In this document: in pieces, positions 1 through 64,000 of the stretch
Layout of the letters: every line of letters begins with the position of its first letter
How positions within the stretch are numbered: position 1 is the stretch's first letter
NCBI GenBank assembly: GCA_044892525.1
Contig: CM097887.1
Span: forward strand, 72,478,001-72,542,000
Direction: 5' to 3'
DNA: 64,000 bases
From: Schmidtea polychroa
Lineage: Eukaryota
Made by a program: the position numbers and the translations under genes
The notes under the pieces: model-generated
What the model was told of the DNA's origin: nothing
The model's database searches: none
The model's input: the letters and a program-made list of their open reading frames with translations, nothing else

Positions 1-4
1 CGGC

Positions 5-2232
5 ATGTTCGAATACAACCGAATGCCATTTGGTTTACGAAACGCCGCAGCAACTTTCCAACGATTCATGGATCAAACAATGAAAAACAACAAAAACACA
101 ATCGCTTATCTGGACGACATCCTAATAACAAGCCCAGACAAAGAAACACATCTAAAGGACGTGGAAAAAGTGTTCAAAACGCTGGCCAATGCAAAACTAA
201 AAATAAACACTCAAAAGTGCGAATTTATGAAAACGGAAATAAATTTCCTTGGTCACACGCTAAACGACAAAGGAACACAACCAATAGAAAACAAAATAAA
301 CAATATAAAAAATTACAAACTGCCGACAAACACAAGAGAGTTGAGGAGATTTCTAGGAATGGTAAACTTTTATCATTCTTACATCCCAAACTGCAGTAAA
401 TTACTAGCAACCCTAAACGATCTTATCAAAACAAAACGGAATGTCACAATAAACTGGACACAACAAACAACCGACACATTCAATAGAGCCAAAGAAAGCC
501 TATCAACGGCAACACTACTCGGTTACCCAGATCCAGAACTAGAGTATCAACTAACTACAGACTGTTCTGGTTTTGCAATGGGCGCAACAATTTTCCAGGA
601 AAATAAATTCGGCAAACAACCACTGGGATTTTTCTCGAAAAAACTAAAATCACATCAAACAAGATACTCAACATTCGACAGAGAACTCCTAGCAATACAC
701 GAAGCAATCAAACACTTTCAACATTTACTCGAAGGACGAACCTTCAAGATATACACGGATCACAAACCGCTAACAAACGCAATAGAAATGAAAAACCCTT
801 CACCAAGGCAGATTAGACAAATCAATTTCATCTCACAATTCAACTGCACAATAAACTACGTAGCAGGAAAATCAAACATAGCAGCAGATGCTCTATCCAG
901 AATTGAAAGTGACATAAACGCCCTAGAATTCGAAGAGATAATCGAATTGGATCAAATTAAATCCAAACAAAATGAAACAATTAACAAACTCCCCACTAAA
1001 CACAGTTTGAAACTACAAGAATTCAACGGAGTATGGCACGACGTCTCCAACGAAAGCAACAAACAAATATTACTCCCGGAGGAATTCCGCCAAAACTGTA
1101 TCGAAAAAATACACAAGATTAATCACCCGGGAAACAAAGTAACATTCGAGCTAATACATAACAACTATATATGGCCTAACATGCGGAAAGATATCAAAAA
1201 CTACGTCAAGAGTTGTCACAGCTGCCAACTAAACAAAACAACAAAAAAACTCAAAACACAAAAAGTAAACTTCCCAAGCAGCGAAATATTTGAAACAATA
1301 CACACAGATGTGGTAGGACCATTACCACCAAACGACAACTACAAATACCTCCTAACAATTATAGACAGGAAATCCAACTGGTTCGAAGTAATCCCAATAA
1401 AAGAAATCAGCGCGAAAAATATCTGTGAAATGATCGAATTAAATTGGATAGCTCGTTATGGCCAACGGAAAACAATCATAACTGATCAAGGCAGACAATT
1501 CGAATCAGAGATGTTCAAAATACTGTGCAATAAATACAATATCAAAAGAAATCGAACAACAGCTTACAACCCACAATCAAATAAGAAAATTGAACGGTTT
1601 CACAGAACATTAAAAAAAAGCATCAGAACAAAAGCTAATGACCAAAACTGGTTAAATCAACTGCCAACAATATTAATCCGACTGAGAAATAGCCCAAACT
1701 CAACAGATAATGAAAGTCCAGCATACAAAGTTTTCGGAAAAGCAACAAACTTGCCATCACTTAAATCAGATACAAACAAAAACACCGAAAACAGCAAACA
1801 AATAACAAACAAAAATAGCGAAACCACCGAACAGAAACCAAAAGGAATTTTAAAAAGAAGACCGGACTCCGAATTAGACGGAAAAATAGTATTAACAGCA
1901 GAGTTCATCTTAATAAAAAACCATTCACAAAAGGATTCGAATCCAAATACGAAGGTCCATTCAAACTCCTGGAAATCAACAAGAACGTCGCCACAATAAT
2001 TAAAAATAACAACAAAATGAAAATAAACATCAGACGGATAAAACCATACCACAAGAATATAGACCCCCAAAACGGCTCACCGAAAGACAAAACACAAACC
2101 CAAACACAAACAAAAAAACATGGTAATAATTCACAAAAACATCACATTCAACCACAAAAATTCAATCAAAATATTCGACAAAGACACAATACTGACTCCA
2201 CTATACAAAAAACGTTACAGCGAATGCTTTAA
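5..2232 (+). CDS. Ty3/gypsy pol, 5'-partial (RT end, RNase H, integrase); 1-nt frameshift near 1916-1920
   Basis: RT motifs MPFGLRNA and YLDDIL; RNase H TTDCSGFAMGA...YSTFDRELLA; integrase H-H-C-C finger, HTDVVGP, ITDQGRQFES, IERFHRTL. Adding one A to the A5 run at 1916-1920 gives ...KPFTKGFESKYEGPFKLLE...INIRRIKPY (GPY/F motif), joining ORF 2017-2232. Confidence 0.93.
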
Positions 2233-2609
2233 ATAAAAACACAAACATACACAAACAAACACATGCACAAACAGCGTTAATTGTACAGTTTTTATTTTCC
2301 TTGTAAATACAAAACAAAATGTAAATTTTTAAGGTTATTGAGGTTGTAAACATATAAAAAAACAGAAACAAAAACAAACAAATAAAAACATAAAAAATAC
2401 AACACAAAAGAAAATAAAAAACGTTATTGTATGTTATATTTTTTTTTGTTTACATTTTATTGACTCATGTTAACCTCCGGTTTTAAAGGGGGAAGTTATG
2501 TAATGTATAGTTATTTTTACTAGTATTTTAGTATTCACAATTAGGGATTGTGATTACTAAAATATAAATTGTCACAATCTGGAAAATCCAGATTTTTTTT
2601 AAAAAACTA

Positions 2610-2645
2610 TATAGCGATAATTTACTATAGTAAATTATCGCTATA
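2610..2645. repeat. Perfect 36-bp palindrome within the putative LTR
   Basis: TATAGCGATAATTTACTA followed by TAGTAAATTATCGCTATA, its exact reverse complement. Confidence 0.95.
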
Positions 2646-2750
2646 GGAAAATAGAAAAATAAAAATCGATAAAAATTAAAAGATTTAAAATAATACTTCA
2701 AAACTACAAATTGAAAGTTAAAACGATAATCAAATTTGATAAGAAAAGTA

Positions 2751-3157
2751 ATTCAAGAAACAGAATTGAGAAAAGCAAATTAAGAAACTAATTCAAGAAA
2801 CAGAATCGAGAAAAGTAAATTAAGAAACTAATTCAAGAAACCGAATTGAGAAAAGTAAATTAAGAAACTAATTCAAGAAACAGAATCGAGAAAAGTAAAT
2901 TAAGAAACTAATTCAAGAAACCGAATTGAGAAAAGTAAATTAAGAAACTAATTCAAGAAACAGAATCGAGAAAAGTAAATTAAGAAACTAATTCAAGAAA
3001 CAGAATTGAGAAAAGCAAATTAAGAAACTAATTCAAGAAACAGAATTGAGAAAAGTAAATTAAGAAACTAATTCAAGAAACAGAATTGAGAAAAGCAAAT
3101 TAAGAAACTAATTCAAGAAACAGAATTGAGAAAAGTAAATTAAGAAACTGATTCAAG
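2751..3157 (+). repeat. Tandem array of 10 x 40-bp units plus a partial unit
   Basis: Unit ATTCAAGAAACAGAATTGAGAAAAGTAAATTAAGAAACTA repeated head-to-tail with no spacers. Confidence 0.97.
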
Positions 3158-3849
3158 TACGATTATTTTATTCTGGTTAATAAACTTGTGATAACAATTG
3201 AATTTTGTTGATTATTATTTTTATTATTATTTGTGGTTACACAACACACACCCCGATTGTCCCAACACATTTTTTATCGGTGACTCTTTCGGGCTCATCA
3301 AATTTCCAACTAAACACTACAACTCAGAAACACCCACAAATATATAAGTAACTTATAAACATAACACCACCTCTATAACACCTTGAATTCCGAATGAGTT
3401 AAAAATATACAATAAAACCAGTTTAACATATATTATTTTATTGTGAAAACTCGCTTAACAATTTGTTTTTTGCAAGTTTCAGTATCAGTGTATTTAAATG
3501 CGATAAAGTGAAACCCAATACTCGGTTAACGTTAACATGTCTTGCAGGTTCCTTGGATTTCACGTCATTTTAGACAGTTTCTAGAGTAAATGATTCAAGT
3601 CAATGAAAAAGAAGCTTTTAAAATGCATTGTTGATAAAATTTTAAACACCATCAAATCTGGTAGGCTTATTTTCAGAATATTCTATACAATCTTTAATTC
3701 ACAGCATTTCCAGGCATTTATAATTAATTACTTTAATCATCATTAATTATATGTCTTCCAATCAAGCTGAAAGTCTAAAGATTTTTCTATGTGAGAGAAA
3801 AGAATGACATACAAATAATTTATTAAAAAGAGAGCTTGAAGATATACAA

Positions 3850-4000
3850 TTGAAATTCACTTGAAAAAGGCACTGCCGAAAATTCGTGAGTATCAAAAAA
3901 CATCGATATATTACTGATTTATAGTCTTCAAGCTCTCTTTTTAATAAATTCAATGGAAAAAATAATCAGTGGTGAAATTGGAAAAAAAGTTCTTATAATA
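3850..4000 (+). repeat. Dispersed short repeat family, copy 1
   Basis: TTCACTTGAAAAAGGCACTGCCGAAAATTCGTGAGTATCAAAAAACATCGAT... recurs at about 12005-12185 (+) and 13387-13468 (-, nearly identical); a partial tail is at about 40140-40225. Confidence 0.8.
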
Positions 4001-4193
4001 TACAAATAAGTTTAGAAGTTTCTTTCAACAACAAAAAATTAAATATTTATATCGTACTTTTAAATGCGAGTCAATTTTTTTTATTAATTCCAATTACTAT
4101 ATAACTCAATAAATATGAGAGATAAGATGAATTTTATAATGTTTATTTAATATAATTTTCCTTTACACAATACATTTTTTTTCTTCATTTTAG

Positions 4194-7100
4194 ATTTATG
4201 CATCAAAACCTCCACATCATGCAAAGTCCACTCTAACATTGGCAAAAAATATCCCAAATCTCAATTTAAAATCGAAATTGCTGGAAAATAACAGCAATAA
4301 TAACAACAATAACAACATGGTATCTAAAAATGATATCTCTGTGAACAATCAGGAAAATGAGAACTTTTCTGATAAAAACTTTGTTGTTGTTGATGAAGAA
4401 GCTTGGGAAGATGTTCGACCTTTAACGTCAAGAAAAGAGAGAGTTGCTTCTCGAGCTGGAAGACATCAGAATACAAAAGAGGATGATCAAATGAATAAAG
4501 TAAAGTATTATTATTGTAAATTGATATAATGAAAGTTTTCATGTAGACTTTATTGGTTATATCAACAAAATATTATTTTGATATTTTATATATTACAAGC
4601 AATAATAATTATAATAATTTTGATTTTATTCTATTTATTTTTTAGTTGGTTTTATTTTTGATTTTTTCTTATCTTTTTTAAATAATCGTTTTGACTTCGT
4701 CCAGATTTCGGAAGGTTCTTAACATAAATTTGTATTCTCATTCACTGTCATTCATACTTCGAAAGAAACAATGATTAGTTACTTATAAGCAGTTTACATG
4801 TTAACTTATTCGTTTATATATTTTTCAGGCAAATTGGATAATAATCTAAATATTTAATTTTCTATGTAACAGTGTATGTCTGCGGTGCCATTTGAAAGTT
4901 TAAAATGAGTACTAATTAATTATTAGTTATAGATTATTATTTTTATGTAAAAGCTTGCGCATTCTTTATATAAATATTTGGAATATAGAAATAATTTTTA
5001 GAAGAGAACTATGTGTTTTGATTTATACACTGCTAGGACATAAAAACAATTAATTATCGAAAGTTGAAACATGAAAAAGAGTGTCATTTTATGGCTAGTA
5101 AAAGTAATAATAATCAGATCTAAAACATCAAAAATAGTAAAATAAGTAATTCTAACAACTTTAAACCTTACAGTCACGGAATTTATTAAAGATATTTTGA
5201 TACTTGTGTCTTTCACAATGATCATAAGGTAAATAGTTTTAGCACTTTGGTGTAAATATTTCGAGGCTTGTCTTTGTAAGTGATCAGCTTTATGGTGCAT
5301 TGAAGTTTGAAGAAAAACCATGAGAACTTTCAAGATTTCATTGATAACTTGCCATTTCAAAGAATCATACTTTTACCGAAAATATTATGATCAAGGAAAT
5401 TTTCAGTCGTCTCATTATTATTAGAGGAATCATACCCATTTTTGTTAGCAGATGATATTTTTATATTAATATAGTAGAGCAGTGGTCCTGAAACATTTTA
5501 GTCTACGGCACACTAAACGTTAAGTTGAATGGAAGCTTTTCAAAAAATATAAATTAAATAAATAAATAAATATTGAATCAAGTATATCATACGGCCTCCA
5601 TTAAAATTTATTAACAATATTAACTAGTATTAAATAATAATAAAATGATTAAACAATATTATATCAAAGAAATATTTTTAATCCCTATTACTTTTAATCA
5701 AATCAAGTAAAACGAAGAATATATATTGTATATACTTGTATATATTTGTATATACAATCTCCTTCGTATATTACACACAAATTTTTATTAAATATGTAGT
5801 CTTCACCTTTATCTTCCCACTGAATTTCATCCTTTTTGTATTTTTGAGTAAATTCGTCAATTGGATGAGCTGTCATGTGGATAATAAATTTTATTTTATT
5901 AAATTAAAAATATAGTGTGTAGATTAGTAATTTGGTGTGTATAAATAAAGGTAATTAGTAATTTTCAATTATTGACTTCTCGAAAGCTTACCATCAGTTT
6001 CCTGTACATATCGATGACGTTCCCAAAACTGCTATAACCACACCATTTGGAAATTTCGAATACATGTTCATGCCTTTCGGCCTAAGGAATGCAGCCCAGT
6101 CTTTACAATGCTTCATGGACACAATTTCCGGGACGTCCACCATGCTTTTGCATACCTCGACGATATAATCGTAGCATCACCCGACCGCGACACCCACAAC
6201 AAAGATCTACACACTGTTCTTGACATATTGAACCGTTATAACTTACAGATCAATGTAAATAAATGCAATTTCTTTCAAAAATGTGTCAGATTCCTTGGTC
6301 ACATACTGTCATGTACGGATTGCGAACCTTTTCCTGAACGACTTGACGTAATCCGCAGCTTTCCATTACCCGTCACCGTAACACAACTATGTAGCCTTCT
6401 TGGGGATTGTCAATTTCTGTCACAGATTCATAAAAAACGCATCACACATAACGGCACCTCTTTCAGCACTGAAGAAAGGAAAGAAAAACTCCACCATTAA
6501 CTGGTCCAACACAACACGTGACGTATTCAACACAGTCAAAGACGCTCTATCCAAGATTACAACTCTTCACTACCCGAGTCATGACCTCCCATTCACCCTC
6601 ACAACAGATGCATCAAATATCGCCGCCGGCGCAGTCCTTCATCAAATTAAAGACAATGTTTCACTCCCAATAGAATTTTTCTCTAGAAAATTTTCATTGG
6701 CAGCGTCAAAGTACAGTGCATTCGACAGAGAATTACTTGCTATTTTTCTAGCTGTTAGGCATTTTTGCCACATTTAAGAAGGTAGACAATTCACAGTCTT
6801 CACTGATCACAAACCGCTTATCCACTGTCTCACCATGAAAGACCCACCAAACAGGGTACATCGCCAGTTAACATACCTATCATCTTTCGACATTAAGTTC
6901 GCACATGTCTCCGGTAAAGATAATGTAATCGCTGACTATCTTTCCAGAAACTTTTCAGCATCTATCTCATCAAACCCCAGTAATTACTCAAGATGTTCTC
7001 CGTTCAACCCCACTGACATCAGAAGATCTCGTCCATTTCAAAGACTCGCTACAGACAATAGACGGTATACATTATGATACAATGTATAAAAACACTCAGA

Positions 7101-10100
7101 CCCATCCTACACTCTTCGCTTCGGAAAGAAGCATTTCTCGCCATTCACAACTTGCACCACCCAGGAATTAAGTCCACATACCATCTCCTACCCCAAAAAG
7201 TCACGTGGTTCTCATTATTCAAAGATGTAAAAATGTGGGTGCCTGAATGTCAAGGCTGGCAACAACACAAAGTGAACCGACACACTAAACCAACAGTCAC
7301 TCCTTTCCCAACGGGTTCGAGATTCGATACACTTCACATTGACCTAGTCGGTAAACTACCAGCAGACGACGGATTTTGTTACATCCTGACAATGATTGAT
7401 CGGAAAACACGATGGTTTGAGGCCGTTCCTGTCCGTGACATCACCGCTCACACGGTTGCACAAGCGTTAGTATCCACCTGATTTTCACGTTATGGAATTC
7501 CAACCTCTATGATCACTGACCAAGGTGCACAATTCGAATCGGATCTTTTTGAACATCTTACATCCAGCCTCGGCATAAAACATTTAAGAACCAGCTCTTA
7601 CCATCCGCAAACAAACGGTCTCGTCGATCGCGCTCATCGAACTTTGAAAGCATCTCTTAGAATACTCTCAACTTCAACTTCATGGGTTAAAGCGTTACCA
7701 TTTGTTTTACTAGAATGGCACAACACACCCAATCGTTCAAGCGGTGTGTCACCTTCACAACTTTTGTTTGGATCCAACACTTTCATGCCCAATGAACTTA
7801 TCGATCTTTACAATTACTCACCATTAGACGAGATCAATCTAACACGAAAGCATTTTTTGAGCTTAGATACTAACCCGTCGTTCACATATTCCACGTCGTA
7901 CAAACCATATATACCACAGTCCATTTGCTCAGCAACTCACGCATGGATGAAAACTATCGACTCTTCAAACCTCAAACCCAGATTCAAAGGTCCGTTTCGC
8001 ATCATAGAGCTGTACAAAAATACAGTGAAACTCGATATTGACAACAATCACGTCATGATCAACCTTTCCAGATTAAAACCAGCCCTTTGCACCCTTGAAT
8101 ACGACGAAATCCCAAACGACCATATCACAAAAGACTTTAACATAAACGAAGACATGGAACAACCGACAACACCACTAGATACACCAAATGTTCAACTCCT
8201 TCAAAAAAATCCGCCATTCCCCTCAAGGCGAACACGTAAACTCTTATGATCTTCAGTGACTCCTTCCACCATTATCACCGTCTTCATCTTTTAATACGCT
8301 CCGCGTACTTCGGCGGGGGCTATTGTAGTACCTCTGACTAGCACTTTTATCAATTTAATAATTGAACTAAAAATATATTATTAAATTAAAAATTAAAAAT
8401 TTAATAAAATTAAAAATTAAAAACATTGTTTAAATAATCTTTTTCACTTTTTCGAAAATCATCAAATTCAATTAAAAAAATCATCAAATTCAAACATGTC
8501 TAACGAAGTAACTGAAGTTGTCACTGAAGTGGAAAAAGTTGAAGAATCATCAAATCGAGTCAAAATCAATGGATCAAATAAGTCAGAAATACAGGAAACA
8601 GAAACCTTCATCGTATTCACAATGATATCTCTAGTGATGTTCAAGTTAATTGTGTGTTTCTACAGGCTCTTTAATTATCGATGTTGCTTCAACAAAAATA
8701 ATATAAAAACTATTATTTATAAAAATATTTTTAGAAATTTCATTTTTACTAATAATTTTAAACAATTCTATTAAAACAGATATTTAAAATTTATCATCAC
8801 ATTTTCCAAAAGAATCAACAAATATGAATTATTTCTTATTTAAATTCTAAACTACAATTTAAAATAATGATTGTTTTATTTTGAACTACTGTTTCGAATG
8901 TTATTTTATTGTAATTTTAATTAAATTTAAATTAAATTTAACACTTTATGTCTTTCTTCAATATTAGTCGCATATCTATGGCACTAAGAGGCTCTGGTTC
9001 TCAAAACGTGTTCCGCGATGAACTTTCAAGCGTTCCACGAAAAATCAAATGTACAATTCAATTAAAAATAGTTTGAAAAAAAATCAATTCAATGTAAAAA
9101 AGTAGTATTTGGAAGCAGGAGGTTGCTAATAACACACTGCGACACGATTCCGTTTCTTTTTTACACTATAATAATGGAGTGTTTTTGCGAACATTATTCT
9201 TTTTTTATTGCTCTTTTGGTTTCAAAAGGTTAGCAGCTCGCACCCCCTATTTTAAATTTTATGCTGTATTGTGGATGTTCCGCCTAAAAATAAATCGGAG
9301 TTCAGTGTTCCCCGACTTCAAAAGGTTTGAGAACCAATGCTATAGAGAGTTTGATCTGTATATGAATAAAAATTAATTATTAATTGTTGACATAAATTAA
9401 TGTTTTTAATATAAAATATAAAGGTGAAAATTAAAGAGATTTAAACAAATATATCGTTTAGGAATTATACATGAATGAACCACCTGAAAGTGTAGCAGCT
9501 GATCATTTCCAAAAATACGAAACAGAAGACTTTCCAAAGCGAATATCTGTAATGACAAATAAAGATCTTAATCAGAAATTCGGAACAAATCCAATGAGCA
9601 TGACTCCATGTAATCAAAAGCAAGATAATTTTTCGGTAAAACTCAGCCAGTCTCCTAGAAATGTGGAATCACCCTTACAAGACCCCGTCAGCAAGTTATC
9701 GAAACCAATCCAAGCAGCATTTATTCAGATGAAAGCTACAGAAAATTCAAAACTACCTAATGATGTGGGTTTTGTGGCCAATATTATTGCACTATTGTTA
9801 ATATGTGAATTTATATTTATTCTAAATTATTTAAAATCCTAAAAAATGTTAAGAATTTTTGAGTGAAAGGGAATAATAATTTTAAATTGTATTTAGATTA
9901 TCTATGAAAATGATATACAGGCATCTCTTGAATAGCACGGTTCATTGGTTCCGCGTTATTTAATATTTTCTGGTATGGAGCTAATAAAGTTTAAAATTTT
10001 CTCTTGATAGTTTATTTTCGTGACAATAAAGGATCCTTTTCAACAAAAAGGAAATCTTATTTCTTTACTGTCTCCAAGCCTTCTTTAATATCACGGTTTA

Positions 10101-13100
10101 AAAGATTTGTAATCAACTCTTTGCAAGAACATTCAATTTTTTCATTCATAGTGATGGCCGTGTCCTCATGAATTATTTCTACCATATTATATTCACCCAA
10201 AGTTGGCTCATAAAATAGCTCATCAAGATCTTGTTTATTCATATCGTTAAATCCTTCGTCGCCTAACGAATGGGCAATATCTAATATTTGATTTCTGGTT
10301 TCGCCTTATGAATCAACATGTTGGTTTTCGATAACCCGGTAAAGAATTTCTTTCCAGTTTGCTGTGAGTTTTGAAGGTTTTTAACTATTTTATTGTATGA
10401 TATAGTGTGTATGCTATTCAAAATGGAAAATTCTTCCCATGCTTAGAAAAGCTTCAAATTTTCATCTGCTTCAATTTTGTTTAAAATTATTTCAAAAGAT
10501 TTTCGTATAAAATAAGATCTTAATGTGGAAATTGTACCTTGATTTAAGGGTTGAACGTTAAAAATCCTTTGAATGATATTATCCCGCAACAATACAACTT
10601 TAATATTTCTCTTTCCACTTCTGAAATAAAATATTGTTCGAACCATCCATTTAAACATGATTGATGTCATTCAGGATTTATTATTTGTTCAGCAATAAAC
10701 TGGCAGCTCAGATTTAATCACATTTTTCATTGAACGAGATGTGAAAGATTGAATAATAGTCAGTGGTTACAACAAACAGCTACTGGGAACATTACTGCAC
10801 AAATACTCTTTAGCCATTTTGAACCCATTGACAGATTTCTGTGATTTTGATATAAAAGTTCGCGATGGTGTCTTGTTTCAATATCCATGTTAGAAACTAC
10901 TCCTTAGTATAACCTCCATCACTTATAATTATCAGCAGCTCTGATATAGTGAATAGCAGCCACCGCATCCGCTGAGGCACCTTTCAGTGTCAGACTATGT
11001 AACGAATGTCTTTTTTATAACTTTTATTATATCCAGCCTTTAATTAGCAGAGAATGATTTGTTTTGAGTTTGTAAGGTTGAATAGCTCATTTCCATCAAG
11101 CCTTCATATGTTTTCAGGGTTTTCTGTTTGATAGTAAGTCCATCTAATGAAATCCTCTTTTTATTACAGTCTTCTATCCAGATAATGAGAGCTTCCATTT
11201 TCACCATATCTAAACCTTGCGTGCAATCCGGCCGTTTTGGAAATGTTGAAAAACATAATGTTTTATTTTTTCATCATATCTTTTAATTGTAATAATAGTG
11301 AATTCATTTATATTTAGTGATTTGACTATAGATGACACCTTTCCTCCTTCATTTATTTCTTCTAAAATTTCTATTTTTTGTTGAAGCGTAATCATGTTTT
11401 TCTAAACCGGTAATTTCTTATTTCGTATCGACATTTTTTTAATTTAAGCATTATGTAATAATAAATTGAAATATTTCACGAGACAGAAAGACCTTTAACT
11501 GGATTTTGTATACATAGATAAGAATCCTTTATTTAATAGTAAATTTTGGATGTTGTCAATAAGAAAAAATAAAGTCAACTAAAAATCGGAAATAAAATAT
11601 TCATATTAACATGCTTCCATGTTTACACTGTTATTGGGAAATTTCCCGAAATTCGACAGTGTTATTCAAGCGTTATGTTATTTGATTACAGTCGCATTTT
11701 TAACCGTGTTATTAGAAACTTAGAGTAATTCAAATACCGTGATATTCAAGGGATGAGTATGATTTTTGGAAAGGACACGATATGGTAGGAAAAAAATGTT
11801 CTATCTAAAGTAAGACGTATTTCAGGTTTAGTGTTATATAAACTAATATTTAATTGCATAAAGAATTATGTAAAAAAAAATTTTTTTCCATAACTCATGA
11901 GCGTATATTTTTGAAACCGGGCAACTTTATTTCCAACAGATTTTAATTATTCGTTTTTATTATATGATATTGTTTCTTGAACTATCATTCTGTTGCCATT
12001 AATTCAAATTCACTTAAAAAACGCAGTGCCGAAAATTCGTGAATATCAAAAACATTGACTATGAATCAGTAAATATATCGATGTTTTTGATATCTTTACT
12101 GATTCATAGTCAAGCTTTTTAATAAATACAATGTCAATTGAAAAGAAATCGGTGGTGAAATTTGAAAAAAAAAGTTCTTATAATATTAAATTTATGCTTA
12201 TTCTTTAAAATCTTTTTATTTTATTTAACCAATCTTAGAATGGTTTTGTTTGATCTAAATAAATTCAACTTTTAAATTAATTATTTTTTCGGATATCTTT
12301 CTGTCTTCACTTTTTTTAATTACTTAAGGAAATTTTTCTTTGTATCGAATTAAATAATTTATCATGTATTTGTTTTTTTTTCATTTGTTCATTTACCTTT
12401 ATCTTCATTACCTTTTTACTTATAAGCTCAAGAAAAGCAGAATAAAAATTGTATAGTTTTGTTTTTAATATTTTTCCTTTTGTAACTCGATTTGATAAAA
12501 CTTGGAATTATTTTAATTGAAACATTAATTATTTAAATTCTTTTTAAACTTTCGATTAAACTTCGACAAATAATTTCCTGACACGGAATTATTAAAACCT
12601 TGCTTAATTTATCGTCGATTATATCGCATTCGATTCCACTACTATTGTGAGTCATTTTCTTATACATTAAGCAAAAAACGTATGGAAACATGAGATAGAA
12701 ATTTGTTTCTTTTTTAACCATTTTGTTCTACTAATGCTTAGGATCCTTTCCTTTTATATACCAACACAGTTTTATATGGGCTTTCAAATGGTACTATTTG
12801 TGAAACAATATGATGTTTCATGACTATATTTTTATTGCTATTTTGTAAACATACTAAATTTTGAATCAAAAAATTATGGAAACTTTTTACATTTCTATGA
12901 TTTGGTTTAAATTCATCAATTATACATGTGTTTCTGGAATTTTATACGACAATATAAAAGCGGCATTGATCATTTTATTTTTATTCTGAACGAACTTTCT
13001 TTACAACTCAGCAGTCTCGTGTCTACAAGAAAGTATTTGTCAGGCAATATTTGAGAAAGAATGGTGGACCTTTATATTTATGATGGAAGGAAGAAAATTG

Positions 13101-16100
13101 ACATTGCGAACTTTTTGCAGTGCTGCGCAGTACTGTGACTAAAGTTATCAAAAAATACCAAAACTGTGGAAGAGGCAAAAAAATGTGGGAGACCTTGCAA
13201 AACAGATGAACTATCGAACTATCGTGAAAGAGGCCAAGAAAAACCCATTCATAACTGCCAAAAGCCATTCAAGACAACTTGAAGTTAGGTGATGAGGTAT
13301 ATAGCGATATGAATAAACACGATCTTGATGATATTATAAGAACTTTTTTTTCCAATTTTACCACTGATTATTTTTTCCATTAAAATGAGAGCTTGAAGAC
13401 TATAAATCAGTAATATATCGATGTTTTTTGATACTCACGAATTTTCGTTACTGCCTTTTTCAAGTGAATTTGATCATTATTGCATTTATCAATTATTTTT
13501 GGGGAAAATAAATTTATTTCATATTTTATAATACATTTATTGGTTTAATTATATTTTAATTACCCAAATAATATTTCCTATTTTTTATATTTTATTTTAT
13601 AAAAAAATGTTTTTTTAATTTTTATTCAAATCTAAATTCAAACCTAAATTTAAACTTAAATCCAAATTCAAATAAATGTCTCGGGGATTTTTTTTTAATT
13701 TAGTGGAATGTTGATGGACGGTTTAAGTTCTTTGATATAAAGAGTCTCTGTGGCTAATCTTTGCAATTTATTTTTGAACGCATCTTGTAACATTTTGCAT
13801 TTTGTTTTGTGTATGAGTGGTGCTGATTTGTGCACTTTTTTCCAGTGTTCGTGATAATTGCTGGTTTTTCTTTTGACGTGTTCGTTGAGTCTTGTTTGGA
13901 ATGTTCTATGTGTTTCGCCTATGTACGATGCGTCACATCTTGTGCAAGTAATTTGGTAAACAATATTTTTTGAGAAGCAGAAACATTTTGTGGAGGATTG
14001 GCATATACAATCTCGATGAAATAGGTCTGATGTTAGAGATTTTTGAGACTTACGAAGCTGTGATTTCAAAGGTGCAGCGGTTGATGAGGTATTCCATGGA
14101 CAAACTTGAACTTGTAGCTTTAAACCTATAAAATAAAAAACATCCTTTTAAATAATTTTTATTATTTATTAACAATATTTTATATTCAAATTTTTAATTT
14201 TTATAAATTTTTAATCAGAATTTATTTCTATTTAATTTTCTATTTTTCCTTTTTACATTTTCACCTTTATTACTCGCCGAAATTTATAACTATTCCAAGT
14301 AAAACGCAGCCATAGATTGCTTTTCACTTTGGAATCATAACTTACATTCTTTTCTCATTTATTTTCTAATATGTTTAAACTAAATAAAGGCTGTGACAAA
14401 GATTTCTGTAAAGTTTGAATTTAATAATCTATTTATTGCCTGCGGTATATACACCATTTCCAAATTGGATGTTCTATAAGCAAACAATTTGAACATAATA
14501 TCCACGGAACATTTTTGGGGGTTCCATAAAAATACACCAATAAGTAATTTACTCAAAATAGTTACCTCATTATTCATACTGATGTTTGTGGATATAGATC
14601 GATGCATTTCGGTTTCTCCCCGTGATTTTACTGTATGTACTTAGTAAGTGTGTGTGTAGTCATCGATGGTGAATACATTTTTATGCTTATAGCAGTTTGA
14701 ATTTGGAAATGATGTATGTATATATGTTGTCCTGATTCAAAGGGTTTAAGATAATTATTTGATAGAAATTTTAAAAGTAAGCATAAAAAATATCACTGCC
14801 AATAAAATATTTTGTAGAAATTATGACAGGATATTGGAATACCTGATGTTTTTATTTCAGAGATCTCTTTCCATAGAAACAAATGTTACTCGATCTAGTC
14901 CTGTCCTGATAGAAAATTCCTCTCCATATCCATATCATTTTACAATTAATTCCAAGAAATCTATTCCAAATATTAACAGCAACTCAACCAATGGGAACCC
15001 AAATATACCCTTAAAGTCTACGATGCCTCAGCCGTTAATTCCGTTTAGCAATTATACAGCCAAACAAAATTCTAACAATTTTTCATCTCGCAATTTTGGA
15101 TTACAAATAGACAATCCATTGCATCAATATCTTCCAAATATTTTAAAGTAATTAATTTATTTAAATATAATTTATTATAGATGAAAATGTATAACATTTG
15201 TGGATGTATTTCATCTTAATGCAATTCTACTTTTTTTGCTGATATTTCATCTATTTCTAATCAACACAAATTTTCGGCTTCGACTGTATCAAGCGTTATT
15301 GTTATGAATCATAAAATAAAACACTTGATAGAGTCAAATCCGAAAAATTGTTTGCATAGAAATAATTTTTAATCTTTTATCAGAATGAAAATAAACGAAA
15401 TATTATCGAAAATAAGAAAATAAATCAAGTGTGACCTAAAAGAGCAAAAGATTTTACTGGTAATTCTACTTTTCTTTCATTAGCTGAAATAAAGTCTTTT
15501 TGCCTATTTTGTTTAGAATTTAAATTTTGGCGTCATTTTTTGGTATTTGTTGTTTCAATTCTTGCTTTTATATTGGTAACATTTTCTTTTGTTTTTTCAG
15601 TTCTTACATTCCAATTAAAAGAAATTTTCAGTTTTGGGGCCATTTTAAATATTATTATATTCCTCCTAGGTGTTGATTTTTTTTGTCGATTCGTTCATTA
15701 GAAATGGCATAGAAAGATTCCATAAAATTAAAAATAAATTTCATGTTTTCTTTAAAATTCATCGGATTTCTGCGCAAAAATATTTATGTATTATTTTAGT
15801 CAGCAAAGAAAGAGTAACTCGGGAGAAAGTATTTGATCATAGCTAATTGTCTTTGAAATGTTTTTGATCTATAATATTATGTATTGTGTGTGTTTATGTA
15901 TATGATCCGCATTATTGGATCAGTTGTCCATCAAAACGTTCCCAAACTTTCCTTATGAATTAGCTTTTTAGTTATTGCATGTTGACTGTGGAGAGTGTTG
16001 TCCACATTTTGGAATTCCTAAATTTTTTCACTGTCAATCAGTGGTTCGTAGATCTTGGTTTAGGTTTTATCAGCTGTCCAAAACAATGTGTTATTTTTCA

Positions 16101-19100
16101 AAGTCTCCTGTTCATTGAATTCATCTTAAAGTAATCTCAAACTCTTGTTGTTGTTTGACGTGAAAATAAATTCTCTGTTTCAGTTACACGTACAACTTGT
16201 GACTATTTGAGATTAAAAATGATTATATTATCCTTGTCTTGTGCTGTCATCAAAACATCGTTGATTGTAAATGCCATATACAGCCGACTCCGGGTATAAG
16301 AATATCGGATATAGGAATACTCTGCTTAGAAGAATAGTATTTATGTGTTCCAGATTTTTTGCAAATTTTACGCAGTGAGATCTTCGCATAAATGAATGTT
16401 GGATATAAGAATTGGAGTTGAGATTGATTTTCGATTTGTACTCCGCTAAAGTGCATATTTACAGCGTGTTAAGACAATAAGCATCATTATTTGTGGGCAT
16501 TTCGACGCTTGTTTATTGATTGCATGTTTGTACACGTTTTGAATTAAACAACTTTGTGCTACTATATTAAAGGTGCGTTCCCGTGTATAAAAATATCTTT
16601 TCATTATTGTTGAAGTTTGCTACAGTATAGTGGTGTACGTTTGATTTTTATTATATCGAATAAATAATTAAATGAATTTTACTAACAGTATCATGGCTAG
16701 TGATTCGAAAAGAAATACGCTTACAAATAAGAAAAAGCTAGAAGTTTTGGAGGCGTTAAAATCGATAAGCAACCTATTGTTGCTGAGGAGTTTACCGTGA
16801 GTCAGTCGACTATCTCCAAAATAAAGAAAGCAGAAAAAAAGATTCGCCATGAAGCGCTAGGCAACGGAAATCTGAACCGAAAAATAAAACGTGAAAGTCC
16901 AAACGAAGAAGTTGCTGATGCGCTGATAGAATGGTTTTATCAAATGCGGCAGCAAAATGCTGCGATCAACGACCCATTAATGATGAAGAAGGCGTAGCAT
17001 CTAGCTGTGACGCTTGGCTGTACGTCATTTCTTCCAACAAATGGCTGGCTAGAGCATCTTAAAATTCGACATAACATTACGTTTAAGAAGATTGGCGGTT
17101 AAAGATGTTTATGTGGTTGTTTACGTCTTGCCCATCTTTAATGCCGACGAAAGAGACCTATCGTACAAAGCGGCGGCCTCTGGCACATTATCTATCACTG
17201 GTACTCAACCAACTGGTGGAAAGACGCCGAAAAAACGAATAACTGTACCGAAAAGGTATACGTAGTGGGCAACGTTCCCTATAATTTTTACTCGACATGT
17301 GCGGCAGAAAATTCGTGTGGGCAATTATTTTTTAATAAAAGACAAACTGGTAAAATTTCACATCCACATTTATTGAATTCAAAAAAGTGAACATTGACAT
17401 TTAATTTCAATGTTACCAATTGAGACATACTAAAACAAATAACCCAGAATTTAGTGTGGAAATCTATACGAAATTTTCAACTGGGTGCGTTTACGCAATG
17501 AAAATGGTGACAAATAAAAAAAATTATTGTTTGCAATAATTTCTAGTGTGCGGATAGAAATGCTGAGTGGGCAAATGTCAATTTTTAACTGGGCGGCCGC
17601 CCGTTTGCCCAGCTTAGAGGGAACGTTGGTAGTGGGGAAATTTTCAAATCCACCGTTTTCGCCGTATTTCAGCAGTAGCAACGCTTGGATGACCAGTCGA
17701 ATTTGGGCTGATATTTTTCTTAAATTTGATCGGGAGCTTGACAATCGAAAACCCATTCTGTTTCCCGATAATGCGGCTAGTCATAAAGTAGAAGGATAGC
17801 TCAAGAACATCAAACTGGAGTTTATACCACCGAACACAACATCTCTTATACAGCCGCTGGATCAAGGAATCATCTGCTGACGATGTTGCTAGTGTCGCCA
17901 GCTACGATCCGAAACTGTTTCAGAAAAGCTGGCTTTCCAACTGTTGATCCGGACGACAATTAATATAATGTTCTGCCGATTCCAGCAGTGACTGCTTAGC
18001 TAGGACAAGCAGTCACACAAGAAGATTTTGAAGCTTTTGTAGACTGCGATAACGAAATCGCATGCCATAGTACATCAACCGACGCTGAAATTTGTGAGCA
18101 AGTACAGCGTAATATGCAGTTGTCGGAAGCCCGCAGAGTAACGCACAAAGAAACATTACATGCGCTGGCAACTGTTTGTCATTACTTGGAGCAGAATCTT
18201 ACAGAATACAACGAGTACTATGCTTTTACATATAGGATCGAGAAAAACACATCAAGCGGAAAATTACAGACTTTTTTATATAATAAGATCATAATTATGT
18301 GTGCCTTGATTGTTTTACGGTGTAAAATTGACAATAAGTAAATAAAATCTGTGACCTTTTAAGCAATATTAGTCTCACTCCACATATATGACTACTCCGC
18401 ATACATGAATACTCCGCATATAAGAATGTCTATTTGCCGGCCCGAGCGTATTCTTATAAGCGGAGTCAGCTGTATTACTACTCCAATCAATTAAAGGATT
18501 TCTAAAAATACTTTTTTATAGCCTCTAGTGAGCATAGTGTTCATTCCCAAAGTACTGTCAAATTGAATATTGTTATTAATCTAGATTCTAGACATTTTGA
18601 CAATTGAAGTACGCAATGTTATAAAGCTTTAACTCGAAAACCTGACATTTTACTGTATGTTTGATAATATTTTTAAAATTATCGCTTCGGAAATATTTAG
18701 CAAAACATAATTTCATCATAGATACAAAACCTTTAAACAAGTGTATGAAAAGATATTACTTAAAAATATTTTGCAGCAAAGGTTTATTTTATCATTTACT
18801 TGTTTAACATTTAATTGATGCTGCTACCAAGAAATCATTATTTTCTAGGTAAAAAAATTCTTCTTTGTCTACAGTCTTTCCTTGAATAAATTACGCGCGC
18901 ATTTTATTTGAATAAAATGAGAATTTTGTGTTCTATTCGAATTATTTTATTTATGATATAGATGTATGAATTTTACAAAGTATAAGTTAATTTCATTACT
19001 CACTGTAATGCCCCCACCCAGATAAGATATTCATTATAATCACACCCTATTATTGTAGGGATCAATCAGAAAAGCTTACGTTGGTTTCTCAAAGGCCTCA

Positions 19101-22100
19101 AATATACACTAGGACATTGAACTATTAAAATATCAATTAAGAAAATTCTAAATTTCAAACGAAAAAGTGTTCGCAACAATAGTGAATAAAAATTATTATT
19201 TTGCAACGTCATATTTTTAGAGAACCTTAAAATCATATTCAGTCGAATTTCCTAGAGTGCTTAGTTGTATTGTATGAATGGAAAATAACTATATTATCTT
19301 ATAAATCTTTGAAAAATCATTGTCACTTAAATATTATAATATTGTAAATTAAAGAAAGGAAGAGTACTGAAAATGTCTGCTGAAAAAACTATTTGAGGAA
19401 ATTATTTTCAAGTCCATGCACTGTGAGGTGTTTTCAGCTGAGAATTAAATATTTATTAAAATAATTTTAAATTGTAAATAATTGACTATTAAAATAACTG
19501 TTAAAATAACTTTTAAATTGGATTTTTTAAGTTGAAATTTTTGAATTGAAAAATTGGAAAAATTAAAATAGCTTTTTGAAAGAAATTTTATTAGTGAATA
19601 ATTTCTAAATAAATATATTTTAAATATCGAAATTTTGATAAATGGTTTTGAAAATATTTTATTCAGCGCTGAAAATTTGTTTGAAAATTATACAATGATT
19701 AAATAAATACTTGGAATTATGACGTTAACTTTTGAACCTAATTTGAAAAATAATTTAGAAGATGTGTTAGCATCTTCTAATATAAAACTTTTAATGCGGT
19801 GAAACCGATCAAAAACAAACACCTTTCATAAATTACACAAGGTCCTTTGAACGTTTTAATTACTTTTAACATTAAATATGATATTGTAAATCAAATACAT
19901 TTTTCAACAATGATAGAAGCGTTTTCGTGGGGAAAAGTTGGAAAAGTTGGAAAGGTTTTTATGTTATTTTTTAATTATTGAAACGGCTTTCAACTACCTT
20001 TACCAATACACAATTGTGTTAAACTAATTTTATTTTTTTTGGCATTAAATTTTTCCATTTTGCAATTTGTATGTAAATACTGCGAGTATGAAGAATTATT
20101 TGTGTACTATATTTTCGATTTAGAAGTCTCTAAATATTTTATCTCTGGTCGCTTTGATATTTGTGCTATAAAGAATTAAGCTTCTCTTAGAACTACAATT
20201 AACTCAGGATCTAACTTTGGACAGTTTTGCAAATAAGCATTTTATAATGTTATTTAATATAATAATATTTATTTATCCTCCAAAAAACCCAGTCGAATTT
20301 TTGAATTCAGAGACCCGTTTGTAAGCAGGGAGCATAGACTTGTTGTTTGGATTGGATTCAAATTATATCAAACGAACTTTAACTTCGAAATTGTTAAATT
20401 GTATTCTTTCTCGCTCATTGTGTTCTTCGTAGTAGATATGTCGGTTATGCTTTGATGAAATAAGGTATCCACCTTTGTGGACTCAAGAAACATTTTTCAA
20501 TTTTGATGGGTTTATTTTTGTAAATTTTCCTATATTTCTATTTTACATACAAGTGTTTTGAATAATAACAAATTTTCATACAGTTGGTGCTATTGAAATT
20601 AAATTTTGTACTTGATTGTTATAGTTTTTGTTTTTTTTTATTTATTCGTTTTTTCATTATTTTAATAATTATTAATTACAGATTTGATTTCTCAATGTAA
20701 AATTTATCTCATTTCTGTAAAGTTTTTTTGACATCCGTTAATTTTATTATAATTTGTGACAGTTTATATTAGTTTTAAATTCGTAATTTCCGTTCACTTC
20801 ATATATTGTTCGAATGACATTTTCCCTTGATCGGGTAATGAATTTTTAATTGTTTTATTAATACATAAAGAAATTAGAACGCTAAAAATGATATATTTAT
20901 GGAATTCTTTTTTATAAGAAATTGAGTCTTATAAAAGAAAAAAAATCGTTCGGTTTGTTCATAGATTAAAAGTTTAGATTTCAAAAAAATAATATTTACA
21001 TTTATTCCTATCATTTCGGAATGTCTTTTGTGTTAGAAGTACTTATTTCTGTTGTAAATTTTCAGACAACGTTTTTTACTATATTAAGTCATTTTAACCT
21101 TTGATGGCGTTTATTGGGATGTTGCTATTTTTAAGCATTTATGTGGACTATTTTATGATTTCTATTTGTTAAATTTATTAAATAAACCGTTTAAATGTTT
21201 TTATTAATTAATTGCCCATAATACCAGTTTTTTGTGTCCGTTAAATGGGATTTTTGGCAAGTCCAAATCATTAAAATTATAAAAATATTCGCGATCTTCT
21301 ATCGCTCTAATTATTCAAAACTTTCTCAATTCTTGAAATTCTAATAAAATATTATTTCTCTATTCTTTTCCTGAAAAGGAAGCATACTTGTGATTCATGT
21401 CTTTGTAATATTTTTCAATTTAATTTTTTAAAAACTTTATTAGCTAAAAAATGGATTTATTTTCTGCAACGGATTCATTTTATTGTTTCTTTACATTGTT
21501 TTTTTTTAAATTGCGTAAATCTTTTTTATATATTTAATTTATTTTTTCTACTTTATCTTGAAATATATAATAATTTGGTCGATGTAACTTCTAATGAATT
21601 TCGATAGACAAATAAATTTGTGCGTTTGTTATAACATAAACTATTGATTATTTGTTACCTCTTATAGTAAGTAGTACATTTTATGTCTTATATTTTCATT
21701 AATTTTTATTTTGGGGTTAAATATTTTATCATAAATGTCTCATAGGTAATAGGTTTATAATAGATTTTGAAACCATTAGATAACAATTTAAAATTGGAAA
21801 TACATATTTTCAAGTTGCATGTTATATTATGCTTAATAATATTACTGTTCCCACTCAATTTGACATGTTCTCAATTCATGTTTAAAGAGGCTGGGTAATC
21901 TCTAATATGGCTTTATATTCATTGTAAGTTAAATTATATACAAGATAGATCAAACGACGATACATATTTAGTGCTTTACATGACACGAACTTTACAAAAC
22001 TTTGAAATAATTTTAACATTGAATATTCCAATATTGTTGAAAATAGATTTTCTAGAATTTTTAAAATCTTCAGAAAAAAGTAAAACTGAGATAAAAAGGA

Positions 22101-22586
22101 TTATTTACTTATTAAAACAAGTAGTTTAATTGTTAAAAAATTAATTCGTTAATTCGTTAATTCGTTAAAAAAAGATTTAATAAATAACCAAAAAGTGCAA
22201 TATATTTGCTGTGTTACTAATGTATTTACATGTAATAAACGGTGATTTTTCAAAAATATTAAATTTGTTTTTATCCTATTACTTTAGGGTTGTCTTGCTA
22301 ACTCATCAAAATTTTTGTGTTTAGAGATCAAAAATTTCGGCAAAGTTCCCTTTTGTTTCATGGAATGTCTCCGTCTAATAAATTATATATTCCTTCGAAT
22401 AATGCGAATAATGTGTTCAAGTCAACAAGTCCTTTAAATAGTGATAAATCTGGATTTTACTTTAATAACCCTAATAAACGAAGGCCGATAGTTAATACTA
22501 GACAGAACCTAATCAGTCATCAAGACCACAATGTTAGCTTACCAGAGTTGAAAGGAGCAGAAAGTGAGTTTGACTTCCATGTATAA
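4194..22586 (+). CDS. Probable multi-exon host gene, N/S-rich low-complexity product of unknown function (candidate exons 4194-4499, 9462-9764, 14861-15147, 22325-22586)
   Basis: Four open segments of about 260-306 nt, each after a pyrimidine-rich AG acceptor; the first three end at GT donors and the last at a stop. Phases are compatible (0/0, 0/0, 0/2, 2/stop). No recognisable domain. Confidence 0.5.
5974..8249 (+). pseudogene. 5'-truncated, frameshifted Ty3/gypsy pol (RT-RNase H-integrase)
   Basis: DFSKAYHQ...[57 protein letters not shown], spread over ORFs 6108-6500, 6400-6777, 6835-7077, 7074-7481 and 7509-8249. Confidence 0.92.
8311..8820 (+). mobile_element. PPT and probable 3' LTR of the second gypsy element
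   Basis: CGGCGGGGGC followed by TGTAGTA at 8324; right end uncertain. Confidence 0.5.
8996..9335. mobile_element. Possible hAT/Charlie-type MITE
   Basis: Inverted ends GGTTCTCAAA (8996) and TTTGAGAACC (9335); TSD not confirmed. Confidence 0.4.
9918..11757 (-). mobile_element. Decayed Tigger/pogo DNA transposon
   Basis: TA-flanked imperfect TIRs (CAGGCATCTCTTGAATAGCACGGT and the reverse complement of ACCGTGATATTCAAGGGATGAG). CENP-B-like HTH remnant [22 protein letters not shown] at 11210-11395; DDE remnant QPLNQGTI at 10443-10670. Confidence 0.8.
13695..14069 (-). mobile_element. Penelope-like element fragment, GIY-YIG endonuclease
   Basis: [31 protein letters not shown] matches the PLE GIY-YIG pattern with CxxC. 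Confidence 0.85.
16281..18472 (+). mobile_element. Decayed Tigger/pogo DNA transposon
   Basis: TA TSD; TIR CAGC(C/T)GACTCCG..TATAAGAATA. Remnants [38 protein letters not shown] and [18 protein letters not shown]. Confidence 0.88.
17270..17628. mobile_element. hAT-type MITE nested in the Tigger copy
   Basis: TIR CAACGTTCCCT(A/C)TAA; perfect 8-bp TSD GTAGTGGG at 17262-17269 and 17629-17636. Confidence 0.88.
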
Positions 22587-24859
22587 ATGTGATATTTTAA
22601 TAATAAATTTATAATTTAATAATTAATTTTAAATGTTCAATTTAAATCTTGGAATTTTAATTTTTTTAATAATTTTTGCATTAGTCGTTTTTACAATGTC
22701 TTTTGTTCATAACATTTTGAAATAATTGACACGAATGAGATAATCATGAAAGGGTTTTTGAATAGCTATCATGAAAGCCATTGATAATATTTCGAAATTA
22801 TGTGAATAAATGAGATCTTTTTGTATTTGGAGAAAATTATTGTTGTTTTGAAAATATAAATATTGCATTCGGGTGACAGTTAATGATATCCATATGGTTT
22901 GTTTAGAAATCGAACGGCTTTAACTTTCAAAGAATGGACAGTAATGGTATCTATGAACTATTTATATGCATATATGATTATTTGATTGAAATGAACATGA
23001 TTGTCACAAATACTAACGAAGAAGGGGTTTTAAGAATTTTTGCAAAGAAATTATCTGAAATAAACTTTCTGAAGCTGTGAATTTAAATCAGAAACTGGAA
23101 ATATTTATTGAAGTCAATCCGGATCTGGCTAAAGGTTCCTTACGATTTTGTAAGACACATAAAAAAGAACTATGAGAAAAAAGTAAACCTGTCCAGTTAA
23201 CTTTCAAAAATTATTTTGTTCCAGCATAGCCAGATAGGCTTATGCTGCCTGGTTGCAAAATTTTGTGATACCCCATCCCGAAAAAAAGGATACCGTGTTT
23301 TTCCGTAAATAAACCTTGGTGAACATTTTCAAACATTTTTAAATGAATTTTTTTAATTTCCATATATTAATAATATCCAATTTTAAATAAATTTAATTAT
23401 ATTATATAATTAAATTAAATCTATTAAGTTTTTCCAAAAATAATGGCATTTCCCAAAACTTAGTCCCAAGTTAGTTTTTTTAAAAAATTATTAAAATAAG
23501 CCGTTTTATTTTCAAAATACACGATAGTTAATCCTTTTTAGTTCTTCCAGGTTTTTAATTTTCTTTACTGATAAAAATTTTCCTTTATCCCTTATCTAGA
23601 AAAAATATAATTAAAATCTTTTGTGTGGAGTTTAATTATCATGAAATTATTCGATTTGATTTTATAATAAATTAAACATTAAAACTCAATATATTAATAA
23701 ATGTATTAAAAAGTATGGTTTTTGAAACTCGCTATATTTCACTCTCTCAATTTCAATATGCCTCAATGCTATGAAATATTTATTATTAAGTAAAATAACT
23801 TTTTTGCGTGACCAAACGAAACCCTAAATTATGTGATTATTATAATGTGATAATGATAATCATATCAATTATTGGTTCAAACTTATTTTAAATATAATTA
23901 CGTTATCTCTTTAATTCGAAGTTAATGAATAGATAAGAATTTATATTGAAATAAGGAAATAACATTAGATTTGTTGAGCATGTTAAAGTAAATTATTAAA
24001 TTATGTCAAATTGAATAGTTCCGAATAAAAAGAAAACAGAAATTAACGAAAAAAAATGGCGGTAAAGCAGAGAAGTAATGGCAAAGAAAGATATGATAAT
24101 AACAGAACTATAAAAGGGTAAATTCAGACACGAAATGGAAAAATGCGCAAACCCGAGGAGGTGGAATAAAGTGAAATGTAATTGAAATTGAAGCTGGAAA
24201 ATGGGAGAGGTGTAGATTAGGGAATGGTGAAGAAGACAGTGAGCAAGTAATTGTTAGAAAATGTTTAGAAAGGGTCGAAAAACAGGCAAATATGGAAAAA
24301 CACATACTATTAATTAAATAATTAATTGGCTAATGGAAAACCTGAGCTAATGGAAAATCCGAGCCAATTGAGAACCCAAGCGATGAGGAAAACCCGAGCG
24401 TGGCAATTTGGAAGAATAAAAAAACTTAGAATTTAGAGGGAAATTATCCAAACAGTCGGATAAATGAGAGTAAACAAAAGAAGGGGAATTACTAAAAGAG
24501 TCAACAGAAATAACTAATTAGAGAAATATAATTAAGGAAGTCAAAACTTATTAGGTCAAAAACGGAGCAATTACAACGATGATAGGAGTATATAAGGAAA
24601 CTCCAAATTCAGATAATCGGCAGTAGCCTCAAGTAGGAAAGAAGAAACCGACAATAGGAATTTGAGGAACAAAATCAAGAACTGAAAAGGGAATTATAAG
24701 AGGAACTGAAGAGTTAGAAAAGGAGTATCAAAGAAGTTCGGATCAAAGAGCGGAATATTGAATAAAAAGGTGAAACTTATTTTTAAATCGCACAAGGTCG
24801 AAACTTTCCAGACCGAAGTTTTGTCAGAAATTGCGAACAAAATAGTGGTTAACTAAAAG

Positions 24860-25190
24860 TTGTTATCATTTATTAAGAATTGTAAATTTGCTATAAACAA
24901 ATATACTTTGGGAATTTGTGTTTAACAACTTTGGGACACGTGGAGTCAGAGTAACCAACGGTCGACTTTTTAGTATCAGAAAACCCAACAGATTTGATAT
25001 ATCAATATTTTTAAAACTAACCCAATGTCCCTGATCGGATCGATCTGAAATTTTGAGAACATGCACTGTTCTCGACAACAAATCTACTTGCCGAATTTCA
25101 GCCCAATCCGATCACGGAACATAAGTTAATTTGGCCTCATAAAATTTGCATTGCACATACAAACATACAAACAATAGCGAAGTTAATATA
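24860..25190. repeat. Short interspersed repeat, possibly a non-autonomous Helitron/DINE-like element
   Basis: Subterminal inverted GATCGGAT...ATCCGATC motifs and a CATACAAA microsatellite; family assignment is by resemblance only. Confidence 0.3.
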
Positions 25191-26149
25191 AAGAGTAAAA
25201 ACAAATGTGTAAATCTTCACCAAATAATAATCACTGATTACGTCCTAAAAAAGAAAAAGTTTAATACACAAATAGAATAAATTTATTTAATTTAATTGTA
25301 ACTTTTATTTGTAGTGCCCTTACGAAATCAAATTTACAATACCAATATAAAATACAAACATGTTTCCCCAAAATCCAATTTCCTTCAAAATGAATCGCAA
25401 GGCAATAATAATCAGGTATTTTTGTTTTATTTTTTATTAATATTTTACATAGTTATAGATGGACAACTTTACAAATAGGGAACCTTGAATATTTTTAGAC
25501 TTCTTGTATCATGACACTAATTCTGATCTTTATTGTTTATTTATTTATCCATCAAATAATAAATGATTTTTGTATATTTTTATTTTCTAAACTTAAGCTT
25601 TTGATAAATTTCATTAATTCATTAGAGGCCATCCAAATATTATGTACGCAGAAGGCTCCTGATTTTTACATCCTTTCATCCTATGTTTACATATGCACGG
25701 TGGTTTTATCCTCAGCGCCGACTGTGGGTTTAACTGGGCCTTGGAAAATATTAAATGCGAGACCCCTTCCCAAAAAGGCAGAAATGAATCATGAACATAA
25801 TTTTATCAATTTATTTAATGAAATATTTATTTCTCCAATATAATATTTTTTATTCTTATTTCGTATAGACTTTTTTACTGCTAATTATTCGATTAGTCGT
25901 TTTTTTTAGTACGAGGTATTTAATTCGTACTGATCAAGATATAGTGGCTTCATCCATGGTCGTCCTGGCCAGTCTTTTCATGTAGCAACTTCCAACTCCT
26001 TACTCAATAAGTTTTTCTCAGATCCATAATCATATTGATCATCATCCATATCTTCTTCCACTAATGGTCAGATGTTCGATATGTGTCACGGTATTCAATC
26101 CAACTTTACGTTCGTGGCCGAATTGATGCCGGTCACAATTTCAATGAGC

Positions 26150-28650
26150 CATAGAGTGGTATACTTTATTAGTACCGGCTTAACGACTTCCCTTTGTTCA
26201 GTTTTATATTCACAGGTTTCTAAGTTTTCATCTTCTTTTCCTCAATAAAATCTCCAGTGATGCTGGAGTAACCCTTCTGATGGGGTTATGTTCTGACTGG
26301 TGGCATTTCCATGTACAGCATTGTATCAAAAGATGATATCCCGAAGATCTGTATAACTTCTGGCTTTATGACGCTTATTCGCATGGTTTTTAAACAATCC
26401 GGTTTCCATCAGGGCGATACACGCATGTATAGGTTAGTTTTACATTTTATCTACAACATAGCTTTCTGAGAGAATTATATTGGAAACTGGTCTAATATTT
26501 CTAAGATTTCTCACAATGTTTTAGAGACGTCTTTGCGGTCTATTTTTCTCCAGATTGCAAATCTGCTGAACCCACAATCTGCCATTATCAGAAACATGGA
26601 TCATTCGTAGTGTGTGACGTGAACCGCCAATGTTTCCCAGTTTTCCGTAACATCTAGTATGCCATAATTCCATTTAATTGATAATGGGTCGATGGAGCTG
26701 AATTCTGTACTGTTTCTCACGACGTCTTTTATCCTTTCTAGAGAAGTTTCTGAACTTCCTGATTGAATAATGTAGATTGTTATTTTTCACGCCAAAATGG
26801 TGTTGGTGGTGGCAATCCTTTATTTTCTCAGTCGACAGTCCTGCACACATGAAATATTTTACTGGCTTCAATGATCCCACTGGAACACGCGTGATGACGT
26901 CTGCTAGGTTCTTTACCAGCTTCACAAAAAGTACATAAATAGGCATATTATCGACAGCAGTGAGTTTCTTGATGACCCCAGGAGGCGTCTAACTAGAGTT
27001 TCAGAAATTTCATGAACACAAATTCTGTTTTCAACCAGCTTACTACCGTGCTCGAATATATCATCAATTCGATTTTTAATACCCCAAATGGATTGTGAGG
27101 TTAATTCCTTTTATCGTCGCATCCAACTCCGTAACATTTATATGAATATGGTCGTCGCCTTTTCTAAGTCACGATGCATCTTTCACGACATGCATAATTA
27201 TTATTAACATGATCCATAACGCGAGACTACTCGTATTACATCACAGAACCCCGCATAACTGTTTCAACTTCCCTCGACTGGATTGTCTGATTTAACGCAT
27301 GTGATGACTTCAGTCAGTTTTGATTCGCATTCATTTCCAATTAAGTCGTCCCATTTCGTGCCGATTGCGGTTTTTAACATAGTTGCATCCTACTTTGAGC
27401 TATCCTACAACCTGGTAATGGCCGATTCGTTTTCCGCATTTGCAGAACGAATGACTTCACTTTCGATTACACCGCAACAATCGCGTTTTATTCTGATTTC
27501 AAGAATCTTTGCATTTTCTATTTACTTTGTTGGATTCTTTAGTCATGCCATATTGAGCCAAATGATTCACAATGACATCGGTGTAGTGATCTGTTGCATC
27601 TTTGATTTTGGGGTTAGTTGAAGCCAAATCCCAATCTTGTTTAAAATAATACAGTTTGTCTTTTTATCGAACTTTTTCATTTCCAAAGACCTTCGTTGAT
27701 GTGTAATTGGAAGTCAGTATTTTTAAATCAAGCATTACTACCTGACCTTCTATTTACCGCCATCTCTGTGACCTTTCGCACCATACACCAGTCTCACCGT
27801 GGTAACGTCTAAGTTAGTCAAAATAAGGTGATCCTCGCCGTTCACCATAATCAAACAGTCATTCTTGTTTCATCATTCCACCTAATTCTTGCATTTCAGC
27901 CGTATTTCTGGTTTCATTGCATATTTGGCGACAGTTTTTCGGAAATGCAGGTTTTACTTTCCATTTATAGTACACGATTCACTCGTTTCCAATTAATAAC
28001 GGTGAAATATCTTCATCTTCAATGCTTACATAATCAAACTTCACAGCTTACATTGATGAAACAGCACATCCACCAAACCGCACTTCATTTTGCAAATTTA
28101 AACGCTTCATAAATCATCAAATTGCATCGAGTTCCAGAATTATATACATCTAAACTAGAAAATTTTTTATTATTAAACAATTTACTGTAACATTTGATCC
28201 CCATTCGAAGCATTGGCTTACTCTCTTATAAGGCACCCTTCGACCATTTATCGATATGACGTCCCTGTTTTTGCCCGTACTTCTCACAAGTTTACTGGAC
28301 ACTATCGTTTGAGAATACTCAGTGTCAATCAATTCAAGACATCACTTTCCTTTTACCCTGTGCTTGACAATTACTTATTCCATTCTCAAAATTATTGAGA
28401 AACAACTGACACTATAGCCTCTCTTTTGACGTTTGCCTGCGATCTTTTCGAAAGTTTTCTGGACAAAAGCCATATGTTCCCACATTTTCAAAATTTCTAC
28501 ATGAGACATTTGCTTCTAAAATATGCAGATCTTCCGCAGCCATATCAGAGACTGTCTTTCATTCTATCGTTATAAGACGATTTGCTCGAGGAAACTAAAC
28601 GTACCTATTCAACGTGTTCTGATAATAAAGCGTGGTTCTAACGAATTATT
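26150..28650 (-). pseudogene. Heavily decayed LTR retrotransposon pol (gypsy-like)
   Basis: Minus-strand remnants IDTEYSQTIVSSKLV (protease DTG-like), ...VKNLADVITRVP (RNase H end) and integrase-like fragments, with many stops. Confidence 0.55.
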
Positions 28651-29344
28651 TTTTGCAAGACTCATTTCATGAATTTTTGTCGAAACACTTATCAGTTAGG
28701 ATACTGCAATTGCAAAACTATAACATATGCTCTATTGAGCAAGTTATCTTCTTGTATGTTAGCCAATCCGGCCAATTGCTTTAAATATGAGAGAAAGACA
28801 TCCAGATTTCCGTTTCATGGGCGCTTTCGAAAAAAAGTGTGAAACAGTACCATTTCGATTGCATCGCAACATCCATTATCATTTCCCATAAAATTGTCGT
28901 ATACTAAAAACTAAAGATGGTGAAGAGACTATCATGGGTCATGGTTTCAGATACGTGAAAGTGCATAAAAGGTCATTTTGTGATTTTGAATTAACTTATT
29001 GTGGTTAAGATATGTTTAAATATAGTCAAATTGCTTTTCTGTACAAAATTAATTTATGGAATATATTAATAAATTATAGAAAATAATATCCGAAAATTTT
29101 AGAAATTTTAAATAATTGATAAAATTATTTAATAAGAAAAAATAATAAATTTATAAACTAAAATAATTTAATTAAACCAATTCCAAGCATTTTTAAGAAT
29201 TTTATTTAGAATGTTGTTTTAATATTAATAAAAAAATTATAATTTAATTTTTATCTATAATTTAATTTTTATATCAAATTTAACATATTAAATTAAAGTA
29301 TTATATTATTTTAATGTTTATATATTTTAAATGTATATCTAGAT

Positions 29345-32300
29345 ATGAGTGTTAAGACTATAACAAAAAGGCCAATTGAATATTCTCATGCCTTAATGGC
29401 TAAGAGGCCAAGAACAGATGTGGTTGTGACTGAAAGAAGAGAATTCTATTCTGCTGGCGATATTAGTAGTATTCCCAGAACTTCCAATCTTTTAGCGCCT
29501 AATTTACTTTTAAGTGGTCACAAAGGGGAAGTATTTTGCGGAAAATTTGCTCCAGAAGGTTCATTTCTGGCTTCAGCTGGTCATGATAGAGAGATTATTT
29601 TATGGAACACTTATGGGGATATTAAGGATCTAGCGGTTTTAAATGGCCATAATGGAGCGATTTTGGACCTACAGTTTTCGTCAGATTCCGATTGGATTTA
29701 CACTGCAAGTACTGACAAAACAGTTATGATTTGGGATACAAGAGTCGGTGAGAGAGTCAAAAAATTTAAAGGTCACACTTCTATTGTTAACAGTGTATCG
29801 GCAGTAAGCCATACACGGGAATTGTTTTGCTCGGGTTCTGACGATTGCAAGATTCGATTATGGGATAAAAGGGTCAAGAATACAATACATACAATTGATT
29901 CTAAGTTTCCAGTAATTTTATGCTTTCTAATTTCTATTAAATCCATTTCTGTTAACTTTAAAATATGTAAAATTTATTTTATTGAAAATTTATATATATT
30001 TTCCCTGTATTTTGGTAATTAATTAAAATTTAATAAATTTCGAAACTGAAAATAGATGGTAATAGAACTATAAAAATATCATCTTCTTCAATTAAATATA
30101 ATTATGATTTATCGTTAAATATAATGGAATATAAATCACATGCATATTAAAACACAGTTAATAACAGTTAGTTTGAATTTTTCTTTGTAAAAACAATCGA
30201 TATGATTAATAAAGGAAATTAATTCATTTATTTTATAAAATACCAATTAATCTAATATATTCACCTACATTTCCTAATATCAACAAACGCTTACTAATTT
30301 GTCTATCGCAACATTTCAGAATTATGATTTTTTTGTCGGTGGTTATGAATATGAAATGTCGATATAGTATTCGATATTTTTAATCCAATTTGTGAGATAT
30401 AAGCTTTCTGGCTGCCGGTGCCTCAAATTTTGTAGTATTATAAAAACTTATTACATCCTTTAATTTATGTAGTATAAGTAAAGAAGTATTTAGTTTTCTG
30501 GCTCTGGGTATAAGGAAACATCACAATCTTCACAAATATATTTTGTTTAGAATCTTTGATGGTTAGTCTGTTTCTAGGGTTATGAAAGTGATGTAATATT
30601 CAGATAATAGACGATAGAGAATGAGACTTTTACCTGACCTATATCTTTTAAATTTAGCTCTAATGAATTCAAGCTTGAATACACGTATTAAAATTATTTC
30701 ATTGCTAAGAAAATCAATAATACTGAGAGTGAAAAGCCTAGCATAATTTGATATTTCTTTGGTCTGTTCCACGATATTTTAAAGTTAGTCTTTATTACAG
30801 TTTTAACTTTACTAAATTTGGATATAAATTAAGCTTACTAAACGAAAATCAGTAGATGAATATTACTTATATAACCTTAATTAAAAATTATATATATTAA
30901 CAAGGTGGAAAAACTCATTTTAGTTTCTCAACTTTGTGGTTTCATATATCATTATCTGGAATAAATAATAATGGAGTTAGAGTTGTGACTTATGGCTCGA
31001 AAACAAATTAAAAAATAGTTCTTTACATAATTCATTTACGGTAAACTTGGAAATTCTTGCTCATAACTTTCAATCTCCCATCTAAACTAGATCATTGGAT
31101 TTTGAATTAACTTTATCTATCATAAGGGCATTAGTATATACATTAACACCATTCCACAATAAATAAGCAAAATGCCAAGTAAAATAGTAAAATGGAGAGA
31201 AAGAAAATACAGCATGAAATTAATTAACAAAGAAAATTATTGAATGTTTATATTTTGTATATGAAATTGAGTATAGAATATCATTTATCTTCATTTAGAT
31301 TTTGGCTATATTAATATATACTAATAATTAACACAAATTTCTAGTCCTTGTCCTTTAGGGCGTTATTGTACAAATTATGTTGAAATTTTTATCAATAATT
31401 ACACCCGATGAGCGCTTTGCCAGGCCTCAGAAATTCTTAGTTCGATACTCGGGTAAATCTGTAATGCAGAATCTTTAAACCTATTTTCATAAATTTCCCC
31501 ATTACTGCCTTAAGTTACAGGTTGAAAAATCGTATGGCTTTTTCATTATGATTCAGCATTTATTTTTCTGAATCAAAACCAAAATCAACTTTATTCTTTA
31601 TTCCATTTGACTCTCTGGCCATCGAATTTGAATTTGATTTCCCCTTATAAAAAAACTACAACAAATAATTGTAAAAGTTGTTATGCTCAATTCGTGGCTT
31701 GACAAACATGATTAACAAAATTTACTTAATTATAATGAACCAGCTTCTCGGATTGCATTTACTCTTTCATGTACCATGGGTTTTCGGTATAAAAATTGTT
31801 TATAATTCCATATAACTCATCATAAACATTAATTCTTCTTCCAATAGCTCGATTTACAGGGGCACGTATATACCAATATCCAGTGTAAGATTTGCCTTTA
31901 TTAGCCGTGAATTTTGAATGCTTCACATAATGTCAGAACAAAAAATTAATAGATTCAATAAAGAATATCCATAATATCACTTTGTTATCAAATGATTTCG
32001 AATTTAATTCATTAGTTTGCCAGGTTAATAATTTTGCAGGCATTCGAATAATATTAACCNNNNNNNNNNNNNNNNNNNNNNNNNNNNNNNNNNNNNNNNN
32101 NNNNNNNNNNNNNNNNNNNNNNNNNNNNNNNNNNNNNNNNNNNNNNNNNNNNNNNNNNNNNNNNNNNNNNNNNNNNNNNNNNNNNNNNNNNNNNNNNNNN
32201 NNNNNNNNNNNNNNNNNNNNNNNNNNNNNNNNACAAAATATATCATAAATATTGCTTTTGTTAACATATTATCTTAATAAATATCATCCAATAAGATATT

Positions 32301-33620
32301 ATTTTATTTTTTGTATCACTATGCCCAAGACTTATATATACGCTAGCGGATGACAAAACTCGCCGCCGAGGAGCGCATTTCGTTTGACGAAATAAACCAC
32401 TTAAGAGTTACTAAACTCTAATTATCAAGCAAAATCTGCTATTTATAAAACGGATGAACATTTAAAATACAAACTTTCAAAAACCCCAAATTGTTATGAA
32501 GAAGAAATAACAAAACTCTTTCTTTCAATTATGATTGACCAGCATTCCGTGTATAACACTTTATCAGATTGGCAAATAAGATGTAATTTAGGGTTTCTAA
32601 GATGCTACCAGACTGTTGAAATGTCTAACGTGCGATTCATTATTTTTCTATTATTCTATTTTTACCTTACTATTTCGCTTGCGTTTTCCTCTTCTTTCGT
32701 AGTCGACTTTCACAATTATATTAATTTTATGACTTTCTTCCTTTTTCTTTTATTCTAAAACTAGTTCGTTTGAACTTTTAGCCTGGTAATCATTACCAAA
32801 CATTTCCCGACTTACTATCTAAAATCTACTGTTTGAATTACGATGAATTAAGCTTAGTTTTACGGTACTTTTTTCAAGAGTTTACTGTTTATAAAAATTC
32901 CTATATTTAGTAACATTATTTTATTTTATTAATTACATGTTACTAATTCAAGATATTTGTTTGAAAATTATTATTTGTTGTCCTAATTAATATATGGAAC
33001 AATATTTTATCTTTCACTAGGAAATGATGATATCAAAAAATTGTCTTAAAATAGATATAATTTATTTCCAATAGGTATTAGACGTTGCATATAGTCCCTT
33101 CGGTGATTACATATTCTCTGGAGGTATTGAAAACGTTATTAATCAATGGGATGTCCGTGAAATGAAAATTATCCAAACCTTTCCTGGACATACTGATACA
33201 ATAACATCGGTTGCGGTCAGTAATGATGGTAATTTCCTGCTCTCCAACTCCATGGATAATACTCTCAGGGTTTGGGATACTAGACCGTTCGTCCGAGGGG
33301 AACGCTGCACTAAGGTAATCGATTGTTTTTTGTTCGGATAATTATCGATTGTTTTTAATTTTTAGCTGATGGTGGGACATTTGCATAACTTTGAGAAGAA
33401 CTTGTTGCGGTGCGCATGGTCTGTTGACGGCAAGCGAGTTACTTGCGGCAGTGCTGACAAAAATGTTTACGTCTGGGACATGTACACTGGGCAGATCATG
33501 TACAAATTACCGGGACATGTCGGCAGTGTGAATGAAACTGCTTTCCACCCACGTGAACCGATTCTCTTATCAGTTAGCAGCGACACCAAGATATTCATGG
33601 GTGAAATCCAGCCAATCTGA
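29345..33620 (+). CDS. SNRNP40: U5 snRNP 40 kDa WD40 protein; exons 29345-29911, 33075-33314, 33366-33620
   Basis: RTSNLLAPNLLLSGHKGEVFCGKF, GERVKKFKGHTSIVNS, HNFEKNLLRCAWS...YKLPGHVGSVNETAFHPREPI...MGEIQ; canonical GT-AG phase-0 junctions. Confidence 0.93.
32060..32232. other. Assembly gap (N run)
   Basis: 173 N bases. Confidence 1.
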
Positions 33621-36051
33621 AAGTTTTTGTGAATAAAATATTTGTGTTATATGTCTTATTTCTGATTCTTTTTGATGTTTGGTTGTTGATAGTACAAATT
33701 AATACGGCTTTATGTAATATAAATAATTGATATAACATAAATAAATAAATCTTGGTTTAATAAGAATATAATGCGTCTTAATATTAAAAAATATAAATAT
33801 TTAAATTACAAATATTAATGTAATTTCACTTAAAATGATAAAATCAGTCTGTTTGCCCAAAAGTAAATCCAAACTTTTGTGAGTTAAAATGATAAATCCT
33901 TAATCACTCTGAAAATCAAACAGACACGTCAATACTTTTCAAACTTTACAAGCAAAACAACAGGCATCACATAACATTTAACAAAATGTAACAGGCACCA
34001 TTTTTATGGAAATATTTGTAATAAATATTTGAAAAGTAAAACTTTATCTTTTTATATATAGGCATATATAGATAGATAACAATAGTGCAACGGTAAAATT
34101 CTCATTTCTTTTTATCGAGACACCAACACCTAAAAGCCCAAGAATAAATGGCTCAAAAATTGAATTAAAATCTATGATACACCAAATAAAACAAAGTTAA
34201 GTACACAAAACATTGAGAATATATAAAACACGTATAATAAAATTGATAAACGCGAAAAGTAGCAATCAACAACAAATTGAAGAGAGAAACAATGCATTGG
34301 AAAAATCTGCCAACTCAAAAATAAAAGAATAATAAAAAAAATAAATAAGTAATAATATAAAACATTAAGAATGATTACTGGTAGTATTTACATACGAAGG
34401 ACCATAATCAAATTAATTAGTGATGTTATAGCTTGTATTTACATACGAATGAGCTATGACAAAAGAAAAAAATTATTTAAAAAAGAATTATAAATTAACA
34501 AAATAATGAAATTAAATAACAAATAAAATTATTAAATAATTTGATTGTTTAAAACAAAATAAAATACAAAATAAATACAAAATACATGCAAATTAAATCT
34601 GCCACAGTTAATCAAAATTACATTTATTGTGATTGGAAAGAGAGGCAGCAAACGCGTAGGTGTACAATTAAAATCAGTAAAAATATTGACTGAAAATTCA
34701 TGTTTTCAACTTGTTTGTCAATTGTGAATTTGTTAACTTGGTCTTAGTTTTCGGTGATTATGAAATTTATTCATTGGTGGTCAATTTGTTTTTTTGTATA
34801 AAGTAATTCCTAATCTAATGAATTTTAACGTTTGATATAATTATTTTCCTCTTCCTATTGTTTATTTCTATTAGATTTAACCCTGTTTTCAAAGACAGCC
34901 CAAAAATGACGATGTAGCCAACTGACTAATGGAAGAAATTGTGGGAATGCCTCAAACAGTTCCTTGTTTTGTTCGGAAATTAGTCGAGTGGACCGAAGAA
35001 TTTGACTCTTCGCTAGACTAACTTAGCGTAATTTAGGGGTGCAATGCAGGTGGCTCTTGTGCCATGCTACACCATAATTCCGATAGGTTGAGTTTTCGTT
35101 TTAACGCCACAGCAAGATTAAAAGTCTATCAATGTTCAGAATCTGGGTGAAACAGATATGGACGGGTGTGTTCAACTGAGGCTCAAGCAGTGGAGGTCGA
35201 AAACCCACGAAGGTAGAAAACCTGGTTGACCGCCAGGTTTGAAGAAGTTTGAAGAGCACACTGAAAAACACTAATTATTATGGAAAATCTAGGAAAACAT
35301 GATTGGGAAATAAGGACGGGTCTCTTCGCAAAATTTTCGAATGTAACATTGAATACATAAAGTAATGAGGACCAGAATTAAATAAAGAAAAAGGAACAAT
35401 AATCTTAAAAAAAAGATAGATAATGAAAGTGACAATTCGCAATCCAGAATCCGAAAAAGAAAATGCAACGAGTAGTTTTAGTAGTAGAGCTCACCTGCTA
35501 TTTGATTTTAAGCCACTGTGTACATTACTAATATGGTTTTTGAAATGTGTACACAGTTGGTAAAATTTAAATAATCATGAATTCGTTTAGGGAAGAGTCA
35601 ATGCCAAATTCATAAGCAACCATATAACATTTAAGCGCAACAGTTGTTAAAAGAGAGATCAATGGATATTTCATAACACCAAAAATTTTTTTAAAGGCAA
35701 CAAAGTCAGATTAACGTCGAATAGTAATTAAGATAGTTTAATTCAAGTATATAGAAATTTCCATCTGTCATTTTTCCAGTTGTCATTGAAGGTAGCTTTA
35801 ATGAATAAAATTAAAAAAAATATATTATTTAGTATTTTGTTTAAAGTATAGATAAGTTACTTAATTATACATTCTGATTTTAAAAAACATACATCTGTCT
35901 TCAAAATATTTACAAGCTCCGGTTAATAATATTTCAAAACATAAATATATGAGTACATCTTTAAAATTTCAAATTAAAATTCCATTGTTTTAATAATCAT
36001 TGAGGATAGATTATATTTTATAACCTTGCATAATAAATATACTTTAAAGTA

Positions 36052-39000
36052 ATGTCTCAGTCACAATCGGAAATTGACAAACTTTTAATGAAATATAATG
36101 AAATTCAAAATAAAAATCTTAAACTTGTTATCAACTCAGAAAAGAAGAAAGAAATGGATAATTTAATTGAATCAGGATTAATTTTTAAAGAGCTGGGTAT
36201 TCCAATAGATGATACTAGTCACCCTATAGATATACCAGTTAGTAGTAAAAAGTAAATTTTAATAACATTTTATGCCTATTATTTATTAAACGTGCAAGAA
36301 AAGAACCTGCTAAACCGCGACTAAATGTTTGTAATGTTGGAGTCCTAACGATAAATCCACATGAATTTGTCAAATACGCTAAAGAAACTCAAACAATGAT
36401 TGAGAGTAATAGCAACGTTAATTCCGAAGGTTATAACTTAGATAGTTATAAAGTTAATTAAATACAAATATTTAGCCGATTCTCCTCGTTTGGGGGGTGT
36501 TGCTTCTCCAAAATTTCTAACCAGCCTGCAATGGGACGATGAATTCGGTATATACAATTTTAGAATTGAAAATTTTGTACATAATTATTTTGATAATTAT
36601 AATTCTTATTTACGTAATAATTTATATCTTTAGTTTATTTTAATTTATTGACATGTTGAAACTTTTAATTAATTAATTAATATTTTTAAATTACTCTGAT
36701 CAAACTTTTATTAACATTTAGTTACAGATTTTGTATATATTATTAATTTCTCTGAATTAGCTGAAATCAAATATGATTCAAATAATGATTTTTAACACGT
36801 TTTAATAAATAATTGTTTTAGAAGTAGTAATGAGAATAAATATAAAATTGGGTTACATATTTTTGAAAACTATGGATGTCACAGAATTAGCTTAATGGAA
36901 CCATGACAACAATATAAGTAGCCAATTTAAAGTGAAAAATAATTAAGTCACATTTCGTCATTTTCATTTTATTATCTGTAAGTGTTAATTTGATGATTTT
37001 TTTTGGTGGAGGAAGTAATTCAGGTTTTTTAAATCGTTGTTAGTAAACTATGCAATATCTATATTTATAACTTTATAAGTCATTTATATCTGTCATAAAC
37101 GGGTTTAATTTATTAGTTTCAGTATAAATTTCAACAACAAATTTGTTTAGAGATATGACTAATGTCTATTGATGTTTAATGCGCTTAAGAACTTCGTAAT
37201 TAGCTAAATTGAGAAAGTTGGAGCTGTAAATCACGTTTCGATAATTCTGAGTTCCATCTGACAAATCGGACAGAAATAAATCCCTAGCATTATTAGTATT
37301 AAACAAAAATACTCTCATGATAACATTTGAACATAAAATTCGATTGTTACAAAAGGAATGACCAAATTATTCATTTTTATCACTGGTTTTTAAACATAGT
37401 AAAAAAACGGAGTAACTATAGTATACGGGACGCAAAAAATAATGCATCTACATGTTCAATAAATAGTGTTACATTGTTTCGTTTTATTATATAACGTGCG
37501 ATTCATAAGTCTCCGTCTCTAAAACTAAAATAAAACAACAAAATACAATATAATTTATACTCACATATTTATAATCATTGATATTAATTATTATTCACTG
37601 ATTAACAATATGGGGGAAGCAGCTGGTGATGTTAAATTTTCGCTTGCGGATCGAGTGTTTATAATTAGCCATGCAATAGTGTACCAGAGTGGTGCCGAAG
37701 CTTGTCAAGAATTTCAACAACATTTAAATTGTGCACCACCAGCTAGGACAACAGTACAATACTGGAAACAGAAGTTTGATGAAACTTGAAACATATCTGC
37801 TAGGTTGCGATGAGGAAGACCGTCTGATAAAATCATGAAGGAAAAGGTGGTAAATTTTGTAAGAGAATGATGGCACAAATCAACGAGAAACTGCACGAGT
37901 GTGAATATCTTTACAAACTTTTGTTCACAGACATCTCAAGGAAGAAAAAATAAAATGTTTTAAATATTCTTTTAATTAAGCATTGGGAGAATATTATCCC
38001 AATAGGATGGTTGAATTCTGTTTTTGAATAGTCAACGAAAACAGTGTTAATTTCCATAGAAAGATTATTTTCTCAGATGAAGCTTCGTTTTATCTAAACG
38101 GTCTCGTACGAAAACACAATCTCTTCTATTACGCTAAAGAGAATGAACATCGTTTGTTACCACTCAAATCACTTGGACTGACTGTTTGGGTGCCTATTTC
38201 ATATGATCTTGGTGTAACCTTCAGTATCAGTCGTGAAACAATCAACAAAGATTGGTATATCACTGTTTTAAATCAAAACCTGTTGTCTTTCATTGGAAAT
38301 GACAATCAACATTGGTATCAACACGATGATGCCCCGCCTCATCTCAGTATTCCAGCACGACAATAGCTTGATCAACATTTTCCACAGCGGTGGATTGGTT
38401 GTAGAGGACCAAAGGAATCACCACTAAGATCTTCAGATTTCACGATATTGGACTTTTGGCTATGAATCGAGTTTATGCAATCCATAACAATTATACAACG
38501 CTCAACGAACTTGAAGAAGCAATTTCATATGAATTAATAAGCATCAATCAAGAAGTCGTCCGTAAATGTTATTCAAGCTTCAGGAAACGATGCAATCTCT
38601 GCTTGGAGCAAGATGGTGAACATTTTGAACAGTTCCTATGAAATTGCTTTTTCTAAACCGTTATTTGTTCCTGCTGTTATTGTGTTTTGTTGTGCATTAA
38701 AGTAACTCAATACATTTAGTTTGTTCTTACTGTTGTTTTATTTTAGTTTTAGAGACGGAGACTTATAAATCACTAGTAGTATACTAGTAGTTTATCCGAC
38801 AAGATAATCTGACCCCTAGGGGTACTGTTTTACCTTTACCCTTATACTTCTTTTAACACTTTATATTCCAAAAATCACTGGAAGCAAAAGTTTAGTAAAA
38901 AAATCTTCTAATAGTAACTCAATATTAAACTGATTTTTTAGGTTAAATTAATTAAAATAAATTCCTTTTTGTAAATTTCAGAATTTTCCAAAATTTGAAC

Positions 39001-42000
39001 TTTTTATAAATAACAAATAGATTAAATAATATATTAATGTTTTATATATTAACCACTTGCGCTATGATTTAATTTTCGGTAGCTGAGCCGCGCTCTACTA
39101 TATAAAGTATCGTAAGGCATCGACGCCTCACCGCGTCAGCGAGCTCAGAGGTTTGACCAGTGCTTAGCGCGAGGGTAGGGTCTTACATAAAAGATTTACA
39201 CGAATATAAATAATTATTCACAACAACAAAAAATTTTATTAATTAATAGTCTACTTTTGTTTTTGTGTTTGCGACAAATACTATCGACGTGGTATACACG
39301 TCACTTGCAGTTCTGAAAAAAATCATCAAGACGTGCCTGGCACGTCAATATAGCGCAAGTGGTNNNNNNNNNNNNNNNNNNNNNNNNNNNNNNNNNNNNN
39401 NNNNNNNNNNNNNNNNNNNNNNNNNNNNNNNNNNNNNNNNNNNNNNNNNNNNNNNNNNNNNNNNNNNNNNNNNNNNNNNNNNNNNNNNNNNNNNNNNNNN
39501 NNNNNNNNNNNNNNNGATGCATTAAACACTGTAAGCAGTCACATTGTTTTTTTTTATAAAAAATTGCACAAATTGCAAATAAAAATTGTTTATAATTTTG
39601 ATATATTTAGATTTGCCATTTGAAGGGAAAGTAAATGAATCTATGGATTATGAAAGTAATTATATCAATGGTCAGTCGAATAACAATGGCAAAAGAAAAG
39701 GTTAAAATACATTATAATTGATATTATATAAAACTTTCAAATATTAAAAGTGACGTTTTGTAAGATAATATTACATATAATGAATAAAATTGTCCAATAA
39801 TTGAAACCGATTTGCCACTACAACTTGTTAATATTGCCCATAATAATGCACATTTTTGTTTAGAAAGTTCGTGCCGGTTTTAGTAGATATTATCATGTGC
39901 TAATATTTGCTAATAATTTAAAAGTTAGGAATTGCATATCCTAAGGTATTTTTACACAAAAATTTATTTCGATTTAATATAACTGAAAATGAAATTATAA
40001 AGGACGATAATACAACATTATAATAATTAAAGTAACATAATGAAATTTTTAATTCATGCCATTCCAACTTTTCAAGTATTAAAAATGTCTCAAGCTCAAT
40101 TTAAACAATTATAGAATATATATATATATATATATATATTTACTGATTCATACTCCAACTTTTTAATAAATACAATGTTAATGTAAAAGAAATCACTGGT
40201 GAAATTTGAAAAAAAGTTCTTATATACATATACACCTAATTCTGTTTTTACACAATAGATACGTTCCTGAAAAATTAGTGTAAAAAAATTCGTGTAAAAA
40301 AAGATATTGGCTGAATGGAAAAATAGTAGATTGGTTCCATACCTAAAAAGCAACAAAAGTACAATAAACATCACTTGCAAATTAGCTAAATCACAGAAAA
40401 AATATCTGCAAACTTGTAAACATGGCGTATGAAAAATCATACTCGCTTCTGGAGACACCGTCATACACAGAAACTGTTTACAAGTGCATCCGTAAACCTT
40501 TAGCATTTTTAACTTATAATGGTGTAAAATATTATTTTACGGATGTCTAACATTAAAATAATATAAACATAAAGTGTGTCTATATTTTATTGTTTGTATT
40601 GACGGACATTTCGTCAATTACTATTTATTATGATTTTCAGTAAGCGAGTTTAATGATTGCGAAAAAGAAGAAATATTGTCATCGGATGATTTCATGGAAT
40701 TTTTTGAACATGCGACAATTTTAATGGAGGAAACACTACAAAACAAGGTAGATATTTTCACAGATTATTCCGGTGTTTATGGAGACGATAAAAGGTAAAT
40801 GGTAACATTTTTTTTAATTTTCATAAGGACTTGTATTTAGTTTATTAAATTCAAAAAAGATATTAGATCTCAATCGTGTTTTTTTCGATGAGCGTTGGTC
40901 TTGGAATCGGGTGGTTACGGGTTTAAATTGGTCACCACATCATTCAGAACTTTTACTAGCTAGCTATTTTAGTAATGAAGCTGTGTCTCACGAACCCGAC
41001 GGGGTTTGCTTAGTTTGGAATGTGAAATCGAAATTAAATTCCCCTGAAAACGTTTTGCATTATCAATCTCCAATAATAGCGGCCATGTTTGCTAAACATC
41101 ATAATAGCCTAATAGTAGGTGGAACTTATTCAGGTCAAATTGTTATTTGGGATATTAGGTAATTTTTAATAAAAGTATTTTTTTAATTTAGAATTTAATA
41201 TTATATTTACTAATTAAAATTTGAATTTAAATAAATCAATTTTCCGATCGTATCATATCTAATATGATAAAGCAAATTATTCTTGTAAATTTAATCTTGA
41301 AAATTGACCTAAAGACTTCGATGAAATATTGTGAGTTCAAGAAACTAATCTTATAGACACATTTTTTCTGCTTAAGAATACTTAATAAAATTAGGCGGTT
41401 TAGTACTAAAATCTTTTCTTTGGTTACTTCTTATATATTTATTTTTTTTTTGTAATATCCCATGGTAAAAGACCAACAATTTATTTTGATCTCTTTTAAA
41501 TATGAAAATAATTGAAATATTTACCGGTTTATATATTTTTCTAAATTTCTAAAATATCCTTAAATAGTTTTATTTATATTATTTAATTTGAATTTAATAA
41601 ATTCATTTAGGTAATATTATTTTTCATTTTGTTTTTTCATATTACTGATATCAACAATTTTAACAATTTTAAATTTTAGACATTGGAATTTTATTAATTT
41701 CCTATATGAAATAACTTTTTTTAAATAATTAATTTTTTAACTTCGAAGTTATTCAAAAATTCAAAAAATAAAATGACAAAAGGAACTTAGTAGAAAATAA
41801 TTAAAAACTAATTAAATATTCAAAAATGTAAAGATCAATATTTTCGGTGGGAAAGTGGTAACATATGTCAAATGAAAAGTTGAACGCGTATAGAATAATT
41901 GCAAAATGATGGGAGGTCTCTATGAGGAGCTTGAACCAAAAAAACTAATTAATTAATTTTAATAAATATTCCAAAAAATTCATAAATCATTGGAGTATCT

Positions 42001-45000
42001 CGGGAAATGGCTGATTAAGTGATAAATAATTCAAAGAAAGAAAGAAAGTTATCCAATAGTTTGTTGTCATTTCAATGATTCCTGTTATGTAATGTGTTGT
42101 ATTGTTCTAAGCTGATTATTATATATCGTATGCTAATGTCTGTGAAAAGGAAAAATCTGTAGAACCTGACAGAGTCTGCAGTAAAAATATGTAGCGGGAC
42201 AATCGGAATACTTTTATGTATTGCTTTATACAACCAGAATGATAAAATACTAAAATAATAACGAAAAGTAACTAACGAATAATATTTTCAACTTTTATTA
42301 AAAATCAAAAAGAAAAGACCTTGATTAAGTACTTTCGACAATACTTTCGTATAGTTCGGCTAGAATACTTTCTTTTCCTCGGCTCGATTATTCGGGCCTA
42401 ATTCTTCGTTTAAATATATAGAAGGTGTAGGCACGAATAGAATATATTTGATTTTGGTATCTTTTTGATATAGGTCTATAAATTGATTTATAGGTCTGAT
42501 TATAATAATATTTATCGAATGGGTCAGGAATTTTATTTTCTATTAGCTTTATAGTTCCTGGTATTCTTCTTCCCAGTGGTTTTATTTTCTGTTGTTTTGA
42601 AGTTCAGGAGAATGGAAAATATATAATATAAGATAATTGTTTGAGTTAGAAGATTCTTGGAAATAATATCAAAACTTCGGTAATTTAGTTTCTGATAAAT
42701 TTGGTTTTGATTCAGTTTTGCTTCTATATCCAATTTTTTTATCCTTGTCTTAATTTTCCTTCGATTTTGTTTATTTGTCCATTTACTATAGCAATAATAG
42801 GTTTTTTAACATATTGTTTCCCAAACGTTAATAGCGCGGAAATGATACTAAAAACAAAACCTAATTGAGGTTCTGTTTTAACGCATAACAATAATAAAAA
42901 TGTAACATTTTACTACAATCCCATTAGGGGATCCTGTAAGAATATACTTACAATAAATTTATACACTTACAATAAAAAATTGGCAGTTTGGTGACCGAAA
43001 GACAATTTGAGCCAAAAAAAACTGAGCAAGCTTTTGGAATTGAGAGCGATAAAGTTAAACAAAATTAGCCAACTTAAATTGTATTTGAAACTGTTAATGA
43101 CACTGATTGATAGTACATATCGCGAATACAGGCAAACTGGACAGAAAGAACGAGGAAATAGAAACTTCTAGTCAAATGACCGAGTATTCTTCTTTGTGAA
43201 AATCAATAAGATGATACTACAAAGTACCTATTGAATTATTTATGGAAACATCTGTAATCAATGCGTTAGTTGTATATAAAGTAACACACCCAACAACGAA
43301 GATTACGGTTACGAAGTTTTATGGAAAACTGAAGGAGTCACTATAAGATAAAAAACGAAAAAAGAAAAATCCGCGCGAAATGAAAGAATCAAAAGAAAAG
43401 TGCAAAAGGAACCGAAAATACTAAAAATATGTGCATGTTGCTATAAGCAATTGACAGAGACTGAATGGTGGAAAGAGGCAGTAAAATCGATCAATCAAGT
43501 TAAGACTTTCATTTGTATTCAGTGTTTTCCTACATATTTTTGAAGAATGAATTTTGTTTGGTTCTGTTTGATGTTGTCGCGTCTGTGCGCGTTGCTGAGG
43601 TTTTGGCTGATTAGGGTACTGTGTGCGCACACAGACTCGACGTTCTCAAAATTAATTCGATAATCTCGAATTTTGGTTTTTTGATTGTTTTTTGAAAGCT
43701 TATGGTCAAATTTTTGGTAGTTTCCATTTTGCTTGGTCAGTGTTCTTTTGAAAGTGATTTATTTTATGGTTATTTCAAATTGTGGTTCCAAAATATAAAT
43801 AAAGTTTTATACTGTAATTTTGTTATTTATTTTATATTTGAATAATACGAAAAAGAAAAACGGGAAAAGATATTATTGTTCCAAGAATTGATAATGAATC
43901 GGGATTTTGCAAAGCTGATCGAGTTACAATGACAATTTATTAAATTTATTATTTACAATTTTTTTGAAATGATTGAAACCAATAAATAGTGTTTTATTTA
44001 GTATAATAATGTAATTTTCTGACCAATATTTCAGCCACTATGTTCCTATTGCCTAGCCACCAAACCGAGAGCTTCTTCATATGCCGAATCGTATAAACAT
44101 TCGGGTAGCTCATATTAAATTATCTTTGTTAATTAAACCCAGCGGCTATGCCAAACCATCATAAGAATCCGTTTAGTTTACATATAAATAATTATGTTAA
44201 AAAACACCGCAATTATGTCTAATAATTATGTGAATCATTTATGACTAATGAATGCAGATGCTATACTTGATACTCATGAAAGGTCCTTGTTGTATTGATT
44301 AACTTATCTACATTAGATTATAATTGAAATCGATATCTCGTGGCACAATTATTACCAACCTAGTTTATTTTTCAAATTTCCTCTTGTCAATGGAGATTCA
44401 CTTTGTCGCTTTGTCTCAAGACTATCTAAACCTGAGGTCTGGTATTAACCGCCTGACATCTAAGTTGTATTCCGATGCTCATTCGATTAGTATTGCGATT
44501 CAGAATTTCGTGAATTGTGGTGAAGTCGGGTTAGCTTGACTAATGTTACTTATGGATATTAAAAGCTCAGAAATGCTAATGGATTAGTTGCTGGATGTTA
44601 CGTAGATGATAAGCCAACTAAGGCTAGTGAGGTGAATTACGGTCTCGAAAGATATTCTAGTGGTTCACTTGCCCATGACGAATTTATTCATAGAAGGTTG
44701 CTGCTCACGTACTCGTCGGACGCGCAATATAGTTTCTCTTTTGGATCGGGAGTATCTCTTAAGTGTACTTTGACGTAAGATATACTGAGTAAAACCTAGG
44801 AAGAACAAGTTAGAAGCATTCCGGACCTCCTCAACCACGCCTGGCGGGCTTTTCTGTATCACTATCCTTCGAATCTCAGTTGGACTTCTCATCGTATTCA
44901 CAGCTCGGCTTATACTTGGATTTTGTCTCATTCTCATTTCTACACTATCTAAGATTCTTGTCAGTTAAAAATTGTACCAGCGATGGACTCCTCAGAGGAC

Positions 45001-46231
45001 ATCCGAGCTGAGTCCATTCAACTTAGTGTCTGAGACCATCCGATGCCCATTGGCCATATCCCTGTCTCTTAATACTATCTACGCACCAGAAAAATTTAGA
45101 TACTGTTATTATTATATTACAGAAGCTTTTTAACGAAAGGTGAGAAGAAAAGGACGAACTTTGCTATCAAACATGTAATTTAGTAAAACATAATTATACA
45201 GGTATCATAAGTAAATACGAATGTATACAACAATTAAAAATAAATTATTACTGTTAGTTCCAAATGCATGATCGCCAAATTGAAGTGTTTGTCCAAGTGA
45301 ATTATACGAAGTGTTAGAAAATATGAATGGGTTGTATTGAGTAGTCTATTAGAGTGAAAAAGTAACAGTCAAGTTTTTGTAAAAAAATTATTAAAACTAC
45401 CTATTAGAGTGAAAAAATAACAGTGAAGTGTCCTCTGAGAAGGACCTTTATAGTTTTATGTTTGCGCTTTTAACCAATCACAGTCGAGTAAGCATGTTGT
45501 ATTTTCCAAAATTTTTGTATAATTTTAAAATTTAGTTCCAATCATTTTGATTATTTTGTTTTAATTTTCAACTAAATTGTTCAATTTTCTTTTACATTAT
45601 TTTATTTTCTCGCTCTGAATGGTTTATGGATCACTCTTTTCGGTCTTGTGTTTTCTAACTTATCTATCGTTTGCTACTTTTTGCGTTTGTAATTTTAAAT
45701 ACCTTTGTTTTTATTTATTCTTATCTTATCTTGTTTAATTTGTTTTATTTAATGTTTTATATTATTTAACTGAACTTCTTGCTTTTGCGTGCTGTTTAGG
45801 TTTCTCTGTCGACAATTCACTGTAAGAAAAGAATTAAAATGGAAATCCTATTCTAAGAAAAATGAAACTTTATTTTGATTCTTAGCACAACAATAAATAT
45901 ATTTCATAAAAAACTATTTTTAATTGATTAGGTCTAATAAAAGAACTCCTATACAAAGAACATTATTATCAACAACTGCCCACACTCATCCCGTTTCTAG
46001 TCTCAGCACTATCGGAACTCACAATGCACACAGTTTATTAAGTTTGAGTACTGACGGTAAAATGTGCACATGGAGAATGGAAATGCTCAGTCAACCGATA
46101 GAAAGTTTTCAATTATCAAACTCAAAAAGTAAAGAAATAACTTCAACTTGTATGGAATTTCTTAACAATGATAACAAATTTGTTGTGGGCGGTGAAGATG
46201 GAAATGTTTATTTGGCTTCTCGAATCGGAAG
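36052..46231 (+). CDS. DYNC1I: Cytoplasmic dynein 1 intermediate chain, 5' part; exons ~36052-36237, ~36299-36429, 36476-36547, 40641-40794, 40841-41158, 45932-46231; remaining exons not in the window
   Basis: [34 protein letters not shown]...[28 protein letters not shown]...[31 protein letters not shown]...[17 protein letters not shown]. Phases are consistent; the intron 1 boundaries are less certain. Confidence 0.9.
37424..38784 (+). mobile_element. Decayed Tc1/mariner-family transposon
   Basis: Inverted repeat ATAAGTCTCCGTCTCTAAAACTAAAATAAAACAACA at about 37505 and 38735-38768; remnants [20 protein letters not shown] and [14 protein letters not shown]. Confidence 0.85.
39053..39363. mobile_element. 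piggyBac-type MITE
   Basis: TTAA followed by CCACTTGCGCTAT; inverted ATAGCGCAAGTGG just before the N gap. Confidence 0.7.
39364..39515. other. Assembly gap (N run)
   Basis: 152 N bases. Confidence 1.
43100..43540 (+). pseudogene. piggyBac (PGBD-like) transposase C-terminal remnant
   Basis: [17 protein letters not shown] motif and a Cys-rich tail (CYKQL...ICIQCF) across frames. Confidence 0.55.
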
Positions 46232-46599
46232 GTGAGAAATTAATATATTATTATTATTTTATTTTATTATTAATATTATTATTTATTTTATTAGTATTAT
46301 TATGTTTTCTATTTTCATTATTAATCTATTATTATTTTTATTATAAGAAAACGCCAATCAAACATTCTTTTCACGATATTTTTCGATAGTTTTCCTGTCA
46401 TCATCAAGTGGGATATAATAACTCATTAAATTAAGGATTTTAAACAAAATCAATACATACAATATACAAACATTATTTTAAAACATTTAAAATACAAGTA
46501 TTCACTGCATTCTGCACATTAATTTTCGGATTCAACGAGTTTATCAATAACGCCTAACAAATTACACGTTCCAAATAATTATCGAAAATTTTTAATAAA

Positions 46600-46900
46600 A
46601 TTTTTAAATCGGACATACCTATTTTACTCTTACATCCCTTATTGTGCTCACTAATATGGATCAAAGCCTTCGGTCTATAATGTTCACGAGCTCGAAACCA
46701 AGATGACGGGAAGTCTCTCCAATGTATGTGGCATTACACCCATTACATGTAAACTGATAAACGAGATCGGAACACAATTCAACCGGAGTTTCAGACTTAT
46801 TAATAAACATATTGCGTACTTTCCATGAAGTTAGACACTATCCTATAGTTTAAATTCCCTAACTGCTTTCTTATCTTCACTTTATAATCCTTAAAACCTC
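46600..46900 (-). mobile_element. Penelope-like GIY-YIG fragment
   Basis: Minus-strand translation of about 46790-46683 gives LCSDLVYQFTCNGCNATYIGETSRHLGF..REH. Confidence 0.8.
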
Positions 46901-47289
46901 CTGACAATACTAACACATATTTAGGTTCATCATCCTTGCTAACACTATTTAATTTATTTAACTCATCAGACTCACATGCCTCAACAAAATCACACCCAGA
47001 TTTTCTCAAACATGGATCCTTAGGATTTTTAATAAATTTGTCAACAGTCTATTTTACCATAATTAATAAAAAAGATTTTGAATAACCCTTCTGCATTAAC
47101 AATTCTATCAATTTGTCAACACTTGTTACTGAATGTTCACAAGTAGAAGACAAAGACCATGATTGTTTTATTATTATTTTTATTATTAATATTATTATTT
47201 ATACTATTATCATTATTAATCTTTTATTATTTTTATTATAAGAAGACGACAATCAAACATTCTTTTCATGATATATTCAAGTTTCAACC

Positions 47290-47447
47290 CCTTCACCATA
47301 TTTCTTTTATACTTGAATTCACAAAAACCTTTGGTTTATAAAGGTATGTGGATGATATTTTTCTTATATTTGAAAATCAAAGTCATGTTGATCCGTTTTT
47401 GCATTATACGAATAGTTTACATAAAAACATTGTATTCACGTGTGAGA
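47290..47447 (+). mobile_element. Penelope-like RT fragment truncated at the giant element boundary
   Basis: KPLVY.RYVDDIFLIFENQSHVDPFLHYTNSLHKNIVFTCE (YVDD and HxNIxFT motifs); similarity stops at about 47447. Confidence 0.75.
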
Positions 47448-47614
47448 CGTTGAAAAAATCATCACATGTTCAATTTCGGGCTTTACGGGTTGTCGCCTTG
47501 TCAGATCAAGGATTATCGTCATCATCAGGATTATTATGATCGGTTTGTTTCTCATACTACTGATATACATTTAGTAATTTTATACACATTTATATACATC
47601 GCTTTTTGTCGGTT

Positions 47615-48339
47615 TTAATTTTGTCGTTTCTTTTTAGGGTTTTTCTCTCGGATTCGCATTAATTTAGACTCCGCTTTAATGACTCTATGTCGAAGTTCCG
47701 GCAACGTTTCTAGTTGTCTATCTTTCTCCTGGACCTTGTCTGTCAAGTGTCTTATCTCTCTTTTCAAGGTTTTTATCTCCTTCTTCTTCTCTTTCAGGTT
47801 CCGTTCCAGTTCCAATTGTAGGAAATCATTTTCCTCTGGGTCGTTTGTCTTTGAGTTTTGTTTCTGCCGTTTTGTTTCTATTTCTCGATATTTATTGTTC
47901 CATTTTTCCATTTCTGCGTTTTCCTGTACTTTTACTTCCAGCTGGTTTTCTAGTTCCCTGATAGTTTCCTGTCGTTTCCTCGCTTCCATCTTCCAGTAAT
48001 CTTCGATCACTTCGTTTTTGCCTTGAGACTGGCTCTTTCCTGCCATAATTCTTCCGCGATCTTCTCCCAATTTCTCCCTCGCTTTCTTTGATCGTGAAGC
48101 CATTCATTTTCCTCCTCTACCTCTTTCTTTACTTCTTCTAACAAGGTATATTCTTTTTTCAATACTTTAATCATTTTTCGATTATCTCTCCATCTTTCCA
48201 CTAATCTTTCGTTTTCTTGTCTCTCCTCTTGTAATTCTTCCTTGATAGTTTTCTTCCTCTCCACTTCTTCTACTTCAATTTCTCCCTCTTCTAGCTCGAT
48301 TATAGATGTTATGATGGGTCGTCCGTTTTCAGTGTTCAT
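47615..48339 (-). CDS. Coiled-coil accessory protein (~241 aa after restoring one A at 48015-48019)
   Basis: ORFs 48007-48339 and 47615-48103 join as ...SLKAK-NEVIEDYWKME... with one added A; E/K/R-rich heptads. Confidence 0.65.
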
Positions 48340-48513
48340 TTTCTATAATATATACATAATTAATAATTGCGCTATAGTGCGGCTTATACGTATACATCTA
48401 TATGTAATTATATAATCGGGGTTACAGTCCCGTAAATATTTTTATCGTACTATTAATTTTTTTGTTGGGATACAGGTCCCGATTTTTATATTTTTTATCT
48501 TTTCTATTTATCT

Positions 48514-49551
48514 TTATACAAAGGTCTCTTCCTGACCTACATACCCTTCATCGCTTTCTATTGACGTTTGTAGTTGTATTGCGATGGGGTCGAATGGGAT
48601 GTAGTACCGGGGAATCTGCGCTCTAAGCTCCTGAACTTCGTCTCTTAGCGCTCTTGACACATTGAGTTCCTCGTCCAGCAGGTATGTTAGATACCTGGTT
48701 TCGTCGTCCCTTACTTCGATCTGTTTTTCTAACTCTTCCGCTTTTTCGCCGTTCTCCCATTTTTTGATCTCCTTTTCGAGGTTCTTGATATTTTCGTCAT
48801 ACATCTTTCTCTCGTTTTCCAATTTCTTGTTCTTACCGGCTAGCACTATATTCCTTTGTTCTAGTGGCCCCTTATAGCCGTTATTGTCTCTTTCAAGGTC
48901 TGCCACCTTATTTACGAGTTCAACGATTCTACCTGACTGTTGCAGGATCATCTCTTCCATGGCGGTATTCTCCTGTTCCTTCATAGACAGTTTCATGGCC
49001 AGATGCCTTTCAAATTCCACGGCCTTGGTCTGCCAGGTTTGACTTCTAGCGGCGATTTTTCGGAGCCTTCTTAGCTCTTCTCTCTGATCCAGATTTTCTT
49101 CCCATTTCCCTTGTTCACTCTCGTATTCCAATCTCTGCGGCAATTCTCTCATTTCTTTTTTGATTTCTCGATGTTGTTTTTTCCACTTTCTGGCTTCTGC
49201 TAATAGTTGGCGGGTCTTTCTTTCCTCCTTTTGTTTTTCTATTTCCCGCTTCTTATTCTCATCAGTGAGTCTTTTTCTTGACTCCTGTACCAGTTGCTTC
49301 AGGTAATGCCCGTGTGCCTCTTGCCTGGTACTTTCTAATGCTGACCATTTAGCGGCTCTTTTGCAGGCCTCGGCCTCCTCCCGTAAATTCTGCACTAACC
49401 ACTGGAACTGGTGGTTTTCCCATTCTCTCGCTTCTTCGAGGAAATTTCGCGTTTGGTTTGATAATTGTGCCATCACTTTGGCCCATCTTTCTCGGTGCAC
49501 TCTGCCGATCCTCACTCCGCTGCTTGGGACTTCGGTTCGTTCCTGTGTCAT
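48514..49551 (-). CDS. 345-aa coiled-coil accessory protein, unknown function
   Basis: Intact ATG-to-stop ORF, charged and helical, between AT-rich spacers. Confidence 0.75.
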   Translation of the reverse strand: MTQERTEVPSSGVRIGRVHRERWAKVMAQLSNQTRNFLEEAREWENHQFQWLVQNLREEAEACKRAAKWSALESTRQEAHGHYLKQLVQESRKRLTDENKKREIEKQKEERKTRQLLAEARKWKKQHREIKKEMRELPQRLEYESEQGKWEENLDQREELRRLRKIAARSQTWQTKAVEFERHLAMKLSMKEQENTAMEEMILQQSGRIVELVNKVADLERDNNGYKGPLEQRNIVLAGKNKKLENERKMYDENIKNLEKEIKKWENGEKAEELEKQIEVRDDETRYLTYLLDEELNVSRALRDEVQELRAQIPRYYIPFDPIAIQLQTSIESDEGYVGQEETFV

Positions 49552-49773
49552 TTTTGTCTGAATAACGATATTATCAACTCAACGTCGCACATTTATATTT
49601 GTTCTATTATTTATTTATTGTTCCCATTCGACATAGGTGGGTTGTTTTTAGAAGTTTTCCGCTTAAGTTTACCTTTAGTGAATTTGGGGATTTTTCCTAC
49701 ACTATTATATAATATTTTACTGGATATATACGCCGATATTTACAATTTAGTATATACAAAATTATTCGTCTCT

Positions 49774-51161
49774 CTACTCAGTCCTACTCTTCCCGTCTCG
49801 CCTCACCACTATTTTTATGTATATAGTGTCGTTTCTCGTCATGTCTTCTACTTTCCGCTGTAGGATGAAATTCGGTGCTCCGGTTGCTGGTCCTTCTTCT
49901 TCCAAGGGCCTTTGGTAACATACGAGGTTTCCCGCTGTATGGAAACTCTGTTCATGTATACTTTGATGGTTCATCATTGCGAGGTCTATTTTTGCTTTGA
50001 ATGGCCATTCTATTAACTCGTCGTATAGCCCTTTGCACATCAAGAAGAATACTGAGAAATGCGTTCCGTATGCACTTCCATCCCCGTTGTGGTATGCTTT
50101 CATTTTCATTTTATACCCGTTTTTCCATGAGTAGAATGCTGGACTTAGTAATGTTGTATCCTTTCCATTTCTCGCTCTCTGCATCTTTTCTTTTACTCCC
50201 GTTATTTTCCATAGGTATGGAGCCGTTGGTATTAATTCGTTGAGGTTCAATTCGCTTACTTTTTGATGTAGTTCTTTCACCATAATGTTGCTAGTTTCCA
50301 CTAGATCTGTCTGTATCTTTGTACTTGTTCTTGCCTCTTCGAATGCTTCCTTTTCTAGCAATAGCTCTTTTACCAACGCTTTTAGCGAGATCATTTCTTT
50401 TTCTATGTTTTCGGTTTTCCTTTCGTTTTCTTGTAATACAGTTGACCATATTTCCGCGTGTGTTGATACGTTTTCTGCTAGATGTTGGGGTAATTCTCCT
50501 CGGTGTAATTGTTTCTGACATCCCCATTTTCCTAGCACACACGTTATCTTTTTCCTTTCACATTCTCTGAGATGTTGAGCGAGTTTTATTACTCCAGATT
50601 TATCGCATTTATTGGGACATTCTCCTCTGAATTCCGCGCATACTTTTTCCTCTTGTAAATTATGATGTTGACTAGTTAATTTTCTTCGGGTATCGGTCTC
50701 TCCGCAATATTCACATTTTTCTAACCTTTCTATGCATCGACTTTGATGCTCTTCCTCTTCTTTGCTTTAATCTCTTCCTGGCAACGTTCGCATTGACTGA
50801 TTTTATACTCACACTTCTCTATATGTTGCTTCACTCCCCATATCACTCCTCGCCAATTGCACGGGGTGTTTTTACATCCTAAATTTGCATTTAACATATC
50901 TTTCACAGCTGCTTTATCTTCGTTTGTATCTCCCAAACTTGTTATCATGGTTTCTTTACATACTGGGCACCATTGTGGTCCCTTCTTTATTATCTCCTCT
51001 ACACATTCTTTGCACATTCGACATCCGCATCTGGTTTGGTGAGGTTCTTTTAATAAGCTCTTGCATATTCCACACGTTACATGGTTGTGTATTCGAATTG
51101 TGGTGGACTTTCTGACTTGTTCGACAATCTCTTTGAATTCTTCTCGTTGTCGCTTATCCAT
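49774..51161 (-). CDS. Full-length TRAF-family protein (RING, TRAF zinc fingers, coiled coil, MATH), ~462 aa, one 1-nt frameshift at 50761-50763
   Basis: RING CGIC...CGCRMCKEC...CPVC; ZnF HIEKCEY..C..C, H..RC..RLEKCEYC, CPNKC...HLREC; MATH YLWKI...SPAFYSWKNGYKMKMKAYHNGDG..YGTHFSVFF..WPF. The intervening frame 50760-50539 is open and in frame with ORF 49774-50538. Confidence 0.9.
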
Positions 51162-51251
51162 TTCTATAATTATATATATACATATATTCGTTACTGGTAC
51201 AGTTTCGTATTTTTATTTACAGTTATTTACATTTTTTGTTTTAGGTTATAT

Positions 51252-51635
51252 TTATTGGCTGGAAGAGTCGGCCTCTTGTCCGCCCTCTTCCCTACTGGTT
51301 AACCATTCTGACCAGTCTTCTATCTCCTCTCGCTCCATCTCTTCAGCGATTCTCATTAACTCCTCTTCCTGTCCCTGGCTGTATCGCGTTATTCGCTCTA
51401 TTTCTTGCTGCATTTGCTCCATTTTTATTCGTTGGTCTTCGATTATTCTTACATAACTGAAGCCTTTATTTAAACTTTCGACTAAGCTTCTTTGTACAGC
51501 GAGTCCTTGTTCCTGTAAATTCGAAATCACTTGAGTTAACATTGCACATTGTTGTTTCCACATCTCTTCGGTTGTCGTACTGTGATTTACTTCCTCGCCT
51601 ATTCGCTCCATTCTTAATTTATATATACTTTTCAA
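51252..51635 (-). CDS. 127-aa coiled-coil/acidic accessory protein
   Basis: ATG-to-stop ORF with a helical middle and acidic C-terminus. Confidence 0.6.
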   Translation of the reverse strand: MKSIYKLRMERIGEEVNHSTTTEEMWKQQCAMLTQVISNLQEQGLAVQRSLVESLNKGFSYVRIIEDQRIKMEQMQQEIERITRYSQGQEEELMRIAEEMEREEIEDWSEWLTSREEGGQEADSSSQ

Positions 51636-51779
51636 CCCTTATCCAATTTTATTTTTATATTATTTATCCCCATCATTATATAATATTGATACCGCGCTTA
51701 TATAAAAATATAGAATACTGTTATATAAATAAATATTACCTACTTACTTTTTACAATCTATATACAGTCATAATCCTTT

Positions 51780-53908
51780 CTATATTCGTGAGTTTGGAGG
51801 GCGCTGAGCATTCCAGGCCTCCACCCACTGTTCCTGCTTGATTTTACTTGGTCGTTCTACACGATGTTGAAAATTTCTCATTCTGGTCATCTCTAGTTCT
51901 CCGCGATGCCGTCTATCTTTGATTATTTTTATTGTCCCCCCCGTTATGATTAAAAAGGCCCCTGTTATTATTATTCCGCTGATCCACATCATCTGTTTTA
52001 CGCTTATAATTTCCAATTTTTCCTTGTTCGTTATTGTTGATATTGTCTCTGTACTTTTCGGGTTACTGCCTTTGCTATTTCCTTTTATCATTCCTCGTAT
52101 TCTTGCTATCTCCTCGTTCATACCTTCCTTTGCCATCTTTTGTATTTTTTCCATCTCTTCCTCTGACACATAATTGTCCTGATATTTCTCACTGGTTTTT
52201 TGCGTTTTCCTTGCTCATCTTTTTCATCATTGAATTTTCTTTTCCTCCCTCTTTTCCCAGGGTATCGTCGACATTCTCTTTCTGGACCGTTTCTCAGGAT
52301 ACAGACCGTATATTCCTTTGGTGGTTGTTGTTGCGTTACATATTGTAGACAGTTTTCTCCTGGTCCTAGCCTTGAAATACACACTTTGTGCTCTTTTCTT
52401 GGTTGAAGCTGTGTTATCACTATTTCACCTCCTTTACTCAGGTGTACCTCTTTCCATTTGACTTTTGTTATCTTCTTCCCGTTTCGATGTTGGTACGCTT
52501 CTTGTATTCCCACTTCCGTTATTGGTTCTGCATCTTCATTTTTTAACACTAGTCTCTGATAAGCTCTAGACATACATCTTCCTAATATACACCTTTCTTT
52601 TAAATCCCATTCTTCTTTTAGATCCCATTGTTGCTCTTGTACTTGCTTTTTCTTTTCTTGTTTTAGTTCTTCCTCTTTGTTGTCCTTATTTTCCGTTTCT
52701 TTGGCTTCTTTTATCGTTCTCATTCCTCCCTGGGCTGTTATCATTTCCACCATTGTTAATACGAGTATCATTATCATCATATTTGTCTCCATTTCTTTGT
52801 TGGTAAAAAGTAGGCATACCCTCTGTTTTCCAATATTCGTCTTTTCTTCTTGCTTCATTCGGTTTCCCGGGTTATCCTCTTCCTTTTTCGTACTTGCGTT
52901 GTTATTTTCTTGATTATTCTCCTCTGGTTTCTCGTTCTCTTTATTCCCGTTTCGACTCTTCTCATTATTATTGTCGTCTTTATCGTCTTTATCTTTATCG
53001 TCTTTATCTCCCCCGCTGTCGTTTAAAATGTCGTCCTCGACATTTATATCGTTCAACAATCTGCGATATGCTGTTAGCACTCTATTTCTTGCTAATTTTG
53101 CTTCGAATTCGAACTCTTTTCTGCCTGTTGCTGCATGTCTCTTTCTATTCCATTCTTTTACCAGTTCTCTCAATTGTATACGACGATGTTTTCCGATTCG
53201 CTTTTGTTCGTTTAGATTTTGCGTGAATTTGAGGTCTTCTCTGTTCAATACGATCATTATGATTTTCGGAGTTCCTCCTTTTGTTAATGTATTTTTAACC
53301 ATGGCATTTTCTCCGTTTTCATAGAACTCATTTATATTTATTGCATATTTATTACTTTGCGGTATTTTCCAAGTTAACAGTAACTTCATGGCTTCTAAGT
53401 TTTTCCGTATCGTATTCCACTGGAATTGTGACGTATTTTTACAGATATTTTCCACCTCAGTTTTTGTAGCATTTTTACAAATGAATCTAATCATTTCCAG
53501 GTTTGGTTGTATTGTTGCCCAATCCATGGTAGAATTCCCTTCGTTTGATATTTCGTCAAGCCTTGATCCTGATTGATGTAATATATGTAATGTTTTCGGG
53601 TGTATATTTGTTATTGCTGCATACATCATTGCTGTTTCTCCTTGTTCATTTTTTGCATTAGATTCTTCTCCTAAGTCTTTAAGAATTCTTATGATGGTTA
53701 TCGCTCTGTTTTCCTTTGCTGCTAGTATTGCTTGTTGTAATGGTGTTCTTGAATCTTTTGTTGGTATGGTGAACGCTAGTGGTATGAATGTTTTTATTTT
53801 ACCTATGTCTAAATTTGTAGTTTGATCTCTTGCGTAGGTATGTACTGTTTTTATTATTTTTGTCAGTATTGCTTCATCAGATAAATCTCGCATTTCCTCA
53901 AAGAACAC
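51780..53908 (-). CDS. Ankyrin-repeat module followed by an internal signal sequence, ectodomain and TM (frameshift near 52211)
   Basis: ANK motifs RTPLQQA, GETAMMYA, GNSTMDWA; hydrophobic MMIMILVLTMVEMITA; ITQLQPRKEHKVCIS (FN3-like); TM WISGIIITGAFLIITGGTIKII in ORF 51780-52169, joined by one added A. Confidence 0.75.
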
Positions 53909-53968
53909 CTCTTTGGCTTTGCGTATTATTATCTCTTGGTCTGAGTCGTTGTTATATCAGTTGTTATA

Positions 53969-55870
53969 TCAAGTCGTTGTTATATCAGTTATTATTTGAT
54001 CGACTTGTTCCTCAGACTCTCTGATTTTTGCTTTCTTTGTTTTTAACTTTTTCTTGTTTGAACTATTAATGCGTTCCTCCGCCGTTAGAACTTGAATAAT
54101 ACTGAGGTAAGTTTCTCGAATGTTATTCATATTTTCCATCATATATAAAACACACACGGTTTCCCAATATTTTACTTGTACTCTATCGGTGAATTGAGAT
54201 ATGGATTTTTCAAAATTAGTGATTCGCTTTCTGATCAGGTGTTCGTCTTTATGGTTTGAGAACTTTACACCTCGCTGTAATAGTTGATTTGGGATTTCAA
54301 ATAGGTGATGTCCTCTCATTGCTTCTCTCATCAAGGTGTTTTCTCCTTTGGTAAATGTTTCGTTTATGTCTACCATATAATCGTTTTTGATCGGGTTTCT
54401 CCACGAAATTAGTACTCCAGTAATTGATATTAATTTCCCTTTGATAGCGGTTAATAGCCCGTCGTACATGTTTCCTATTTCTCTGTTATCCTCGTATGAC
54501 AATAGATCTACTAAGGTTATGAATGCTCCGGTGCTTTTTCCTTCGATTGCATGATGTAGTGCATTTTTCTGATCGTGATCTTGTGTGGTTATCTTTGATC
54601 CGGTTTCCAGCAACGCTATTATGATATCCTTAGTTTTATCTCGATTTGCTGCTATCATTAGTGGAGTGTAACCTTGGTTGTTTTCTTGATCTGTCGAAAT
54701 GTTACAATCGCGAAATGCTTCAATCGTTTCTAGTATTTGTTCATTATTACCAACCTTTAAAAGCTTGTGCAGTGGTGTATCTCCATAGTGGTCTGTGATT
54801 GTGAATAATATAGGCCATTGGCTTTTAACTACCCTGAGCAATGGGTGTATTCTTTCTCGATTTGCATAGTTTTCTATCATTGTTAGCAGACCTCCCAATA
54901 TCTCAAAATCTAATCTGTCTTTTGCCCATCCGGGTATTTTAGCCTTTACCTCTTTTATGATTTTCTCTGCCTCTGAGGGTTGTAATCCCAATCGATTGTT
55001 TGTTGGTTCATTTATCTGCTGTAACATATTTATTCTATACGTTTGTGATCTTGTTGTTAAGGTACGTCCTTCTGGCTGACTGGTGGCTGTTTTCGGTATT
55101 GGCTTACATCGTGCCACATTTACATATATTGGCCTTGTAAAGGGATTGTTTACCAATCGTACTCTTACGTTAGTTTCTCCGACGAATAAAATCTCATACG
55201 GTCCTTTGCCGTTTCGTTGCAATTTTTTGGTGGTTCCTGGAATTAATTCTGGTGTTTCGATCATCACCCAATCACCTGTTTGGAACGTATGTTGTTTGAC
55301 GTTTTTCTTCCTATCGTGTAGATCTTTGTAACTCTCTTGATAAAACTTTATATTTAATCCCGCAGTTTCCCAGATTTCTTGCATTCTTTCCTTGAACTTG
55401 GTTACATAATCGTCTATTTCCATATATTGAGATATGGGTGGCTGATACTCCAAGTCCATTGGCATATTACATTCTCTGCCGTACATCAACTTGAACGGAC
55501 TCATCTTTGTGGAAGCGTGAATTGACATTCTGTAAGCCATTAAACACAATTTTATATACTCATCCCAATCTCGTTGGTGACGGTCTACGTAATTTAATAA
55601 CATCTGAATGAGCGTTCCATTGAATCTTTCTGTCATACCATTTGTTTGTGGATGATATGGTGATGTTCTCAGTTTTGCAATCTTGAAGTAGTTGGTTACT
55701 TCGTTCATTATTTCACTCATGAAATTTGTTCCTTGATCGGTTAGTATTTGTTTTGGTGTTTCATACCTACAGCATATTTCCTCTACCAGTATTTTCGCGA
55801 TTGTTTTTGCTTTCTGGTCCGTCATAGCGAATGCTTCAGGGAATTTTGTTAAATAATCTGTGATCACCAA
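53969..55870 (-). CDS. Integrase core and GPY/F domain fused in frame to ankyrin repeats
   Basis: VITDYLTKF, ILTDQGTNF, NGMTERFNGTL, GKGPYEI; then YGDTPLHKLL, GYTPLMIAA, QKNALHHAI. Confidence 0.92.
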   Translation of the reverse strand: MVITDYLTKFPEAFAMTDQKAKTIAKILVEEICCRYETPKQILTDQGTNFMSEIMNEVTNYFKIAKLRTSPYHPQTNGMTERFNGTLIQMLLNYVDRHQRDWDEYIKLCLMAYRMSIHASTKMSPFKLMYGRECNMPMDLEYQPPISQYMEIDDYVTKFKERMQEIWETAGLNIKFYQESYKDLHDRKKNVKQHTFQTGDWVMIETPELIPGTTKKLQRNGKGPYEILFVGETNVRVRLVNNPFTRPIYVNVARCKPIPKTATSQPEGRTLTTRSQTYRINMLQQINEPTNNRLGLQPSEAEKIIKEVKAKIPGWAKDRLDFEILGGLLTMIENYANRERIHPLLRVVKSQWPILFTITDHYGDTPLHKLLKVGNNEQILETIEAFRDCNISTDQENNQGYTPLMIAANRDKTKDIIIALLETGSKITTQDHDQKNALHHAIEGKSTGAFITLVDLLSYEDNREIGNMYDGLLTAIKGKLISITGVLISWRNPIKNDYMVDINETFTKGENTLMREAMRGHHLFEIPNQLLQRGVKFSNHKDEHLIRKRITNFEKSISQFTDRVQVKYWETVCVLYMMENMNNIRETYLSIIQVLTAEERINSSNKKKLKTKKAKIRESEEQVDQIITDITTT

Positions 55871-58800
55871 TATATATATATATTCCCTCTATCGGATTCT
55901 GGTAGTGGACCGACTACGTCCATAGATATCATTGTCATTGGTTCGGCTGGTACTGGCATTGGCTTTAAAAGTGCTTTCCATTTTGTTCCCGTGTTTTTTC
56001 TGGTTGCGCAAGTTATACAATTTTTCACCCATTCCGTTACATCTTCGGTCAATGTGGGCCAAAAATACTTTTGTTTCATTCGGGCTAGCGTCTTCTTCGA
56101 TGACATATGTCCTCCGAGTCTTCCGTCATGGTATTGCGTTAGCAAATCTTTACGTCTATTTTCTGGAATGCACATCAGTCTTTTTTCTCCATCCATTATC
56201 AATAACCAGTCCTTTTCTAGTATATATCGATGTCGATGTTTATCCATGTGCTCTTTTAACTTTTGATCTTTCTCATATACTTCTGCTTTCCCTGTTTTCA
56301 CATATTCAATGATTTGCTTCAACTCTGTATCCTCTTGTTGGTCTTTCCGTAATTGGCAAAAATCTAAATCTTCCGCCACCATCAGACATATTCGTTGCAT
56401 TTCGTGATCTACTAAATCTGGAAAGATAAATCTTGACATGCAATCTGCATTGGCATTCGCTCTTCCCGCTTTGAATTTTATGAACGGTGAATATTCTTGT
56501 AACTGCATTGCCCATCGCATCAATCTGCTTGAAGCTTCTTTGTGCTGTCCGAGCCATACTAATGGTTGGTGATCTGTTGTGATACATATTTCGTGTCCCC
56601 ATAATAAATATCGAAAATGCTTAATCGCTTGTATTATTGCTAACGCTTCTCTTTCTGTTACTGAATAGTTTTTCTCATGCTTTTTAAACGTTCTGCTGTA
56701 ATAACCGATTACTCTCTCCTTTCCTTCTTCATCGAGTTGTCCCAGTATTGCTCCGGCTGCATATCCGCTTGCATCTGTTGCTAATAAAAATGGTTTCTTG
56801 AAATCTGGATGTACTAGTATTGGGGCTTCAATCAATTTATCTCGTAAGGTCTCAAATGCTTTTTGTTGTTCTGTACCCCAAATAAACGAAATGTCTTTTT
56901 TCACTAATTCTTGAATTGGTTTCGCAATGCCTGCGTAGTTTTTAATGAATTTCCGATAATATCCGCATAATCCAAGGAATTCTTGAACTTGGGTAACTGT
57001 CTTTGGTGGTGGACATGTTTTTATTTTCTCTATATTTCTGGGATCTGGTTCTTTACCTTTTGCTGACACTATGTGTCCTAAAAACGTAACTTTCTCTTTT
57101 GCCCAATCACACTTTGATGGTTTGAGTTTCAATTTCCATTGTCGTAATCGAACGAACACGTTTCTGATATCTTCCAAATGTTGTTCGAATGTTGCTGAAT
57201 ATATTAATAAATCATCAATGTATACCATACACTGCTTGATCCCGTGTGTGACGAAATTCATGCATCTCTGAAATGATGCGGGGGCATTGGTCAGTCCAAA
57301 CGGCATTTTCCTGAATTGATATAGGTCTCGACCCAATGTGAAGGCCGTTTTCTCTTTGTCTTCCTCTTTGACTTTGATCTGCCAATATCCGCTCTTTAGA
57401 TCTAAAGACGTAAAATATGCGGCCCCCTGTAGCATAAGTAACATCTCATTGATGTCTGGTAACGGGTATGTGTCTCTTTTCGTTACTGCATTTAGTTTCC
57501 GATAATCGATGCAAAATCTCTGGGTACCGTCTTTTTTCTTCACCATGACTACTGGAAATTGCCATGGTGAGCAACTTGGTTCGATCACTTTTGCATCCAA
57601 CATCTTTTGTACTTCTGCTTCCGCTATCTCTTTTTGTTTTTCCGCTAGTTTGTATGGGCGTAATGCAATCGGGGTTTCGTCTATTAGGGGTATTGCGTGT
57701 AACGTGACATCGCATACTGCCAAATCTAAATCCGAAATAGCGAATATATCTTTATATTCTATTAATAATTGTTGAAGTTTTCCCCTTTCATTCTCTGTTA
57801 GCAAGGTACTATCAATTATCCATAATTCGTCATCTGTGGTTGATTCGTTCGTGGCTTTTGGTAACTCGATATCCATCATGGGTGTTAATCTACCCAATCG
57901 TTCATTTTCATATATGATTTTATCTTCCTCCTCGAAATTCGTGATGTTGATTGGTATTTCTCCTTCTTCATTTATCGTTATTATTTCTCGTGCTAAGGGT
58001 AATTCTCGTCTTTTTTCAAAGGATTTACTTGGTTCAAAGATAGCTTCTCCTTCCATTCCAGTATCTACTTTTATTTGACATATCATCTGTGATTTTGCTG
58101 GTACAATTATTTTCTCCGGGCATCTGATTATTGCGTTCATCTTGCATATTCTACCCATTTTGTCTTTTAGACACATTGTTGTTAAGTCGATTACCACTTC
58201 TTTGAACAATTCCGGCATTAAATCTGTTCCGATTATACATGGTTCACTCAGTTTGGGTATTACTGCCAGATAGGTTTCGATTTCATTATCTTGATATCGT
58301 AACGTCGTCCACCATCTTCCTACTACGTCTACGGTTTCTTTACTGCATGCAATAATATGAATAGTTGTTTGTTCAATATCTTTCCAATATTTACTGGGTA
58401 TTTGGTTTATTGCTATTGCTGATACATTCGCTCCAGTATCTATCATTGCGCTCGTCTCTTTCCCGTTGATTTGGATCATGACTGTTACTGCTGCTCCTCC
58501 TGGTGAACTCATTACTGCTATTGTTCTGACGTCATCAGCTTGGTCTACGCTTTTCGTTCTTCGGGTCGGCATATAGTTCATACCTGGTTGACTTGGTAAT
58601 TGTGGATACATATTTTGTGTCATGGTCAAAGCTGCTTGCTGTCCAACGATATCTGGTGGTATATAGCTCCCGTTAGCTATCCAGGTATTTGTTTTTTCTT
58701 TCTCCCAAAATGGTGCTGTTTCTATTTGCCTTTCGTTCGGGTTTCTGCTTGGATACGGGTATTTGTCATTCCCGTTATCATCATCATCACTATCACTGCT

Positions 58801-59181
58801 GTTTGATCGATTTCTAAATCTGTCTAGAAATTTTGGTTTGTTCTTTTTCAGTTGCACCCTTGTTGCTTCCTCATACATTGTTTTCCGAAATCGTCTGCCG
58901 ACTTCCTCGTCAGTTCCTTTTATTTTTGTCAGTATTTTGATTAATCGTTTTATTCTGTGTATATCTTTAGAATGACCGTGCAACACCATTGTTTTCGCCA
59001 AAAATGGTAGGAAGCCTACTATCAATTTCCAATTTACTTTCTTTTCCCTCTTATAGATATCAAAACAAGCTAACATTTGAGTCAATATTACTCTGACAAT
59101 CTGAATAATTAAGATGATTCCCAATATTCCGGCCATCATTTGACCGAACACTAGAAACCTTCCCCACATTGCTTTCATCAT
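55864..59181 (-). CDS. Env TM anchor and tail, aspartic protease, RT, RNase H, integrase zinc finger
   Basis: TM FLVFGQMMAGILGIILIIQIVRVIL; MIDTGANVS; RFCIDYRKLN, LDLKSGYWQI, MPFGLTNAPASFQ, YIDDLL; LATDASGYAAGAILGQ; H...GGH...CITC; MDVVGPLP. A TA-dinucleotide expansion at about 55870-55882 shifts the frame into the integrase ORF. Confidence 0.96.
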   Translation of the reverse strand: MMKAMWGRFLVFGQMMAGILGIILIIQIVRVILTQMLACFDIYKREKKVNWKLIVGFLPFLAKTMVLHGHSKDIHRIKRLIKILTKIKGTDEEVGRRFRKTMYEEATRVQLKKNKPKFLDRFRNRSNSSDSDDDDNGNDKYPYPSRNPNERQIETAPFWEKEKTNTWIANGSYIPPDIVGQQAALTMTQNMYPQLPSQPGMNYMPTRRTKSVDQADDVRTIAVMSSPGGAAVTVMIQINGKETSAMIDTGANVSAIAINQIPSKYWKDIEQTTIHIIACSKETVDVVGRWWTTLRYQDNEIETYLAVIPKLSEPCIIGTDLMPELFKEVVIDLTTMCLKDKMGRICKMNAIIRCPEKIIVPAKSQMICQIKVDTGMEGEAIFEPSKSFEKRRELPLAREIITINEEGEIPINITNFEEEDKIIYENERLGRLTPMMDIELPKATNESTTDDELWIIDSTLLTENERGKLQQLLIEYKDIFAISDLDLAVCDVTLHAIPLIDETPIALRPYKLAEKQKEIAEAEVQKMLDAKVIEPSCSPWQFPVVMVKKKDGTQRFCIDYRKLNAVTKRDTYPLPDINEMLLMLQGAAYFTSLDLKSGYWQIKVKEEDKEKTAFTLGRDLYQFRKMPFGLTNAPASFQRCMNFVTHGIKQCMVYIDDLLIYSATFEQHLEDIRNVFVRLRQWKLKLKPSKCDWAKEKVTFLGHIVSAKGKEPDPRNIEKIKTCPPPKTVTQVQEFLGLCGYYRKFIKNYAGIAKPIQELVKKDISFIWGTEQQKAFETLRDKLIEAPILVHPDFKKPFLLATDASGYAAGAILGQLDEEGKERVIGYYSRTFKKHEKNYSVTEREALAIIQAIKHFRYLLWGHEICITTDHQPLVWLGQHKEASSRLMRWAMQLQEYSPFIKFKAGRANANADCMSRFIFPDLVDHEMQRICLMVAEDLDFCQLRKDQQEDTELKQIIEYVKTGKAEVYEKDQKLKEHMDKHRHRYILEKDWLLIMDGEKRLMCIPENRRKDLLTQYHDGRLGGHMSSKKTLARMKQKYFWPTLTEDVTEWVKNCITCATRKNTGTKWKALLKPMPVPAEPMTMISMDVVGPLPESDRGNIYIYW

Positions 59182-61589
59182 GTTTGACGTGGCTTGTTGA
59201 AAATGATCTGGTGATAATAATAATTCATAATTTTACCTGATTGAAAATTTGTTCCTCCGGTTATGGTAACCATATTTGATAAAATGGATTCTCGCCTTGC
59301 TGGGAATAGTACGTTTAGTCGTGCGGTTTCTAAATCCTCTGGTGAGTACATACCTGCTTTTGACACATCAATTGGTTTGAAATCTTGTTCGGTTGCGAGT
59401 TCTATTAATCCAAACTTTTTAGGTTCTTGTACTTCAGTTTTTACTGGTAACATTATCCATTTCCCATCGGGTTTTTCATAATATGGTCCGTATGCATTTG
59501 AACAGTTAAAGGTGTTCGGATAAAATCCAATTGGGTTCATTATCCTAGTGACGGGTTGGACAAATCTGTTCCGCCCTTTGTAACTGATTTCTAATTCGTT
59601 TGCACATTTCCCTGGCGGGATTGTGGGTTTTCTTGGCATTCGCGCAAACGTCTTAGTACATGCATATGTATACATCACCTCTCCTACCATTCTGCCAAAA
59701 TGTCCATCCGGTAACGGGAGTGATGGCATCGTGTTATCTGGGTGTGTTATTGCGATGGCTAATTTTGTTTTTAGTATCTCTTTATTCAATGAACAGTCAT
59801 TTTGTATGAGATCGTAATATACTTTTTGCATTGTCGTTTGTCCTCGATGAAATAAAAAGTCCATTTTGTTATTGGCATAAAGGTACAACTTCACATCCTC
59901 CGTTGATACTTTTCCTACTGCTCGGTCTATTACTTGTCTTGACATGTAAATGCCTGCGTAGTTCGTCCGATATACTATACTGTCACATTTGGTGGTCTCT
60001 TTTTCTCTGATGAATCTCATACCGATATCTGGATCATCTGTAATTAGTGCAGTTGGTGTTTTTTGTGTTGTGAGTCTTTTTTCTTTGGGGGATGGTGGAA
60101 CTGGTTTTCCATTTTGCATCCTTACGTTTCCATTTTCTTCATCGTCGTCTTCGTTTTCGTAAATTTCTCCTTTTACTTCGTTGAACAAAGCACTTTTTAA
60201 CAATTGGAGTCGGCATTTTTGGGTGTTAGCTTCATATATTATGGTCGAAATTCCCGTCCTACACACGTTTTCCGTAGCTCTGCATGCTGGGTTGGTTTTC
60301 ATTTGATAATTATTTGCGTCGAATTGCGCTTCGTATTCTTTCAACTCCACTGTGTAGGATTCGATTACTACTACCCCCGATATCACTTCTCCTCTGATCG
60401 TGTATGTGCCTCCGTTACATGATCCATCAGTTGATTTTACTCGTCCGGCTACATAGATGCTTTCAGTCTTGATCATTCCGCTTTGTCCGTGTATTGTTAC
60501 CCCGTCTCTGATTCTCATTGCTCCAGTTCTAAAAAGCTCTTTACAGTCTTCTCGTTGTATAGGTACTATTTCTTTATCTAATCCGGGTAATATGAGAGTT
60601 GAATACGAATATTGCCCACAGTAATATGCCAACACCTTCTTTGATACTACGCATTCTCTTGCTTGTGTTCTAATAAAATCTGATTCTTGGTATACATGAT
60701 AGGAGACTTTCTTTTTCACGACATCCAATTTATTCGGAGATGCTTGTCTACATTCCTCTATATCCCTCAAGGAATATTTTTCTCCAATTATCGAATTGTC
60801 GCAGTCGTAAATTGTAAACCCTAATGCTCCGCTTGTGCATAGCATCCATATCATCATGGTCATCATTAGTGAATTAATCGACGCTTTTCTACTGGCGGGA
60901 TCTTTCATTGGCAATTCCCATTCTATTTCGTTTAGTAATTTCTTCAACCTGATTTGCATTGATCTTTCTTGCTCGTTTTTTCGTGGTGCTTGTATAAGCC
61001 TTTTCCACCCGCCGGCGCGGATAATATGTGGTTCGATTGTATTTTCAATGATTGTCACCGTCATTTCAACGTGGTTTGCAAATTGTTTGTTAGGTATTTT
61101 TCTCGCTGCTAATCCCATCAAATTGTACATTAAATACGTTAGTACCACTAGATGATGTTCGTCGTCGTTCGTGTTTACGGTTAATTGTTCAATTACCTTC
61201 CTTGTCTCCTCCCAATCTGTTTTCGTGGTTTTCGTTTTTTCTTTGATTAATTTCGGAATTATTCCGGATATTGCATTCCATAGTTGTCTGGCGTCTACGC
61301 TTGCTACTTTTCGTTGCCATAACCGTCTCAATTGCGTGTTTGTTATTATTAACATATCCTTTACTAGTTCTCGTATCCATTTTTCGCCTCTTTCAATCGT
61401 TGGTTGGGCCTCTTTTAGGTCCCACACTATTTTATCCAATTTTTCCAATCTGATTTGTCCTTGCTCTTGTTTTAGTTGTTCTCTGGTTTTAAATTCGGGG
61501 TTTTCTCCTTGTTTCTTGGGTCTTCCTTTTGCCCGTTTTTCCATCGTTGTTCCAGCTTCTCTGGTCATTTCATAATTCGGGTTTCTCAT
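59178..61589 (-). CDS. Putative Bcl-2-like helical domain, signal peptide and gB/chuvirus-like (class III) fusion glycoprotein ectodomain
   Basis: BH2-like EPHIIRAGGWKRL; signal LMMTMMIWMLCTSGALG followed by FTIYDC; Cys-patterned ectodomain with GEVMYTYAC...CANELEISY...FVQPVTRI...C...W typical of chuvirus-like glycoproteins. One added A at 59231-59234 links it to the TM-PR-RT ORF. Confidence 0.8.
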   Translation of the reverse strand: MRNPNYEMTREAGTTMEKRAKGRPKKQGENPEFKTREQLKQEQGQIRLEKLDKIVWDLKEAQPTIERGEKWIRELVKDMLIITNTQLRRLWQRKVASVDARQLWNAISGIIPKLIKEKTKTTKTDWEETRKVIEQLTVNTNDDEHHLVVLTYLMYNLMGLAARKIPNKQFANHVEMTVTIIENTIEPHIIRAGGWKRLIQAPRKNEQERSMQIRLKKLLNEIEWELPMKDPASRKASINSLMMTMMIWMLCTSGALGFTIYDCDNSIIGEKYSLRDIEECRQASPNKLDVVKKKVSYHVYQESDFIRTQARECVVSKKVLAYYCGQYSYSTLILPGLDKEIVPIQREDCKELFRTGAMRIRDGVTIHGQSGMIKTESIYVAGRVKSTDGSCNGGTYTIRGEVISGVVVIESYTVELKEYEAQFDANNYQMKTNPACRATENVCRTGISTIIYEANTQKCRLQLLKSALFNEVKGEIYENEDDDEENGNVRMQNGKPVPPSPKEKRLTTQKTPTALITDDPDIGMRFIREKETTKCDSIVYRTNYAGIYMSRQVIDRAVGKVSTEDVKLYLYANNKMDFLFHRGQTTMQKVYYDLIQNDCSLNKEILKTKLAIAITHPDNTMPSLPLPDGHFGRMVGEVMYTYACTKTFARMPRKPTIPPGKCANELEISYKGRNRFVQPVTRIMNPIGFYPNTFNCSNAYGPYYEKPDGKWIMLPVKTEVQEPKKFGLIELATEQDFKPIDVSKAGMYSPEDLETARLNVLFPARRESILSNMVTITGGTNFQSGKIMNYYYHQIIFNKPRQT

Positions 61590-62595
61590 TATCTGTTCTT
61601 GGCAATGAGCTGTCGTTGTTTCTCAGCCATTCATTCCATTCGTCTATTATTTTGTCCGTTTGACCTTCTGGTGTTACTTTTGTTGGTCCTTTTTGTCGTT
61701 GGAATTGTTCGTCGGTTTCGGTTTCTGTTGTATTATCGATAATCTCCTCGATACTTAGCTTATTTGGCTGCTGATAGCTAGTTGACGGTTGGCTTGTTGT
61801 CCATATTTCCGCCCCTGTCGGCCATCTTACCAGAATTGGTGATCTTTCTCCAGCTCCTTCATCGCTGTCTTCTAATATGATTTCCTCGATTTCCTCAGTT
61901 TCATTCGATTTACTCGCCACTTTGTTAGGGCTTGGTGTACTCAAGCTACCTTTCGTGGGTTTACTGGATTTACTTTTCCTTTTGATTGGTTTTCCCAATG
62001 TTTCTGCCATTGTCAATACATTGATCTCCCCCAATCTCATGGGTGTTATTCCGACATCTGCATTATCATCTAACGATTTTCCGAATAGTTGTAGGTGAAA
62101 TGGAGTTTCGTATGCTAATTTCTTTTTTAACTCTCTGATCTTTGTTGTTGGATGTACTTCTGTATCCTCAATGCTTTTGTCGGGATACTTGACTCGGATA
62201 CGATACCTTTCCTGGGTATCTTGTGCCCACTCTTGGTTTCTCCATTTTCTAATAATTTGTTCTAGCTGTTCTGGGTACCATTCGTTATATTGTCGGTATT
62301 CCTCAATCGCTTTCGCCATTTCTCTTAGATTGTGGATATTCTCTGATGTCTTTAGGATGATGTTAGCCAATGCTACTACTTGTCGTTTTTGATTTTTTGC
62401 TCCCGTTGCTAAGATATCACCTAATTGTTTATATCTTTCCTTCTCTTCTCGTTCTCGAGCTTCCATCGCTTCCTCGCTGTCCATATCGGCATATTCGCGT
62501 TCTTTCTTTCTCATCGCATGAATATGTCTGGTTTCCGTTTCACTTTCGGACGTGACGTCCGTTTCGCTTTCCTCGTCGTCGTTCGTGTTCACCAA
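61570..62595 (-). CDS. Acidic repeat, helical region and ubiquitin-like domain (polyprotein segment)
   Basis: ESETDVTSESE; Ubl-like RYRIRVKYPDKSIEDTEVHPTTKIRELKKKL...LQLFGKSLDDNADV (about 62008-62208). Confidence 0.65.
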   Translation of the reverse strand: MVNTNDDEESETDVTSESETETRHIHAMRKKEREYADMDSEEAMEAREREEKERYKQLGDILATGAKNQKRQVVALANIILKTSENIHNLREMAKAIEEYRQYNEWYPEQLEQIIRKWRNQEWAQDTQERYRIRVKYPDKSIEDTEVHPTTKIRELKKKLAYETPFHLQLFGKSLDDNADVGITPMRLGEINVLTMAETLGKPIKRKSKSSKPTKGSLSTPSPNKVASKSNETEEIEEIILEDSDEGAGERSPILVRWPTGAEIWTTSQPSTSYQQPNKLSIEEIIDNTTETETDEQFQRQKGPTKVTPEGQTDKIIDEWNEWLRNNDSSLPRTDNEKPEL

Positions 62596-62779
62596 TGTCT
62601 GTTTCTACGAAAATTCCTTTCCTGACTTCCCACTCTTTATTTTCCGCATTCCACATCCTTTCCCAGGGAGTTCGTCTGCAAGATCTAGTACTCAGTTTCT
62701 TTATTTTCCCTTGTAGTTCCTTTTCGTTTAACCATTGTTGATGAATTTCAATTATTTCTACTGATTTTTGGTATAGCGT

Positions 62780-64000
62780 TTACATCCTGTCGCGTATCTC
62801 TTTCTGGTATGTCACATCTCTTGTTCGGAATTCGTCCATTGGCAATATTCTAATTATTTGATGATTATCCCACATTCCCATTTCGCTTAACGAGGTGTCG
62901 TCCTCAGCCCGTAATATTATTTTGTCGTATATCATGACTACATTATCTATCATACCATCGCTACTCTCGCTTCGCACCTTTTCTGTTATCTCTTGGTTTA
63001 TCTTTGATACTAAGTCATCCACCGTACTTTGATTACTCATTTTTATTCGTCGTTTCTCCTCGTTTGGTAACCATATGGTTATTTCCAATCTCTGCGGTTG
63101 CGTTTCTTTTATTCTTCCATATTTGTGGATCAAATTTATGGTTCTCCAATCGCTCATTCTGAGCAATTCTGTATCTCGTAATCGGCTCATTAGTTCATGC
63201 ATAGCTGGAGTTCGTTTTGCTATGAGCAAATCCCAGTTGTCTTCAACTTGTTCTTGGATTTGTTTGATTAATTTATCTAGATTTCGTCGCAAAGTACATT
63301 GTTTTATTTGTTCTAATTTTAGCTTGATATTAAAATCGTATTCGGCCTTGGCGTCCTTCGCCCATTCGTAAACGTTGGCTGGTTGTTTCTCTTTATGCAA
63401 CTTCAATATTTGAGTTTCCCCTGGCCAGATCAATGCATCTATTAGGTGCATGTCTGGTTTAATTTGTTCTCCTTGGTATTGATATAGATACTCTTTCTTT
63501 CTCGAGCTGCCCCAATGTTCTCTTATCCAATCAAAAAGCTCGTCTGTGACTGTACTTTTTATCCATATTCTCTCGAGCTCTTTACTCGTTCCGATTTTTA
63601 TTACATAGCGTGTTGTCTCCGCTTGTTTCATTTTTTCCATATACTTCTTTATTATCGTTTTCTCCTCGCTTGGTATCAAGTCTTTTTCGTTTCTTTCTAG
63701 TTTCATTATCTTTTGTAAGAAGCGTTTATATGGTATAAGGTCGATGAACTCCTGGTTTCTTACTACCACTGGAAGTATTTCCTTTACTTGTTTTATCGCT
63801 TCCTCTCTTTCTTTTCTCAATTTCATCTCGATATTCTCATCTTCACTTTCACTTGTCACGTCGCTTTCACTCTCGTCTTCATCTGCTCCGATCTTCTCTC
63901 TTAGTTGTTCGATATTTTCATTTAACTGCAATGTTTCTCCACCCAGGCTACTCACGTAGTCCTCATCGTCATCTGTTGACAATACCTTCTTTGTCGTCCT
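62780..64000 (-). CDS. Polyprotein segment with acidic repeat and two ubiquitin-like domains; open to the window edge
   Basis: ESESDVTSESE; Ubl1 ...YQYQGEQIKPDMHLIDALIWPGETQIL (about 63395-63610); Ubl2 LEITIWLPNEEKRRIKMSNQSTVDDLVSKI...MIYDKIILRAEDDTSLSEMGM (about 62843-63091). The frame stays open for about 60 codons past the TAA at 62780. Confidence 0.7.
   Translation of the reverse strand, partial: RTTKKVLSTDDDEDYVSSLGGETLQLNENIEQLREKIGADEDESESDVTSESEDENIEMKLRKEREEAIKQVKEILPVVVRNQEFIDLIPYKRFLQKIMKLERNEKDLIPSEEKTIIKKYMEKMKQAETTRYVIKIGTSKELERIWIKSTVTDELFDWIREHWGSSRKKEYLYQYQGEQIKPDMHLIDALIWPGETQILKLHKEKQPANVYEWAKDAKAEYDFNIKLKLEQIKQCTLRRNLDKLIKQIQEQVEDNWDLLIAKRTPAMHELMSRLRDTELLRMSDWRTINLIHKYGRIKETQPQRLEITIWLPNEEKRRIKMSNQSTVDDLVSKINQEITEKVRSESSDGMIDNVVMIYDKIILRAEDDTSLSEMGMWDNHQIIRILPMDEFRTRDVTYQKEIRDRM

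Follow-up and report, generated by a model that had tools for sequence, protein, structure and literature searches.

The giant Gypsy-like LTR elements of Schmidtea mediterranea known as Burro or GYPSM1 (Jurka 2007 and Grohme 2018, per PMC6431247) are the described systems closest to the element considered here. TRAF/MATH cargo has been published in Burro elements, including Burro-2 to Burro-4, and as an accessory ORF in Dugesia tigrina (PMC6431247). Burro1 has also captured an IAP, which is reported to protect stem cells from apoptosis (Lee et al. 2026, as cited in PMC13465017). Like the TRAF described below, this B-IAP is a host-derived gene of a cell-death pathway on a Burro element, but it belongs to a different protein family, and its function has been reported, whereas that of the TRAF is predicted (PMC13465017). 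The presence of TRAF domains and other cell-death genes in such elements is already known.

We analyzed 64,000 nucleotides of Schmidtea polychroa DNA (G000:C3:72478001-72542000; this whole stretch is called the window), which contain part of an element with the same layout as published Burro elements (PMC6431247). Whereas MATH lies in the polyprotein or in an upstream ORF in the published account (PMC6431247), the family of the window element carries a whole RING-finger-coil-MATH gene 3' of pol. No description of a whole RING-to-MATH TRAF in this position, of its selection, or of its origin was found in a search of main texts in the full-text literature; Grohme 2018 and Lee 2026 may hold one. 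The TRAF is a real, selected cargo and a fuller form of a known element cargo. What is new is its full architecture, its retention without an IAP, and an old origin that is likely to have been single.

The TRAF gene and the element that carries it

Two overlapping minus-strand frames, 50730-51212 and 49774-50766, together make up the TRAF gene (Table 1). The unbroken 462-amino-acid protein of sister copy L003 (P0001) aligns to the window as residues 1 to 135 (positions 51161-50757, 98.5% identity) and residues 133 to 462 (positions 50766-49777, 97.6% identity). Therefore, the window gene is colinear with its intact relative and free of introns, and it is disrupted by one single-base frameshift near codon 133. 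A reading of the window made earlier without database searches (the sequence-only reading) had described an intronless TRAF with RING, zinc fingers, coiled coil, and MATH domain, of about 462 amino acids once one base was added. The architecture was borne out by the sister-copy alignment, Pfam, a structure model, and Foldseek. The length is that of the protein in intact sister copies; the window copy is unable to produce the complete protein.

In the window pieces Pfam recognized the RING (zf-C3HC4, E 1.3e-5) and the MATH domain (TRAF-mep_MATH, E 5e-25), together with a zf-TRAF match below its cut-off (E 1.1e-4); for TRAF-C/MATH, PF21355 and PF22486 were both above cut-off. The AlphaFold model of P0001, made with a 28-row alignment (mean pLDDT 88.1, pTM 0.44), contains the RING, the fingers, a helix of about 70 residues (232-303), and a strand-rich beta-sandwich (316-455). 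Its best Foldseek matches are the TRAF domains of TRAF3, TRAF2, and TRAF1 (E 2e-16 to 4e-16). The features expected of the TRAF family, a TRAF-C/MATH beta-sandwich, a predicted TRAF-N coiled coil, and an N-terminal RING with fingers, were all found. A search for homologous proteins yielded 1 protein out of 3343 candidates and was uninformative.

In alignments the RING has a Cys at the position of a zinc-binding His in vertebrates, as do planarian host short TRAFs. It aligns to TRAF6 and to TRAF5 RING-finger 1 without the TRAF2-type insertion. Within residues 1-232, 30 of 32 Cys/His positions are invariant across 48 copies drawn from two subfamilies of the element. The MATH domain retains its core. 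The serine-rich pocket of vertebrate TRAFs binds receptor-tail motifs, and this pocket is missing from the element TRAF, in which the receptor-binding loop reads FHTAGNLVCY where TRAF3 has FKPDPNSSSF. The SSS of TRAF3 aligns to LVC, or to QIA in the second subfamily, and loop residues 413-415 differ between the two subfamilies; the basic, Tyr, and Asp positions beside the SSS-equivalent site are retained.

The element lies on the minus strand, from about 47,466 to about 8.9 kb past the window end. It is composed of a 5' RING ORF, gag, zinc knuckles, a Monjiviricetes-type fusion glycoprotein, protease, RT, RNase H, integrase, ankyrins, and accessory ORFs, the TRAF being the second of the small accessory ORFs 3' of pol. 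The gag, knuckles, 5' RING ORF, and 5' LTR of the window copy are located beyond the window (in L011). This is a dead copy, with several further breaks and with its last ORF and 3' LTR missing. The sister copy L084-L086 spans about 31.1 kb with LTRs of 4.3 to 4.5 kb. In the three sister copies checked, the LTR pairs are more than 99% identical and have TG..CA ends, and 4-base target duplications are visible at two of the three. A span of more than 30 kb with long LTRs, and the presence of gag, CCHC knuckles, an env-like gene, PR-RT-RH-IN, and ankyrins, identify the element as Burro type. The region before env is 49% identical to that of a Burro1-type element; as for BCL2-like or ubiquitin-like motifs there, Pfam gave no BCL2 match and a weak ras-binding (ubiquitin-fold) match (E 0.02).

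Table 1. Features of the Burro-type element within the window (positions in the window)
Positions	Strand	Feature	Basis
47466..48339	-	Additional accessory ORF in two pieces, followed by the 3' break of the window copy	ORFs, sister copies
48514..49551	-	345-aa charged, coiled-coil-like accessory ORF directly downstream of TRAF	ORF, comparison
49774..51161	-	TRAF accessory gene; single-base frameshift near codon 133 (about 50757-50766)	Frames, Pfam, sister copies
49804..50217	-	MATH / TRAF-C, residues 316-453, serine-rich receptor-binding loop replaced	Pfam, alignments, Foldseek
50254..50469	-	Coiled-coil helix (TRAF-N), residues 232-303	Model secondary structure
50473..50876	-	TRAF-type zinc-finger region, about residues 96-230, frameshift inside	Weak Pfam zf-TRAF; Cys/His invariance
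50958..51074	-	RING domain, residues 30-68, Cys for His	Pfam, alignments
51164..51173	-	Splice-acceptor-like AT-rich tract ending in TAG, right before the TRAF ATG (putative acceptor)	39/40 copies; 20/20 in second subfamily
51252..51611	-	119-aa helical accessory ORF upstream of TRAF; syntenic in Burro1-type elements	ORF, comparison
52118..53956	-	Ankyrin-repeat part of polyprotein tail	Pfam Ank_2 E 4e-8
53969..55888	-	Integrase core and ankyrin repeats	Pfam rve, Ank_2
55864..59232	-	Fusion glycoprotein C-terminus, protease, RT, RNase H, integrase zinc finger	Pfam
59178..61622	-	Monjiviricetes-type fusion glycoprotein (env-like), between gag and pol	PF24664 E 5e-58
61570..64000	-	Polyprotein region between Gag zinc knuckles and env, without MATH	Pfam

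Burro1-type elements are also present in the genome (L096-L105, L108, L112), and their 4,791-codon frames agree in size and content with the published Burro1 polyprotein of 4,873 aa. Their RT and RNase H are 93% and 90% identical to those of the window family, and the two families have the same LTR start and primer-site sequence. The sequence common to both just inside the 5' LTR (L084:9807 onward, L100:7945 onward) is presumably a tRNA-Pro primer site. The 93% RT identity (window 55864-59232 versus L102) stands beside about 45-54% for gag, env, and the integrase tail, and may reflect either extreme constraint or an exchange of pol. Burro1-type elements have a full-length TRAF in the same slot (L102:6577-7998), 32% identical to the window-family TRAF and in the same clade. 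They differ in carrying, where checked, a BIR-RING IAP gene (L102:8142-9317) directly after the TRAF and before a homolog of the 345-aa ORF, and a second MATH inside the polyprotein (L101:5144-5605). Neither IAP/BIR nor polyprotein MATH was present in any of four window-family copies examined across gag through the 3' ORFs, nor in the 10 kb covered for the second subfamily, whereas BIR was present in all three Burro1-type 3' regions examined. Because the window element lacks both the polyprotein MATH and the BIR/IAP gene, its identification as Burro1 was rejected.

Several other features of the element and its surroundings were observed. The 5' LTR region of the window copy (L011:5044-8860) is 70-88% identical to those of three sister copies, far less than the internal region (96-98%), and for this reason the window copy may be a recombinant between subfamilies. 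The LTR contains a 253-aa ORF with no Pfam match and an acceptor-like TTTCTAG before it (L086:5291-6049, L011:5815-6375); L109 and L122 have similar sequence close to host TRAF genes. A tandem repeat of about 117 bases is located in the 5' leader ahead of gag (L011:2864-3692). On the plus strand, window positions 29318-30022 and 45927-46235 are WD40-type host exons. The second, which we take to be similar to dynein intermediate chain, has a GT donor at its end, about 1.2 kb away from the element, and the element may sit antisense in a host intron. Translations judged by eye point to decayed ordinary Gypsy pol fragments at 1-2232 and 6018-8249 (plus strand), a decayed Penelope-like endonuclease piece at 13695-14147 (minus strand), and an RT fragment at the broken 3' end of the element, at about 47270-47465 (plus strand).

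A fixed cargo under purifying selection

To survey other copies, the best 40 of 374 candidate places in a DNA search of the genome with the TRAF were scored. All were full or near full length and 94-100% identical, and a few were near-identical neighbors or duplicates and thus not independent. The TRAF was found in every sister copy fetched (39 other places), with the integrase-ankyrin flank beside it in 39 of 39, one of them cut by a contig end, and with RT linked to it in 36 of 39. The gene is a fixed cargo of the window element's family, and its assignment by the sequence-only reading to the inside of a retroelement stands. Among the same best 40 of 374, a TRAF ORF of at least 450 aa was present in 29, one of which is a fusion, leaving 28 regular intact frames. 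In copy L052 a deletion takes out the 119-aa ORF and joins the end of the upstream ORF to the TRAF in one reading frame. For the second subfamily, whose TRAF has 69% protein identity, the best 40 of 363 candidates were scored and 20 were fetched; the 462-codon frame was intact in all 20.

Across the 28 open copies the mean pairwise dN was 0.016 and dS was 0.131, a ratio of 0.12. Variants shared by at least two copies (100 synonymous versus 58 nonsynonymous) gave 0.14, and singletons gave 0.22. The ratio was similar along the protein (RING and fingers, 0.11; coiled coil, 0.14; MATH, 0.13), and variable sites numbered 61, 54, and 152 at codon positions 1, 2, and 3. These estimates, from pairwise Nei-Gojobori and site-pattern counts, are biased downward because the choice of copies favored similarity to the query and the counts were restricted to open frames. 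Elsewhere in the element the ratio was 0.01-0.02 for RT, RNase H, and integrase, 0.05-0.09 for ankyrin regions, and 0.16 for the 119-aa ORF. In comparison with the second subfamily dS was saturated except in MATH (ratio 0.105) and the ankyrin ORF; the RING was the most conserved part of the TRAF between subfamilies (77%).

It is extremely improbable that the TRAF is a neutral passenger or a processed pseudogene copied along with the element. A passenger would fit the lack of a regular intact frame in the window copy and in 11 of the 39 others. It would also fit the expression results: the sequencing runs listed as containing the TRAF stretch include none recorded as RNA, and the joints listed for four contig sets that we guessed to be RNA, compared with sequence without LTRs, include no GT-AG joint at the TRAF acceptor. 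However, a neutral gene would not be expected to have a dN/dS of 0.12-0.14, a frame intact in two subfamilies with proteins this divergent, or a counterpart at the same position in Burro1-type elements at 32% identity. The sequence-only reading had set against its proposal either a standalone processed pseudogene, marked by an own TSD/polyA and by absence from other element copies, or a dN/dS near 1. No polyA tract was found after the TRAF stop, every copy fetched has the gene, and the ratio of about 0.12 is far below 1. The TRAF is under purifying selection in most of the sister copies, and its protein is almost certainly functional for the element. Selection means that the protein matters to the element; it says nothing on the direction of signaling.

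Origin of the element TRAF

The best 150 of 1,551 candidates in a MATH search of the genome were scored. These matches comprise host genes, the polyprotein MATH of Burro1-type elements, and a class of 487 codons. All four members of this last class that were fetched are full TRAFs 3' of pol in Burro1-type elements. About 94 of the best 150, counted by hand, bear element signatures. In full-length trees the window-family TRAF and the Burro1-type 3' TRAF form one clade (96/95 with 37 rows, 99/97 with 35 rows), which is nested in a planarian short-TRAF group with host genes and Dendrocoelum and Dugesia TRAFs (94/98). This clade is sister to a four-gene C4 host cluster at 95/89 in the 37-row tree, versus an open fork in the 35-row tree, and an alternative donor grouping was not rejected (p-AU 0.32). 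Both element rows were flagged for odd letter make-up in these trees, which, together with long branches, could inflate the element clade and its deep position. In a quick MATH-only tree of 89 of 90 rows (L121 was dropped for a stop), the three element MATH types group weakly (SH-aLRT 87). Host multi-exon tandem TRAF genes form a separate 24-row clade in that tree (SH-aLRT 99), on which ground the element was rejected as the source of the host TRAF expansion.

The host short TRAFs (L107, L114-L117, L119; Dendrocoelum lacteum TRAF-2, -4, and -5; Dugesia japonica TRAF2-like A) are in the same length class as the element TRAF and have the Cys-for-His RING and the finger spacing in common with it. 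They differ in being only 25-33% identical to it, in being low-copy genes outside elements, and in keeping the F/M-K/R-P-D/N loop that the element TRAF has lost. One host TRAF shares 71% identity with Dugesia japonica TRAF2-like A. At G000:C4:28.37-28.40 Mb (L107, L146, L148) the host has a tandem array of four short TRAF genes related to Dendrocoelum TRAF-2 and TRAF-5; two of the four encode nearly identical proteins.

The sequence-only reading had proposed a retro-captured host mRNA, retained as a decoy or activator in signaling, and had called for a phylogeny against host paralogs. Host origin is upheld by the position of the element TRAFs inside the planarian short-TRAF group. The intronless state was rejected as proof of retro-capture: the genomic host paralogs L107, L114-L117, and L119 also run from RING through MATH in one exon, as open frames of 454-487 codons, so missing introns are uninformative on the capture route. 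That reading had also held that viruses hijack host TRAFs rather than encode them, a generalization with exceptions. The best BFVD fold matches are TRAF-like proteins of iridoviruses and giant viruses, which likewise place a TRAF in a virus-type genome. In contrast to the element TRAF, these belong to DNA viruses, mostly have partial architectures, and are 14-25% identical, suggesting a separate origin.

A single old capture from the planarian short-TRAF group is likely, because the window-family TRAF is syntenic with the Burro1-type 3' TRAF and forms one clade with it inside that group. It is improbable that the two families captured TRAFs independently and that the shared clade is a long-branch artifact. 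The 32% identity of the TRAFs beside an RT identity of 93% might suggest independent events, as might the odd letter make-up of both rows. However, in both families the TRAF occupies the same slot, follows a homologous small ORF, and has the same arrangement of acceptor and ATG; support for the clade is 99/97. Furthermore, env, gag, and the integrase tail are also divergent, as noted above, so RT is the exception.

Expression and predicted function

Accessory ATGs of the element tend to follow an AT-rich spacer ending in AG. The acceptor-like tract and ATG of the TRAF are conserved in both subfamilies at the counts given in Table 1 and recur before the Burro1-type TRAF. For these reasons the TRAF is likely made from a spliced subgenomic RNA, although the pattern is only modestly beyond chance (YAG at five of seven ORFs, p 0.007; AG at six of seven ORFs, p 0.054). 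A joint at 47502-50920 was rejected as a likely chance match: its ends read AG..CT, one of its sides spans 20-30 letters, and a check in L106 found nothing. One of the four contig sets, X1, had coverage in all 30 bins, spacers included, and may be DNA.

We propose, with a probability of roughly 0.5, that this fixed, selected accessory TRAF, probably captured once and long ago from the short-TRAF group, tilts host stress signaling toward cell survival. Its RNA would be spliced to the acceptor-like site before the ATG. The protein would oligomerize through the coiled coil and MATH domain and would serve as an adaptor and putative RING ubiquitin ligase on the host TAK1-JNK/p38 and IAP-caspase pathways, the outcome being survival of the cell that expresses the element. 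An active ligase or a RING-dimer scaffold would be consistent with a RING that aligns to TRAF5 and TRAF6 without an insertion and is the part most conserved between subfamilies. Replacement of the receptor-binding loop, and its variation between subfamilies, suggest partners other than those with the usual receptor-tail motif.

A role in survival is favored over the two alternatives below because of the survival roles of host TRAFs and the precedent of the Burro1 IAP. Smed-TRAF-1/2 and -2A/B are required for cell survival (PMC7586133), host TRAFs are needed for planarian cell survival (PMC8807557), and host traf2-1 was an inhibitor in a screen of infection-driven TAK1/MKK/p38 tissue degeneration (PMC4993586). 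Counted against this reading is that the window family has no IAP, the obvious survival partner. A search for the Rel domain of NF-kB (PF00554) gave 0 candidates, and its controls gave no signal either.

The TRAF might instead be an element-internal or counter-defense ligase that ubiquitinates Gag or Env for particle assembly or release, or ubiquitinates a host restriction factor, and that hardly affects cell fate. We regard this as somewhat unlikely. The separate 5' RING ORF and ankyrin arrays of the element, the retention of the TRAF without an IAP, and the shifted MATH pocket are all compatible with such a ligase. However, the full receptor-adaptor architecture is retained in both families, and the sole Burro cargo described as tested in PMC13465017 acts on host apoptosis.

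Also unlikely is a dominant-negative decoy that joins host TRAF oligomers or soaks up partners and so damps an anti-element defense signal. A loop that differs from those of host and vertebrate TRAFs and varies between subfamilies, and is more degenerate still in the Burro1-type TRAF, could belong to such a decoy. A pure decoy would not need the RING and all fingers, yet these are as constrained as MATH (0.11 versus 0.13), and the RING is conserved best of all between subfamilies. In the coiled coil, identity to each of five host paralogs examined is 12-23%, a divergence that speaks against ready mixing with host oligomers.

To the known example of a planarian retroelement that uses a captured IAP, the findings add a complete TRAF that is maintained by selection in two element families. 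One of these families has no IAP, so elements with TRAF only can be compared directly with TRAF-plus-IAP elements by RNAi. A more far-reaching proposal, which we consider quite unlikely, is that Burro has carried a working TRAF since early triclad evolution. The TRAF of the IAP-less family would then, by itself, be a second domesticated survival gene required by planarian stem cells or for regeneration, expressed by retrovirus-style splicing, and hundreds of copies would contribute part of a piRNA-silenced, "expanded" TRAF pool.

Planarian TRAF/MATH gene counts and lists of PIWI-degraded "traf mRNA" may include element cargo. A TRAF expansion has been reported in planarians (PMC6109357), as has piRNA degradation of many traf and ankyrin mRNAs (PMC6824462; PMC11663942), and both may partly reflect such cargo. 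BURRO1 and BURRO4 RNA rise after smedwi-2 RNAi (PMC8532177).

Follow-up and report, generated by a model that had tools for sequence, protein, structure and literature searches.

A giant Burro-type Gypsy element of Schmidtea polychroa carries a gB-type env in one frame with gag and pol

In Drosophila errantiviruses and vertebrate retroviruses, env has an ORF of its own at the 3' end, served by a spliced RNA, and its product is of the F-type or class I, not gB-type. Like them, the element described here is an LTR element with gag, pol and a gene for a fusion glycoprotein. In the Burro elements described by Arkhipova & Yushenova (2019; PMC6431247), BCL2, env and PR lie in one ORF; the ORF1 products of 4,873 and 5,140 aa carry env between BCL2 and PR. 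Burro and GYPSM1 are giant Gypsy-like LTR retrotransposons that occur in Schmidtea mediterranea and Dugesia tigrina (PMC6431247, citing Grohme 2018 and Jurka 2007), and that article does not present BIR as a feature of every Burro element. BURRO1 RNA was up after smedwi-2 RNAi (PMC8532177). More recently, GAG-ENV-POL elements of flatworm, nematode and bryozoan were catalogued (Chary & Hayashi, eLife 2026; PMC13524379), some with gB-type ectodomains that have a TM domain on either side (two TM). That article words the arrangement as 'three ORFs'; in the part of it accessible to us 'polyprotein', 'in-frame' and 'single ORF' have 0 occurrences, and a single polyprotein is not discussed. A literature search, with most subscription papers outside its reach, found no study on the processing or particles of these elements.

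The window analyzed here is a stretch of 64,000 nucleotides of the Schmidtea polychroa contig CM097887.1. A preliminary description, made from the sequence letters, had read an env upstream of the protease, in the same frame as pol, and had called the resulting topology unusual. We found the layout to be real but known since 2019 for planarian Burro elements (PMC6431247), with the GAG-ENV-POL order also in print (PMC13524379). We consider it probable that the stretch is the middle of a single Burro-type gene of ~4,700 codons, whose product would be threaded through the ER membrane with Env lumenal and Pol cytosolic. The features of the element, from its 5' to its 3' end, are as follows; those numbered on L031 belong to the same element and lie outside the window.

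L031:5235-9059, 5' LTR, ~3.8-kb; the primer-binding site is also outside the window
L031:4271-4843, RING-finger ORF
L031:1-1932, gag with CCHC knuckles
47466..64000, minus strand, internal region of a giant Gypsy LTR retroelement of the Burro kind, extending past the window
62780..64000, minus strand, polyprotein piece between Gag and the Bcl-2-like domain; frame change near 62590
61570..62604, minus strand, next polyprotein piece, acidic/coiled-coil, no Pfam match; frame change near 61580
60993..61373 (limits approximate), minus strand, Bcl-2-like domain with BH2-like GGW motif (Pfam Bcl-2, E 0.026)
60819..60866, minus strand, internal signal-peptide-like hydrophobic segment just ahead of the Env start (KD 1.51), basic residues upstream
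59140..60818, minus strand, gB-type (class III-like) fusion glycoprotein ectodomain (PF24664), split near 59233 by a frame change
59083..59139, minus strand, Env transmembrane helix (KD 2.53; in 12/12 relatives), then basic residues
58483..59082, minus strand, ~200-residue linker from TM to protease, predicted cytoplasmic tail, single frame in the window
58207..58482, minus strand, aspartic protease with DTG (RVP, E 3e-9)
57067..57543, minus strand, reverse transcriptase core with YIDD (RVT_1, E 3e-37)
56491..56880, minus strand, RNase H (RT_RNaseH, E 1e-39)
55649..56169, minus strand, integrase zinc finger and core, interrupted by a shift of frame in the (TA)n run near 55880
54509..54730, minus strand, first ankyrin block (Ank_2, E 4e-13)
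53462..53725, minus strand, second ankyrin block (Ank_2, E 4e-8), same frame, beyond two stops near 53965
51780..52780, minus strand, polyprotein C-terminal end: signal-like segment (52724-52780), ~250 residues, TM-like helix (51921-51977), basic tail
49774..51212, minus strand, distinct ORF further downstream, coding for a TRAF-like protein (RING, zf-TRAF, MATH) and divided in two in the window

The whole element measures ~30-kb, with an internal region of ~22.6 kb and two LTRs of ~3.8-kb each, and near-identical neighbouring matches are spaced 26.4 kb apart, as expected for the internal region plus one LTR. The LTRs have TG...CA ends and are accompanied by a primer-binding site, a conserved PBS-like motif being present in 8 of the 10 copies checked. 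The start of the 3' LTR was found at 28/29 other loci (from the best 30 of 599 candidates) and is missing from the window copy, which is truncated at ~47466 and lacks its final ~0.8 kb as well as the 3' LTR. A joint at 47502-50920, seen in two runs presumed to be RNA, is without splice-site ends and lies at a short similar stretch, and was read as a deletion variant. The window copy is a decayed, 3'-truncated insertion that cannot make the polyprotein.

The PR-RT-RH-IN order and the gypsy-type H2C2 integrase place the element in Ty3/Gypsy (Metaviridae), and its total of ~30 kb, with an internal region of >20 kb, is of Burro/GYPSM1 size. By the published description of Burro (PMC6431247), it is a Gypsy LTR element of the kind known from planarians under that name: both are about 30 kb, with long LTRs and one ORF of 4,700-5,100 codons; both carry Gag with three CCHC knuckles, a BCL2-like domain, env and then PR-RT-RH-IN; and in both env matches mononegavirus-type fusion proteins. 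Ankyrin repeats, MATH/TRAF and RING cargo and tandem repeats are also common to the two, but MATH/TRAF here has an ORF of its own, downstream of the polyprotein (one 479-codon frame in 5/9 other copies), whereas it lies inside ORF1 in Burro1 and upstream in D. tigrina. Unlike Burro, the element gave no BIR match among the ORFs scanned (some LTR-region ORFs were outside the scan), and its frame has 4,731 codons. The gB-type env with signal and TM between gag and pol also resembles the GAG-ENV-POL HSV/gB-type errantiviruses of flatworms, including Smed_errantivirus_1-6, in which a Ty3/gypsy pol is preceded by a gB-type env (PMC13524379). Of the six env sequences listed there, that of Smed_errantivirus_5 came closest, with 50 identities in the first 100 aligned residues as counted by eye; an identity of about 50% means that the two belong to separate families and are not one element.

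Pfam matches on the minus strand of the window copy bore out the order that had been proposed, namely Bcl-2-like, gB-type fusion glycoprotein (PF24664), TM, PR, RT, RNase H, integrase and ankyrin repeats. The ORF at 59178-61622 (minus strand, 814 aa) matches PF24664 Monjiviricetes_fusion at model positions 244-518 (E 5e-58), and the ORF at 55864-59232 (minus strand, 1,122 aa) opens with model positions 523-579 (E 1e-8), followed by the TM, RVP, RVT_1, RNase H and Integrase_H2C2. Matches to rve and to ankyrin repeats lie in a third ORF, at 53969-55888 (minus strand, 639 aa). The copy has a stop at 59178 and frame shifts near 59233 and within the (TA)n run near 55880, both of which had been anticipated. 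We checked seven break sites in all (five frame changes and two stop sites), and at each of them between 7 and 9 of the 9 other long copies had an open frame. Positions 53969 and 61589, which had been taken as the limits of the protein, are both further breaks of the window copy that 9/9 other long copies read through; the two stops near 53965 sit in a 12-nt tandem repeat. The env-pol polyprotein of ~2,540 codons first proposed is only the middle part of a frame of about 4,700 codons that begins with gag.

Continuity of the frame was judged on natural copies only. These were the best 30 of 599 candidates, picked by likeness; nine copies were read over more than 20 kb, chosen from 11 that had shown no break along 4.1 kb, and one of the nine is the reference itself. 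Because the copies were chosen by likeness and by being open here, the counts overstate the intactness of the family. Env and its TM were in the same frame in 29/29 other copies, no stop lay at the env/TM site in 28/29, and env, TM and PR lay within one stop-free stretch in 24/29 (each from the best 30 of 599 candidates); a stricter automatic count at the env/TM site gave 27/30 of the same best 30, self included. The integrase site near 55880 was open in 7/9 other long copies. The longest frames in the nine long copies ran to 2,177-4,731 codons, including 4,593 and 4,731, and the span from the Bcl-2-like domain through the ankyrin repeats was unbroken in four of them and broken in five. As in Burro ORF1, the long frame is a single ORF with Retrotrans_gag and zf-CCHC at its N-terminus, upstream of the window, and env in frame between the BCL2-like domain (a weak match) and PR; it extends through the second ankyrin block to what is likely another membrane module. 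Related copies such as these are not independent samples.

Purifying selection runs through the env-pol junction. Over all seven regions from the Bcl-2-like domain to RT, dN/dS was 0.012-0.071 (9 copies), with 0.030 for the Env ectodomain and 0.065 for the TM and the linker of the env tail to PR (9 copies). Among 19 long distant relatives scanned (28-46% identity), 12 had env and protease in a single chain, four of these with gag or CCHC upstream, and protease after env was not seen in the other seven. Since this layout is common to distant relatives, an assembly-wide artefact was rejected as its source. The placement of env upstream of the protease in the frame of pol was in this way upheld by other copies, long frames and distant relatives alike.

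Several parts of the chain were harder to assign. The Bcl-2-like assignment is weak but consistent: Pfam Bcl-2 matched in 4/4 aligned relatives (7e-5 at best, in every case short of the curated cut-off), and a profile against the PDB had Bcl-xL as its top matches (E 0.017); a single-sequence search gave no PDB match, and the AlphaFold model was all-helical at low confidence (pLDDT 47). In the piece at 62780..64000, ubiquitin-like stretches were suspected by eye, but searches gave only a weak PI3K_rbd match (E 0.02) and no PDB match. Neither a Ubl/SUMO-like domain before BCL2 nor a dUTPase-like domain between PR and RT, where there is a ~160-residue spacer, gave a significant match; the published Burro calls came from HHpred, another method. 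The C-terminal module, with a frame change near 52195 in the window and dN/dS of 0.22 (4 copies), matched no family and had no similarity to the comparison sequence P0005, and its segments suggest that it is likely a second membrane protein.

The topology was evaluated by plain hydropathy, not a trained predictor, which placed a signal and a single strong TM ahead of PR in the window and in relatives, and so agreed with the proposal that the enzymes lie on the cytoplasmic side of the Env TM. A signal-like segment was similarly present in 9/10 relatives holding the Env start; that of the window copy is only moderately hydrophobic. The env profile matched herpesvirus gB in 37/37 PDB matches (best E 0.005), and conserved cysteines were noted in the alignment. 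We conclude that an internal signal, a lumenal Env, a single TM and a cytosolic Pol are the likely arrangement, and that the signal segment may double as a tail anchor of the Bcl-2 part.

In the mechanism that we propose, a full-length RNA would be translated as one chain, the internal signal would insert, and signal peptidase would free the N-terminus of Env, while the Gag-Bcl-2 part would stay anchored by the signal until cut. The Env TM would then halt transfer, such that PR-RT-RH-IN-ANK would be made as a cytosolic tail of Env, and the element's own protease would separate the cytosolic parts, probably after clustering at the membrane. Clustering would unite capsid, glycoprotein and enzymes without a gag-pol frameshift or a spliced env RNA. 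As one giant frame places a membrane protein before the enzymes, the latter would likely start attached to it, and a tethering of Pol to the budding membrane is plausible. In the flavivirus polyprotein, a cytosolic capsid on an internal signal, a lumenal glycoprotein and cytosolic enzymes are cut apart by a viral protease. The analogy is one of mechanism only, with no homology claimed, as these are unrelated RNA viruses without RT or integration.

The 1:1:1 output of Gag, Env and Pol that a single chain would give is odd for a retroelement and counts against this model. One genomic frame might instead yield several products, through subgenomic or spliced RNAs or early release, leaving the fused precursor minor and Pol untethered. 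This would suit the large excess of Gag over Pol that retroelements usually require. The 'three ORFs' wording of Chary & Hayashi and the ENV-POL gaps of up to 2,000 nt that they allow (PMC13524379) would suit it too. We think it unlikely, as no stop and no conserved change of frame separates the parts in the longest copies, selection at the protein level is strong in the tail linker, and the in-frame junction recurs among distant relatives.

It is also conceivable, though quite improbable, that the chain makes two membrane passes after the ectodomain or has an unrecognised signal, placing PR in the lumen or Env in the cytosol, so that only some chains would give working Pol or Env. A weaker hydrophobic stretch does lie beyond the TM (58981-59037, KD 1.41), reaching KD 1.5 in 3/12 relatives; the ectodomain has a single N-glycosylation sequon, and some elements have gB-type ectodomains between two TM domains (PMC13524379). 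However, this second stretch is predicted to insert poorly (summed Hessa score of 6.9 vs -0.1 for the TM) and has basic residues on either side, a lumenal domain is in keeping with the 14 cysteines of the ectodomain, against one in the preceding 250 residues, and RT and IN need the cytosol to work.

That env and pol are separate genes with a normal stop at 59178 can hardly be entertained: the window copy and one other copy with an in-frame stop near the site favor it, but the retention of that stop by all copies, named beforehand as the contrary case, was not what we found, since 29/29 other copies (from the best 30 of 599 candidates) keep one frame, which refutes it at the DNA level, and the stop would truncate the glycoprotein before its TM, as the PF24664 model continues in the next ORF.

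The single-chain precursor allows a further, tentative reading, which we regard as possible but doubtful: enzymes would be packaged by membrane tethering of a precursor anchored three times (by the Env signal, the Env TM and the C-terminal membrane protein), with assembly at the ER, enveloped budding and cell-to-cell spread within the planarian, while the Bcl-2, TRAF and ankyrin cargo would sustain the host cell. The layout is striking and already in print, and the interest now lies in precursor processing and enveloped particles. With many young copies, strong purifying selection across env and the env-pol junction, and a host with somatic stem cells, the family suits observational tests.

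The preliminary description had read a glycoprotein (Env) upstream of the protease in one polyprotein interrupted by frame breaks, and this domain order and its breaks proved accurate. The minus strand of 53969-61622 contains three long ORFs. In the first, Pfam detected PF24664 (E 5e-58), a fusion glycoprotein of the Monjiviricetes type; the second carries the rest of that model followed by protease (PR), reverse transcriptase (RT), RNase H and an integrase (IN) zinc finger, and the third the integrase core with ankyrin repeats. Because PF24664 is split between ORF 1 (model positions 244-518) and ORF 2 (523-579), the break near 59233 lies inside one gene, before the glycoprotein's transmembrane helix (TM). 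The second break lies in the (TA)n run within the integrase. Along the long frame, the window's copy has seven breaks.

Breaks in the window's copy (minus strand)
CCHC region, upstream of the window: stop
near 62590, 61580, 59233, 55880 and 52195: frame changes
near 53965: two stops

A search of the same genome, in which 40 of 599 candidates were scored (all 93-100% identical), gave 30 loci including the window's. Env and its TM shared one frame in 29/29 other copies, 28 of which had no stop at the env/TM site, and Env, TM and PR lay in a single stop-free stretch in 24/29. From 11 copies open across the whole 4.1 kb we read 9 over 20 kb each, omitting one internally rearranged copy and one near-duplicate; in this sample, biased towards intact copies, the longest frames ranged from 2,177 to 4,731 codons, and the stretch from the Bcl-2-like domain to the ankyrins was unbroken in 4/9. 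The env-pol single-frame layout is real and well supported at the DNA level. At each of the seven breaks, 7 to 9 of the nine comparison copies read through (one of the nine doubling as the reference), so that the limits 53969 and 61589 of the preliminary description are breaks of the window's copy and do not mark protein ends, and the frame continues past them to as many as 4,731 codons. It opens with Retrotrans_gag and CCHC knuckles, just outside the window.

Domain positions in a natural unbroken frame
Gag start: near codon 120
Bcl-2-like motif: near codon 1,660
Env: codon 1,727
TM: codon 2,287
PR: near codon 2,520
RT: near codon 2,930
IN: near codon 3,290
ankyrins: near codons 3,740 and 4,080
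last TM-like helix: near codon 4,670

Pairwise dN/dS was compared by region in nine copies, with pS of 0.14-0.39; since the pairs are related, the values are descriptive.

Pairwise dN/dS in nine copies
Bcl-2-like part: 0.041
Env: 0.030
TM plus linker: 0.065
PR: 0.013
RT start: 0.012

In four copies, the stretch from RT through the first ankyrin block gave dN/dS values of 0.013-0.065, and the C-terminal part values of 0.16-0.22. This substitution pattern indicates that the env-pol junction is kept as protein.

The polyprotein end (51780-52780, minus strand; dN/dS 0.22) comprises a signal-like segment, about 250 residues that include two short repeats with Cys, and a TM-like helix, and is likely a second membrane protein. 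It had no Pfam match. The relative P0005 likewise closes with two hydrophobic segments, but comparison of this module with P0005 showed no similarity.

The env region had 851 relatives at E<=0.001. Among 19 proteins scanned (P0005 and 18 matches picked mostly by length), 12 carried Env and protease on one chain, six of these with RT as well and four with gag or CCHC upstream; the other seven showed no protease. Some relatives (P0159, P0005 and P0009) had three to six protease-like stretches downstream of Env. NCBI lists the env-pol polyprotein relative P0012 under a Flavobacteriaceae bin, as a hypothetical protein; it is probably eukaryotic DNA inside that bin. Against PDB, the Env profile matched herpesvirus gB only, and weakly (37 matches, best E 0.005). 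The domain preceding the signal matched Pfam Bcl-2 in 4/4 aligned sequences, all under the curated cut-off; the best PDB matches of its profile were Bcl-xL (E 0.017), and its predicted structure was helical, at low confidence.

A full element measures about 30 kb. Upstream lies a 3.8-kb LTR with TG...CA ends, a PBS-like motif and a (TA)n run at the border, and downstream of the polyprotein are a TRAF-like ORF and coiled-coil ORFs. Other copies extend about 0.8 kb beyond 47466 into the 3' LTR, which the window's copy does not.

Further features of the element and its surroundings (L031, DNA beyond the window's 64000 edge)
L031:4271-4843 (-): upstream accessory ORF, coiled coil and C-terminal C3HC4 RING (E 1e-7)
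L031:2870-3690: tandem units of about 117 nt between gag and the RING ORF
47615-49578 and 51252-51638 (-): several coiled-coil ORFs in the intervals between the end of the polyprotein, the TRAF-like gene and the element's 3' end
47502-50920: contigs of two guessed-RNA runs are joined across 3.4 kb; the junction lacks splice-site ends, falls at a short stretch of similarity and is likely a deletion variant
45924-46235 (+): exon-like stretch beside the element's truncated end, resembling a WD40 host gene (labelled by eye)

The LTR at L031:5235-9059 and those of the other copies (L052-L080) were of divergent types, 72-78% identical over the first ~600 nt (one 97%), whereas the internal regions of the same copies were 88-99% alike, hinting at LTR exchange. 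In the genome's own contigs C2 and C1 (G000), two pairs of near-identical matches were spaced by 26.4 kb, the distance that tandem elements with a common LTR would give, and C1 near 186.49 Mb held an array of the element's 3' piece with a period of about 1.5 kb.

Chary and Hayashi (2026; PMC13524379) list gB-type elements of GAG-ENV-POL order from flatworms, nematodes and bryozoans, and the nearest env row there is about 50% identical, by eye. The element also shows the testable features of Burro, the giant planarian Gypsy LTR elements (PMC6431247), apart from BIR, which was not found in the ORFs scanned, and the position of TRAF, here a downstream ORF. It is a new example of an already described kind.

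Three hydrophobic segments lie between Gag and PR: a moderate one (KD hydropathy 1.51) immediately precedes the Env start, the strong TM (KD 2.53) is followed by basic residues, and a weaker stretch (KD 1.41) had an unfavourable insertion score. Among relatives, the signal-like segment was present in 9/10, the strong TM in 12/12 and a second segment reaching KD 1.5 in 3/12. The simplest reading of these segments would place Gag-Bcl-2 in the cytosol, Env in the lumen and PR-RT-RNase H-IN-ankyrin in the cytosol. Signal peptidase and the element's own protease would then cleave the precursor, and Pol may be tethered to the membrane.
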